A model generated the notes under the pieces. It saw only the letters and a program-made list of their open reading frames with translations. It searched no databases and was not told the origin of the DNA. A stretch of 64,000 nucleotides of DNA, from contig JAHRHZ010000067.1 in NCBI GenBank assembly GCA_024137785.1, positions 6,294,422 through 6,358,421 of the forward strand. Direction: 5' to 3'. Each line of letters starts with the position of its first letter. Positions within the stretch are counted from its first letter, which is position 1. This stretch comes from Ginglymostoma cirratum (Eukaryota). Positions 1 to 64,000 of this stretch are shown piece after piece. The position numbers and the translations under genes were made by a program.

Positions 1-1157
1 CAGGGGAAGGGGAACACACTTTCCGTACAAATAACTCATCTGCAGGCGCGAAGCTAGAAAGATACAGGCTGAGGAAAAGAAAAGTTCGTTTTTCTAAAGT
101 GAACAATTTCTTACACAGGATCTTTTGCCTCCAATGAATAAATGATGGGTTAATATGTTTCAGTGGTGTTCTGATAAACATATCTGCTTTGAACCATGCT
201 GTGAAAGCTTTTACATTCCCTAGAGGAGTAAGAGCTGTCAGCATATAACATCTCATTCAAAACAGCCAAACCTCTGACACTGCAGTGCCCCTCAGAATTA
301 GACTGGCTTATATTAGGTGGTAAAAGACTGGATAGGTTAATGATCCTCTGGCTTTTAAGCAACAGTTCTAAATGATTTGCGTGGGTGAGAAGCTGCTTAT
401 TTGAGGATATTGCTCTTTGACGAGCAATGAAATACACCCTCACAGCCCTTTGCTCATTGGGAAAGGGTCAATCCTTTTATTCCTCAGTAAATGCTCTTAC
501 CAGGTAATCACCTGGATTGGACATTTTCCCCCCTTATATCCAGAAGTATTTTGCATACAACTGGACATTTTTAGTCATATTGTCTCATTTGTTTAAAGAT
601 GACTAGGAAATGACTTTGTTTCCACCCCACCCGCCATGTGATTTACATGCAAGAGTCTTTAAAAAGGACAATGCAGACCAGATATGACAGTTGTAGAAAA
701 GCTGAAGGCCCCAGATTAAATTTAATTTAATCATTAGTTAGGATTAAGAATGCCTGCTATCATATGCTGTATGAGACTAACAGCATCTTCTGAATTGATT
801 CCTTTCCCAAAGTTGGAATTGTTTCAATTATGATGGGTTCAAGCTTTTTCCTCCCTCAAGCAATACCAGAGTTTGGTTTAGTAAACAAGGCAGGCTCCTT
901 GAATTATGATTATTGTAATGACTGATCATTAATGCTCACTAATTTATAAAGCTCTGGAATCAAAAACTAAAAGATCTTACCTTGAAGATTAGGAAGGTGG
1001 AGATTTTGCACTAAGACTAGCAGACAATGTTGTCCAGGCCATCTTGACCCCATCAAGAATTTCCAGATGGTTATGTCACTGTCAAGATTCATTAAGTCCC
1101 ACTATAGTGCAGCCCTCTATTGGCAGAAATTAACACCTTTTAAAAAGAGGCTTGACA

Positions 1158-1325
1158 ATAGGGATAACAAGGTTTACAGCTAGATGAATACAGCAGGGAA
1201 GCTGACATTTCATGAAAGGTCTAGGCCCAAAATGTCAGCTTCCCTGCTGCTTGGCCTGCTGTGTTCATCCAGCTCTAAACCTTGTTAGCTCAGATTCTCC
1301 AGTTCCTACTATCAGTAGATAGGGA
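1158..1325. mobile_element. Short palindromic Penelope-derived insert with a decayed hammerhead motif
   Basis: Inverted arms cagcagggaagctgacattt / aaatgtcagcttccctgctg; ataggga duplicated at the flanks. Confidence 0.6.
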
Positions 1326-3184
1326 GCTTGCTGCACAAGTCACGTTGCCCACTGTGACTGCCAAGCAATTTTGCTACCAGCATGCCTGATGGGTACTCAA
1401 GTTTGAGCAAGAAACACCACAAGCAATTTAAACTACAGCATTAGCTAGGATGGTGCAGGGGACATTACCATGTCAGCTCAATCCACAGAATCAAAAAGTA
1501 GCCAAAAAAGTTAGAAGCAAGTTGTTAATACAGGAGTGGCATTTTAACTCCCAAATTGTATGGGGGAGCCACCATGACAGAATTTGGATTTTAACAGTTT
1601 GCATTTAGAACAAACTATGACAAAAATGCTGTGAAGTTGCAAATCATCTGTTCATTTATAGGTATTAGGAATTTTAGGCAGATTCATTGGAATGAAATCA
1701 GTATTTGTGACCAGCCTTATTTCACACCAAGCATAGATGCAATCTTATGGGAAAAGTTCAGTGGCTTCCTATTACCTCTGAATGGGAAGAGGTCACCTTT
1801 CTGCTTCTCATGTCAGGGGAAGCAGCCATTAAAAGCTCACTTTGGGGGAAAGTGTGTAACAGTCAGATCTGGATTTCATGCAATTAGCCAATTTAGTGCT
1901 TAGTGTTGACAAGCTGTTCTAATGGGATGAATAGGAGGAAGAGTTACTTCAAGCCATCTGTACCTCCTACACTAGCTCCTGTGGGGGACATAATTGGAAC
2001 CAGGTAACACCATTAATACCAGGCTTAAATGCCAAGCTAGAGTTTCAACCATTACTTGCACAATGAGTTAGAGACTTCCAAACAGATGTTCCTTAAAAGC
2101 AGTGGGACTACTTCAGAAGTGGTATTTATTGGTTTGATCCAATACTAAAGTAGAAGGCCTTTCAGTATGCCTGGGAAATGCAGCTGTGTCCTTAAGCTAC
2201 AGCCACTGGGAAGTCAGTTTTACCTGCAGTACATTCACTTTAAACAGGCTAGTGCTTAAAGAGTAAGATCACTGCTTAATTGCAAAAACTGGCTTTTTCC
2301 AGAAGTAGGTACCTCTAATTGGTGTTAAGGGATCAAAACATGAGTTCCCTATTTCAAAGGGAAAATTGCTAGCTAGAGGAAGAGATTAGTTTAAAGTTTG
2401 TACATTCATAGGAACAGAAACCAGAGAACTGTCAATTTTTTTTTTATTTGCATAGTTTAACTTCATTCAACAATACATTTATAAACCTCATTTCTACAAT
2501 TAGACTGAGAACAGTTTAAACAAGCAGGGCAGGAACATTGTTAATTACAGAAGTCTAGCATTAAGCCAGAGACTAGAGATTCCTCCAAAGCAAGTCTTTG
2601 GAATGTCAAAGAGGCATTGGTTAACAGTTCTTATTGCCAAGAGACTTGCTTGGTAAGAAGTAAGTTCTTCATACAAAAAGTCATCTAAACCCCATTGTTT
2701 AATTAGATACTGCAGTAGCTCCCACTGAAAAAGTCAATTCAACCAGTCATTGAGAATAAAGGGTTTACAACATTTAAATCTTATACACTTGAATAGTGAA
2801 TTCTGAATATCACAAGCTCAAGACATGGGCATTTGTTTGCAATTCCAACAGAGTACTAGTCCACAGATCAAGGCCAACACTAGTGAAGTTATAGCTGCTG
2901 CGAGGAGAACACCATCAGTTGTTTTTGCTGCAAGAGAGGTTAAGTGCAATGAGATTATGCTCAAAACCAATAGTCAGTTGTCCATGATCCTATGGCACTC
3001 ACCCCAATACTATCCACCTCCATAACAGAAAACATCACACAAGCTTTTACTTCATTGATCCATGCCTCAAACCCCCAGTTTAAGAATTTCTCCAATTCTG
3101 GAGAGTTTAAGACATCCAACATATCACAACAGGAACTGGAGCTCTATGGCCAAGTTTAGAAGCTTGAAACATGGCATTAATTCA

Positions 3185-3442
3185 TGGAAAACTATTCCTT
3201 GGTGTGGAAACAAGCCCTTCAGTCATCTGGACCTCTGACTAGCATCAGACCTATTTTTTAAAAACCCCATCCCTGTAACCTCATTCCTTGATGCACTGGC
3301 CTGCACATCCTGACTAGTGATTTAGCTGGCACATCTTTGGATGTTATGAAAGCCAGATAGGGAGAGTGTACAAAGTTTGTACAGACACCCAAATCTGGGT
3401 TCCTGGTGCTGGGAGGCTGCAGTGCTAACTGCTGAGCCACTG
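3185..3442 (-). mobile_element. Degraded HE1-type V-SINE
   Basis: Minus strand reads gtggctcagcagttagcactgcagcctcc (tRNA-like head) followed by the V-domain. Confidence 0.65.
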
Positions 3443-3724
3443 TAGCTTAAATTAGTGATGCTGTGTGACAAAGATGGCACATTGTGTTATCTTATAGCCC
3501 ACTGCTGATCAATTCTGTCTGAAGTGGAGGCTGTTTACTATGTAAAGTCAGACTGAGCTTCAAACATTATGTGAAGACAGGAGGTCCAAGACAGTTTTGC
3601 TAGTCTGTGGCTAGTGTATAGTTATTCCATTTCCCTGATTTGGAAATCTAGAATGAACCCCTGGAGAGATCACTTGAAGTGAAGAAACCCTAGTCCCAAA
3701 ATGGGAGACTTTTGTCAAAGTGGT

Positions 3725-3730
3725 TTTATT
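3725..3730 (-). terminator. Candidate polyadenylation signal of the ZP gene
   Basis: AATAAA on the minus strand about 215 nt past the stop codon. Confidence 0.5.
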
Positions 3731-3944
3731 TGGCTTGACCCCCAAATCTTCTCTCCCTCAGAGCATGTTATCTCTGCTGTGATCACTTCTGGCAATCTTG
3801 TACAGAGTATTTGTGTATGCAACAAGTAGTGCACCAACTTTAGTAGCCTATGAAGGAAGGACCCTTCAGTTGTTTAACTTGAGACATATCTAAGTAGTTA
3901 AATCTAGTTACTGTGCAGTTGGCACTGCATGGACTTGAAACAGG

Positions 3945-4033
3945 TCATCCACACCAAGAATGAGGCAAGTTCCTGACTGCCTGGAAGTCAGTAAGGACAA
4001 GCATTGCTAGTACAAGAACAGAAAGGGCTTTAG
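3945..4033 (-). CDS. ZP gene probable last exon (short hydrophobic tail)
   Basis: Pyrimidine-rich acceptor, AKALSVLVLAMLVLTDFQAVRNLPHSWCG*; alternative in-frame acceptor at 4060. Confidence 0.6.
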
Positions 4034-7000
4034 CTGTGTACAAGGTGGCAGGAAGTAAGGCTAATAGCAAGCTATTATCCTAAAGCCCAATTGTAGGAGT
4101 GTTGCCACTGGACACAGCAGTTGAACCTTAATCTGCTCTTTCAGAATACTTTAAGCCAGCTAATCAGTTACTTTTGCTTGTGAATTAACATGCAATACAT
4201 TTCATACCATTTGCCTGGGATAGGTCTGCAGTTTTTCCTTCAGCAAGAGCTAAAACTATGGGTCTCTTCAGTGTCACTAATCCATGGTAGGCAGCTTTAT
4301 CATCTGAAGTGTTAAAGTCTGAATGTCTGGCCATTCCTGGGCAGGAGGAAAGAGGAAGTTTGTAAGATGAAGCTAATCGAAATAAAGTTTACATTTTAAA
4401 AATCATTAATGTTTCTTACTTCTGCCAGCACCACAGGTTGTGGCACACTCTTGCATGTCAGGTAGAGGGCACACTGTTACACTACAGTGAAAGTAGACCT
4501 ATTAAAAAAAGAAGAGGTAAGCACCAGAAACCAAGATAATTGAACAAGATGAAAGAAGCACAGACACTAACCTCTCCACTTAGTACTGTTTGAATCTGCT
4601 GGTTCCAGAATGTAAATGTCTTCACTTCAAACCGTTTGTGATGTGTTGGAAATGACAGGTTGGAAGCTGCATCTACTGCATGTAGCTGGGTCAAGTAGTT
4701 GTCCTTGTAATATGGGCACCTACAAAGGAGATGCAAGTGTTTCATTAGAAGGTGAAAGCACAGATTGTATGAAGTAGTATGTTTCTTAGGAGTGAAATGG
4801 AATACAAGTGTGACAAATATTGCATTAGTGGGTAGGATGGGAATTTAGATAATTAGAGTTTCATTTGTAATTCCTTGCACAAATCTGTCTACAAAGATAA
4901 CAAGGTTTAGAGCTGGATGAATACAGCAGGCCAAGCAGCANNNNNNNNNNNNNNNNNNNNNNNNNNNNNNNNNNNNNNNNNNNNNNNNNNNNNNNNNNNN
5001 NNNNNNNNNNNNNNNNNNNNNNNNNNNNNNNNNNNNNNNNNNNNNNNNNNNNNNNNNNNNNNNNNNNNNNNNNNNNNNNNNNNNNNNNNNNNNNNNNNNN
5101 NNNNNNNNNNNNNNNNNNNNNNNNNNNNNNNNNNNNNNNNNNNNNNNNNNNNNNNNNNNNNNNNNNNNNNNNNNNNNNNNNNNNNNNNNNNNNNNNNNNN
5201 NNNNNNNNNNNNNNNNNNNNNNNNNNNNNNNNNNNNNNNNNNNNNNNNNNNNNNNNNNNNNNNNNNNNNNNNNNNNNNNNNNNNNNNNNNNNNNNNNNNN
5301 NNNNNNNNNNNNNNNNNNNNNNNNNNNNNNNNNNNNNNNNTGCTGCTTGGCCTGCTGTATTCATCCAGCTCTAAACCTTGTCTGATTCTCCAGCTCCTAT
5401 CTTTTAGGAAAAACCTTGAAACAAATGCATTTATCATCAAGTCCTTGCTCTGGTTAAGAGCCTAGGTTATCTCAACTGTTGATTTATGTTGCTAGCTTCA
5501 ATAACCCCTTCTGATTGAAAGGGCCACTGGATTTGAGTGCTGGTGGTGATTTAACTGCATCTTTAGACAAAGTGCATTTAAGCTTTTCATTAAAAACAGC
5601 TAAAAATTGTGTTTATGGGTAACTGGAACACTACAGGACAACTTTAAAAACTGCATTTTGGGAATCAAATTAAGCATTAGAGGCCTTCACTGAGTAGTGA
5701 AGTTGACCAAATGAGTGGTCAAAGGTCAAGTACTGAGCATCTAAGCTAATGCTTTTGCATCACGGACAGAAAGTCAAAAGGCTAGCATGAAGCCTGTTGG
5801 CAGGACTTTCCATCTGAGGTTGGACAGTATGCACTTGTCTGCTAGTTCCACAAAAAGCAAATACTTGCCCATGCAGGAGAACGCTCCACCTTGGGGCATG
5901 ATGAGGGTCAAGTGTTTGTGTTGCCCAGCAATCATTCAGCACTAGTTCAATATTGGGATCAGTTCGGTGGAGCAGGCGTACTTCCACATATACTGGCTCC
6001 CTGAGAAATTTCACTAGAGGGTAGTCTTCATCAGCAAACCAAGTACTATAGGACTTTTCTGCAGGAGAAAGTAAATAGTGAGCAACAAATAAAGAACTTG
6101 TGCAGTTCTCTAGATGCAACTAGACTTACCCTTTGCAATCCTCATTTCTATTTGGAGGACACCCTCCCTCAATATGGAAGGCAGGGGTGAAGCAGTATTC
6201 ACTACTAGTGTCAAAGGGATCTCTCTCTTGCCAGAGAAGTGGCATTTCACATGCAACCTAGGAAAACAGTATTAGTGCTTCATATTAAAGTGTCATACAA
6301 GTCATTTAAATACTACAGTTGACCAGAAAGACAACAGTACATGCTATTCACAAGGTGCATACAGGAATCTTTGCTCAAGGACAGCTTTGAGATTAGTTGG
6401 AGTGGAGGAATGATGCTTTAAATGGAGCTGGCTGTTCCCATTTCACTGCCTTCAAGAGATTAATCTTAGAACCAAAAAGGATGTAGCAAAGTACAATATC
6501 TAGAAGGCACTTGAGAATTATGCGCCCATTGAGGACAGGAACTTCATTTTTGGCACCATGCTTAATGTGGGATGTTGAGTGAATTGTAACATGCAGGCAC
6601 TGTTCAGTGCATGGACTAGGAACTTCAGGGTCAGGTTGCTTACAAAAGTCATCAAGATAGTGGCCTAGGTTTGAAGTGATCATGTACATGATTAACAAGA
6701 AAATTTATAGATAGGGATAAACTGAAGTTGGCAAGAGAATCAGCCATGTTGTGTGAAGTATTTAAAACCCTGAAGTTAAAGAGAAAGCTGTGTTTTGATT
6801 CAGTAAAATGTTGCTGCTACAAAAATGTTTAGAGCTCACTTGAAAGTACTCTCCCTGGTTATAGAGCCACGAGGTCCACTTTGCATTTTCCTTTTGGAAA
6901 CTATATCTACACTGTAAGTGATGTTTAGTCCATCACCCTATGGAGAGAAAAAGTACATGAGGATATGATCAGTGGTTCCCCTAGTTATTCTCTCTCGGGG

Positions 7001-10000
7001 GCGCCCACCCAAGAAAAAGAAACTTACTATTTGTGTAGTCCCACACGAATCAAGAGGAAACCTGAAGAGGATGAACTCAGTTGTCCTGGTTATAGGGAGA
7101 CACTGAGGACTTGTCTTATTCAGCAAAGAGACAGAATCAAGGTCGAGTGCTGGCACAGTAGCAGCCCTAGGTACCACAATGGTAAATAGCCCATTGTGGG
7201 AACAGTCAATATAAGCTGGGCAGAAAGATATTGTAGTTAGTAAACACCACCAGTTAAGTGCTGCACAAATAGGTTTACTATTGCATTCATCTGAAATTAA
7301 ATTCTCACTATAATCCAAGTCTAGAACTGGCATTTAAATCAAGCTTCTTTCTGTAGAGATCAGCCTTCACTAAGGAAAGTGAGTCTGGTCAGCTTTAAAT
7401 TGGAATTGTAAGAACTAATGCCCACATTAGGGGCATTTAAACAGTCCTTGGATAAGGATGATGGGATAGTGTAGGGGATGGGCTTAGATTAGTTCACAGG
7501 GCAGCATAACATTGAGGGCTGAAGGGCCTGTTCTGTGCTGTATTGTTCTATGTTCTAATAGAATAACTATGGTGTTTGTACATGAGGCTAGAACAATTCT
7601 TGATTAAAAGATTTGATTACAATCTTGCCAGTTAGAACAAAAACCAACCAGTTTTTCCATAAAAGCATGGAATTTGCTTGATGGGATCATAACAGCAGCC
7701 TTTGGCATTGCATTCTTCAAGTGTGACATTTCCACAGTTCACACGGTCCTTGGCATCAACATCACAAATGTGGGTTTTGTCTGCAACAGGGACAAGTTTA
7801 GTGAACCACAAGCAGTTAAAAACCAAACTAGATGCCTAGGGTTGTGTTCTGGTCTTACTTCAGATATCCTGGTCTAGAAGGCCCATTGGGGAGTGATAGC
7901 AAGTAATTAAAAAGCTTTGTTACTAGTTAACTTGATCTGGAATTACTTCCACCTGTTCAGAAGTTGAACACCTCCAGGTTAGGTGATATTTGAACCAGGA
8001 TCTTCTGGTTTGCAAGTGCTACCAGACTCCACAGTTCATGCAAAAACCTGATTAGTAGTTAGCATGTTATGCTAAACATTACATAATCCATGTCCAAAAA
8101 TTAGACAACTCATGAGTAAACTAGAGAGAAGCCAACTTAAGTTGCACTTCTAGAAGAAGTTATCAAACTAGGCTCATTGACTGCTGGGCACAGGAATGGT
8201 GAACATCAGGTAATTCAAGTGCCTGCCTATCTGATTCAGGCTGGGTCACTAGACACCTAAATTCTGTCTTTAAAGTCTCATGGGTGATGCCATCATTTTA
8301 CTGAAGTTTTGGGATTTTATCTAGGGTAGCAAGTTAATGCTGGCTTAATTTGCATATCATACCTCCATCTGGTTTCAGGTCCATGCTGATTGAGGTAGCT
8401 GTGGAACCAGCTGTTGTCTGTCCCACAAGTGGGATTGTGGCAGTAGCACTCACTGGCTCCTTGGTCAATGGGGTGGCATCCACTGGCTCCTTTGTTACTA
8501 GAACAGTTGCAGTGGTATTCACTGGCTCCTTGGTGGAAAGNNNNNNNNNNGTGGTCACTGCAGTGGTCTTCACTGGCTCCTTGGTTACTAGGGCAGTTGC
8601 ATTCACTGGGGCAGTCACTGCAGTGGTCTTCACTGGCTCCTTGGTGGAAAGAGTCACTGTGGTGGTATTCACTGGCTCCTTGGTCAGTGGGGTGGTCACT
8701 GCTGTGGCGTCCACTGGCTCCTTGGTGGAAAGAGTCACTGTGGTGGTATTCACTGGCTCCTTGGTCAGTGGGGTGGTCACTGCTGTGGCATCCACTGGCT
8801 CCTTGGTGGAAAGAGTCACTGTGGTAGCAGCCACTGGCTCCTTGGTCAGTAGGGTGGCATCTACTGGCTCCTTGGTGGAAAGAGTCACTGTGGTAGCAGC
8901 CACTGGCTCCTTGGTCAGTAGGGTGGCATCCACTGGCTCCTTGGTGGAAAGGGTCATTGCAGTTGTATTCACTGGCTCCTTGGTTATTAGGGTGACAGTC
9001 ACTGGCTCCTTGGTGGTCAGAAGGGTTCCTTTTGTGGGTCCCACTGTTGGGGAAAGTTATAACAGTTAGGATAAAACCAGACTGTCTTTGTAGAGGGGAT
9101 TATGTAGTTATGAACATTTGGCATGTGGGGTTACTATTGAGTAGTCAGAAATTCTGGTTCCACAGGAAAGTTTCTCCTTGTAGGGCCAAGATCAGATATG
9201 CAGCTACTGTAGAAAAGAATGGGGGAGGAGGGAGCTTGTTATTCTGATATAGCCAATTCAGTCACTGACCATTTATAGTGGTCAAAAGGCCAGATATGCA
9301 GGTGTTTATAGCTCTATCCAAACCTTATGGTAGATACAGTACTGCAGGCCTTAAAGACAGCCTGCGAGTACAGCTTTGTTAAATTCAACTTGAGGCCAAT
9401 TGAGAATAGTACAGCAGTAGGACCCAAAGTTTGAATGCTTTTTGGAGGACAGCAAAAGCTACCATTTTAACAAGCAGACTAAAGGCTACCATGTTCAGGA
9501 GATTGAATTGAGAACTAGAGACATTTACATCAGAAAGAGTCTGGAGCTGGCTTTAACCCTTGCTCTAGATATAGAGAAATATTTAAGTTAGTCTACATTA
9601 GCAGTGGTAAAGTGGTCACTGACTTGAGACAGCTAATGTTTTAAAGAGGTTAATAGAATTAAGAACCAAGACTATAACCCTTTCAGATCCTACCAGGGAA
9701 TCACTTGATCGATCATTGTGCTCTTGGAGAGCACAGGCAAGGCCAGATGAAGCAACGAGTGTAAAGTCAACTAGGCACAATACACAACTGATCCAGGACA
9801 ATGGACAAGAGCAAGTGTTTCAAAGCAACAGAATCTGACTTCTACACAGGGCAATGGACCATTAGCTTCTTGTACAGGAAGAAGTTAGTTTTGTGGTCAA
9901 AGCCTTTGGGCAAACCTACCGGTCACAGAAGCCAGTGATGGCAGGGTACAGCTTAATGGAATGCGTTCTATGACCATAATCCTCCTGGATGCATCAATTC

Positions 10001-12517
10001 CATCAATCCTCAGCTCCAGGCTCACTGTGTTATTCTAGAGGGAAGAACATTTAATTGCTATTAGATTAGAGCAAAACCCTTTAGGAGTCTTGAAGATCAG
10101 CACTAATGTGACCAACCATCATTCTCTAGCTGGGAAGAACAAGTGGTTTCCATTCTCACTTGGAGAAAGAATCTTCTGTAATGCCTATCTTCCCATTCAA
10201 TAGAATGGGACCCCCTCAATGGGCTATGTTGAGGCTCAACTACAGTTGCCTATTACACAACCATATCAAGTCCACCACTAGAAGTATTAGATTGCTACCC
10301 AATAGCATTGAGTAGAACCTCCTCTAATATTGGAAGAGTGGATTCTGTCACTACATTCCCAAGAATGGAGGGGATCACTGACAATGGTAGATCTGAGCAC
10401 TCCAAATCTTCATGCCCATGTTTACCCACATGAACTTCAAGTCACACTGCCTCCTATCACAGGAAGGAGTCAGTCCAACCATCTCATCCACCCAAGAGCT
10501 TTATAGAGGTGACTAATTCAATGCAATCCTAGCCAATTGCCAGGAATTCCTTTTAACTGGCAAGAGGGCTATGTAACCACATGACCCACAAGGAGCACAA
10601 GATTACAGTATCTCCACTATTGGAGAATGCACATTTAATTGAGTTCAGCCTCATCACCTTTCTGCAAAGAAAACCAAGCTTTAGTTGTCCAATCACTCTG
10701 GATGTGCTGCCATTTGTTGCAGCAATGGCATTAAGATATTGCCATCAAGATGTTTCTGGCTATTTCCAAATCCACAATACATTAATAGAATTAAATCCTG
10801 TACTTACCAGGAGGTGAACATAACATCCTTTGTATGGAGTACTGAAAAGCAAGGACCCATCTGCTTGTGGTAGAATTGTATATGGACAGCTGCTGGGCAG
10901 TGAATGCAGGTCTCTTGGTATGCCATAGTTATCTATTTTAAAAAAAACAAACAAACAATTTTTAATCCAGGTGCAAAGGCAGTTTGAGCCAAACACGTTG
11001 TCTGGCTTGGTCACCTTTGCCTTTCTTCTTATCCAAGTTAGGACAACATACAGTCACCATCCAGCTCAGTACTTAGTGGACACAATTCTGTGTCCAGGGC
11101 CATGAGGCAGCCAGCAAGCTTCTCAGGAAGAGAAGGACATGGAGCACAAGTTCCACGCTTCCTGATCCTCAGTGCCAGGACCCATTCATGGTGTTCACAA
11201 TGAACAAGCATGATAGTTTAACTGGAGGAATGGGAATTGAAGGGGACATATTTTCAGTCTTAATGACGGCTGCAACCAATATCAAGCCAAGGATCAGAAG
11301 AAAGTAAGGCATGGAATTGGGGGGTGGTGGGGTGGAGTGGAGTGGAATCAGCCTTGATCTTATTCATCAGGAGGAGATCAGGCCCAAGTTAATTGGTGCA
11401 TTAACTCAGCAAGCTGAATAGAGGCAAAAACAATACAGTTATTGTTTTTCTATCTTTAAAGGCACTGTATAGAATGATAGATGGTGTTTCAACACAAGGT
11501 CCAAAACCTCACTATTTAGTGAATGGGCATATATTCAAACCCAAATGGAGGAGTCAAATAATCTTCCCAAATATCCCTTATTCACTGCAGGATGGAAATC
11601 TACAGAACTATTGACTAGGAAATCCCATTCTAGACCTGGAAAGTATTATTTCCACATACATCATTGTCTGAATGAAGGGCATTTTATAAAATTAAAACAA
11701 AAGAAGCCATTTAAGACTACCAAGATTCTTGTATTAGACCCCTATTTCAAAGAAAAACCCACACATTACATCCTTCAAAAGGTTAGTTTTAACCTAGAGC
11801 CAAAGTAGTTTGGCTTTGGATAGTCCTTCTGGCACTAAGTGCCAATTACAGCCAGTATAAGCTCAGTCAAAAAAGTTAAAAATGGGCCTACAAGTGAGCG
11901 TTGAAGCACACCAATAGCAAGGGATATAGTTTTCAAATAACAAAGAGGGGACTCCTAACATGGTGAGTGAAGACTTCATCTATTACATTGGACGAGAAAG
12001 GCAGAAGTAGTTAGAGGAGAGCTTTGGTTTAGCGGAGCAACTACCAATCCCAGTTTATACAATTTAATAGAGGCGTTTTGCAATAGATCACAAGCATCTG
12101 AGGATATTTGTTATTATAGATTACACTAGGCAAAAAAAAATAAAAACACCTCAATTGGAGAAAGGTAAATCCCCAAAGTGCACAATTAATTTTTTAAGAG
12201 GATGGTAGAGGCAGACGTATAGCGGAACACGAACTGAAAGGGTTTAAAAGTAGTTGGGTGGGGAGGCACTTGTTTCAAAGCATCCCCCATTGCTCAGAGC
12301 TTCATGACTTACCCACAATTGACAATCGAATGAACATCCCTTGAAACGAGTCATTGCGAATCCGCACCATAACTCCAGACGGCGCGCAAGTGATCTCCTC
12401 AGGATAGTCAAAATATCGCACTGAGCCGTAGCTCGGGCGCCCCCGAGGAGAATCGAGCGTCCTGACCCTGAAAGGGTGACTCCAAAGCAGCAGCAGCAAT
12501 AGGAATAAGAGCCCCAT
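3945..12517 (-). CDS. ZP4: ZPB-subfamily (ZP1/ZP4-like) zona pellucida/egg-envelope glycoprotein, 13 coding exons: 12313-12517, 10808-10932, 9920-10034, 8363-9043, 7649-7780, 7028-7215, 6840-6937, 6130-6257, 5869-6058, 4572-4719, 4420-4498, 4208-4336, 3945-4033. ZP1 vs ZP4 orthology unresolved
   Basis: Phase-consistent hand splicing (2307 nt incl. stop, 10-N gap included). Signal peptide MGLLFLLLLLLWS, ZP-N1, trefoil GCCYD, ZP motifs FRFPLDSCGT, GSITRESTF, LREPVYVEV, DCWAT, GCPY, VYFHCSVTVC, furin site RRMAR. Confidence 0.92.
4208..4336 (-). CDS. ZP gene exon 12 (furin site and external hydrophobic patch)
   Basis: RMARHSDF...GLVTLKRPIVLALAE; phase 1-1. Confidence 0.82.
4420..4498 (-). CDS. 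ZP gene exon 11 (ZP-C end)
   Basis: VYFHCSVTVCPLPDMQECATTCGAGR. Confidence 0.9.
4572..4719 (-). CDS. ZP gene exon 10 (ZP-C)
   Basis: CPYYKDNYLTQL...FPTHHKRFEVKTFTF...LSGE. Confidence 0.92.
4895..5400. mobile_element. Palindromic Penelope-derived insert spanning a 400-N assembly gap (ZP intron 9)
   Basis: 41-bp perfect inverted repeat at 4900-4940 / 5341-5381; same family as 1158-1325. Confidence 0.7.
5869..6058 (-). CDS. ZP gene exon 9 (ZP-C), ends in a GC donor
   Basis: EKSYSTWFADEDYPLVKFLREPVYVEVRLLHRTDPNIELVLNDCWAT...VLLHG; GG|gcaagta. Confidence 0.92.
6130..6257 (-). CDS. ZP gene exon 8 (ZP-N end, linker, ZP-C start)
   Basis: LHVKCHFSG...GVLQIEMRIAK; donor gtaagt. Confidence 0.9.
6840..6937 (-). 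CDS. ZP gene exon 7 (ZP-N)
   Basis: GDGLNITYSVDIVSKRKMQSGPRGSITRESTF; donor AA|gtgagc. Confidence 0.9.
7028..7215 (-). CDS. ZP gene exon 6 (ZP-N)
   Basis: IDCSHNGLFTIVVPRAATVPALDLDSV...FRFPLDSCGTTQI. Confidence 0.92.
7425..7557 (+). mobile_element. CR1 LINE 3' end
   Basis: gcatttaaacagtccttggata...gggcctgttctgtgctgtattgttctatgttcta tail. Confidence 0.6.
7649..7780 (-). CDS. ZP gene exon 5: trefoil (P-type) domain
   Basis: ICDVDAKDRVNCGNVTLEECNAKGCCYDPIKQIPCFYG, six Cys. Confidence 0.92.
8363..9043 (-). CDS. ZP gene exon 4: Thr-rich mucin-like TKEPV tandem repeat
   Basis: Open frame with 15 TKEPV units; acceptor tttccccaacag, donor G|gtatga, phase 1-1; 10-N gap at 8541-8550. Confidence 0.8.
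9920..10034 (-). CDS. ZP gene exon 3 (end of ZP-N1)
   Basis: NNTVSLELRIDGIDASRRIMVIERIPLSCTLPSLASVT; phase 0 to 1; donor gtaggt. Confidence 0.82.
10808..10932 (-). CDS. ZP gene exon 2 (ZP-N1)
   Basis: DNYGIPRDLHSLPSSCPYTILPQADGSLLFSTPYKGCYVHLL; ag acceptor, gtaagt donor. Confidence 0.88.
12313..12517 (-). CDS. ZP gene exon 1: signal peptide and start of ZP-N1
   Basis: ATG at 12517-12515, Leu-rich signal peptide, ITCAPSGVMVRI, donor G|gtaagt. Confidence 0.85.
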
Positions 12518-12549
12518 CTCGAACTGGTGATAGTTCTAGCAGCAACGCC

Positions 12550-12700
12550 CCACTCCTTTTCAAGGCAGAGACCTCAGCCCAGTTAATGATGTCTCAACTG
12601 CAAGTGAATTCCATTGGGCGCCATCAAATGGCAGACCAACCACAACTGCTCTTCATGGGGATTTAGCTGCATTCAATGATTAGTTAATCAACAGGGAAAT
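12550..12700 (-). promoter_or_regulatory. Putative ZP proximal promoter with E-box cluster and CCAAT box
   Basis: CANNTG at 12595, 12601, 12625, 12643; ATTGG at 12613-12617. Confidence 0.4.
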
Positions 12701-14279
12701 GTCAGTGAGGAGAGCTTATCCCATGCCAAGAGTGTCCCATCAAACAAATGACTCATACAGTGTAGTTACTTATACACATAGACCTCCTTACGGCTGGTAA
12801 GTTGGTATCAAACATTGTACCATTGACTCCAGTTCCTCCTCCTTGTCATTTGGGGAATTTGCACTAAATCTCCCACTAGTGGACAGAACCACAACCTCTA
12901 CTTTTGCCTCTGACACCTCAGTCATAGTCAGAGAGGTTTGCAGCACAGAAACGGGCCCTTCAGTCCATCTGGCCTGTGCCATCAAAAACAGGCATTTGGC
13001 TATTCTAATCCTATTTTTCAACGCCTGGCCCATAGCCTTGTGTGCTTTGGCATCTATTGTCAAATTTTCTGAATCATGATTTTCTCATCAATCAGTTCCT
13101 TCACATTTGAACAACATGTATCCAGAAGGCTTTCCGTGAATTATAACATAACAGCTAGAATTTAGAACCAGGGAGACTTGTATCAGGAATACACCATTCA
13201 AGCCCTTCAAGCCTCCTTCACCATTCACTATGATCATGGCTGAATCTCTTTCCCAATGTTGTATTCCCACTTTCTCCCCAATCCCCTTGAAGGCTTTAAA
13301 ACCGAAACATAGAACAATTTCTTTCTTGAACATAATTTGTTGACCTGAAACAGAATTCAATATGATTTCGAACAGATTCCATTATGGGATGATCCTGAAG
13401 AGTTTGCCACTGAAGTAAGAAAAGTGGCCGAATTCTCACCATCTCTTCTGCCTCAGATGACTATTGTGCATTTCCTCCAGGCCAGAGCGTTGGAAATGGA
13501 AGGATATCAGCAGGCAGCAACTCCTAAGATGATTGACTTCCATAGTCAACAGCAACTCCATTGACTAGGACATGTAGGCCAAATAGATGTGGCTGCATCC
13601 CCAAAGACAAATCTGTCATCAATAAGAGACCAGTAAGTCACCCACTCCCACCATACAAGGATGTTGTAGGCAAGACCTTGGGGTGACAAGGATTGGCGTT
13701 GGTGTGCAGAAAGTCCTTGCTGCTGATGGTAGCATCTGAAGACAAGTGCTCAGGAAGGTCATGGAAAAAGCAAAAGGGCAAAAGAAATGACCAGTTGGCA
13801 GAAATAGGTGCCCATCAGAAGGAAAAATATTGCACAATTTAGCTAGTGGTCGCTGCTGAGGGGAATTCACTCCAACAAATTGGTTTCTACAGGCAGAACA
13901 GACAAACTTCAATCCAGAAATGACAGTCATTTCAGCAGCAATCCTTTGTCTTCTTCAATGGACATTAATTAGGAGGCATCCAGAGAAAACTTGCCTTTTT
14001 ATATTGTATTTCACAATTTTGGCATTTTCCAAAGGAACATAGTTTTGATGAGGTAAATTTGTCCTGTGGTTAATATTGTCATGCAGAGAACACATAATGC
14101 CTTATAGTGATATTGATTGAAGGATGCAAATTGATTAGGATATCTCGGATAATTCCCCTGCTCTCCAAAATGTCATGAGAATTTTCCCATCCACCTGTGA
14201 ACGGATTATACCTAACCTTAAAACCTCACCTGAAAAATGGCACCTCTGCAAGACTCCTCAGTTCTGAGATGGGAATATT

Positions 14280-14632
14280 ATCGCAGAAACCTGCAGTGTG
14301 GAAACAGGCCATTCAGCCCAACAAGCCCAAAGTGCCCCCCCAAAAAGCATCCCACCCAGACCCATCCCCCTACCCTCTCCCTGTAACCCTACATTTCCCA
14401 TGGCTAATCCACCTAGCCTACACACCCCTGGAAACTATATGTAATTTAGCATCACCAATCTACCCGAACCTACACATCTTTGGACTGTGGGAGGAAGCCG
14501 GGGCACCCAGTGGAAACCACGCAGACATGAGGAGAATGTGCAAACTCCATAAGACAGTAACCCAAGGCTGGAATCAAACCCAGGTCCCTGGCTCTGTGAG
14601 GCAGCAGTGCTAACCACTGAGCCACCATGTTG
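14280..14632 (-). mobile_element. HE1-type V-SINE, inserted in an older Deu-domain SINE (about 13990-14725)
   Basis: Minus strand reads ggtggctcagtggttagcactgctgcctcacagagccagggacc...ggagtttgcacattctcc. Confidence 0.85.
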
Positions 14633-14804
14633 CCAGACTCTTGTGTTCATGTCTCTGAAGTGAGATTTGAACCTACAAGGTCCACGTCAGAAACAAGCAA
14701 AGTATCAAATTAACTACGGCTGAGGCACAGAAGAGCAGTCAATTCCTGTTTTAATTAGCTCAAGTCATCATTCTAGATATTTTTAATAAGGCTATTCACA
14801 TGTG

Positions 14805-14880
14805 TGATGGAGCAGGTAGGATTTGAGCCCAGGCCTTTGAGCCCAGAGGTGGGGGCACTACCACTGTACCACAAGAACCT
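14805..14880 (-). mobile_element. tRNA-derived SINE head fragment
   Basis: A-box TGGTACAGTGG and B-box-like GGCTCAAATCC. Confidence 0.5.
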
Positions 14881-15464
14881 GCAAGCCCCTATCCTAGAAA
14901 GTAGTTCCTGGGTTAGTATCTTTGCCAATGGGAAAATAAAGTGCATTCAAGTCAGGGAGCTAATCACATTGCTTCATGTTCCTGAAAGTGAAAAATATAA
15001 GGCTGGTTGGAGAAGGAGAGAGGCACAGCACTGGATTATCTTTAAGATGCAACATGATGTGCTCTATGCTTTTGATTGTAATTATAATTGTTGCATTCTG
15101 TGTGGTACGAGTTCCATTTTCTCAACCAATGCAACCAGAACAGATGAACCAGCCAATTGTCTGATTGCTGTGTGAGGCTTTGATGTGTGGAAACTGTTGA
15201 ACAAGTGACTGCACTTCAAAAAGGTAACTCATTGGTTGGAAGGTGTTTTGGAATGTTCTGAAGCCATTTAAAGTGCCTTATAAATATCATCAAATATCTT
15301 CCTTGCAGAAGTATGCTCCACAAACATTGGACTTGTTCTAAATCTTTCATTATCCAGGTACTGAGATATGTTCACACACATCAGGACACTGTCTATCAGT
15401 GCCGATGTAGTAATCATTCTTTTTGGTGGCTATGTACATGTAGAACAACTATAAGAGCCATAAA

Positions 15465-15910
15465 AATGTAAAAATAACAGGAACAGGCCATTCAAGCTTG
15501 CTATGCCTTTCCATAACATCATAGCTGATCTTTTACGTCAATCCCATAGTCCTGCATTTTCTGCATATCCCTTGAAATTCTTTGTATTCAAAAATCTATT
15601 GATCCCTGTCTCAAATTCAGTGACTGAGCATTCATATCCCTCTGGTATACAGGATCCACGGGCATTTGAGTGGACAAATGTCTTTCATCTCAGTCGTAAA
15701 TATTTATTCTGCAACAAAACTTTTAAGTTTAGGTTCCCAGTCGGGGAAAACCATGCTCGCAGCATCCCTCTATGAATCTCTTTAAAAATGTATGTGTTTC
15801 CAGGACATCATCTTTCAATCTTCCAAATTTCAAGGAATATACTCCCAATTGACTGAACTCTCCTCACAGGACAGTGTCCTCAGCCCAGGAGTCAGTCCAA
15901 TGACATTTGC
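15465..15910 (-). mobile_element. Degraded CR1 3' fragment
   Basis: aacaggccattcaagc...catagctgatc tail and decayed RT C-terminus. Confidence 0.5.
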
Positions 15911-16039
15911 TGTACTCCTTCCACGGCTTGTGTCTCTGGAGACCCAACCCAACGAGTCTCCACCCATCACAATCTGGCTGGGCTGAACTTGTACGCACAA
16001 TGAACAGCTTCTACTTTAACACAACTCCTTCTTTAAAGT

Positions 16040-16175
16040 AAAAACCAAAAGAACTGCGGATGCTGTAAATCAGGAACAAAAACAAAGTTGCTGGAAAAGC
16101 TCGGCAAGTCTGGCAGCATCTGTGAAGAAAAAGTCAGAGTTAACGTTTCAGGTCCAGTGACCCTTCCTCAGAACA
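16040..16175 (-). mobile_element. Short Penelope-derived insert carrying a minimal hammerhead ribozyme
   Basis: Related copies at 19297, 24888 and 38499 (gttgctggaaaagctcagcaggtctggcagcatctgtg). Confidence 0.7.
16139..16174 (-). ncRNA. Minimal type I hammerhead ribozyme motif, intact core
   Basis: GUU-CUGAGGA-A-GGGUC-ACUG-GACCU-GAAA-CG-UU-AAC. Confidence 0.6.
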
Positions 16176-16249
16176 GTTCCTCAGAATACATTGTAGCTGC
16201 AGCTGCTGGCTGCTCGTTCCACTCAACTTGGACCCCTCCTTAATCCCTT

Positions 16250-17090
16250 TATCCAGTATGCTGTATTGGTGCTTTCGCCCTGAACAGGAAAATTTCATCG
16301 ATGTTGCTGCCAGTTTACACCTTGTCTCACTTTCACATGATTCATCTCCATCTTTGGCGGCCCATTTCCCACATGAACCACCCTCTGTGTGAAAATGTTG
16401 CCCCTCGGGTCCCTTTTAAATCTTTCCCTTTTCACCTTAAACCTATGCTCCCTAGTTTTGAACTCCCTACACTAGGGAAAAGACCTTTGCTATTCACCTT
16501 AGCTATGCCCCTCATGATTTTATAAACCTCTATAAGGTCACCCTTGAACCTCCGACGCTCCGGGGGAAAAAAACCCAGCCTATCCAGTCCCTCCTTATAG
16601 CTCAAATCCTCCAGTCCTGGTAATAGCCTTGTAAATCGTCTCTGTACCCTTTCCAATTTAATAATATCCTTCCTATTGCAGGGTGACCAGAGGAAGTGGT
16701 AGATTTAATAGTAGTAGGTACAGTTACCACATTTAAAAGACATTTGGATGGGTACATGAACAGGAAAGGTTTAGAGGGATGTGGGCCAACGCAAGCAGAT
16801 GGGAATCATTTAATTTGGGAAACCCAGTCAGCGCCGACGTGTTGGACCAAAAGGTCTGTTTCCGTGCTGTATGACTCTATGACTCTACCTTCGTGCATTT
16901 CGGGGGATAGGTTATCAACATGTATTTATGATAAACCCACTGACTCACACAATTACCCTGACTACGTTGCTTTCACACTACTTTGTGTAAGAATTCCACT
17001 CTCCCAGTTTCTGCATCGCATCTGTTCTGATAATGCAACTATCCATACCAGTATTTCTGATGTGCCTTCTTTTTTACCTCAACTGAGAGA
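16250..17090 (+). mobile_element. Penelope-like reverse transcriptase remnant, interrupted by a CR1 insertion
   Basis: ISGDRLSTCIYDKPTDSHNYPDY...IPLSQFLHRICSD matches the PLE RT thumb motif (YxKPT...IPxSQxLR...ICS). Confidence 0.65.
16352..16887. mobile_element. CR1 LINE 3' fragment with inverted 5' part
   Basis: Minus segment ERVQRRFTRLLPG...GDLIEVYKIMRG; plus segment TTFKRHLDGYMNRKG then the ctatgact tail. Confidence 0.85.
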
Positions 17091-17114
17091 GATTGTCTCT
17101 GTGTACTGTTCACA

Positions 17115-17530
17115 GCTGACTTTCTGACTAAATTTTGTGTCATCAGCAAATTTGGATCCAGCATACTCAGTCTCTTCAACTAAGTCCTTGATATAGATTA
17201 TAAGTGACTGAGGAGTCGAGGACAGACCACTATTTTAGCCCACTACATATAGACTTGCAGCCCCATAAATAACCATTTATTCCCGCTTCCCACTTATTTG
17301 GCAGTTAACAAAATCTCAATACAGAAGAACATTTTCCCCCCCATTCCCAGGACCCCTACTTTTTGTGTAATAACCTCTTCTGTGATAACTTATCAATTGT
17401 TTTTTTGAAAATCCAAATACACTATATCTGTTGGTTTACCCATGCTCACTCTGTTGGTTATGATCTCAAAAGACTCTAACGCATTTGTAAGCTATGATTC
17501 CCCTTTCATAAATCTGTGTTGACTCTGCCT
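17115..17530 (-). mobile_element. CR1 RT fragment
   Basis: KFADDTK motif on the minus strand near 17130-17152. Confidence 0.65.
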
Positions 17531-17564
17531 AATTACTTTACCTCTCCTACCCTGGTTATACTCT

Positions 17565-17825
17565 CTTCCACCCTCTTCCATCAGGAAGAAGATACAAATT
17601 TTTGAAAACAGGTACCAACAGATTCAAGAACAGTTTCATCCCGCTGTTATCAGACTTAAGAATGGACCTCTTGTATATTAGAGTTGATTGTTATCTGCAT
17701 ATTCTCTGTAGCCCTATTTTCTGCATTCTGTTCTATTATCTGATATACTTATGTTAGGTGTGATTTTTCTAGTTAGCACGCAAAACAATACTTTTCACTG
17801 TATCTTGGTATAATAAATCAAATCA
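17565..17825 (+). mobile_element. Rex1/Babar-like LINE 3' end
   Basis: LPSGRRYKFLKTGTNRFKNSF motif and aatcaaatcaaat tail. Confidence 0.6.
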
Positions 17826-18880
17826 AATGATGATGTTCGAAGTGCTCTGTAATTTGAAAACTGTAATTTTACACTTGGATGGTTAAACCAGTCGATGACT
17901 TGAGGAGTAGAGGAACATGTTGCTGAGGTTCTTTCTTTGTATTTGGGAATCAGGTGTCATGGTTCTATGTTCCACGGACTGCTCTGGGGTGACCATTAGA
18001 GACTTCTTCATCTCCTGGTTTGGTGTCAAGTATCTGCATTTTTCTGTGGATGAAGCATAGAGGTGACAATGAGCTTCACAGGATCAAAAATCTGTAGCAA
18101 GACCAAGCTCTGTCAATAGTCTTTTTTTTTTTGACATTCAGTACGAATAAAACTAATCAAAAAAAAAAGTCTAGAGTGCATGGAGCCAGGTGAAGAACTG
18201 TGACCTGTCTGCTGGCATCTACTTGTGGAATCTTGATTGTGAACAAGCTATAACTATCTAAATTATTTTTTGATCAAATGCTGACCACACGCAGATGCAA
18301 CTATATCAATATTTACAGGGCACAGCAGTCCTGAAGTGAAAAGCAAGGATTTTATTAAATATCTTATTAAAACTGATGACATGCAAACTCTTGTACTTTT
18401 TAAAGGTTGATGATTTGAACACTATACTTGCCTTTGGTAGGATGTCAGGTTGAGATTTTGTTGAATAATATAGCGGACACATTTTACAGGCACATCTTTT
18501 ACCAGTAAGGATGCATTAGATTGCCCCAATGTTGGCAACAAAAGGTCATTAATATGTCTTATCCATTAAAGCAATAATAAAAACACTTAAAAATACAATG
18601 GAAGCTCATCAAATTAAAACATAATATTACACCTGGTGACCATTCAACAATTCAGTTCTTGCAGTGCCCAATTAAAAGATTGCAAGTGTAGCTGTAGCAG
18701 TAATTCCCCAAGTTTGATGTTTTAAAATATTCTGAGGAAGGTATTGTTGAAGAGTATCGTTGAATCCATTCAATGTCAACCATCCATTGTGGGCATCTAA
18801 GTTCTTAATGATTCTGCTGCCCTCCCTAACTGTCTCTCTATGGCCCTTTATTTCATTGGTACTCCTGCTGTATTTCAAAT

Positions 18881-19081
18881 AACGTTGACATAATAGGTCA
18901 GGCAGCATCAGAGGAGCAGGAAAGTCAACGTTTCGGAGTGCTGATGAAGGGTATAAATCAGAAATGTTGAGTTTCCTGCTCCTCTGATGCTGCCTGACCT
19001 GATGTGTTCCTTCAGCTCCACACTGTGTTGACTCTGACTCCAACGTCTGCAGTTCTTGCTATCTCCAATGTTAACACAATA
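18881..19081. mobile_element. Palindromic Penelope-derived insert with a hammerhead-like core
   Basis: 40-bp inverted repeat at 18895-18934 / 18961-19000; CTGATGA...GAAA in the centre. Confidence 0.7.
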
Positions 19082-19282
19082 ATTTATTTTTATCCCTCTG
19101 ATAAGTGCATAACGTGTAGATCGCAGTCATTGCATTTAGCTGATGAATGCTTAGCTTACAGTAAGTAAGCCAGAGTAATAAGATGCACAGAGGTTATGAA
19201 ATGGGCAAAGTCAAGATACAATAAATTTACCTGTGAATTTATAACTCGTGAGTGAAGCAATTGAGGGTGACTTATAGTCCTG

Positions 19283-19412
19283 TCAAGAGTGGAAATAAAA
19301 ACAGAGATTGTTGGAAAAGCTCAGCAGGTCTGGCAGCATTTGTAGACAGAAATCAGAGTTAATGTTTCGGGTGCAGTGACCCTTCCTCAGACCCTTCCTC
19401 AAGAGCAGAAAT
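19283..19412 (-). mobile_element. Short hammerhead-bearing Penelope-derived insert
   Basis: CTGAGGA-A-GGGTC-ACTG-CACCC-GAAA-CA-TT; flanks tcaagagtggaaat / tcaagagcagaaat. Confidence 0.65.
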
Positions 19413-19929
19413 GTTTATCAGGTCTCACTGTTGCCAATGTCCCTTCACGTAATGTGGCCAAATTAAATCCTTCTAACAAATGGTAAGCATTAAGAGTGGG
19501 AAAGCTTCCTGATTAGGCTTGTGATGGAAAGCCTTGTCTATTACCGTTGACACCTGCAGGCTACAACATGCATGATAAGTGTATGTTGTCACAGCAATCC
19601 AGAGCCCTCATAACAGGGGTTGGGACCTTGATGGCCTGTGTCGATTCGATTGTCGCCGACTGCATGAGGTTCGATCCCTGGTCTGGGCGAGGCAGATTTG
19701 GGACCTGACCTCCTGATGGAGGAAATTGTGGTGCTGTGAGATGAACCTGCCTCCAGGAAGAACAAAGAAGAAACATTATTGATTTTACATGCTGATCGTG
19801 GGTTGTTCTTTCCATAGAGTGGAAACACTATTTGTCTGCATTCACAGAAGGTCAATGGGAATCTATTACATAAATGGCGAAATATTAAGGGGTACGTCAG
19901 CCCTAGGACATGTATGTATGTGTACAAGC

Positions 19930-20830
19930 CTTTGAAAGTGCAGAGAACCGGTTGAGAGGGTTTTTAAAAAGATCCATGGTTTTATTAATAGAGGCATGGA
20001 GTACAAAAGTAACACAGGTGTGCTAAAACTTTATAAATCAGGGTTTAGGCCAGAGCTGAAGTAATGTGGATATCCATGATTTAAGGAGAATGCCAATACC
20101 ATAGAGAGGGTGCAGGGAAGAATAAGTGGAGTGGCGCTAGGGCTTCAGTTTGGCGGAGAGAATTGAGAAATTTGGCTTGTTCCCCTTGGAGCAGACAAGC
20201 TTAAAAGGAGTTTTCATAGAGGCCATTTTCCATCATGCCAGGTTTGTCTCTCGATTCCACCCTCAGGCGACTGTCTGTGTGGAGTTTGCACATTCTCCCT
20301 TTGTCTGTGTGGGTTTCCTCCGGGTGCTCCGGTTTCCTCCCACAGTCCAAAGATGTGCAGGCTAGGTGAATTGGCCATGCTAAATTGCCTGTAGTGTTCA
20401 GGGATGTGTAACATAGGTGGATTATAGGGGGATGGGTCTATGTTGGCTGCTGTATGTTGGTGTGGACTTCTTGGGCCGAAGGGCCTGTTTCCACACTGTA
20501 GGGATTCTATGAAAAAAAAGTTCTTTGAAAAAGGAGAAATTGATTCCAGTGGCAGAAGGGCCAGAAACCAGAGACAAATGTAAAGTCATTGACAAAAGAC
20601 CCAGAAGTGCCTCTCTAATAGGGTTTTTATATTTAGGAATGCAGCAAGTTGGTTGTGATCTGGAATGCACGGCTTGAAAAGGTTTTTTGTAACAGGTTCA
20701 AAAACAACTTTCAAATGGGAATAAATAACTAAAGATGGGGTGGGGAATTTTCAGATCTACCTGGAAAGAACAAGGGAGTGGGACTGATTCGGTAGATCTA
20801 TCAAACTGACATGATGGCCGATTGACCACA
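19930..20830 (+). mobile_element. Old CR1 fragment split by an HE1 SINE (about 20240-20510)
   Basis: gaggcatggagtacaaaagt...gagagggtgcagggaaga; SINE V-domain gtggagtttgcacattctcc. Confidence 0.75.
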
Positions 20831-21099
20831 TTCTGAGCTGCTCCACTTGATGATTCTCTATAAAACACTCTGTTGAAATAGTTTTATATAAATTGAAGTT
20901 TTCCTTTCGAAGGTGATGATCCATCAATATGTGAATGATGCTGTACAGCTCTCCTTTAACATGTGGCAGTAAGATGCATTGCCATTGTCTCCTTTTGCCT
21001 AAACTAAACGCAGAAAAAAATATTTCAATATGACATGCAGGTACAGCAAGCAACTCGGAAAGTAAATGGTATCATATAGCCTATGCCTTCCAGAGGATT

Positions 21100-21510
21100 C
21101 AGCTCAAAGCTCCTGGCTGACACTCCAGTGCAGTGAAGGAATTCTGTTAGAGGTGCCACCTTGTGGTGGAGATGTTAAACTGAAGCCTCCTCTGCTCACC
21201 CGCTACTTCAAAAGCACCTGAAGAATGAGCGAGACTCCAAAAGTTTGTGTCTTCAAATAAACCTGTTGGACTATAACCTAGTGTTGTGTGATTTTTGACC
21301 AACTTCAAAGAAAGTGTTGGTTATTCTTGATGTCCCAGCAATATCTGTCTTCCAATCCATATTATCAAACCAGATTGTCTGATCATTACCACAGAGCTAT
21401 TTGTGCACTATATTCCAACGATGACTGTACTTTAAATGTGTTTCATTGACTGCAGAGTGATTTGGAACATCTTGAAATTGTGAAAGGATTTGCACAATCC
21501 AAATCTTTCT
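21100..21510 (+). mobile_element. Deu-domain SINE interrupted by a hammerhead-type insert (21205-21309)
   Basis: gaggtgccacc...gagatgttaaactgaagcc; cagattgtctgatcattacc; L2-like tail. Confidence 0.6.
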
Positions 21511-23274
21511 CCTAACCAATTCTTAGCTTTCTTTCAACAATGGTCTGACCTATCAGTTCTGCTTTCAGTTGTCTTTTTGGATGGTTTACTCCATTTATCT
21601 ACCTGTGTTTTTATTTTAAATAATGTGTAAACCACATTTCTGCTTTAAAAAAATATCCTTGCTGATTGATGAGTACTAATTGACGTTTAAGTATCATATA
21701 TTTCTCACGTTAGTAATGTAAGACTCAAGGAACTTAATTTTCATTCAGCATTACCATTCTATTGCAGATTGTGAATGACAGAGTAAATTGCTATCCCTTG
21801 TAGACTCAAATAGTGGACTTAAATCAGTAATTCAATAAACGTGTTACTGTTCAAGCAACAAGCAGAAACTGCTTTGGATTCACTCTCAATTCACCCTCCT
21901 TGTCATTCTGTACCTAATTCATAGAATAATTATATTTGATAAATGTTGTGGTATTTAAAGCAGCACTTACTGTTTGTTGATAATGAAGAAGAATTTGATA
22001 TCTACCTCTGTAGTATTGTTAAGAATTCCATTTGTGCTAAGCAACAATTTGGAACTTTGATTGACATTTCTGTTGGCTAACAGAACATGACCACTTGAGG
22101 GCACTCGTAGCACAGTGTGTGTTTTCAACTACATTAATAAACTATTTGTAAAGCTAACCAACTGTACTATTTAGAATATTGCATTTGTTGTAATTGTAGT
22201 AATGATCGGTGCCATGATTTGTTTACTCATCTTGCAACCCTCCGATTTTGTCTACAATGGCAGACACATACTTGGGTATATTCCATGAGCAATGACTCCT
22301 TTCTCAACCGTGTCCAAGTGCTCAATTCTCAATGTGTGAGAGAGGTGCTGGCAAATGGCCCCAGATCTCCATGGGAAGTAAGGGTCAAGTAGAGCATAAA
22401 AGAGTTGGCTCATACACTGCTGCTTATTTTCTTCTTTCACCACTGTTTAATATATTCATCAACTGAATGGCTTGCTAGGCCATCTACAGGGCCCGTTGGT
22501 GTGTGGCCAACATCACATGGGCTAGACCACATAAGAACAGCATGTTTCCTGCTTGATAAGGCGTTAGGCTGAATTTTTATAACAACCTATCAATGTTATG
22601 GTCACTTTTTAATAGTAAAGGCTAGTTTTATTCCAGTGTTCTCTTGACTGTCCTTTCATCCTTTAGCCTTCAAAAACATCAAAGTCATCCAACCCCTGGA
22701 GCCCATATCTTATTGAGTACCATGTCCCAATTACTATGTTATTCTTGTCTTCCCTACATGTGATCTTAATCCCCAAAACTCTGAGCTGTTGTGTGTTTGG
22801 ACAATCTGTCCCCATAATGTGGAATTCTTCTAAACTGTCCTGTCTCTCCAAAACGCATTCCTTCCAGAAGTCACTAGTATTCTCCAATTTGATCAAATCT
22901 TTGGTCCATCTTCAAACTGTCACCTCCTGTGGCTTGACATTCACATGCTGTGAGTCCATGGAGGAGTTTGGAATGTAATTCCTATGTTAAAGGCATTGTC
23001 TTTGTTATCAGTTTGAAATTAGTGTAATTTTTTTTGAATACCTTTACACAGAAAATTGTGTGCATTCATCCCGAAAAACAGATAGAAACATTATTCACTA
23101 CATATAATTACAGCAAAGTTTAGTTTTCTAAACAGAGAGAATGTAATGTGATGATCAGAATGAAATAAAATGCAGAATGTACAAAAGGGACAGTAGATCC
23201 AATGGATCCAGCAATCATGTTTTGAAATAGTAAAATGTAGGTCTGCATTAATTGAATTCAGCTGTTACCATTTT

Positions 23275-23545
23275 GGGCTGCACAGTGGTTAGCATTGCTG
23301 TCTCACAGCCCTAGGGATCCAGGTTCAATTCCAGTCTTGGGAGACTGTGTAGAGTTTACACATTGTCTCTGTGGGGTTTCCTCTGAACACTCAGGGTTCC
23401 TCCCACAATCCAAAGATGTGTGGGTTAGGTGGATTAGCCATGGGAAATGCAGGGTTACAGGGATAAGATAGATGTCTGGATTGGATGCTCCTCAGTGAGG
23501 GCTTGATGGGCCAAATGTTCTGCTCCTGCACTGCAGGGATTCTAC
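23275..23545 (+). mobile_element. HE1-type V-SINE
   Basis: gcacagtggttagcattgctgtctcacagc...ggttcaattcc...cctcccacaatccaaagatgtg. Confidence 0.8.
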
Positions 23546-23864
23546 CATATTGCTGGTGCTTGCATTTTACTTTGCCAATCCTGTTTATTTAAAGTTTTAA
23601 ACCCAATTTCCAAGTTATATATATGTTTTTAAAATGTTCCCACTTCCTATACACCACCTACTGTATTGATGAATGATTTCACTTCCTTGATTGAGACAGT
23701 AAGTCTTATCATCCTGGAATCATTTTATTGGTCCTCAACATTTTTTCAAAATATTTTCCCTTCTGTGTCCCTTTCCCCAATCACTGTTAATCTGCTTCTT
23801 CACCTACTGTTCTGAAGAATACAAATGAGAAAATTTGATGATGTATTCTGTCCATGGCTTTTGA

Positions 23865-24725
23865 TTAGAAACATAGACGATAGGAGCAGGAGAAGGCCAT
23901 TCGGCCCTTCCAGCCTGCTCCACCATTCTTCACGATCATGGCTGATCATCCGACTCAACAGCCTAATCCTGCTTTCTCCCCATAACCTTTGATCTCATTT
24001 GCCCCAAGTGCTATATCTAGTTGCTTCTTGAATACATTCAATGTTTTAGCATCAGCCACTTCCTGTGGTAATGAATTCCACAGGCTCACCACACTTTGGG
24101 TGAAGAAATGTCTCCTCATTTCCATCCGAAATGGCCTACCCAGAATCCTCAGACTGTGACCCCTGGTTCTGGACACACCCACCATCAGGAACATCCTCCC
24201 TACATCTACCCTGTCCAGTCCTGTTCAAACTTTATAAGGCTCAATGAAATCCCCCCTCATTCATCTGAATTCCAGCAAAAACAATCCCAACCTAGTCAAT
24301 CTGTCCTCATATGTCAGACCCATCATCTCTCGAATCAGCCTGGTAAACCTTCGCTGCACTCCCTCGAGAGCAAGAGCATCCTTCCTCAGAAAAGGAGACC
24401 GAAATTGCAGACGATATTATAGGTGTGGCCTCACCAAGGCCCTGTATAACTGCAACAACACATCCCTGCTCCTGTACTCAAAACCCCTCGCAATGAAGGC
24501 CAACATACCATTTACCTTCTTTACCACCTGCTGCACCTGCATGCTTACCTTCAGCGACAGGTGCACAAGGACACCCAGGTCCCTCTGCACACTCCCCTCT
24601 CCCAATTTATAGCCATTCAGGTAGAAATCTGCCTTCTTGTTTTTGCTTCCAAAGTGGCTAACCTCACATTTATCCAAATTATACCGGATCTGCCATTGAT
24701 TTGCCTACACACTCAACCTGTGGAG
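23865..24725 (-). mobile_element. CR1 LINE 3' fragment
   Basis: DKCEVSHFG...QRDLGVLV...LYRALVRPHL; TRGHSLRI...FFTQSVVSLWNSLP. Confidence 0.9.
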
Positions 24726-24794
24726 ATCATGCTGTTCTGTTGTGTGTTTCAACCATTTTCAGTATTTTTATTTCCAACTATAATTTTTTTAAAA

Positions 24795-26620
24795 ATTCAT
24801 TCATGGGGTGTAGGTGTTGCTGGCCATTTCAGCATTTTTTTGCCCATTCTCAATTGCTCTTTAAACAATGGTAATGAGCTGCCTTAATAAAAACTGAAAG
24901 AACTGCAGAAGCTGTCAATCAGGAACAAAAACAGAAGTTGCTGGAAAAGCTCAGCAGGTCTGGCAGCATCTGTGAAGAAAGAAAATTAGAGTTAACGTTT
25001 CAGGTCCGGTGACCCTTCCTCAGAACTGCTTTCTTTAATTGCTTCAGTCTATTTCGTATAGTTTAGGCCTACAATGCCATTAGGATGGGAATTCCAGGAT
25101 TTTGATTGGGTGATACTGGAGGCACAATGGTAGATTTCCAGGTCAGGGTACTGAGTGGCTTTGAGGGGAACTTGTAGGTGGTAGTGTTCCCTTGTATTTG
25201 GTCTGTTATGGGTTTGGAAAATGCTGTCTAAGGAGCCTTGGTGAGTTTTTGCAGTGCATCTCACAGATAGCACCCACAGCTGCTACTAAGCATTGGTGGT
25301 GAAGGGAATGAATATTTATGGGATTTGGTGCAAATCAAATGGACAAATCTACTTTGTCCTAAATGCCAAGCTTCTGGAGTGTTTTTGGGGCTACATTTAC
25401 CCAGGCAAGTGGGAAGTATTCCATCACACTCTTGACTTTTGAGCCTTGTAGATGGTGGACAGGCTTTGGGAATAAAGATATGAATTACTCACTGAGCAGT
25501 TCCTAACCTCTAAATGTTCTTGCAGCTGGTGCATTTATATGGCCAATCCAGTTCAGTTTCTGGTCAATGGTAACTCCCAGAAAGTTGAAAGTGACAGATT
25601 CAGTAATGGTAATGCCGTTTAATACCAAGGGAGAATGGTTAGATCCTCTTGTCAGAGATGGTCATTGCCTGGCACTTTTATGGTGCAAGCCTAGCTATTG
25701 CTCAGTTCTTGTTGCATTTGGACATGGACTGCTTCAGTACGAGGAGTCACGAATGGTGCTGAACATTGTGCAATCAGCAGCAAACATCCCCACTTCTGAC
25801 CTGCAGGATGAAGCAACTGAAGGTGGTTGGGCCAAGCACACTACTCTGAGGAACTTATTCAGTCATGTCCTGGACTCAGAAGACTGACAACCACAACCAT
25901 TTGTGCCAGGATGTCTACAACCAGCAGAGACTTTCTTCTGACTCCTATTAAGACTTGTATTGCTCGAACTCCTTGTTGCCATGCTTGGACAAATGTGGCC
26001 TTGATGTCAAAGGCTGTCACTCTCACCTCACCTCTGGAATTGTGCTGTTTTGTCCATGGTTGGACCAAGGCTGTAATGAGGTCAGGAGCTGAGTGTCACT
26101 GAGCAGGTGTTGCTTGATAGCACTGTTGATGACACCTCCCATCACTTTACTGATGATTGAGAGCAGACTGATGGGTGATAATTAATGGGGTGAGATTTGA
26201 ATTGCATTTTGTACACAGCACATACTTGGCCAATTTCCAATACTGCTGGGTAGATACACCGTTGCAGCTATACTGGAGCAGCTTGTGTCTAAGGGCACAG
26301 CAGGTTCTGGAGCACAATTCTTCAGTACTTTTGCTGGAATGTTGTCAGTGTTCATAACATTTGCAACATCCAGTCTTTTCAAGCTATTCTGTGGCAGCAC
26401 ATGGAGTGAATTGAATTGGCTAAAGTCTGGTATCTGTGATGCTGGAGACTCTGGAGGAGCCCGAGGTAGATCATCCACACAGCACCTCTGGCTGAAAATC
26501 GCAGCAAATGCTTCAGCCTGATCTTCTGCACCAATGCCCCTATGCTAGCCCATCTGTAAAGATGGAATTATTTGTGCCACCTCCAGTGAATTGTTTAATT
26601 GTCCACCAGCATTCCTGACT
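24795..26620 (-). mobile_element. Decayed CR1/L2-clade LINE (RT to 3' end), interrupted by a hammerhead insert at 24888-25027
   Basis: DNIPAKVLKNCAPEPAVPL and VTAFDIKATFVQAWQQG (RT motifs); related 3' ends near 38630-38790 and 46030. Confidence 0.7.
24990..25027 (-). ncRNA. Minimal type I hammerhead ribozyme motif, intact core
   Basis: AGUU-CUGAGGA-A-GGGUC-ACCG-GACCU-GAAA-CG-UU-AACU. Confidence 0.62.
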
Positions 26621-26919
26621 GATATAAAATATCATTTTCATAACACTTTACAATTTCTTCGAGATGTTTCTATGTGTTTTGTATTTGCAGAAAATTACCT
26701 TTAGTGTACAGCAACAATTAGTTGGGCAAACACATTACTATACTGGTTCTACACATGCAACAGTCCTCAAGAGTCAACGATATAAGTGGATGATTACTCT
26801 ATTTGTTACGGCACTGTTAGCTGGCATTGGTTAAGGCATACATTTTGTCCAAAGTTGTGGAAGAACTTCAAGCATGTCTTTAGGTAGCACCACGGAATCT
26901 TTAACATTCGATTTCCCAA

Positions 26920-27520
26920 GAAAGGCTGCAGGGATGAGAAATATCAGTTGTGAGAATACATTGAATAAGCTGGCATGGTTCTCCTTGGAAAAAACACTTA
27001 AGAGGAGACGTGATAGATGTTTTCAAAATCACGAGTGGGCTTGATAGAGTAGATAGGTTATAGTTCAACAGGATTATTTAAAATGACAAGCTTTCAGAGG
27101 CTCACTTCACTTGACAAAGGGGCTATGCTCCAAAAGCTTGTGATTTCAAATAAACCTGTTGGACTATGACCTGGTATCGTGTGACTTCTGATTTTGTCCA
27201 CCCCAGTGCAACACAGGCACCCCCACATCATGACTTGTGAAAGGAACAAGAATATTTAAAGCGATGTACAAAAGAATCAAGGACGATTGTAAGAAAAGAA
27301 ACTTTTTCCACACAGCGAGTAGTTTGGGCATGGAATGCACTGCCTTGAATGTGGTGGAGGCAGGTTCAGCTGAGGGGTTCAAGAGGGCATTGGATAAAAA
27401 CATTGTGCGAGGGTAATGGGAAAAAACAAAGCACTTAGGGTGGTGATGTTCATTTGAAGAACTGGCGCAGATATGATGGGCTGAATGGCCCCCTTCTGCA
27501 CAGTAAAACTTCTGTGATAC
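26920..27520 (+). mobile_element. CR1 3' fragment interrupted by a partly palindromic Penelope-type insert (about 27056-27232)
   Basis: agaggagacgtgatagatgttttcaaaatc; insert carries aagcttgtgatttcaaataaacctgttggactat. Confidence 0.65.
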
Positions 27521-29339
27521 TAAAGCAAGAACCTTGATAACAACTCTAACATCTCAATATCTGAACGTGGGTACGCCTAACAAGACAGCACCACCTCAAT
27601 ACAACATTTGAATGTCTATCTAGAATGGGCTCATGAGTGTGGAACAATGCCACTAAGACGATTTGAATCAACATCCGTCAATCATCTTTTATTGCTGCTT
27701 TTGTTAAAAATTCTGTTTGAGGTATCAAAGAAAGGGAGACCAATGTGCTTGTTTATCTATTTTTCTGATCTCAGCCGCTTGGATTGTTTTTCCCACATTA
27801 AATATAGTACACATTATGCAAGTTGTCTGCTTGCGGTGGTGCATCACTTTGCAATGCTGCTTTTGATCTATAAAGCAGGCTCGAACGATTCATCTTCTAC
27901 CCACAACAGCTGTGGCTACTCATGTTGTTATGGGTCCCAGAGAACTCAGTGTTACCTTTAAGATTACGCATTTGAGATAAAACGTGGGCAGATTCTTCTC
28001 GTCTTTTTATGATAAAATCTTCATTCCCTTTTGATGACAAAATCAAGTTAGCTTACTACCACAGCATCCCCAACATGGACAATTATTTTGTCCCACTTCA
28101 ATTTTTTTAAAACCATGAATGTTGCCAATAGCAGATGTTCATTGTTTCATAAACAGTAATTCTAAAATGTTTCCTTGCATTTTTTCACGCACACACATGC
28201 CCGGTGGGTAGGTTTCCCACAGGGATATGCCTCTTCAGAGCACTGTTATTTATTTCCCACAATCCAAAGGGAGCTGTAGCCAATCCAGTTCCTGCAGAGG
28301 CACAGAGGGCATCAGGAAACTTGCCAGGAGCTCTGGGGACTGTTATCTTGGCTTCCAGGGAAAACACACAGACAAGCAGAGATCAACATATACATGCCAA
28401 CATCATTGCTAGGATGAACTTACTCAAAGCATTACTGGAATTTATGCAACACAGAAGGGTACAGTAGTGTTCATTTAATTGTGAAACTAGTATAAGATCA
28501 TTCAGAATGTGCTTCCAATAGGACTTTAGCAACAACGGGAAACTGTTCATTGAGGGGGGGGGCGGATCCTGAACAAAAGGTCATTTATGTAGCTAGAAAG
28601 AACGGTTTGTGAAGGAACAAGAACGAATACTGAATTCCCACAGCACTAGAGACAAAAGTGTCGTTTGCCTATTCTGTAACTTTCTGATCCTCCCACTCTC
28701 TAGATCTGTATGTCTCTGTCTTTGCTTTCATATGCTGACTTTTTCCACAGTTGCTTCACTCTGTAGTATTACTCCTGTTTCGTATGCATAATTGTTAATC
28801 AGGTTCTTACCAAAAGCACCAAGAGTCCCTATGATTTACAAAGCTGGGAGTCAATGAGACTTTGATTTCTAAGTTTAGATGAATAAGTTCCTATGCATTT
28901 CACTCCCCCTTCCAGCATGGGACAAAGGAAAGTACAGAGCAAAAATGCTGTGGCCTCTGTAAATTTTTGGTTTAAGGTGGTTGAATATTTTATTCAATAT
29001 TTGATTGGTAATCAGTTTTTAAAAATTTCAGTTAGACCTGATTCTTATATATGAATTAAACAGATTACAAAAAGTACCTAAGATCCTTTTTCAAAGCCAC
29101 ACTTGCCTTAATGGAATGTAATTGGTATTGATTAATTCTTAACCAATCTTCTACAAAGTTAAACCCAATTTACATGGGTGGAACTACTGAGGCTGTAAAA
29201 CCTTTGCATTTGTCAGTGATTCTGTTGATAACAGCTGCTATGGTTAATGGGAAAGACTTCAAGATCTTTCCACAGTGATGAAATACAATGACCTATATAG
29301 TGCATGTGCTGTTTACACTGCTAAAAGTACCACAGAGGA

Positions 29340-29550
29340 CTAATGAGAATTTTCTTTCTCAACGAGCAGTGGAGGTTGGTCAATAAACATTCAAGGTTGA
29401 GTCAGCCAGATTTTAGATTGACAAGGGAGTCAAGACTTGGGCGGGGGTCAGGCAAGAAAGTTAGGGCCACAATCAAGTCAGCCATGATTTTATTGAATGG
29501 CGAGCATCTTCAGGGGATGGAAGAGCCTACTCCTGCTCCTATTTCTATTG
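29340..29550 (+). mobile_element. CR1 3' tail fragment
   Basis: cagccatgattttattgaatggcgagca...cctactcctgctcctatttct. Confidence 0.55.
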
Positions 29551-31060
29551 CCCTGTAAAATTAACTGAAGGAATTGTAAAAGCAGCACTTTTAGAGTTTT
29601 AAAACCAAGGGAGAGTTTTAGAAAGATGGAGGAGTTTAACAACAGACTGTAGGTGCTCACACTGATATTTGTTGATATTTGTACCATGAGAGATAATTTT
29701 GATTTTCTTCCTTTACAGCTCAGGGAACTGCAAGCTTGAGTCGGTTTAGCAGGAAAATATTGGGAGGTCAAATCTGACAGTAATGCTAGCACAAATGATA
29801 ATTTCAACAGAAAAGTGAAACAAAGCTGGATGGTGTGGTCAAAATAAGTCTAGAACAATGAAATATGGGGTTTGAAGCTCAGTTCAAGATCTGACAAGAT
29901 ATTGAGTTTATGAACTGATTAATCCATTGGAGTTTTGCTGCTATTGATCTATACTGTAACTTATTCAAGGTGACAAAAACAGATTACAACAATATCATTT
30001 AATTTAAGACTGTGGGAGGGTGAAAGAGACTGACTAAGTGTGTAAAAGGAGTGAGCATGACATGGAGGTGGACTTGTTTAAAGTAATCAAGTACAATTGA
30101 AAGAAAAGGTGCGAATGAAATGAAAAACATTAGCAATGGCCAATGGGCTTCTTGTAATTATTGATACGAACAAGATGATCTGGTATTTCACTGTACTCCT
30201 AGAAACTATTACAGGTCAGAGGCAATACTATACAATAGGTTCACCAGCCGAGCAACAATTCAAGTGAAAGTGTAGTGACCACAATGACTAGAATTTCTTC
30301 CTCCCACGTACTCAAAAATCAGAAATAAAATACACATCCAGCCATTCTCAACAATATATGTATTTTAAATCAAACACAATTAAATAGGTATGATTTTAGA
30401 TTAAGTACATGAATACTTATGCATCCGAAAACATAGAAATGGTACATAGTACCAAAAACCTACACACAGCCTTTGTTTGCCTGTTTCTGTGATAATACTC
30501 AATCTCAATACAATTAGGTAGCATCTGAGTAAATATCTCCATTTATCAGATATCAGCTAGAAACATGAGAGGATTTCAAAAATCTTTACAATACAAAAAT
30601 CGGAGTTTGTTTGTTCTACTCTGCCGATTTTTTGAACGAAAATCCTGAAGGTATCTAAGGGCTTGACAATAAAACAGACTGCAACAAACCAATGGAGTGC
30701 CATTTAGAACACAGCAAAGCTCTATTATAATAGTCACTTCAAATTCTCTCAAAACTATACACCCAGAACCCAGAAAGAAAATAGCGCTTTGTAATCCTTT
30801 GATTTGCAACTCATTGCAGCAACTTCACAAGAAAACCCTTCGTAGTACCCTGACTGGTATTAAAGTTGTTGAAACGTGTGGGGAACTGGAGGCTGGCGAT
30901 CCTGGAATGCATAGTTTTCTTCATACAAACAACGGAGTAGAATCAGACTGTGTACAGTGTCATTTCATGACTGTGTTAACAGAAAGGAGATGGCTTCTGC
31001 TGAACGTGAAGTGAAGATGTTTGATGAGGAGAGTACAGGAACCAATTCTTCTCCTTTTAG

Positions 31061-31066
31061 TCATAG
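31061..31066 (-). CDS. AKAP10: AKAP10 last exon, coding part (Leu + stop); 3'UTR continues leftwards
   Basis: tttctttgtcctaattatag|CTA TGA completes the known STKL terminus. Confidence 0.75.
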   Translation of the reverse strand, partial: L

Positions 31067-34000
31067 CTATAATTAGGACAAAGAAAACACAGACAACAAT
31101 CAACTTGTAACTTGCAAAAAGCATGCATTGCCTTCAAGAAACAAAGCAAAAATGTTTAATAATTTTCATTGCAACTGTAATCTAACATATACAATATGTA
31201 GTAACAGCTATTCAATGCTACATGTACTTTCATAACACTATACATTTAGTCCATTGGTCATGGTCCATTACCCTGCATACAGTCAAGGAAGTCAACTGCA
31301 ACAAAACTGGAGTGCCCTTAGAACTCGCAACGCCCTTGTTTAATAGTCACTTCAAATATTCTCAAAGCATACAACTAGAATAAAAAAAAGTTCTTAAAAC
31401 TTTCTAAAATCATTACTGCTTTTTTCCTTCTGTTCTTTGTCCATCATCCGAGTTTCACCCAACTGCTGCTCCAAACAGTAATATTACTGCAAAAACCCTT
31501 CCAATACTTTCAGCCCTTTTTGTATCTCCAGGCCTTGCCAACATGTAATATTCGTGCGATCACATGGACCGTTAGACCAAGGAATGGCAGTTGGAGTTTA
31601 ATTTAAATAATTGTAAGGTGTTACATTTTGATAGGGCATATCAGGGCAGGACTTATGACTTAATGATAGGGTCCACAGGAGAGTTGCTGAACGGAGAGAC
31701 CTTGGGGCGCAGGGTCGTAGATCCTTGAAAGTGAAGCCACAGTTGACAGGTTAGTGAAGGCCGTGTTTGGTACACTTGCCTTTATTAGTCAGTACATAGA
31801 TTATAGGAGTTGGGATGTCATGTTGCAGCTGTACAGGGCATTGGTGAGGCCACTTTTAGAACACTGCGTTCAATTCTGGTCTCCCTGCTGTCAGAAAATT
31901 ATTGTTAAACTTGAAAGGCTGCAGAAAAGATTTACAAGTATGTTGCCAGGATCGGAGGGTTTGAGTTACAGGGAGGCGCTGAATAGGCTGGGGCTATTTT
32001 CCCTGGAGTGTCAGAGGTTGAGGGGTGACCTTATAGAGGTTTATAAAATCATGAGGGGCATTGGTGAATAACCCAGGTCTTTTTCCCAGGGTAGGACAGT
32101 CCAAAACTAGAGGGGATAGGTTTAAGGTGAGAGGGAAAAGATTTAAAAGGGCCAATGTTTTCACACAGAGGGTGGTGCGTGTATCGAATGAGTTGCCAGA
32201 GGAAGGGGAGGAGGCTGGTACAATTACAACATTTAAAAGGCATCTAGATAGTTACAAAAATAGGAAATGTTTAGAGGGATATGGGCCAAGTGCTGGCAAA
32301 TCAGACTGGATTAAGTTAGGATATTTGATCAGCATGGATCAGTTGGACCGAAGGGTCTGTTTCCGTGCTGTACTGCTCTATGACTGAGTCTATTCATGGT
32401 CCTTCACTACAACTGTTGTGCCCAATGATTCAGTCACAAGATATATCACAATCTCAACAGTTTTCTGAGATAGTTGCTGTAGATAACAGCACTATTCTAC
32501 AACAGAGAGAAAAAAAAAATCACACTTGCACCAGACCTTTGGGCTGCTTCTGTTCACTGCACCTTAGGGAACTCTCGTGACTGCTCAAGATTCACTTTTG
32601 CAGTTTAAGAAGTCATGTGAAATCCTTGAGATCCACTGCAGGTGCTGAACTCATGCTATTCTTGTTTGCATAGCTGTTGTGAAAGCAGGTGTTGCATTTA
32701 ATAGCTGAAGCATGGTATTAAAATAACAGCTGCATGAAGAATCTCAATTTGCCATGATCAGCAGCCACTGAAAACAAGATTAAAAATTGTCTGGCAGGAT
32801 CTTTTCCGATTGTTTTCTGCTTCTTATTTCACACAATGTATGAGATGAAGCTCTAAGCAGACAATACATCCTTTGTTCATCTGCTTTTTCCTCATTTTTA
32901 AAACAAAAGTACAGACTGTACGATACAATTCTGTTGTAATATTACTTTCCAAGCGCATTTAGAAAAAAATGCAGGATCAGTGTTGAATTGTTTTGTATCT
33001 CACATACAAAATTAACAAGTACAAAATCATTATTTGTATGTTCATCCAATATAGACTGACCGGACACAAAAAAAAGGATAGATTTTTAAAACCAAGTTTA
33101 AAACAACGAATTACATTTTCAGCTTCTCTGTGGAAGAAACTTTGTTAATAAAGTAGAGGAAAGTTAGTCAATTTCCTACAGCAACAGCGTCAGTCTGACA
33201 AAGATAGTCAATTCCTAGGAACAAACTGATTAATCCATTAAATCTTGCCAAAGATTGAGTGGGGAAAAAATGTTCCATTGGGATATTTGATACATATTCA
33301 ACTATTCATAAACTTAGAGCAAATATCTCAGCCTGCTTTGAGATAGAGAGATCATTGATCTTTCATATTAATAATTCATTTCTCTACTATGTAATGCTAG
33401 CCAATAATTCCATCAGTAGTTTGTGTGAAACAAAATTCTCTTGCAATAAATGCATTCAGATTCATTTCAGCAACATTTAAGAGGATTTGGCTGACTGAAT
33501 TCAGTTGCTACAAAATGCTTTTCTTAGTCTGCATATCTGCTGGAATCTTTAAATTTGCTCTATCTCCTTACACAATATAGACAAAATGGATAATATATTT
33601 AGTCCTAATTCCCTCCCTCACCCCATTGTCAGCACAGGCCTTCCCTGTTTAATGCATGCTTTAACATCGTGGCTTCATTTGAGTGCAGCTTCAGATTAGG
33701 GAACGTTCTCCAAATAGCTTTGTCTACATTTTTGTTTTAGCACAGTTATGGAATACGCTTAAGTCTTTTTTAAAAACAAACACTTGCCTCCAATTCACTG
33801 TTTCCCTTCCCAACCCTCCCATGCTGCCCGTCTTGCGTTCCTCCTCACTGTAAACAGGAAGGTTGGAAAAGCAGTGCTGCCGAGGAGTTGCCAAGAGGCA
33901 GGATGGTGCTCAGTGGTTAACATTACTGCCTCACAGGGCCAGGGTCCTAGGTTTGATTCCAGGCTCGGGCGACTGTCTGTGTGGAGTTTGCACATTCTCC

Positions 34001-37000
34001 TTGTGTCTGCATGGGTTTCCTTCAGCTGCTCTAGTTTCCTCCCACAGTCCAAAGATATGCAAATTAGGTGACTGGCCAGGCTAAACTGCCCACAGTATCC
34101 ACAGTTATGCAGGCTGGGTGGATTAGCCACGGGAAATGTGGTGTTACAATGATTGGGGGGGGGGGGGGGGGCCTGGGTCAGATGCTCTTCGGAGGGTTGG
34201 TGACGACACGATGTGCTAAATGGCCTGCTTTCACACTGTTGGGATTCCATGATTCTAAGTTTGAAGTTTGGGAGAGTTTTAGAAACCAGTAAAGGGTGAC
34301 TGAAAAATGATTGAGGAAGAAATAGACAGTAGTAAACAAAAAGGGAAATATAAAAGAGATTGACATTTGTCCAAATAGCAAAAACAATAGTGAAAGTAAA
34401 CATAGATCCTTTGAAAGGTGAGATAGAAGAAATTATAGTGGGGAATAAGAATATGTCAAAGATGTTCAACAAATATGTTGTATCTGACACAGTAGAAGAG
34501 ACAGAGTGGGGAGCCAATGATCTAACAGAAGGAATTCGAAGGCTTCAAACTCAAACATCTTCTGCAAATGTACTCCCAAAAGATACACATTAGGACCCCT
34601 TGCAAGTTCTGACACACTGATTATGAGGTAATTATCTGGGAAATTTAAACTTCCAGTGAGCACTTACCCCACATTTGTAGACCTTTGGAAAAATCTCCAA
34701 CCTTTTACAGCACTAGCTGTTGTATTCCAACTCAGAGTCAGAGATTTTACAAGATTCTATCTCATTTACCCAGATAGATCCCCAGGAAGAGATAGACAGT
34801 TTAAAACCATGAATAACTTCTATGCAACTCAACAACTAAAATCTCCCTAATGGAACCTCAACTCTCCACCTCTGACTCCTCTTTGATCCTCCGCCAACTA
34901 CCCTGCCTATATCTTTTATACTCATTCACCCACCTGCTACCCTACCTGCTTAACTTCTCTCCTTGGCATCTCAAAGAGGTTTTGGATATTTAAACTGTTA
35001 ATTTCTTTGGGAATATAGCAAGTAGTGTCATAAAAGGAGGAAGTGGCTTTTGCAAAAGTTTGCCACCTTCATTGTGAAGATTCTTGCAGTGGGCAAGTTC
35101 CGCAGAATCCACTAAATAGGAGTCGGCACAAAGAATTGCAGTTTAAAGAAAAACTAAGTAACTTTCGTCTAAAATCCTAGAACTGACCCAGATTGGAAAA
35201 CTTGGGCCAAGCGGAAAATACTAATTACAAAATACTGGAGAAGTTATTGGTCTGTAAGTTGAAAAATCTCCTGCACCTAATGGCGTAGAACTAGAGTTCT
35301 AAAAGATGTGACTGCAGAGATAGTGTATGCACTGGTTGTGATTTTTCACAATTTCTTAGAATCTGGAATTATTCCAGTGGATTGCAATAAAGCAACACAA
35401 CATTGCAACTCCAGAAAAGTGGGGAGAGAGAAAACAGAACCACATCAGTTGTACGAAAAATGTTGGAATCTATTAGTAAGTAGAATTAACAAGTACTTAG
35501 AAAATCATATGATTAGACAATGTCAGCGGTTTTAGGAAAGGGCAATGATCAGTGACAAACTTATCGGAGCTTTTTTTTAAAAAAAGGATATACCTAACAA
35601 GATGGATAAAGGGGAACCAGTGGAAATAACATATTTGGATTATTAAAAAGTAATAACTGCCACAGGAAAGATGAGGACTCCTGGGTTTTGAGGTATTAGT
35701 ATGGGCAGATGATTGATTAATGAACAAACAATAAGAATAAATGGGCCATTTTTAAATTGATGAGGTGGTGCTGGTGTTGGACTGGGGCGGATAAGGTCAG
35801 AAGTCACATGACACCAGATTACAGTCCAACATGGTTTACCTGAAATCACAAGCTTTCGATGCGCTGCTCCTTCGTCGGGTGAGGTGGCTCCACCTGACAG
35901 CAGAGTAGCGCTCCGAAAGCTTGCGATTTCAAATAAACCTGTTGGACTATAACCTGGTATCGTGGAACTTCCGACATTTTTAAATTAGTCAGCTCTTATT
36001 AGTGCAGTCACGCAAGCATCTCATTGGGACATCAGCTTACAACGATTAAGATGGAGGGATTGTGTGGAACATGTCTAATTGGAGACAACATGAAACTAGA
36101 TAGGCAAGTTAGTATGGAGAACTATGCAAAATATTTTAAAACATATAGTCTGGTTTTTGGGCAAGAAGTTAGAACATAATGCAAGAAAATGTGGCAAATT
36201 TCATTTTGGTAGGAAACATAAAACAATATTTTTCTACATGGCGTAAAACTATTAAATGTGGGTGTCCTGCCAGACAAAGCACCTGACAGTATAATGTATA
36301 TTACCTTACCCAAGAGAGGATGCATGTGTTTTTTTTGAAGGGGTGGGGCATGCAGTGAAGTTTCTTTAGATTATTTCCTCGGATGTGCAAATTGTCTTTG
36401 TAGAATGATTGAAAAGAATTGGCCACTGTTCTTTATCGCTTAGAAGATTGGGATCAATCTCATCAAGACCTGGGGACACTGATTCTCCCCTAGCTGCCGT
36501 CTAGAAATGGAAGGAGGGGGTAGTGGATGGTTTCAGGATAAGAAGTTGACCATTTAGGACTGAGATGAGGTGAAATTTGTTCAAAGAGTTGTGAATCTTG
36601 GGAATTTTCTACCCAGAGAACTAATGGCATTCAGTCATTTAGCTTATTCAAGACAAAACTGATAGATGTTTTGGTCTCTAACAAAGTCAAGGGATAGAAG
36701 CATTGGACAGGAAAGTGCAGTTGAGTTTGAAGACTGGCCATGACACTAGCGAATGGCAAAGCAGACTCAAGGGGCCTTCTGGTTCTCTCCTGCTCATATT
36801 TCTGACTTTATTGTTTAATCTCTTCATCATCTCCCTACCTCCTTTTATCCTGCTTCTGTACTTGCTTAAAAACTTATATATTTCAATCACTTCCTGGTTC
36901 AGATAAGAGGACATCGACCTAATACATGACTTCCATTTCTTCCTCTAAAGATGCAGTTTGTCCTGTTCAACATTTTAACTGTTTCCAGTTTTTATTTCAC

Positions 37001-40000
37001 ATTTCCAATACTTTTTTTCTGTATTAACAACAGATAGAATTGAAGGCAGGTGGAGTAAAAGACTTGGTGGGGGGTCTACAAAAGGCTGAGTGTGTGTGTG
37101 AAGGCAGGAAAAAGGAAAATAGATGATAGAGAGACAGAGAAAAAAGGTAGCAATAAAAGGTTCCTGCCTATGATGAATATACAGTGTTTTGTTTAAAAAA
37201 AAATCTACCAATGTAGCTTTATAGAGTCATAGTGTAATACAGCATGGAAACAGGCCCTTTGGCCCAAGCTGGTCCATGCTGGCCATGGTCCCCACTCAGC
37301 TCATTCCAACTGCCCACATTTGGTCCATATCCCTCTAAACCCTTCCTCCTATCCATGTACGTATCCAAATGATTTTTTAAAATGTTGCTATTGTACCTAC
37401 CTCAACCACTTTCTCTGGCAGCCCATTCCATATACGCACCACTCTCTGCATGAAAAGAAGTTTCCCCTCAGATCCTCCTCAAATCTTTCCCCTCTCACCT
37501 TAAACCTGCACTCTCTAGTTTTCAATTCCACATCCTTGGGAAAAAGGCTATATGCATTCATCCTTTCCATACCCCTCATGATTTTATACACCTCAATGAG
37601 GTCACCCCTTTTTTCCCTACGTTCCAAGGAATAAAGTCCTTTCCTGGCCAACCTCTCCCTATAATACAGGCCTACTAGTCCTGGCAACATCCTCATAAAT
37701 CTTCCTTGCACACTTTCCAGTTTAATTATGTCTTTCCTATAACAGGGTGACCAAAACTGCACACAATGCTCCATGTGCGACCTCACCAACAACTTATACA
37801 ACCGTAACGTAATGTCCCAACTCCCATACTCAATGCCTCGACCGATGAAGGCCAGCTGCTAAATGCCTTCTTCACCACCCTGTCTACCTGTGATGCTGCT
37901 TACAACGAACTATGTACTTGTACTCCTAGGTCCCTCTGCTCCACAACACTCCTCAGGACCTTACCATTTACTGTATATGTCTGATGTTGGTTTGACTTTC
38001 CAAAGTGCAGCACCTCACACTTATCTGTATTGAATTGCATTTGCCAATCCTCAGCCCACTTCCCCATCTGATCAAGATCCCTCTGTAATTTTAGTTGCAC
38101 CAACTGCCTAAAATTCACAAATCATTGAATGTTGATTATTTGTTGCTATTTTCAACACTCATACCCGGGATGTGAAAAATAAGCACTTACCTGAGACACA
38201 CAAATGTTTTCTTTACATTCTGGTCCACTGTGAACAACACAACATGTTATTTCAGCAGTTCTTAACAATAATATTGTTAAAGATTTATTGTTTCAGCAGC
38301 ACTAATTCATTACCTTTGTGGACTTTGCGACGAGTGGCTCACTTTGTGCTTGTTGTACAACATCATTGACTATCATCTTGGCGATCCGCCATGCCATCTC
38401 TTCCTGTGCCTAAAACAGAAAACTTCACAATCTTATATTGTTACATGGCTGGTGAATGGATAAAACTCTATTTTAACGCAATTAATTCCCTAGTTTCAAA
38501 AACAAAAGTTGCTGGAAAAGCTCAGCAGGTCTGGTAGCATCTGTGAAGAAAAAAATGTCAGAGTTTCTCTAGTTTCATCACTTTCATTTTACCCTCCCTT
38601 TTGTGAATTTTTAAAAAATATATATATGTATATTCATAGGATGTGAGCTTCTCTGGCTGGGCCAGTGTTTACTGCCCTTCCCTTGTTCCCCTCGAGAAGG
38701 AACTGATCAGCTATCTTCTTGAACTGCTATAGTCCATTTGGTGTAACTACATCTACATCGCTACTAGGGAGGGAGTTCCTGGATTCTGCAACATAGCCAT
38801 CACACCCATCTTAATGTGAAACATCGCACGATTGCGGGGAATTCGATGCAGTTTCCCAACAGCATTCAAATTGGAGGGAAGGGAAGGGAGGTTAGCCATT
38901 ACTATTGCACATATAGCAGCTTTGGAATCTAACTGGATCTTGAGGTATATAATCTAAATTATGGATCATATATCTAGGATATGAAAGCCAACGATACAAG
39001 TTGTGCACACAATTATGATCACTTTTAAATATTAGAATCTGACCAACAAGATCCGGGATCAGAAAGGTGAAAAATAAATATTGACCAAGTATTCAAAATT
39101 CTTAAGGGAAAGATAAATTGAACCTGAAAATGTGCATCAAACTTATTAACTGGCACCAATGGTTTAGCTGGTAGCACTCAACTGAGTCAGAAGCTTAGGG
39201 GCTCCAGACACACACTAAATTTAAACTTCAATACAATACCAGTTCAAGTGATTTAGATTGACGGTTAAAGATCCCTCAGCAATATCTGAAGTGGAAGGAC
39301 TGCCCTCAGCCAACATCATAAAAACAGATTTCGTAATCATTCACCTAATTGTTGCTGGTGGGTTTTACTGTGTACATTATAACCATTGTGTTTACCCAAT
39401 AATAAACAGCATCTGTACAAAGTAATTCATTGAATGCAAATTGCTTTGGGAAATACTACAAGTACTGATTCCCACTTTTCTTCACTTAGGAAACAACATT
39501 CATTCTATCTGAAGAAAGTTACCCACTAAGATTTCTATGGAAGCATCACCCACCGGCCTGATACCCTCTTTATATGCACTGGTTATGCAGGGTACAGTTA
39601 CCTCCCCAAGTTTAATTGAGTGGATGGGGAGAAGGGTTAAATGATGACTAATTCAATTCTGCCATAATATTCAACAGTTACGATCAAACGTGATTGAATC
39701 AAATTTGGGCATTTATAGAAAATATTTTTGATTAGTTCACTATTGAGGAGAAAAATAAAAGACAGAGGCATAATTTACAAAAAGAGAATCAGAATCCAAC
39801 ACACAATTAACGCAAGTGACAGATTCATTCATAGTGTCACAAAGCACCTCAGGGATAACAGTAGAAGGTTGTGCCGAAAGGGAAATATTGACGGGTTGGA
39901 TGCAAGTTCAAAACACAGAATGGAGATGAGGATTTTATGAAAAGATGGAAATGACATAGGCTGATATTAAATATGAACAGTAGATGGAGGCCAATGCCCA

Positions 40001-43000
40001 TGGGCTGTTGTGTGTTAATCATGGCTATAAATAAATGTGGTACTAGTTAATTCTGACATGGATCATAAAAATACAGGAAATACCAATCATGTTTGAAAAC
40101 AATCTGAATTTTCTGTAGCTAGAGACTGGAATTAATTAAATTCATGCAACAAATGTGGTACAAATGAAAAACAAAATCACTGTGTACTGATCCCTAGTGA
40201 CCTCATCAAAAACATTAGAAGTTGCAGGAATGGATAAGATCATTTCGTCTATATAGTCACACTAGTTTGCAAGCCATATTTGGCAGATGAATGGGTTGGC
40301 TTTTCTGACTGTGCTGTTAAAGTAGATGAGCTCTTTCCTGCAGCACTGCATGGCCAAACAAGGTGTTTGTTCATTACAATACAAATTATTTTTGATTTCC
40401 AATTTTGAACTCATGGAATTAGGAGACTTTTTATATTTTTAATGGACAAGATAATCAGAGGAAAGTACAAAGGTCATGTCCATGTCAGTGTAGCAGTAAG
40501 ACTATATCCATAATTGCGTGGTAGCATTGAACTTAAACATTGCTAAAAGGAAACACAAAGTCTATCAAGACTGGAAGGCAAGAAAATGAACATTGAAAAG
40601 GAACGCCAATGTATGCAGCTTGAGGAGAGGGTTTGACTGGTTGGACCATGGTCGGCATAGACCTGCAGCTGGGCTCTGACATAGGGAATACAACACAAAC
40701 TGGAAGTCTGATACACTCCATCAATGAGAAAGGTACTACGTTTGCTCAAACACCTGCCTATTTGGAACAGAGTATTGTGTGTAACCACATACCACTTCTG
40801 TCACACACAAAGGAAACACATTGAGCCCAAGTGATTATCTTAAGTTGTTTCCATTGTAATTCTTAGCACAATTAGGATTATTTAGTAAATGCTGTTCAAC
40901 AGTAGAATCGCATCTAGTGCCAGACACTATGTTCAGAATTTTGAGAGAATGGTTGTGAGCACGCTGCCCATTTTGGACAGTTAAAGACACGTGTGTTTGA
41001 CAGTGAGACCTACATACTACATTAAATATTTGTCTCAGTCAGAAAATTTTTGGTGTGATAGCAGTAACCCATTATTGGAGAGTAGCAGTGTGAGATGTTT
41101 AGCTAACCGGAGTCAACCTGCCTGGTTTGAAATTAATCAGCTAGCTAAGATCGACAGTTCACAGATCCTGCTACATCTGCATGGCAACCACGATCCAACA
41201 AATCAGCACCCTATTCTCACCCTGTATAAATTGGTGTTCCCTTCTGAAGTTTGGTTTCTTACATCCCAGTCCTGTTAAATGCAAGACTAAAAGCTTGTGT
41301 CTCTTTTTAGACATGTTATGACTACGTTACTGTCAATGAAAATTATTGTGCTTGTCACATTTTCTGATGTGAGGATGAACTGTTGACTTCTACCGGAACA
41401 GTGTAAGATGATGCAAGGGATGTGGAAGAGTCTACAAACACTGTAGAAAGTGATAATCTTGTGACACTTCACTATCATCACCTTAAACATTCCAACCAAA
41501 CCGAGAATTGCTTTGCAAATTATAAATTACTGATGTTTCAGAGTAAAGGATGACCCAATTTTAAAAACTTTCAGTCAAAATAAAACATTTACCTCATCTG
41601 TGCTCCCTTGTACCCATTTTTTCATGGCCTGTGAAAACATGGAACCTGTTTGATATAATATAGAAATAGGTTTTTAAACAAAAGTAATTTTGAATAGGAG
41701 TGCGTAGAATTCCTCCTGGTTATAGTTTCCAGAAAGATAACAATATGCCTGTTTACAAGGTGTTAAGACGATGGTCGAGATTTTAAAATAGTAATGCTGT
41801 TGTTTTTATGCTCCATTTAGCACAGTTGCTGATGCCAGTGATGATTACAGATTGTTAATTGCAATGATCCACTAGGTGAGCCTTTAATCTCCACCAGTTC
41901 TGTCAAGGGAAAGTAACAATTCATGGGAGAGGAGGGAGGACAAGAAGTGAGGAAAAAGCAAACCGTGGCTGATTCAAGGCCAGTAATCATTAACAACATT
42001 CACTTTCTACATTTTTTTTCTTTCCATGTCTCCATTCCTTTCCTTCGGAGGTCATCTTGCACAATATATTGAACAAGTTATTTGTCAGCCATTGTGTTTG
42101 TGAAGTACTACACAAACCACGTTGCTAGACTGTAAGTATTCACAAGGTTTCCTTATATCAGATCTGAAGAATACCATAAGAACTTACATTTATATGGTGC
42201 CTTTAATGTAGTGATACGTCCCAAGGCATGTCACTGGAGTGTAATTCAGACAAAAACGGACACCGAGTCAATGACTGAAAAACAGCTCGAACATCTCTCA
42301 AATATAAACAATGTGGGTGAACACTTACCTTTTGACTTTTTTACATCAGGCTCTGGTTCAGACTCTCTTATAAACTGGCCAAGTTCATTTATCTTCCCAA
42401 ATGTCATTCTCCTAACAAATAAATCAAGAATAATTTTGACACAATTGACAAAATTAAAACAATTTAGTGCTCCCTCAAATTTTGTGTTATGTGCCATAGT
42501 CTGGAATGACACAGCTCTCTATTAGAAATGGAAGTCCCTGTAAGGTAACGAGTTAGTCTAAGTGCAAACCAAATTGAATAGACATAAGAAACATGATCTA
42601 TGGTATGGCTGGTGGGGAATGCTAAACGTAATCTAAGTTAATAAACGTACTGAGCTATAAGAAGAATAGATAAAATTGATGAAACTGCAATGTTTTTTTT
42701 GAAAGGTGCCTCTAACTGTAGCAGGGTCCAAGCTTTTGTTAAATGTTTAATAACACAGAACTCAGTTACATCTGAATGAGCCCAAGGACATTACTACATA
42801 CCATGCCCAGCAACAAGAGCTTTTAAAAGAACTTTTGAGTTGAATCACAAGCAATTGTAAGCCATTAGAGTGGAATGGTTTTGCAGTTTACAGCATTCGG
42901 CTCTAAAAGAGTGAAAGCAATTGGCATTTTTGTCAAATTAAGTGCTACATATTAAAATAAAAGCACAATTTCAGTTAGTCTTGGTATCATAATGTAAATG

Positions 43001-46000
43001 TTTTAGTGTTTTTTTTAAATGATCTGGAAGTTTGTGCTTTTTGTCCCAAATCCTCTCTGGACACTTATTACAAAACAGCTGTGTAGCAGACAAGAAAAGA
43101 CCTGCTGGCTCATTCAGCCTATTCCACATTAATGTGACGCCTTGTGCATAACAATACATATATTCCCACAATCTACCAACTAACTTGCAATTTCCTGGGA
43201 GGTACAGAAAACAAAAACAAGACAATTAGGGAAATATAACCTGTGTCTTCCTCTGCATGAAGAAGCTTAATGTACCTAATAGTGCAGCTAACAACTTTTC
43301 TATTGCACCCTGATGTGAATTTAGCAAGTATTCAGTGACAAGACTAACAGAGAACATGAGCTTCCCAACTTAAGTATTTCCAAAATTGGTATAACTCACC
43401 CTGCAAAAGTCCTGTGATACAAAGATTCTGGTTCTAGACTTGCAGCATCAACGACTATTGCTTCATCAAAATTTTTCAGGATTTTTACTGTGGCCTTTCT
43501 GGTGCCGTGCTATTTAAAAGAGGTTAATATCAATGTTGATACAAAAACAAAGTTATACTGCTTACATTTATCCTGGTCGAGCTGTGGGCAGTAGTGAGTG
43601 CACAAGAAGTATCAAAGAATCACAGGATGGTAATAACACAGTTTGAGGCAGCTCTCTGCAAGAACAATTTAACTAGTTCCATGCCTCTGCCCTTTGACTG
43701 CAGCCCTTTCACTACCTTCTGGTAATTATTTAATTCTGTTTTGAAAGCCACAATTGAATTTGCCTTCAAAAACTTTTCAGGCACCAAATTTTAGATATCA
43801 TCCCCAACATTTGCTCATGGCATCTTTGCTTCTATTGTCATTCACTGTAACTTAGTGACCTACGGTATTCAATCCTTCCACTAATGGGAACAGTTTGTCT
43901 TCATCTATATGTATGGACGGTCATCATTTTGAGCACCACTCTCAACCTTTGCTTCTCTAAGATGACAGACAGCAACTCCAATCCAAGCATTTGAAGTGCT
44001 TCATCCTTGGAACCATTCTCCATTTTTCTTCCCACCTTCCTTAATACCTTCGCATCCTTTCTTACATGTGGTGCCCAGAATTAGACAACAATCCATAGTC
44101 TCCATAGTGTAGAAACAGGCCATCTGGCCCAACAAGTCCACACTGACCCTCCAAACAGCATCACACACAGACCCACCATCCACCCAATATTTCCAATAGC
44201 TAACACATCTAACCTACAAACCCTTGGTCACTATGGAGCAATTTAGCATGGCCAATCCACCTGACTTGCACATCTTTGGACTGTGGGAAGAAACCAGAGC
44301 ACCTGGAAGAAACCCATGCAGATACAGGGAGAACGTGCAAACTCCACAGTCACCTGGGGGTGGAATCGAACCCAGGACCCTGGTGCTGTCAGGCAGCAGT
44401 GCTAATTACAGAGCTACTCTACTGATGCTGAGCCCGCATTTCATGAAAGGTTCGTCATAACTTCCTTGCTTTTGTATTTATAAAGACCACAATCCTGTGT
44501 TTTTTTTTTAAATCACTTTCTCAACCTTTTTCAATAATTTGTGCACAGATACCTCAGGCCTCTCTGTTCCTATGCTTCCTTTCGAATGGTAGCTTTTAGT
44601 TTATATTAGATCTTCTTGGTCTTTCCATTAATATGCAACACCACAAACTTCTCTGCATTAAAATTCATGTCACAAATCTACCCATTCCACCAGATGATCG
44701 ATGCCCTCTTCAAATTTAACTCTTCCCTTCCTAGTTTACATCTAACTTTTGTGTCTTCCGAAATTAAATGTTACAGCAGATAATAAATGCCTAAAGTTGC
44801 ATGGGAGAATATAAATCCTGTTTGACCAAATCCAGTTAAATCACAGCAATTAATGCTTTTGGCTATACACCCATCCATTCATATTTGGCTCTTAGGGAGC
44901 AAAATTCCTAGCATGGACCTGTTAATAGTGAATGAATTACTGAACAGAAACCCGTTTCTGTTCAGTAAATAATATGTAATTCTTCCAGGAATCACAGGAT
45001 GAGACAGTCCAGAATCTTGCCAGGTCATCCAGGTGTTAAAACCTAAGCTTCAACGACAGACCATTGTCTCAGAATTGCAGTTCCATTCTCAGAACTATTA
45101 TTTTATCTCTTCAAGGGGATATGACTTTATTAACATTCATTTTTAGTAAATTCTGGAGCACTGACTCTTCCTTCAATCAATTCCATCAACATAGACCGAG
45201 TAATCTTTCGTGTTATTTGCTGTTTGGACAACCTGCTGGATACAAATTGGCTGCTGTACTTCAGCTTGACTTCATAACATCAGTAAATTTCAAGAGTAAA
45301 TTTGATGGGGACCAATTATTTTGGAATATTCTGAAGGCATGATCGACCATGTGAATTAAAGTGTGTTTTTCCCCTAATTCTATGGTAACAAATTGGCCTT
45401 TTTTTTTTGAAAAGAAGAAGTATACAAGTGACAAAATAAGGTGGATCCGACACTCCAGTACATTCTAAAATTTAGGCTATGAATATGAGCTACAAAATCA
45501 GATGTATATTAAAATATTCTGAAAACAAAGGCCTTCCATACCTGTGCTGCACTACCATCAGACAAGCCTGTGCCGGGCTCATGCTCATGAGGGCTATTTG
45601 GTCCTTGGCCAAGAAAGGGAGTGTAGGCTCCGGTAAATTCATCATTCCGTACTGAATGGATGAGATCATTCAAGTATTTGTAATACAAGTTACTAGACAA
45701 GAAACCAGGTAAGTAAACCTGAAAGGCAGAAGAGAACAGGTTATTTATAAATGAAGATGAAGAAAACAATCTGGATATTGATCAATATTTACCATCAAGC
45801 ACTGCAGTCAACATTCACAGATTGTCCTTGTTCTAAAAGTCAGCCAATTGGCTAATCATATTTGTGCTTCACCCCATTCTGTTCCACCACTAAATTTCTC
45901 TAGTTGTAATTCACTTACTTTGTACTTTTGAATTTTCAGGTGCCAAATTGAAGACGAAGTCTAATACACTTAATAGCTCACAAATCAATTGTACCTTCTT

Positions 46001-49000
46001 TACTAACACATTCATACAACGTTGACAAAACCAGCATTTAATGTCCATCACTAATTGTCCTTGAGAAGATGGCAGCAAATTACCTACTTAACAACGGAAT
46101 AGCTTGATAGGGCATTTCACAGACAACCACACTGCCGAGTCTGGAATCAATCCAGGCCAGACTTACAAGGACAGTTTTTTTTTTGGCCAGAAGTCACTGG
46201 TGAATCAGATGGTTTTCATAACAGTCCGGATGGTTTACAGTCACCTCTAGTAATAATAACCTTGTTTGCCAGACTCATAATCCTCAGCTGCCGTAGTGCA
46301 GTAACATAAGCACTACTCCGCAGTAGCCAATAATGTGCAAAAACTCATTATCAACCAAGTTCGGAAGCTCCATTTATACTACAAAAACAAAATTAAACAT
46401 TGAATAAAGAAAACAGAAGTATACAGTAAGCACAAACAAAGCCCATGTTTATGTCCACAGTCTTCCTCAAAAAATATTTCCAAAAGTTTTCCAAAAAGTT
46501 CAAACTAAGTCTACTGTGCACGTTAAATAACAGGAATAACACAGATTATCATTCAATTTAAAATATGGTTTACATAAGTAAACAGTTAAGGACTGTCCAA
46601 ACTCACTTTTTCCATTGTTGTCCACGCTTGCCTTAATGGAGTGGTGAAACAGTCAGGGAGTGGTCCTCCTTCTCTGCAGATATTTGATTCTATTTCTAAT
46701 CGGACAGTATCATCAAATCCTAATGGGTGTGTAGCTTGCAAAGAAAAGTACCTATAAACAAAAAAAAAACACACCGATTAGCTAAGTGGTACTACAGGTT
46801 TGTCTTGCAATTCTACATGATGTAACTTGATAAGCTCGCCCATGTAAAATACAAAAACATAAATGTTACAAGACGACCAGAGGATCAGGGTACCATGGAG
46901 CATTTGTTCTGGTGAGGTTGCATTGACTGCAAAATGGCAACAGAAAGTTTAGCTACCAATTATATGATGCGCTCAAGAGCAGGAGAAGAAACAAACTGGT
47001 GTCCTACACACTCACCATGTATTGAAATGAAACTTGAAGACAAAAAGGGATATACAAAACCTGTAAATTAGATTATGTTATTCATTGAAGTTTTTTTTCC
47101 TAACAGTATAATCCAACGGCATTAGCTCAGTGCTCCCCTTTAACTAAATCAGAAGTCACATTTCCTGCGTACCTCATCCTCTCAACATTATCTTTGATGT
47201 TTTGTTTTATTTTAGGCTTCTTCTACAAAGCTGAACTATAAATTACAATTTTCAACCTGTCATGGTTTCCACACTAAATGTGGTTATTTGTTCTTTCATA
47301 CTTACTTATCATACAAGATCATTGCATCATTCTGTGCTTCTTGACCATCATATTGCCCGCTTTTAGCAGCCAGTTGAGCTTGGAAGTTGTCTGCAGCCAA
47401 CCAAAACTGCAGGATATTTACAGCTTCTTCTTTCTCCATGTACTAGAAAGAAAGTAAGGATTAAGAGTTTAAACCAACCTCACAACCAAATGTTAGTCTG
47501 ATGTGTCAGTCTTACTGAGTGGAGGAAAGCAACCACTTCTGTCAAAACCACCATAGCAAATGAATAACCATAGTGTGCTTTTATTGGTGTTGACTGAAGA
47601 TGTGATGTTAGCTCGGAAAACGTCGAAACTGTCTTCATTTTAAATTGCACTATGGGATCTTTTATTATCCTTTCCAAAGGTGGTTACTTCAACAATGCAG
47701 CACCGCCTGGTTACTGCGACAGTATCTTCCTAGATGTGATCTCACCTCCAAAGACCATAAGATGTGGTAGCCGAAACAGGCCATTTGGCCCATCAAGTCT
47801 GCTCTGCCATTCAATGAGATCATGGCTGATCTGATAAGCCTCAACTCCACTTTCCCACCTTTTCCCCATAAACTCTGATTCCCTTACTAATTAAAAATCT
47901 CTCAACTTTAAATATACTTAATGATCCAGCCTCTCCGGTCTTCTGCAGTAGATAAATTCCACAGATCCACTATCCTCTGAACAAAATAAATCCTCCTTAT
48001 GTCTGTCTTAAATGGGTGGCCCCGATTCCGAGATTATTCCTTCTGATCCTAGACTCTCCCATGATGGGAAACAACCTCCCCTCTTATATTTTGCTTGTAC
48101 CTACAATCTTTGGACTTGTGAGAATGCTAAGACAACACAGACAAACTTGCACAAAAGGTTCAACTTATTTTCAAGGCTTCACACAGAGTAAGGGAAATGT
48201 TAACTGGTTCATCTTGACCTCCTCGACTAGAAACAGTCATGGTAGATATTTGATTGTCGAGGAAAATCTACAGAAAATTGTAAAACTGCAGCAGCCTACA
48301 CTCCACATGCCACAGGAAGTATACACAAATTACTGTTTAAAATGTACCAATTTAATGGATGCAGCAAATCCTATTGGATTTGTTTATAAAATTTGATATT
48401 GTACTGTAGAGAAAAAGTGACAAAATTCTGTTGGGAGTACACCATTCAGGTAGTACTTTGTTCAAAACTATGAAACCAATCGAGATATCACTACGTTTTG
48501 TCCAAATAAGTTCACCATCATGATGCATTTCAAGAGTAATCACTATGAATAAAGTTATATTCTGTCTTCCTTTTACAAAAAGGCATTGACAAACTCCTCT
48601 TGGAACATTTAGCGGTTTGAAGTCACAACTGTCAGATCTTGTCCCCATTCTTCAAACAGTAACACTGCCTCAGACCCGATATTCAGCTACTCCTAATATC
48701 CACCAACCTAAATCAATTTAACTAACAATCCACTCCCTCCACCATCACCCAAACCTTTTCTATCAGCATCTGCACAATTTCCATTCATGACAGTCAAAAG
48801 TTACAGTTTGTTCTTTCATTTTGGGACGGCAGACAATCTCCTTTGAGAACACCATTTGAAACTGCTGCAGGACTGTTCAAGTCTGTAGAAAAGTTACTTG
48901 CTTGTCCTCTTTCAAGCTGTTACTAAAAGAATTCCACAACTTTATGTGGGTTTTCAGTCTGGAAATGTGAGGCTAATCAAGAGTTTCAATGGTCTCTTTG

Positions 49001-52000
49001 AAAAGCTGATTATTTACAAACAATCTGATTATGAAATACCAAAACCATTTTCTTCATGGCCCCTTATGATCAATAAACAAACATTCAACAATCTTAATAG
49101 GAGCTTGAATCTCATGTTTAAACAACTAATGATCTACAACAATTCATGAATTATTGATTTAAGAAAATTATTCACTATGTAAATAGTTGAAGTCACCTCA
49201 AATGTTAAGTTGTGACCTACATCACACCAAGATAATACCAGAAGAAGGCTGCTGACCCTTCGTGTTGGCCTGGAACCTCCAGAAATTATGAGATTAATTT
49301 CCGGGACACTGCTGCAGACAAATCAGGAGAAAAGTATGTGGCAATAACGTGTGTACTTTTTTTCATTTTCTTTGAACACTTCCGTTGATTAGTCATTTTA
49401 AAAGTGCAAATGGTTGAGGCAAAGGAAGGTAAATGTTATTTGACCAAACACAGTAGTTGGGGCAGGTTGTACGATTGAAATTCCCAGAAATATGCTCAGA
49501 CTTGGCATTCCTACACCTGGGAACAAATAAAATCAAACATTCAAGTAGCCACTACTTCCATGATAATATGGAAGATGCACAATAAAAAAATGTATTTTTA
49601 AAAAACTCTATATAAGGCAGAATTACAAAAACAGTTTGACATAAAATTTCATGGAAGCCAAAAAGAATGAGAAAGAATGGTGGCAAATAGATTGTACACT
49701 TGCTCAAATAAATCTGAACACTTATTAAAAATAATTTGCATTATGCAAAAGCATCAAGCAGTTCATTCCCATACCAATGAAGGATTGAATCACTGTGCTG
49801 TTTAACCAATGTCTGGCAAGGAAATTTTCTCCAAAATGGAAAATCTGAAGCCATTATTTAGAAACCTTGCTCAAGACTGAATTTCCTAGATCCTCTCCCG
49901 AGCAACTGAGACTAAACCAATCCGTTCGTAACCTTGGTTTTACATTCGGTTTGGTGAAGTGTTTCCAACTACATATCTCCACAGTTACTAAGACTGCCTA
50001 TTTCCACCTCTGTAATGGCACCCGACTTCACCTGTGCCTCAGCTCATCCATTTATTTAAATTTCTTCTAACTTTAGATTTGACTATTCCAATACACCCTG
50101 CATCGTTCTCACATATTCTATTCTCAGAAAACCTGAGGCCATCCAAAACTTTGCCTCCTCGGTCCTTACTCACAACAGGCCCTGCAACCAGACCCCTTTC
50201 CCTTCTCACCTTTGTGCTTGCTGACCTAAATGAGTTCCTGATCTAGTATAAGGTTATAAACTTTTTATTCTCGTACTCAAATCTCCATCCCACCCTTGGT
50301 TCACTCCTGGCGATCCCTGTAATCTTGTCCAGGCCCAAACCCTCCGATATCTGTGCTGGTCTCTTGGGTAACTTGATTTTAATCACTGGTGGCTGTGCCT
50401 TCAGTTGCTCAGGTCAGAAGCTCTGCAATTCACTCCCTACACACCTCAGTCCTTCCACCTTGCTTTTCTTCCTTAAGGCACTTCTTAAAACCTACCTCCT
50501 TTGACAAAGTTACTGTTGGCCTATGCCTCTGTATGTGGATTGGCATATTTTGTTTTATAATTCTCCTGGCTCTAAATTGTTATAGAATCACTTTTAAGGA
50601 CAGACAACAGGCTAGGTTTTACTATTTTCATGTCAATCTAAAGCAATTTCAAGTTTTAAACACAAAAGTCTGCTTACCATAGAACCGTATAATCCCTATA
50701 GTGTGGAAGCAGGCCATTCGACCTATTGAGTCCACATCAATCCTTTGAGGAGCATCCCACCTAGATCCAAACCCCAACAGTGGCATTCTAAATAACTGAA
50801 GCATGCTCATTACAAATCCCTAAAGAATGATAGTTCAATTTGCCACAAACAAATTCTGTAGGCTCTCACAACCAGCCAGGTACTTATCAATGTGTTAAAA
50901 ACTTTGCACATTTGTGTTGCATCTTACCTCTGAGAAATAGAAGAGTGCTGACTCATTGAAAAGAATATCAGCCAGGTAAACAACACCACTAGTCAACACT
51001 TCAATCTGGTATTTACAAAAATGATGACTCCGTAAAAATTCTGTAAAGTGCCTGCAAAGGAATGAAAAATGAGAAAGGTCTGCTTTCATTTTATATACTG
51101 GGCATCAAACAGCAGATGGTCTTTAAAAAAACCCTTCCCTGTACAAAAATCATACTACAATTAGAAACAGGAGCAGGAAAAGACCATTCAGCCCAGTAAC
51201 CTGCTCCAACATTCAATCAGTTCATTGGCTGATCTGATTGTGGCTTTCATCCCTTTCTTGCCCGATTCCATAATCCTTGAAAATTGCATTAGTGCTTTCC
51301 ACCCTTACTAAAGGAAAACCGCAGTTTTAAAATGCTGCTATCTAAATTATCAAAGATCTTCATGTTATAGAGTCATAACGTCAAGAGTCAGACAGATTTT
51401 CAATTTTTTATCTTCAGCTCACTAACTGTAGCTTATCTTGCAAAATTATCCCTTTGATAATGCAATTTCCTTGGAGGCTGAAAGGTACAATGACTATATA
51501 AAATAAATTGCTAGGGCCTAACAACGGATGGCCCATTATTGTTTACAATGTTCCCATCATGACCCTATCATAAATCTATTGGCAGTGTTGGACCATACAA
51601 AATATCTTGTGTTATAAAACAGCTAAAAAAAGTTGGCAGAGCAGTTACAATAATGAAATGTATCAGTACAGGCCATCTCTATTACTGACCAATGAGTTAA
51701 GTTTCAATGATTTAATGTTAGAATGAATGTCATTAGGTGGCCATTGCTCAAACCTGAGCACTGCTTCCGTTGGGAAAGCTACAATGGACACTGTACTTCC
51801 AACATTAGCAAATACTGGACTAGCAGAAGAATAAATTGAAAATGCTGAAAATAAAGGGATGCTGAATTTTCATGATAAGAAAATGCAGAAAGCACATTTA
51901 AATAGGTTATGCAATTTGCAAACACAAGAAATTTCATACAAACTGAACTCACAAATGGCGATGAAATGGCCAAGTAGCTCACTCCCATTGTACAGAACAG

Positions 52001-55000
52001 AGTTAAGGACATGGAAGTTCAAGTGACATTTCAAATCATTAGAACAGTTCGCACATTCTAAATCCTATACCAGCTCTTACAATGCTTGTAGAGAACAATA
52101 ACTTGCAACAGGATATTTGAATTCCTAGTGATAAATTTAAGGAACCGTGCAAGATTTCAAGTTAAGACTTTTACTGTAACAACTTAAAGAGAACACTGAT
52201 TAGTAAGCAACTAATACCCTAAATTACAGAAATGCCTCCACCCAACTGATAAACCCACAATATAACATACATTAGAGCACATTTCCTACCGATTTGCAGT
52301 CTTTTCAGGATGAGTTTAAAGTCAACCCTAGTTTCTAACGAGTTCATTTTGTCCCATTTCACTGACTAACAATTCTCTCCTGAGTCTAATAATTTCTAGA
52401 CTCATTTCCAGTTGTAAAGCCCACCCTGATAATCTTTTACTTTGCTATGCCAGGGCAAATTTGTGTATTCTTAAATCACTGTGGGTAGTTTCTTTGACTA
52501 CCAAGTTTTCCCCAGCATTAGTTCTGATACCTAACTTGGTAACAAGCATGCCTCTCTCCTGGTTGCTGTTCTCTAATTGAAAAGTGACTGAAATAGACAT
52601 TCTACGTTAACAAAACATCTGTTTTTGCCTTAGTTTCTGCATGTTAAACTTGCCACACGCATTTCAGTAACATCAGGCTTAGGCCCCCAGCCACCATGGG
52701 ACCCAAGGCACAGTGCATTGTAGGATAGAATTGGTAGCAAATTATAGGATTTTCTTCAGTAATTCAAGGAGACAGTACAAAACATAATTATCCTTGTATT
52801 TGAAACAGATAAGTGAATATTGCTATTTCAGATGTTTAGATCATCTTGCTGAATGTCACAACTATCTAAATGCAGAATTTCTGCATGCATTCTCACCCAT
52901 TTAACGTTTTGAAGCATTTTGTAGAAAAGCATTATGATAACTAAGCGTGAACTGGATCAGATGAACTTATGAGAAACAATACAAAATTTTGAGATATAAT
53001 GAATAGATTAGCACGTACAACGGATTGAGAAAAATTGATGGATTTTTCAGAATTTCTCAGCAATTGTGGTGCTAATGTGTACAACAGAGTGATTGTTGCA
53101 CTTCTGAAAAATAAACTATGAAAGAAAAGGCAACATGTGCTATTGAATCTGCTGCTTTCTGATAGAACATGGGAGGGGGGAAGCAAAGTAGACATAGAAA
53201 ATAACAAGGGTGCAAACAGCTGTTGAAATAGCAACACACCTTGCAAGAGCACATGGTAATTTTTTGCTAATGTGATGCAATCTTTAACAAAGATGATGCA
53301 CTATGATGAATGGAACTTACTTTGCACTGAAATTTTGGAATAGCTTAAAGAATAGATTTTAGTTATGGCCCAGCAGCAGTCAGAATGCATAACTCCAGAG
53401 CCCAAATTTTCCTTTTATGTTTAACCACAAGATGGCAATAAATCATCAGTCACAATTTCATCAAGACATTCTTTTCAGTTTATATCTGTCCCCTAAAGAG
53501 TCAACAGGGTGCATCACTCCAGCTGAAATCACACTGTATTCTTAGTGACACGCACAGTCAGCAATTCTATTTGCAGGCAATATCACAGGTAAAAATATGC
53601 CCCACATGCTTGGGGTAGTGTACTGTTCAGGGTAGCAAAGGCAGACTGAAAAGAATCAACTATTTTGACTTGAGCAAGAATATAAAGAAAAGAGTTTTGA
53701 AAATAATTGCCTTCCCTAACGCCCTTGTATTTCAGGAAATACATTTTCATTCTTCCGAACATATGACAGCATGCAGGTTAGTGACAAGCTCAATAAGGTG
53801 CATTGACGTAAAGTGTTTTGACTTTACATTGACTTGAGTTTATTTAGTATGCAAACTCTACAAGACACTGCAGCAGAATTACATTAAGTTATTCTCTACA
53901 GGAATTTCTTTTACACTCAGCTTGGCCTGAGATTCAGATTTCCATTATGCAAGCTATGCATGCTTTGCACCAACACTAATAAAGTCGCACTGACAGTTGC
54001 AATTTCTCAGTTTCTAAACTAGAGTCAGGAATTATCTACTGATGCGACAGTGATCAGTCATCAGAGTCACAAATTTCTGCAATGGGTCCTCAAGTAACTG
54101 AAAAGGTTAATACTTGACCAATATATGTTTGGGCAGGTAGGATGTAACATCCCACTAGCTTGTTCTATCTAAAGTGCAGAATTTTCTCCCCTTTCCTGCC
54201 ACTACCCTGACTTATCAACACTAAGACACAGACTCAAAGTATTATGTAGCTCGATGGACCAGTTGTGGCTGTTCTGAATGATTGGTAGCAAGGTCTTTCA
54301 ATCATTAATGTCAACATTTTCATGCTCCATGGAGAGTTTCAAATGGTCTTTGATCCATTTTCTTTGTCCTGCCCAGGAACATTGGCAATGTGACAGTTGA
54401 GAAAACAGGACTGACAGGGAAGACATTTTTAGCCATCCAGACACTCAGTCCATTGAATGTTTAAGAAGTCTGACCTGAACATTTATGGAGTTTCAGGGCC
54501 ATCTACAGACCAAGATGAAGTGGATAAAATGCTCTTCATTCTCAGGAACATGGTTCTTTTAAGATGATAATGCCATTGTCAACACTGAAAAGAACGTTTT
54601 GAACAATGCCTTGACTGAAAATTCACAACGGCAGCTGATATTCTCCAGACTTTCAGAGTATTGAGACAGAAGCCAGGAACAATCATTGTAGAAAAATGGC
54701 GATAGTGAAGCAAATGGACAAGAAACAACAAAGCCTATGCTCCTAATGGCATCCCAACTGAGATCTAAACTGGAGGTGTTTCCCTCATATCAAGACAAAG
54801 GTAGTAATGTGTATCTTTGTCATGCACTTATATTTATGATCCAATCCACAACAATCTGCAGTGTTGGTTTACAGAACAAATGCAACCAGGAAACTCACTG
54901 GTAAGGTATTATGAAATATTGGTACAACATATTTTACTTTAACTTCACTGTCATCTGATGACATTGAAAGCTATAAAAACAGTTTTTAGTTTTTGTATTT

Positions 55001-58000
55001 TTGATTGTGGATCAAAATGAGAAAGGGACTGTTTTAAGAACTCAAGGATTGTGAAAATAACTTCACATTGTGTTTTTCAAACAGTGGGGGACGTTGAGCT
55101 GCAAGTGAGCTGGAATCAGTGTATACGAATGAGATTTGGCGGGCAACAAGGAGTTGACTGACAATTGGTCACCATTCCACAGAACAATGACAAAGGCCTT
55201 TTGCCTGCCAATAATCTGCTTGGTTCTGTCTGTCAACCAGGGTCCAAAAGGCAGGTAAACTGGGGAATTATGCATATTTTTATAAAATCTTTAACTTTTC
55301 TGATGACATGAGGAATGGCAGGATTTCCAGTGCATTACACCAGTGAGGCACAATATAGTACTGGTTTAAGCCAGCGGGCCATTCCAGAGACTTCTGCATG
55401 AAATGTAGACTGATACATCACACAGTACTGAGGGAGTGCTGCACGGTCTGCTGACATGCCATTTTATGAATGAAACGCTAAACCAAGGATTCCGCCCACC
55501 CACCCCGCTTGATCTGACCTTTCAGGAGACACAAAAGATCCCTTGGTACTACATTAAAAGAAGAACAGGGCATCAGAAAATTACCATGATAGCTACTGGA
55601 TTGTCATAGTACTCCAAGCAGCTCCTGGTACTTCAGGGAAGAGAAGTGGCAGGGATTGCCATTCACATGCTTAAATTTGAAGTTTAGTCCATCCATAACA
55701 ATGAAGTTATTATTAGCAGCAGTGCCATAATATTGTTGGTGGGCGGGTGGAGGGGAGTTGGGATTACAGGCTTTACTGCGAAACTGCATCAGTGGGAATC
55801 CCTCTTCCTTCTCTCCCCAGTCTCAACACGTGGTGAAAGAATGACTTGCTGTCATACATGACAGTCTGTCAATCGCTTCTAATAATGAACTAGACTTCAC
55901 AGCGTAATGGAAATAAAGGGAACAGAAGACACTGGATTTGAGAATGCATTGCATCACAAGTTTTAAAAATTGTGTTTATGTTTAGAATTGAAAAGCCATG
56001 ACAATTTGAGATTTGTATTTGCTTCAGTTAAGTTTAAGCTTCAATAAACAGGAACAAAGATTGCCATAATAGCAGTTATCTCTCTTCACAATGACTTTGT
56101 GATAACTCTTGCATCCCAGTCAGGTGTTTTAGGTAAATGACTGATATCTGAGCTGCCCAAGTCAACAGGCAGTTTGCAAATGACTGGGAAATGACATTTG
56201 CCTAACAATCTCAGTTAAACTTGTTTGTTCTGTACTACTCATTCTATACCGCAGTGTACTTAGGTACCACTAAGCCTGCAGAAATCTTCATTTCAGGTTG
56301 GTTTTTAGTAGACTAGAATGCTGCAAATATATGCACCATTACTAAACAAGTAACATTGCCCCCATAGGTTACCACCGAAAATAGTTTTTACAGGTTTCCT
56401 AATAGTAACACTTTTGTTATACATGCTTATTGGTTATCTGGTTGAGACAAATCCACCTACTCTGGTTGCATATCTATGTCTCAAACTGTATAAGACTTCT
56501 TGTTAGGCCTAACACTTGCCCTTCTCCAATGTTTTACATGTCTCCAACAGGATAAGCTACTAGTATTTTGAAATAATCATTTCCATCATATTTACTCACT
56601 CTTTTTCCATCATTACATATACTACAGCTTGTGCAGAGACAAAACAGTTGGGATCTGCTTGTCCATCTTCTCCACATATCTTAGCTGTTAAGAGAGAAGC
56701 ACATTTGTTTATACCAAAGAAAGGATTTCGGTACTGCAGAACGATACACAACCAGGAAACATTTTATAATTCTGGAGCTAGTGAAAGAGTAGTTTTCTTT
56801 TTAAGACTTTTTTGGGCCATAAAACCAAACACAAACTAAAAGACAGCATTGTGTGAAAGTGAAATTAAAAGTAAAACTGATGTGTCGATTTAGTCACTGT
56901 TAGCTTCCAAGACTTTTGTATACATCCGTCAGTTAATACCTCCAACCACCCAGGATTTCTTGAAAACCAATGAATGAAATTTTGGACGGACATCTCAAAA
57001 GCAAAACGACACTTCTCTCTAAAGCATCAAACAGCTCAATTAACAGGTAGGCAAGTTCAAAATGCAGATGCAACAAAAGGGGCTGTCCTACCTTAGCATC
57101 AGACGAATACTCAACAGGAGGTCATCGATAAAGGGAGAAGCACAGACACTCAATGCCCCTCATTATTTACTCCTATTTCCTCCTTCACATGCTGAGCTTT
57201 GTCATCAGTTTTTTTCTTTGATATTTTCTGTCTAGGCTGTTGGCTGCTTTGTCACTCACCCAACCCCCACCAAAAACTGTTTTCATAAACCTCCGAAAAA
57301 CTCATGTCCTGAAGCCACACAGTATGGAAACAGACCCTTTGGTTCAATGAGTCCATGCCATACATAATCCCAAACTAAACTAGTCCCACCTGCCTGCTTC
57401 TGGCCCATATCCCTCCAAACCTTTCCCATTCATGTATCTATCCAAATGTCTTTTAAACGCCGTAATTGTACCCACATTAACCACTTCCTCAGGAAGTTCA
57501 TCCACATGCAAACCATCCTGTGTAAAAAATTTGCCTCATGTCTTTAATCTCTCTCCTCTCACCTTAAAAATGTACCCCCTAGTCTCAAAATCCCCCATTC
57601 TACAGAAAAGACAACTACCTATCAATACATCTCATTACTTTATAAACTTCTATCATGTCGCCCTCTCAACATCCTAATGGGTCATGAAAAACATCCACTT
57701 TGAGGGCATTGTGACTGGAAACTGACTGAAGTTGTTTTCCCCAGTTGTGACATCAATGAACTTTGTGATATCACACAAAGTGTTTATTCTCACTAACATA
57801 CCAATAACAATAAAGTTCCATAACAAACAACATGCAAGATGGGAAAACTGAATGATTCTGACCCTGTATTTGTTTTTTTAAGGTTACAGAGCAGTTGACT
57901 ACAAATTGCATTCAAAGAGAGACTGCTGCCAAAATGACACTCAGCAGTTCAGTGACAGTGGTCCAATTCTATCTGGCACATCTCCAGGAAGTACATCTGG

Positions 58001-61000
58001 ATAAGATTCACTTCATTTGTAAAGGTGTCCACAGATGAAACACCCAACATTGAATAGTTATGCAAGTCATAGTGACAATAGCAAGACACTGAAAGACCAT
58101 CAACACACGTGGAATAGCAGCCCAGCAACAATCTTGAGTGCCATTAAAAAAGTGGTAACAGGAGGAAAGCTAATGGAAGGAGTGGGGGGAGAAAAAAAGT
58201 TTGTCAGCCTGTTATTTAACTTGCAAAATAAATTGAGTGCTCTTTGTGTCTGAAGGCCAGCTAGTCCCACACCACCTCCCACTTAAAAGAGCAATTCTGG
58301 GAGTTACTTACCTACTATATCATTTCTCATTGCTTCTATAATTGGAATTGGTCTAGAAGCATCTGGTGAAATGTATTTAGTAAATATGTTAACTGCATCA
58401 CGCTCTATACCTGCAGAAAGGAAAACAACCATGAACTTAACTGTTCAAAGTAAAACCCTAGGGTGCATTAACAAATGCATTACAATGTGTTTTCCACAAG
58501 CCTGTTAGTTATGGTGATTGAAATTTTATTGTAAATTGAAGAACACAGGAAACAGAAAGCCTACCTGATCAGCAAATTTCAAATATGCCACACTACAACA
58601 ATATAATTTTGCATGGTGGGTTATAGGAGCACATCATTTGTTATGTATCTTTTGTGAACAGAATCTCATTAGCAAGACTATGAAATCACAGCAGAAACTG
58701 CAATGTACTTCACCAGGCACAAAGGAAATTGCTGCCAAACTTTTAGGAGGTACCTCCCACAATGACCTGCTGCACCAAAGCAATCAGTATTAAATCTATC
58801 ACTGACATTTATTGCCAAATATGGGATTTCCTCTTACGGAGTTATTTTTCTCTCAACTGTCAAAATAATTTTGGATTATTTGGATTTGGCTGTCTTTTGT
58901 AAAATTACTATTGCATATTACATTTCTATGGTGTGCCATGTTTTAAAAAAAACCCTGAAAGTTCCTCAATTCAACAGGGTTAAAATGGCCTTTTCCTGTA
59001 TCTTACTGTTCACCTTCATCCCTAGTTAGGAATTTGCTGGTTATGTATTCATTGTAGGAATCAGAGATTGAAAACTGTGTTACGAGAGTCTGGAGGGTTT
59101 GCAAATGAATACACATAACATACCTCACAAATAGGACATATATAGATGATTTACAACTCTGTGTGTCAGGGTACAAAGCACTCCCTACCCCCACCCCCAA
59201 CCTGCAAATCTGTCTCTGACAAGTTACTGGCAGTAGGTATCAAAATTTGTGAAGGAAATGAAAGACTTCTTTATTGTTCCTATTTCGTGTTTGAAGAATT
59301 TTCAAACATTAGTCTCAAATAATACGCTTCATAACTGATGTCTGCCTTGAGATACCTCCAAGTCAGTCTTTCACATGGATTCCCAACTTCAAGTTAAAGC
59401 TAAATTGTGCACAGTCTTTGATATGAATATTTTACTTTCAAGGATGTGGCTGGGGGTCTGGGTTTGAGGAAGGGTGTAAAGGAGGGAGTGCGTTGTGTAT
59501 GAACCATCCCACAGTTTGCATAACTCTAAGAATTTAAAATCCTGAAATAGGAAATAACAAGATCTGTGGCCTTTCATTAAACTAGGAGAAAGTATAAGTC
59601 TGAATTAATTTTGTTTATTTTTAAAAATTACATCAAATTCTGTATACAAAAATCTCAGCATCCATTTAAATCAGGAGCTTGTACCTTTTATGAAGGATTA
59701 AAGTTAAAAATAATTAAATTTACAATAATGTAACATTTAGAAGAATAATAGACCCTTTATTTAACAAGTGCAGAAACGGATTAAGATAGATTCAGTATTC
59801 AACTTGTCAAATTCTGTGCACTCTGAATGGCTTTGTTATTAATGTTGCTTCTTGGACCTTTATCATGCTTCTTACAGATGCAGACACTGAATTCAAGTAA
59901 ACAACTGGCTGGTTGCCAGAACTGAAGAACTTGTACAATGGAATCAATTTATTCAATAAGTTGAAGAATAGAATGCAAAGTTTTATGCCACATGACTTAT
60001 AGCTTTCTGAATGAAATTTTGTCTTGTAGAATTGTGACAAAAATGGCTTTAAGAGGTATATTTTCCATTTTTTTTAAAAACAGGAGGTTGAATTCAGAGG
60101 TGTGTACTGTCTATTCGAATCCAATAAAGTAAAAGGCTTGAGGCGCCTTGGGCTTTTTTTGCAAAAGGTTGGGACAATAGAAGCAGTTTGAATGGATGAG
60201 GTCCGAATGGAAAGATGCTCCCTCAGAGCCAGGATTTTTAAGTTTTAGTTTTTCAGTAGCAGCTGCTGCTGAGACTTGAAGCTGGATTTGGAAGTACATC
60301 TCTCTCCTTGTTACACACTCTCTTCTCTCTGTATTTTCTCCACTTACTGGAGAATTGACTGAGAATCTATTTTATTGAATTTTGCCTTTGGCCAAGGGTC
60401 TGTTTATGGGGTATTACTACACATTGGAACAGTTGCTCTTTAGTAATTAAAATATTGTTTGGTTAATTTTTTCCAATAGAGTTAATTATTCCAATGTTTT
60501 CTTTCTTTTGTTATATTTTAATTATAGTGTATGAATAAAGTGTGTTTTGCTTCAAATCTGGTAGTTTGAATTGCATCTGGACTGCAACGCCTGGGACTTG
60601 CCTTTACAATAAGGCAAAGTTAGTACCTAGGCTATCTTCTTAATATATTTTGAGGGGGTTTGGTCTGGTCCATATCAACATTTAATTGTCACCTTACCAA
60701 ATTATCATTTTGAGGGCCAGGAATCTGGGGAGGTGGGTGAGGTTTCAGCACTTGTACATTTGACTCTCAAAGAGAAAGGAACAAAAACTTGTAGTTCTTC
60801 TGATAGTCTTCATAGAGTGAGGAACGCTGGCAAGATACTCGAGTGACGTTTCTGCTCTTTTTCAAATGGTGTCTTCGGCTTAAATAAACAGGCATGTTGG
60901 ACGATGGTTTAATAACGTATTCAAAGAGCAGTATTAGCAGCAATGCAGCACCCTCCCACTACTGTCCTGGAATGATAAATGCTCCCAACTTGTTCATGCA

Positions 61001-62228
61001 GCATTAAACCAGAACTACACATCGTTCTTTGTGAAGTAATCTAACTAGTTTGAACTGAACCATGCCATTACACAAGATTGTTACATTTACCACTTCCTAT
61101 TTGCAACAGAGTTCTCCAAAAGGAAGGTCAAACCATAGAAGCCTCAAACTGGAACTTATTTTAAGAGCTGTGCATTCAAAGATCACAGAATTACAACTTA
61201 CTTTGCTACAAAATGTTGGGCAATATCAAAATTTGCATTTTACTTTAAAAAACACAGGCAACATGCTAAAATGTATATCACTGACACTAAGTCCGTACTG
61301 CCTTTCATATCAAAATGCATATCCTGCCCTTGCTGCATCACAAAAAAAAGGACTATCCTTAAAAGATAGAGTTTCCTTCCTCGTGATGAATTAAGCACAG
61401 ATCAGGGATGGAAACTAGGGTAGCCTGTTTCGTTTGGCTTAACTACTTGTTGACCAATCCACTAACCATTTTGGGGAGCACAATATATTTTGAAAGTTAA
61501 TTACTGCTTGGCCATTCTAGTTAATTATAATCCGTCAGCAATGATTTAGGGAGGCTCTCAAAGTTTCATTGCTGGCACTGACCTATTCTCCAATATCACA
61601 AATAACATATTACCCAGAAGAGAAAACTGAACCAAGAAAATAATAGAAGCAGGCTTACTTTTCATCAATTTGTCTGATAGGCCTTTCAATCCTGTTTGAA
61701 GGCCATGTCCTTTCGATGCAGGTTTTTGGGATTCTTGACTTGCTGGGCCTGTTTGAATGGTTATTGCTCTTGATGCCCCAACATGCAATGGATTCAAATC
61801 ACTGCCACCCTGATTTAATGAGTGATTTGGAGAGGTTTTATTTTGTCCAATGCAGCCCAGGCTTGTGGGCTCTGAAACATTAAGTTTAGCACCACTAGAA
61901 ACTGGATTACCCTTTGCCTCCAGCTCAGGAGACACGGAGGAGTCAAGCGATACCGGTACATCAACATCACACCGTCTATTTGCAGGGGATGCAGGTTCTG
62001 CTAAAGAGCTATGCTTTACTGTGTTCAGGCTGTGGGCTCTGATGCGAGACCAGCTTGTGGAGCGGAAACTTTCTGCTTCCAACCAGAATTTAACCAAATG
62101 TTCAACTCCTTGCATCTCCATGAACTGGATGATATACGGGAGAGCAGTGCTATCCTGCAGGACTTGTTCAAGAGTCTTTGAGAGTCTGGAGTTAGTCTCT
62201 TCAGCTTTATAATTCAGGCAAGAATGAC
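31061..62228 (-). CDS. AKAP10: A-kinase anchoring protein 10 (D-AKAP2), last 12 coding exons; 5' exons lie beyond the window end
   Basis: RGS motifs LVKFWLEAESF and ILQFWLAADNF, PKA helix EEMAWRIAKMIVNDVVQQ, C-terminal STKL; all junctions GT-AG and in phase. Confidence 0.97.
31565..32392 (+). mobile_element. CR1 LINE 3' fragment
   Basis: LYRALVRPLLEHCVQFWSP...RLRGDLIEVYKIMRG; TFKRHLD. Confidence 0.9.
33900..34256 (+). mobile_element. HE1-type V-SINE
   Basis: ctcagtggttaacattactgcctcacag...gactgtctgtgtggagtttgcacattctcc. Confidence 0.85.
35215..36810 (+). mobile_element. Old fragmented CR1 LINE interrupted by a palindromic insert
   Basis: AEIVYALVVIFHNFLESGIIPVD (CR1 RT start); 3' tail near 36700-36800. 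Confidence 0.65.
35747..35986. mobile_element. Palindromic Penelope-derived insert with two opposed hammerhead-like motifs and a 12-bp TSD
   Basis: Arms 35796-35881 / 35891-35975; catttttaaatt at 35747-35758 and 35975-35986. Confidence 0.8.
37222..38090 (-). mobile_element. CR1 LINE 3' fragment
   Basis: LQRDLDQMGKWAEDWQMQFNTDKCEVLHFG; VQFWSPCYRKDIIKLE. Confidence 0.9.
38314..38409 (-). CDS. AKAP10: AKAP10 penultimate exon (PKA-R binding helix)
   Basis: AQEEMAWRIAKMIVNDVVQQAQSEPLVAKSTK. Confidence 0.95.
38490..38577 (-). mobile_element. Truncated Penelope-derived insert lacking the hammerhead core
   Basis: Same family as 16040; ctagtttca duplicated at 38490-38498 and 38569-38577. Confidence 0.65.
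39165..39460 (+). mobile_element. Degraded Deu-domain SINE
   Basis: ctgagtcagaagc head; aaagatccc; aacatcataaaaacagatt. Confidence 0.5.
41593..41645 (-). CDS. AKAP10: AKAP10 exon
   Basis: GSMFSQAMKKWVQGSTDE. Confidence 0.93.
42329..42411 (-). CDS. AKAP10: AKAP10 exon
   Basis: RMTFGKINELGQFIRESEPEPDVKKSK. Confidence 0.95.
43400..43509 (-). CDS. AKAP10: AKAP10 exon
   Basis: HGTRKATVKILKNFDEAIVVDAASLEPESLYHRTFAG. Confidence 0.95.
43615..44760 (-). mobile_element. Old CR1 fragment split by an HE1 SINE (about 44095-44420)
   Basis: SINE ggaatcgaacccaggaccctggtgctgtcaggcagcagtgctaa; flanking CR1 gtggtgcccagaatt and aaattcat. Confidence 0.7.
45542..45718 (-). CDS. AKAP10: AKAP10 exon
   Basis: VYLPGFLSSNLYYKYLNDLIHSVR...SDGSAAQ. 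Confidence 0.93.
46607..46751 (-). CDS. AKAP10: AKAP10 exon (RGS2)
   Basis: YFSLQATHPLGFDDTVRLEIESNICREGGPLPDCFTTPLRQAWTTMEK. Confidence 0.95.
47306..47442 (-). CDS. AKAP10: AKAP10 exon (RGS2)
   Basis: YMEKEEAVNILQFWLAADNFQAQLAAKSGQYDGQEAQNDAMILYD. Confidence 0.95.
47755..48085 (-). mobile_element. CR1 3' tail
   Basis: aggccatttggcccatcaagtctgctctgccattcaatgagatcatggctgatctg. Confidence 0.7.
49800..50570 (+). mobile_element. L2 LINE 3' fragment
   Basis: VRNLGFTF...HISTVTKTAYFHLCN, an L2 RT C-terminal motif. Confidence 0.7.
50928..51051 (-). CDS. AKAP10: AKAP10 exon
   Basis: HFTEFLRSHHFCKYQIEVLTSGVVYLADILFNESALFYFSE. Confidence 0.95.
55405..55570 (+). mobile_element. Deu-domain SINE fragment
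   Basis: cagtactgagggagtgctgcac...aaacgctaaaccaagg...aaaagatccc. Confidence 0.6.
56600..56684 (-). CDS. AKAP10: AKAP10 exon
   Basis: KICGEDGQADPNCFVSAQAVVYVMMEK. Confidence 0.95.
57320..57675 (-). mobile_element. CR1 3' fragment
   Basis: tggcccatatccctccaaacctttcccattcatgtatctatccaaatgtcttttaaac. Confidence 0.75.
58312..58410 (-). CDS. AKAP10: AKAP10 exon
   Basis: IERDAVNIFTKYISPDASRPIPIIEAMRNDIV. Confidence 0.95.
60033..60677 (+). mobile_element. Possible solo LTR
   Basis: TG...CA ends, internal AATAAA near 60534; TSD not convincing. Confidence 0.3.
61659..62228 (-). CDS. AKAP10: AKAP10 exon (equivalent to human exon 4; RGS1)
   Basis: GHSCLNYKAEETNSRLSKTLEQVLQD...KFWLEAESF...LSDKLMK. 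Confidence 0.95.
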
Positions 62229-63674
62229 CTATTTAAAAACAAAAACATGAAGAGAGAGTAGCATGGACTCTTTATTTAGTAAGAAGGTATATCTGAACTG
62301 AAAGATTCTGTAGCAAACCAGGATAGACCACAGGAGGCAAGAATATTTCTTCAGTACCATATGTTGGTTACAATCCAATGAACATTCAATATTGTACCAT
62401 AGCCCCCTCCCTGTTAAAAAATAACAATCCTGTGTAACTGTGAAATGATTCCCATCAATTATTGGTGGGTACAGTACAGCCACCATTATCCAGGATTCAA
62501 AAAACATTTCTTAAAGTATAAGGCCTACTTTTGCCTGTGAAATGGAGCATTTGTAGGAAGCTCCTCTTACCTTTGCGATAATGCATGATGAACTGGTAAA
62601 ATGAGATATGTTGCACACCAGTCACACTGCAGATTACCAAACCCAACCCTTGGGAAAATGCCAAAGTGGAGGTGGCACACTGCCAAATGCAACAAATGTG
62701 ACAAATTCATGTTGCCATTTTTTTTAAATATAGGTCCAGACCACAGCTTGCATCCAGTAATTCTTCAATGTCTGACCTTCTAAGGATCTCTCTGCATACT
62801 TCACTGCAGACAGCTGGATACTTTCATCTCTCATTGTAAAAGGTACACATACAACAGTTATACAAACAGCTGGTTGCAATGAAGCATGAAGTGAGTTTTT
62901 CAAAAATTAAGAGAATATAACACAAACGGGGAGAAAGAATACAAAGTTAAATCTCGATCTACTGTACACTGCCAAGGTATTGCCATATTAAATTATACCT
63001 TCATACGTTCTTGTCTAACATTATGAAGTAGCAATTCTTTGGCTTATCATGAATTTCCTTCCAAATAAATATGCAAAACTTGAAATGCCACGAATTTACA
63101 ATTGTTTCATCTCCTCACGCAGTCAGACATACACAACAAAAATATCTAAAATTACTCTTGAATTCCCAAGGGCAATAAAAATAAAGATAGCTCAGGATAT
63201 AAACTTAACATCACAATATCCACCATTCAGGGTGGCCTCTCGTTGTCATTTCCATGATTCCCATAAAGTTGGACCTACCACCATCTGTTGTATCATTCAA
63301 AATATATAGAAGATGGTCATAAAAATATTTGATATCATGCTTTCCGGACAATATTAAAATTTAGCCATCAAGAAATCCATATTTTGAATTTTGTCGATAG
63401 TTAGCTTCTTTAGAAGTAACTCATTAGCTGCTTTGGATTGGGCTTCATTCACTTTCTAAGCTTAGCCTGCTATGGGGTATAACCAATGAAAAAGAAAAAA
63501 TTGCTACACAAAAACTATTTATTGGTTGTCTCCTCTTCTGCTCCACTATCCATAACATACTGCTCATCACCAGAACACCCCTACCATATGTACTGTTGCA
63601 CATTAGGCTTCTGGATTTACAGCCATAAATGGCATGTTCTCAATATTTAATCTAGAATTAATATTTCTCACTTA

Positions 63675-63995
63675 GAATCTCAGATCCCTACAGTGTGGAA
63701 GCAGGCTATTCTGCCCATCACGTCCACACCAGTCCTCCAAAGAGCATCCCATCCAGACCCACACCACTAACCCTACCCAATGTATTTCAAGTAGCTCAGA
63801 GAAGACTTACGAGATTAATACCTGGAATAGGCAGATTATCTAAAGAGGACAGGCTAGGCTTGCATTCACTGGAGTTCAGAAGTGTAAGAGGTGACCTGAT
63901 TGAAAGATAAGATCCTCAGGGGGCTTATGGATATGGAGAGAACGTTTACTCTTGTGGGAGAATCTGGAACTAAGATTCCATAGAAATATGGAATC
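63675..63995. mobile_element. SINE tail (minus) adjacent to a CR1 fragment (plus)
   Basis: VAQRRLTRLIPG...LHSLEFRSVRGDLIE. Confidence 0.65.
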
Positions 63996-64000
63996 ATACA

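What the first reader, a model, noticed from the sequence alone, without database searches (positions are those of the whole stretch)
8363..9043. Lubricin-like TKEPV mucin domain inserted into an egg-coat ZP protein
One symmetric (phase 1-1) exon between ZP-N1 and the trefoil encodes at least 15 TKEPV units with Thr-rich spacers, higher-order 23-aa and 27-aa duplications, and five N-x-T sequons. Known ZPB insertions are Pro/Gln-rich (avian ZP1, teleost choriogenin H), whereas this repeat tract has no Gln and recalls the KEPAPTT mucin repeat of lubricin/PRG4. Inference: a glycosylated, hydrated or lubricating brush on the envelope of a large yolky egg, or regularly spaced Lys acting as transglutaminase amine donors. 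The internal N gap suggests the array is longer and may be a polymorphic VNTR.
Basis: partly seen in the sequence, partly recalled or inferred. Interest (0 to 1): 0.7.

Follow-up and report, generated by a model that had tools for sequence, protein, structure and literature searches.

The report
Shark egg-coat protein's mucin-like stalk
This shark gene of the egg-coat (ZP1/4) family carries a long threonine-, valine- and proline-rich repeat, also present in other sharks and a sawfish, at the spot where birds and reptiles have a different repeat of likely separate origin; it is likely sugar-coated and would act as a spacer in the coat of large yolky eggs.

Summary
Window 9043-8363 (minus strand) is exon 4, phase 1-1, of an intact 13-exon ZP1/4 (ZPB) gene of a carpet shark. 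It encodes 15 TKEPV units, 69- and 81-nt duplications and five N-x-T sequons. A long Thr/Val/Pro insert fills this slot in database models of 6 of 7 other shark and ray species (81-628 aa); the electric-ray model lacks it. RefSeq labels some models 'mucin-like'. The unit differs by lineage; only a P-x-[N/D]-x-T core is shared. The lubricin likeness is a KEP tripeptide limited to carpet sharks, and the catshark array has almost no Lys, so a transglutaminase-donor role is not conserved. The gene lies outside tetrapod ZP1 and ZP4 and lacks the ZP1 cross-link cysteine. Bird and reptile ZP1 carry a Pro/Gln repeat in the same slot, proposed as a molecular spring; trees reject grouping the two lineages, so the expansions are likely convergent. 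Best reading: a glycosylated spacer holding ZP-N1 off the filament. Expression and glycosylation are untested. New variant of a known kind; interest 0.45.

The parts
12313..12517 (-). Exon 1: ATG, hydrophobic signal-peptide-like start, beginning of ZP-N1 (Cys1)
   Evidence: GT donor, phase 1; N-terminus matches whale and zebra shark proteins
10808..10932 (-). Exon 2: ZP-N1 middle (Cys2, Cys3); no ZP1-type extra cross-link Cys
   Evidence: PF22821 E 1e-4, below the curated cut-off as a lone exon; Cys count
9920..10034 (-). Exon 3: end of ZP-N1 (Cys4), ends in phase 1
   Evidence: ZP-N1 94% identical to whale shark
8363..9043 (-). Exon 4: Thr/Val/Pro/Ala-rich repeat linker, 15 TKEPV units, 5 N-x-T sequons, phase 1-1
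8541..8550 (.). 10-N assembly gap inside the array; likely hides at least 40 nt
7649..7780 (-). Exon 5: trefoil domain (6 Cys)
   Evidence: PF00088 E 1.1e-10
6130..7215 (-). Exons 6-8 (7215-7028, 6937-6840, 6257-6130): ZP-N and interdomain linker
   Evidence: PF23344 E 6.3e-9 on exon 6
4420..6058 (-). Exons 9-11 (6058-5869 with GC donor, 4719-4572, 4498-4420): ZP-C
   Evidence: PF00100 E 1.5e-16 and 1.4e-5
4208..4336 (-). Exon 12: completes the furin-type site RRMAR; C-terminal propeptide
2818..2927 (-). Exon 13: transmembrane helix, short tail, stop
   Evidence: Hydropathy maximum 2.75 at residue 746; helix in the whale-shark model

Best explanation
[quoted passage not shown] Steps: (1, shown) intact 775-aa ORF with ZP-N1, linker, trefoil, ZP module, furin-type site and transmembrane helix. 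(2, inferred from the family) the membrane-anchored precursor is made in the ovary, cleaved, and co-polymerises with ZP3 through its ZP module, with the trefoil and N-terminal region sticking out of the filament. (3, predicted) the linker is disordered; dense O-glycans on Thr plus N-glycans stiffen and hydrate it, giving roughly 55 nm here and 110-155 nm in relatives at 0.25 nm per residue (value recalled). (4, inferred, weakest) ZP-N1 at the tip contacts another filament non-covalently or meets sperm, so the linker sets mesh spacing and gives slack as a very large oocyte grows, like the spring role proposed for the avian ZP1 repeat.
For: Gene model with canonical phases and no stops. Insert in the same slot in models of 6 of 7 other elasmobranch species, with matching non-repeat flanks. 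Unit diverged but make-up kept: T+V 33-43% in 8 of 8 linkers, versus 0 of 14 long linkers among 64 non-elasmobranch ZP-N1+trefoil proteins reaching 30%; no Cys in the 8 linkers. Asn sits in strict sequons in window 5 of 5, Chiloscyllium 15 of 16, catshark 22 of 23, sawfish 24 of 27 (units are not independent). Whale-shark model: ZP-N1, trefoil and ZP folded, linker 147-216 almost all under pLDDT 50; the model matches chicken ZP1-N1 6gf7_B, TM 0.85 over the target. All 12 catshark RefSeq isoforms keep 213-482 aa of linker; a zebra-shark isoform joins this exon to exon 9; both suggest transcript support (inference about the annotation pipeline). Trefoil and N-terminal region protrude from the filament (10.1101/2023.06.21.544075). 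Spring role proposed for chicken ZP1 repeat; chicken ZP4-N1 dimerises non-covalently (PMC6626044). Bovine ZP4-N1 binds sperm (PMC8775842).
Against: The Narcine model joins exon 3 to the trefoil exon with a 12-aa linker and the whale-shark model has only 3 units in 81 aa: either the stalk is dispensable or these are assembly/annotation losses. N-glycosylation is not universal: sevengill copies have 0 and 2 strict sequons because most are N-A-T-P, zebra shark 3 in 429 aa. S+T is only 13-14% in sevengill shark, low for a mucin. No cross-link Cys, so the tether step lacks a known anchor. No expression, glycan or localisation data for any shark were found.
Confidence: 0.5

Rival explanations
1. Tolerated repeat expansion: the slot between ZP-N1 and trefoil is a permissive linker in which a coding minisatellite expands and contracts with little effect, selection only keeping frame and disorder.
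For: Length 12 to 628 aa across species; unrelated repeats have arisen in the same slot in bird, snake, turtle and elephant-shrew ZP1; very recent duplications at 99% identity; two sevengill copies 98-100% identical in folded parts differ wholesale in N versus D.
Against: Insert kept in sharks and a batoid whose folded parts are 63-71% identical, with a shared P-x-[N/D]-x-T core and steady T+V content while units diverged; Asn nearly confined to sequon positions.
Confidence: 0.2
2. Lubricin-like hydrated brush: the glycosylated repeat mainly lubricates or hydrates the egg surface.
For: 32% Ser+Thr with alternating Lys and Glu and near-neutral charge in this species; filament N-terminal regions are exposed.
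Against: No KEPAPTT-type unit; Pro 10% versus about 31% in lubricin's mucin domain; no somatomedin B or hemopexin domain; Val-rich; KE pairs absent in catshark, sevengill and sawfish; no other array of the 15-nt core in this genome.
Confidence: 0.15
3. Lys residues of the repeat are amine donors for transglutaminase hardening of the envelope.
For: Lys every 10-14 residues in most of the array; 6-9% Lys in six of seven species with the insert; teleost envelopes harden by Gln-Lys cross-links in Pro-Gln-Xaa repeats (PMC10140178).
Against: Catshark linker has 0.4% Lys; Gln at most 2.7% in all linkers, so acceptors would have to lie elsewhere; the paper read calls this use teleost-specific; dense glycans would hinder access (inference).
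Confidence: 0.05
4. The repeat is intronic or a minor exon, and the main mRNA joins exon 3 to exon 5.
For: Skipping keeps the frame; the Narcine model has exactly this junction.
Against: Good splice sites; all unit lengths away from the gap are multiples of 3; protein-level conservation of both exon ends across sharks; all listed models of six species that span this region include it.
Confidence: 0.05

Closest known systems
Avian and reptile ZP1 (ZPB1) with Pro/Gln-rich repeat (PMC6626044, PMC4475693)
   Same: Same order of domains with a long tandem repeat between ZP-N1 and trefoil; the chicken repeat is length-variable (one cDNA has an extra 24-aa unit).
   Different: Repeat is Thr/Val/Pro with N-sequons; chicken's has no N-glycosylation site and bird and snake linkers have 0 strict sequons. 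No cross-link Cys. Separate clade, AU p 0.003. Avian ZP1 is liver-made; the site of synthesis here is unknown.
Tetrapod ZP4 and basal ZP1/4 proteins of lamprey, lungfish and sturgeon
   Same: ZP-N1 with four Cys only, trefoil, ZP module, furin site, transmembrane helix.
   Different: Their linker is 9-24 aa in the seven measured; the shark gene adds a whole exon and forms its own chondrichthyan clade with the chimaera gene.
Teleost choriogenin H / ZPB
   Same: Trefoil plus ZP module with a low-complexity repeat in front.
   Different: No ZP-N1; Pro-Gln-Xaa repeat used by transglutaminase and hatching enzyme.
Lubricin / PRG4 and mucin PTS domains
   Same: Thr/Pro tandem repeat containing Lys-Glu-Pro (carpet sharks only).
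   Different: No KEPAPTT unit, no somatomedin B or hemopexin domain, far less Pro, more Val, N-sequons; no sign of homology.
RefSeq models XP_048468741.1 (whale shark), XP_038670698.1 (catshark), XP_051891486.1 (sawfish), XP_067864438.1 (sevengill shark)
   Same: Direct orthologues with the same insert; the zebra and bamboo shark models are auto-named 'mucin-17-like' and 'mucin-2-like'.
   Different: Automatic annotation only; units and lengths differ; no description found in the papers searched.

Membership tests
ZP1/4 (ZPB) egg-coat subfamily | Trefoil immediately before a ZP module | tested here: met
   Pfam on exons 5, 6, 9, 10; 6 + 4 + 6 Cys
ZP1/4 (ZPB) egg-coat subfamily | N-terminal ZP-N1 domain | tested here: met
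   PF22821 on whole orthologues, E 1e-8 to 1e-10; fold match to 6gf7
ZP1/4 (ZPB) egg-coat subfamily | Signal peptide, furin site, C-terminal transmembrane helix | tested here: met
   RRMAR and hydropathy peak; signal peptide by inspection only
ZP1/4 (ZPB) egg-coat subfamily | ZP module groups with ZP1/4, away from ZP2 | tested here: met
   Trees rooted on ZP2
ZP1/4 (ZPB) egg-coat subfamily | Expressed in ovary or liver and built into the egg coat | not testable with these tools
   No reads could be laid; catshark expression supplement unreadable
Tetrapod ZP1 | Extra cross-linking Cys in ZP-N1 (chicken C66) | tested here: not met
   0 of 8 elasmobranch versus 8 of 8 tetrapod ZP1 sequences
Tetrapod ZP1 | Falls in or next to the ZP1 clade | tested here: not met
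   AU p 0.0029 under two models; groups were named after earlier trees had been seen
Tetrapod ZP4 | ZP4 clade and short linker | tested here: not met
Lubricin / PRG4 | KEPAPTT(P/T) repeat | tested here: not met
   0 KEPAP in 8 of 8 sequences; definition from PMC13067954
Lubricin / PRG4 | Somatomedin B and hemopexin domains | tested here: not met
   Pfam on 6 orthologues shows neither
Mucin-type PTS domain | Ser/Thr/Pro-rich tandem repeat without Cys | tested here: met
   S+T 32%, P 10%, 0 Cys here; S+T 13-33% across species
Mucin-type PTS domain | No folded structure | tested here: met
   pLDDT under 50 in the whale-shark linker; the other aligned rows give little signal there, so this is weak
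Mucin-type PTS domain | Dense O-glycosylation | not testable with these tools
   No O-glycan predictor or proteomic data available
Choriogenin H transglutaminase substrate | Pro-Gln-Xaa repeat | tested here: not met
   Gln 0-2.7% in all linkers

The most novel reading that the evidence does not exclude
Sharks and rays evolved, independently of birds and reptiles, a molecular spring in the same slot of a ZPB protein to let the egg coat stretch around giant yolky oocytes, but built it as a glycan-stiffened array whose N-glycan load is dialled by a one-base Asn/Asp switch in a P-x-[N/D]-x-T core that spreads through the array by concerted evolution (from almost none to about 25 sites), with ZP-N1 linking filaments without a disulphide.
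Probability: 0.2. Interest if true: 0.68.

Novelty: new variant of a known kind. Interest (0 to 1): 0.45.

Why it matters
I found no description of chondrichthyan egg-coat proteins in the papers searched. [quoted passage not shown] If the repeat is a spacer, two lineages with very large eggs converged on the same slot with different chemistry, which makes the untested spring proposal for avian ZP1 testable by comparison of array length and glycan sites with egg size. The fast-changing array could also serve as a species marker. It is not a new kind of system.

Tried and rejected
RNA evidence: no RNA holder was listed for window 5800-8400, so no reads were laid; this is no evidence either way. 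ESM Atlas: window sequences not held; no usable hit for the sawfish repeat. Single-sequence fold uninformative, pLDDT 35. Pfam Lysostaphin_N hit on the repeat (E 4e-10, 40 bits against a cut-off of 60) rejected as a low-complexity match. Alternative His/Cys/Gln-rich open frame of the exon rejected: wrong splice phase and not what the orthologue models encode. A donor array elsewhere in the genome: the 15-nt core occurs 13 times in the exon and 5 times singly in 4.36 Gb (about 8 expected by chance, my arithmetic). A bony-vertebrate orthologue with the same insert: the 979-aa Pelobates hit is two genes fused in one model and the 1000-aa teleost hits have extra ZP-N-like domains and Pro-rich linkers. 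Universal N-glycan array: rejected, sevengill sequons are mostly N-A-T-P (that Pro after the sequon lowers occupancy is recalled). Chimaera orthologue models lack the N-terminal region, so the age of the insert beyond elasmobranchs is open. Promoter: 5 E-boxes in the 250 nt before the ATG against 1.4 expected, a CCAAT at -100, no exact oestrogen element: too weak to use. Earlier findings of this scan: none. Ten paper searches found no description of this gene or insert; subscription papers on fish ZP evolution are outside the library, and the supplements of PMC11979771 (unreadable) and PMC6262864 (not asked for) may list the gene.

Full report
Observation. The region 9043-8363 on the minus strand is a 681-nt exon with an AG acceptor after a pyrimidine tract and a GT donor, phase 1 at both ends. 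It translates to 226 codons with 15 TKEPV units of 10-20 aa, five N-x-T sequons, 28% Thr, no Cys and one Gln outside the array. Two adjacent 69-nt blocks match at 68 bases and two 81-nt blocks at 80. It is the only tandem array in the window. The 10-N gap at 8541-8550 is a placeholder; its two flanks are 40 nt apart at both other places where they occur in the exon, which keeps the frame and suggests at least one missing unit (inference).

The gene. Thirteen exons from 12517 to 2818 give an open 775-aa protein; twelve introns, one with a GC donor. Pfam finds ZP-N1 (PF22821), trefoil, ZP-N and ZP-C on the expected exons. A furin-type RRMAR and a transmembrane helix close the protein. Dropping exon 4 keeps the frame. 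The closest proteins are from whale shark and zebra shark (92-95% identical in the folded parts), so the source is a carpet shark. An AlphaFold model of the whale-shark orthologue on a 60-row alignment folds all four domains and leaves the linker (147-216) almost all below pLDDT 50; Foldseek matches medaka ZP1, mouse ZP2-C and chicken ZP1-N1 (6gf7_B, E 4e-6).

Relatives. Three searches and one cluster look-up gave orthologue models in seven other elasmobranch species. Six carry a long insert in the same slot: whale shark 81 aa, zebra shark 429, bamboo shark 628, catshark 482, sevengill shark 428 and 584 (two copies), sawfish 468. The electric ray Narcine has 12 aa, with exon 3 joined straight to the trefoil. 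Units differ: TKEPV in carpet sharks, VPVTHVPANAT in catshark, VKPV[D/N]ATPG in sevengill shark, VVKPANDTTP in sawfish. What they share is P-x-[N/D]-x-T and a T+V content of 33-43%; none of 14 long linkers among 64 non-elasmobranch ZP-N1+trefoil proteins in hand reaches 30% (these come from the best 150 of 758 hits plus the other hits fetched, not an exhaustive set). In this exon N and D differ by one base, AAT or GAT. Nearly every Asn is in a sequon. By the strict rule (no Pro after; recalled) the counts are 5 here, 15 in bamboo shark, 22 in catshark, 24 in sawfish, but 3 in zebra shark, 1 in whale shark and 0 and 2 in the sevengill copies. Shuffle p-values there are inflated because units are copies. 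All 12 catshark RefSeq isoforms keep 213-482 aa of the linker and differ only inside it; whether that reflects splicing, alleles or misaligned reads is unknown.

Family placement. On the ZP module, window gene, elasmobranch orthologues and the chimaera gene form one clade (100/100), outside the tetrapod ZP1+ZP4 clade (173, 41 and 29 rows; the smaller sets were picked by hand from the first; redundant isoforms and multi-module proteins left out). Forcing it together with ZP1 is rejected, AU p 0.0029 under LG+G4 and LG+C20, with the caveat that the groups were named after seeing trees. This agrees with PMC6262864 (parts 1-2 of 5 and passages read), which places chondrichthyan homologues outside ZP1 and ZP4. 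The ZP1 cross-link Cys defined in PMC6626044 (passages and sections 12, 13 read) is in 8 of 8 tetrapod ZP1 and 0 of 8 elasmobranch sequences. Lamprey, lungfish and sturgeon proteins have ZP-N1 with a 9-24-aa linker, the likely ancestral state. This genome also has a second, short ZPB (signal peptide, trefoil, ZP; G000:C44) without ZP-N1 or repeat, with relatives in chimaera, Narcine and horn shark.

Lubricin has somatomedin B, KEPAPTTP repeats with about 31% Pro, and hemopexin (PMC13067954, passages). Here KEPAP occurs 0 times in 8 sequences, KEP only in carpet sharks, and the genome holds no other array of the core: the likeness is a local coincidence. Transglutaminase use rests on Pro-Gln-Xaa repeats in teleosts (PMC10140178, passages); catshark has 0.4% Lys and no linker exceeds 2.7% Gln. 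The slot itself is a known repeat hot spot: Pro/Gln repeats in bird, snake and turtle ZP1, and a Ser/Pro repeat in an elephant shrew. Chicken's repeat has no N-sites, self-associates and varies in length (PMC4475693, passages).

Mechanism. In solved egg-coat filaments the trefoil and what precedes it protrude from the core, and human ZP1-N1 hangs on a long flexible linker (10.1101/2023.06.21.544075, passages). The chicken repeat was proposed as a spring that stretches as the oocyte grows. The shark linker most likely does the same job with other chemistry: a glycosylated, extended spacer. What ZP-N1 does at the tip is open: chicken ZP4-N1 dimerises non-covalently, human ZP4-N1 does not, and bovine ZP4-N1 binds sperm (PMC8775842, passages). 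That shark eggs are very large and yolky is general knowledge, not from a call. I give this 0.5, a tolerated expansion 0.2, a lubricating brush 0.15, transglutaminase donor 0.05, skipped exon 0.05.

Novelty. The orthologues are in RefSeq, some auto-named mucin-like. Ten searches and passages of PMC5932020, PMC8455134, PMC1845163, PMC11979771 and 10.1101/2023.01.12.523848 showed no account of the gene or insert; the library lacks most subscription papers, and unread supplements may list it. It is a new variant of a known kind: a probably convergent repeat linker in a ZPB protein. Interest 0.45.

Noticed in passing
P0006 and P0064 (Heptranchias perlo models): Two copies of this gene, 100% identical in ZP-N1 and 98% in the C-terminal part, one with 24 P-x-D-x-T and 4 P-x-N-x-T units, the other with 38 N units and 1 D unit: array-wide homogenisation of a one-base change.
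   Followed up: partly
G000:C44:336759-342227 (loci L017-L018): Second ZPB paralogue: signal peptide directly followed by trefoil and ZP module, no ZP-N1 and no repeat.
   Followed up: partly
G000:C112:40235717 and 40265584; G000:C244:53991: Two near-identical ZP genes 30 kb apart, most like ZP2 among the queries used, with assembly gaps nearby; and another ZP gene that looks ZPAX-like (label recalled).
   Followed up: no
window 5868-5869: GC donor on exon 9 (GC-AG intron); the C112 copies also read GCAAG at this exon end.
   Followed up: no
window 4900-5381: 400-N gap flanked by a perfect 41-base inverted repeat of a repeated element, inside intron 9; likely an assembly artefact.
   Followed up: partly
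window 61561-62232 (minus) and G000:C67:6283438-6284460 (plus): Neighbours: an exon with a weak RGS-domain hit (E 0.0015), AKAP10-like by recall, and a coiled-coil ORF, CCDC92B-like by recall (no Pfam hit).
   Followed up: no
P0105 (Rhynchocyon petersi ZP1): 289-aa Ser/Pro/Gly/His tandem repeat between ZP-N1 and trefoil in a mammal.
   Followed up: no
P0001 (Stegostoma isoform X2): Model joins the repeat exon directly to exon 9, dropping trefoil and ZP-N; such a product could not form a whole ZP module.
   Followed up: no
G000:C44:316200-316860 and G000:C112:40254163-40254586: Other tandem arrays (about 36-nt and 29-nt units) next to assembly gaps near the paralogues; no link to coding exons seen.
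   Followed up: no

Follow-up and report, generated by a model that had tools for sequence, protein, structure and literature searches.

The window (the whole stretch of DNA analysed, 64,000 nucleotides of Ginglymostoma cirratum) holds near position 16,040 a non-coding insert of 136 nt with a hammerhead ribozyme motif. The question raised by this locus is whether such an insert is a mini-element multiplying by itself or a product of a larger one. An earlier note had favoured the former and had grouped about ten related inserts into a separate, ribozyme-processed, non-autonomous retroposon system.

The hammerhead motif and the inserts of the window

The minus strand of the window from 16174 to 16139 reads GUU-CUGAGGA-A-GGGUC-ACUG-GACCU-GAAA-CG-UU-AAC, in exact agreement with the letter-by-letter reading of the earlier note. 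The core CUGANGA ... GAAA ... UH is present, with N17 being U in families A and C (see below) and C in family B. Judged by its sequence, the motif is a genuine minimal type I hammerhead motif of the Penelope kind. The minimal hammerheads in the pseudo-LTRs of Penelope-like elements (PLEs) are likewise of type I, without a real stem III and with palindromic positions 15.2-16.2, and also share the extra nucleotide after A9, G10.1-C11.1 and a short stem I (Cervera and De la Pena 2014, PMC4209133). The extra A after A9 is found in 82/85 family A copies. The type feature G10.1-C11.1 is present as well, having become G-U at 10.1-11.1 in the window copy by CpG decay; individual copies are decayed, and the central CG is intact in 40/85 family A copies.

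A strict descriptor, consisting of the core with a stem II of at least 4 pairs and a stem I of at least 3 pairs, gave 38 matches in 842,250 non-N bases and none in each of five shuffles, so that the wider motif search proposed earlier supports the motif. The 11 Rfam matches at E<=5 include no hammerhead, and the fold energy of a single hammerhead 40-mer is not more stable than that of its shuffles (z 0.43). The evidence for the hammerhead is therefore the motif and its covariation, not energy. The proposed comparison of stems across families revealed compensatory changes in stem I, stem II and the palindrome over the three families. Pair I.1 is U-A in families A and B and C-G in family C, I.2 changes from U-A to A-U and I.3 from G-C to C-G. 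Between families, II.3 is G-C or A-U and II.4 is U-A or U-G as against G-C, while the palindrome 15.2-16.2 is ACGU in A and B and AGCU in C. These counts come from 85 A, 96 B and only 9 C copies, which were assigned to families by the downstream tail and not by pairing; base pairs were counted by motif anchoring, the MAFFT alignment A1 shifting family C by one column. Subfamily B3 has only 2 good stem I pairs.

The cut is predicted after GAAACGUU in family A, GAAACGUC in family B and GAAAGCUU in family C. When the complete 136-mer is folded in silico, the core is predicted to pair with the pyrimidine tract directly 3' of the cut, an inactive alternative that is not better than shuffles (z 0.56). 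Published minimal hammerheads cut weakly (PMC4209133), that of PAc, the Poseidon element of green anole, is cleaved only with protein (PMC11167929), and 1/9 frog hammerhead dimers was cut (bioRxiv 10.64898/2026.07.22.740005).

The inserts of the window are listed below with the basis of each entry.

16139..16174, minus strand: minimal type I hammerhead motif as identified by sequence; C3 at 16171, predicted cut between 16142 and 16141
16040..16174, minus strand: family A terminus assigned to a Neptune-type PLE, hammerhead plus ~100 nt, long ('tail') 3' end; 95% to the reference of family A, spanning -33 to +103 around the cut
16040..16073, minus strand: optional ~33-nt tail between the two 3' ends of family A (+65..70, +100..103); bimodal 3' ends
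16175..16187, minus strand: short repeat of the first bases of the insert, stacked on its 5' end; direct reading
1146..1325, no single strand: family B head-to-head pair, 7-bp flanking duplication; family assignment and duplication screen
4895..5394, no single strand: family B head-to-head arms flanking an N run; family assignment
18890..19065, no single strand: family B head-to-head pair, stem II decayed; family assignment
19294..19403, minus strand: family A solo copy, short 3' end, 5' fragment repeated (19392-19403), 7-bp duplication; family assignment and duplication screen
21215..21300, plus strand: family C solo copy, 10-bp duplication with one mismatch; family assignment and duplication screen
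24889..25028, minus strand: family A solo copy, hammerhead intact, long 3' end; family assignment
27055..27230, no single strand: family C head-to-head pair; family assignment
35758..35975, no single strand: family C head-to-head pair, 14-bp duplication with one mismatch; family assignment and duplication screen
38497..38565, minus strand: family A solo copy starting at the predicted cut site, without hammerhead, 13-bp duplication with one mismatch; family assignment and duplication screen

All ten inserts fall into three families, as roughly counted before: A (16040, 19294, 24889, 38497), B (1146/1206, 4895/5341, 18895/18941) and C (21215, 27055/27101, 35758/35891). Five of the ten are head-to-head pairs, and in the insert at 4895 an N run separates the two arms. 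An optional tail at one end of a PLE is known from other families (PMC8557442, PMC11167929). The repeat at 16175..16187 is likely an RT (reverse transcriptase) re-start at the template end. Flanking duplications scoring at least 7 (7-14 bp) were found at 5/10 inserts, random pairs of places reaching 7 in 9% and 10 in 0.3% of cases. The many duplications of 7-15 bp claimed earlier are thus real for half of the inserts, and the search around 16040 gave none. The hammerhead implied for the insert at 38490 is missing, the copy there beginning at 38497 with the predicted cut.

The parent element and the neighbouring RT remnant

By its sequence relations, the 136-nt insert is the hammerhead-bearing terminus of a Neptune-type PLE with RT and a GIY-YIG endonuclease. 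Among the best 30 genomic matches of the insert, 5 extend upstream into a common body; its ORF, as seen in locus L022, runs through a CX4CxxC linker into the final part of a GIY-YIG endonuclease. Long relatives of the parent ORF (P0026, P0040, P0053) carry RVT_1 and GIY-YIG. When loci were selected by RT, at least 17/29 ran from RT through endonuclease and 3'UTR into the same terminus as the insert, and the family B terminus likewise stands directly after the end of a GIY-YIG ORF. On the other side, sequence upstream of the N-terminal region was taken from 7 loci, and in 4 of them the tail passes directly into the element body and ORF start, with the first ATG of the body ~37 nt beyond the tail. 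Locus L241 shows a 388-nt pseudo-LTR before the element body, and L243 shows an inverted stub followed by a near-full-length copy that starts 8 nt inside the 5' edge described below.

The layout of the element is thus 3'UTR, TATA-like box, initiator-like A, hammerhead, ~65 nt, a ~33-nt tail and the ORF (RT, CX4CxxC linker, GIY-YIG), and its 3' end carries the same hammerhead piece as its 5' side. A pseudo-LTR formed by partial tandem, an inverted copy and an optional tail of 30-40 bp, all marks of EN+ PLEs, were found here. Neptune and Nematis elements (PMC8557442, PMC3846280) resemble the present ones in having RT with C-terminal GIY-YIG, a CX2-5CxxC linker and a pseudo-LTR, as well as an inverted 5'-truncated copy, a 30-40 bp tail on one end and 8-16 bp duplications. 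Under the definitions of PMC8557442, families A and B are classed by their features as Neptune/Nematis-type EN+ PLEs.

The comparison with autonomous PLE termini called for by the earlier note shows that the same 136 nt end long RT+GIY-YIG elements. They also precede the ORF in near-full-length copies, and the short copies form no cluster of their own, so the idea of a separate non-autonomous system is not supported. Its other part, a Penelope RT as the likely mobiliser, is supported. Family C has a common upstream body of ~330 nt ending in microsatellites; no ORF was reached in 5 loci examined for its coding parent, and none of its termini were found near Poseidon-like ORFs. A Pfam search with only the decayed fragments of this genome and a search of solved structures (0 matches) returned nothing.

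In L241:370-415 (minus strand), the first ATG of the body is preceded by a pyrimidine tract and CAG, and the family A tail region contains two further acceptor-like sites. Like fly Penelope, the element may have an intron in its 5'-UTR; the 15 joints listed out of 80 include none that links the hammerhead region with this CAG.

An RT remnant lies next to the insert, on the opposite strand:

16190..16350, plus strand: decayed Penelope-like RT remnant, first piece (around the catalytic motif); translation, matching L050 just upstream of the second piece, E 1.8e-6
16350..16884, no single strand: fragments of another repeat splitting the RT remnant; common to 31875-32385, 37455-37544 and 57367-57501
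16885..17087, plus strand: decayed Penelope-like RT remnant, second piece (thumb region); 48% to P0001, E 1e-14, and 35% to the RT+GIY-YIG protein P0040, E 5e-6

The splitting fragments are presumably 3' ends of CR1-type LINEs and, with the SINE-like repeats of the window, fit the repeat content of a cartilaginous fish. A tblastn search of the window with P0040 gave no match at E 0.01. The divergence of the remnant from the majority sequence of other copies (n 29, range 4-23%) is 23%, that of the insert from its family reference only 5%; the remnant is therefore probably an older insertion separate from that at 16040. The adjacent Penelope RT reported before does exist (about 16190-16350 and 16885-17087, split by LINE-like pieces), while its link to the insert probably does not. 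Its reading as an inverted arm of the 16040 insertion was not supported: no duplication is common to the two, no endonuclease piece is nearby and the divergence differs.

The fixed 5' edge and the pairing of 3' ends

The insert is probably no self-spreading mini-element but a run-off copy, and a dead end, made from the leading ~135 nt of its parent's uncut mRNA. The evidence comes from the ends of copies in a sample of 1,037,112 bases, made up of the window and 10 hand-picked blocks (16 blocks of 100 kb were fetched, and 6 consisting entirely of N were dropped). The 3' ends in this sample number 117 for family A, 179 for B and 13 for C, or about 298 per Mb, and 240 of the 296 A and B ends are stubs, not longer than 145 nt and starting within 40 nt of the cut. 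With a genome size of 4.36 Gb, rough extrapolation gives perhaps about a million such ends per genome.

Among the copies reaching the core, 48/62 in family A and 44/82 in family B stop 1-8 nt before C3 (1 A and 24 B copies touching N runs, 25 in total, are left out of the edge counts); in family C, 6/8 stop within 11 nt before C3. At this edge the rate of 5' stops per nt is 0.168 (A) and 0.094 (B) (Fisher p<=1e-14), as against 0.0135 and 0.018 inside the hammerhead, 0.005 and 0.003 downstream, and 0.009 and 0.006 over the adjoining 50 nt upstream. The match of copies to the parent drops to background beyond -4/-5, and family B copies peak at -3. Flanking duplications are present at 11/41 solo edge copies and at 0/41 controls; junctions defined by duplications were obtained in 22/130 screened copies, 16/22 of them lying within 6 nt of C3. 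When loose ends in contigs of other organisms are ranked by support, the position 3 nt upstream of C3 comes within the first six in those coded B, F and C (170, 371 and 31 contigs). This is not so in the contigs of organism E, but strand-switch joints at this position occur in the runs of all four.

The excess of stops at the edge rules out random 5' truncation, which the earlier note had named as a danger to its reading. It is also no artefact of a subfamily with different upstream sequence, since the upstream flanks of 41 solo copies are unrelated except for one tandem pair and two weak matches (E 0.004). The copy at 38497 suggested that 5' ends are set by ribozyme cleavage. This was rejected: no excess was found at the cut site, with 7 stops in 746 base-exposures in A (0.009) and 3 in 1067 in B (0.003), p 0.17 and 1.0 against downstream. 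Since the 5' ends lie before the core and tandem pairs are rare (see below), ribozyme processing of the inserts is not supported.

The edge coincides with promoter-like signals. In families A and B, the only TATAWA (with at most one mismatch) standing 29-32 nt before a YYANW site belongs to the A at -4, in 702 (A) and 668 (B) positions, a reading made after the edge was seen; the TATA box of family B has one mismatch, and the edge peak of this family (-3) is one base short of the initiator A. Family C was set as a test beforehand: here an initiator-like A at -7/-8 follows TATAAA at a distance of 31 nt, one of 3 such sites in 444 positions. Copies of this family end between -4 and -10, four of them at the initiator A and beyond stem I. 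The TATA box is conserved at 0.86 in 39 long A copies against 0.70-0.75 around it, and is not clearly raised in B or C. An extra G at the edge, as a sign of the cap, was seen in 10/23 copies at the initiator A, which is no clear excess. The motifs make it likely that the edge marks the mRNA start at the initiator A just before the hammerhead. The promoter of fly Penelope is TATA-less and internal and starts well upstream of the hammerhead (PMC2377424), and TATA and initiator-like motifs have been noted in a rotifer pLTR (PMC3846280). A fourth, Poseidon-like family D (L047:2030-2200, minus strand, also L074 and L079) ends in a hammerhead of another kind, whose stem II is 7 bp long, and carries a conserved TATA-like box ~48 nt upstream of the core; 0/12 of its core-containing copies stop at the predicted start.

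Another explanation of the edge is that the stubs are ordinary 3'-end insertions in which RT falls off 5' of the hammerhead due to RNA structure, either stem I or an RNA-RNA dimer through the palindrome. It draws on the coincidence of the A/B edge with the 5' end of stem I, on the stop rate already raised inside the hammerhead, and on the 14/62 A and 38/82 B core-reaching copies that extend past the edge. In A and B, where stem I begins at the initiator A itself, effects of structure and promoter are not distinguishable, and only family C with its 13 copies separates them; its ends lie beyond stem I, at the initiator A. A block should moreover halt RT on entering the fold from the 3' side and not once the fold is copied, the unique match of TATA and initiator would be a coincidence, and a lone 3' copy would be without the ORF sequence that PAc needs downstream of the RT start (PMC11167929). 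This explanation is unlikely.

The 3' ends are bimodal, at +63..70 and +99..103 from the cut in families A and B and at +53..55 and +90..91 in C. Two terminal arms are present in 53 head-to-head pairs, of which 49 were assignable to a class; in 45/49, a long 3' end is combined with a short one (50% expected, p 4e-10). Only 2/106 arms pass the edge, and 28/52 pairs of the first sample lie within one duplication of 7-16 bp. Pair junctions vary from copy to copy. Such pairs agree with each nicked strand having primed once, each at its own RT start site, with one RNA or two as template. The 24 N runs of the window and the 1.04-Mb sample include 12 between head-to-head arms and 9 beside one, and 17 have a length of exactly 400 N; the assembly is probably broken at young palindromic insertions, so that pairs are undercounted. 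It is quite improbable that the pairs and fixed edges arise by self-priming or fold-back of antisense RNA or of the first cDNA, with endonuclease resolution making the tail. The antisense-RNA version was proposed for rotifer Penelopes (PMC3846280), and short palindromic seams are found at many junctions, but solo copies with duplications have the same edge, and the short-end arm reaches further 5' in 28/45 pairs (the long-end arm in 9), a pattern hard to obtain by folding back the long-end cDNA.

Short and long copies are not separated by their nearest neighbours (p 0.11 in A, n 41; 0.81 in B, n 65), and no diagnostic column survives 60-67 tests (best p 0.005-0.007) on only 90-92 nt of limited power. 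A difference between long and short copies in family A came from loci picked by similarity and was gone in unselected blocks. The short copies are no independent SINE-like family: they are without diagnostic changes (in a 92-nt region of limited power), and the TATA box is outside the stubs. Head-to-tail tandem pairs make up 2/185 hammerhead-bearing pieces, and both units of these doubles stop at the edge. A same-strand 7-mer repeat of the first bases is seen in 7/96 edge copies, some possibly by chance. Repeated 5' fragments and doubles look like RT re-starts after the template end.

An independent non-autonomous ribozyme-processed retroposon, retrozyme- or SINE-like and multiplying from its own short RNA as the earlier note had it, is very improbable: fixed ends, duplications, the density of about 300 ends per Mb, the two tandem pairs, the window copy at 38497 starting at the cut and a 2026 preprint tracing tandem retrozymes to PLE ends (bioRxiv 10.64898/2026.07.22.740005) would suit it, but the inserts are identical to the parent terminus and neither cluster apart from long copies nor show surviving diagnostic changes, the cut site has no excess of ends, tandems are so few, the stubs exclude the TATA box and the pair junctions differ between copies.

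Probable copying of the uncut mRNA and comparison with known systems

Under the run-off reading, transcription would start at the initiator A, and the hammerhead would form the first ~38 nt of the mRNA. The protein of the element would nick the target and begin RT internally, at either of two sites that lie ~100 and ~135 nt away from the RNA 5' end. RT would then run off the 5' end of the RNA, and the stub would be joined in. With both nicked strands primed, one at each start site, head-to-head pairs would result. Being without TATA box and ORF, each stub would have to be made afresh from an autonomous element. A precedent is PAc in vitro, in which RT starts at two internal sites bounding the tail and both strands are cut and extended; the ORF sequence downstream of the RT start is required, and uncut RNA is used as substrate (PMC11167929). 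It is selection on the parent element that maintains the hammerhead, whose cleavage is putative.

A possible but rather doubtful extension is that PLEs replicate by a retrovirus-like strong-stop and jump, the hammerhead cutting the 3' copy to make the RNA 3' end and the stubs being failed jumps. RT would always start on the 5' repeat copy, reach the capped 5' end after ~100-135 nt and have to jump to the RNA 3' end, where the cut of the 3' hammerhead would leave 34 nt of terminal redundancy (start site to cut site) as a landing pad. Long copies would need such a jump from the 5' to the 3' end because a lone 3' copy is without the downstream protein-binding sequence. The repeated 5' fragments and the doubles hint at jumping; circular or tandem templates account for long copies equally well. 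For the regeneration of the pseudo-LTR, no obvious mechanism was seen in PMC2377424. If the extension is true, a successful jump would rebuild the promoter-bearing pseudo-LTR, and roughly one million stubs would be failed jumps.

As an element, the parent is ordinary: hammerheads at PLE ends and mass lone motifs were described in 2014, in the text of PMC4209133. There, thousands of minimal hammerheads per genome are given for coelacanth and frog, mostly single dispersed motifs 'probably related to truncated PLEs', with some opposite-strand pairs as here. Unlike the present case, the text of that paper gives no cartilaginous fish, no fixed 5' edge and no link to a promoter. Its model is a cut, circularised RNA, whereas the stubs here appear to be copied from RNA uncut at this hammerhead. 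Compared with the known EN+ PLEs, the sample differs in the prevalence of stubs, the sharp common edge and the strict pairing of long with short ends.

Poseidon of green anole, PAc (Frangieh et al. 2024, PMC11167929), is similar in having the hammerhead ~100-150 nt upstream of two internal RT starts. The extension of both cut strands, the uncut RNA substrate and the absence of reads ending at the cut site reported for it are also alike here. PAc belongs to the Poseidon clade and its ORF starts inside the hammerhead, while the first ATG of the common body here follows the tail. Non-LTR retrozymes (PMC7229834; bioRxiv 10.64898/2026.07.22.740005) are, like the inserts, short, non-coding, hammerhead-bearing and related to PLE ends, and the preprint includes one cartilaginous fish. 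According to the same sources, they are head-to-tail tandems of 150-450 bp, usually with canonical hammerheads, and are expressed as circles. In contrast, the present units are solo or head-to-head, seldom tandem, carry a minimal hammerhead and have ends not set by cleavage. A literature search covering mainly the main text of open papers found no report of a fixed 5' edge at a promoter or of a rule joining long and short ends.

The stubs form a dense fossil record of a transposition cycle that is still poorly understood. This record implies a template uncut at this hammerhead, with its 5' end likely at the TATA/initiator just before the ribozyme, and two-ended insertions that use each of the two RT start sites once. 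It makes both the function of the PLE hammerhead and the regeneration of the pseudo-LTR testable.

Elsewhere in the window, a threonine-rich, mucin-like repetitive ORF of 240 aa is located at 8334-9056 on the minus strand. An exon-like ORF at 61558-62232 (minus strand) presumably resembles the RGS region of AKAP10, and the stretches 14287-14625, 20253-20505, 23280-23471, 33908-34169 and 44098-44417 contain what we take to be abundant SINE-like repeats.
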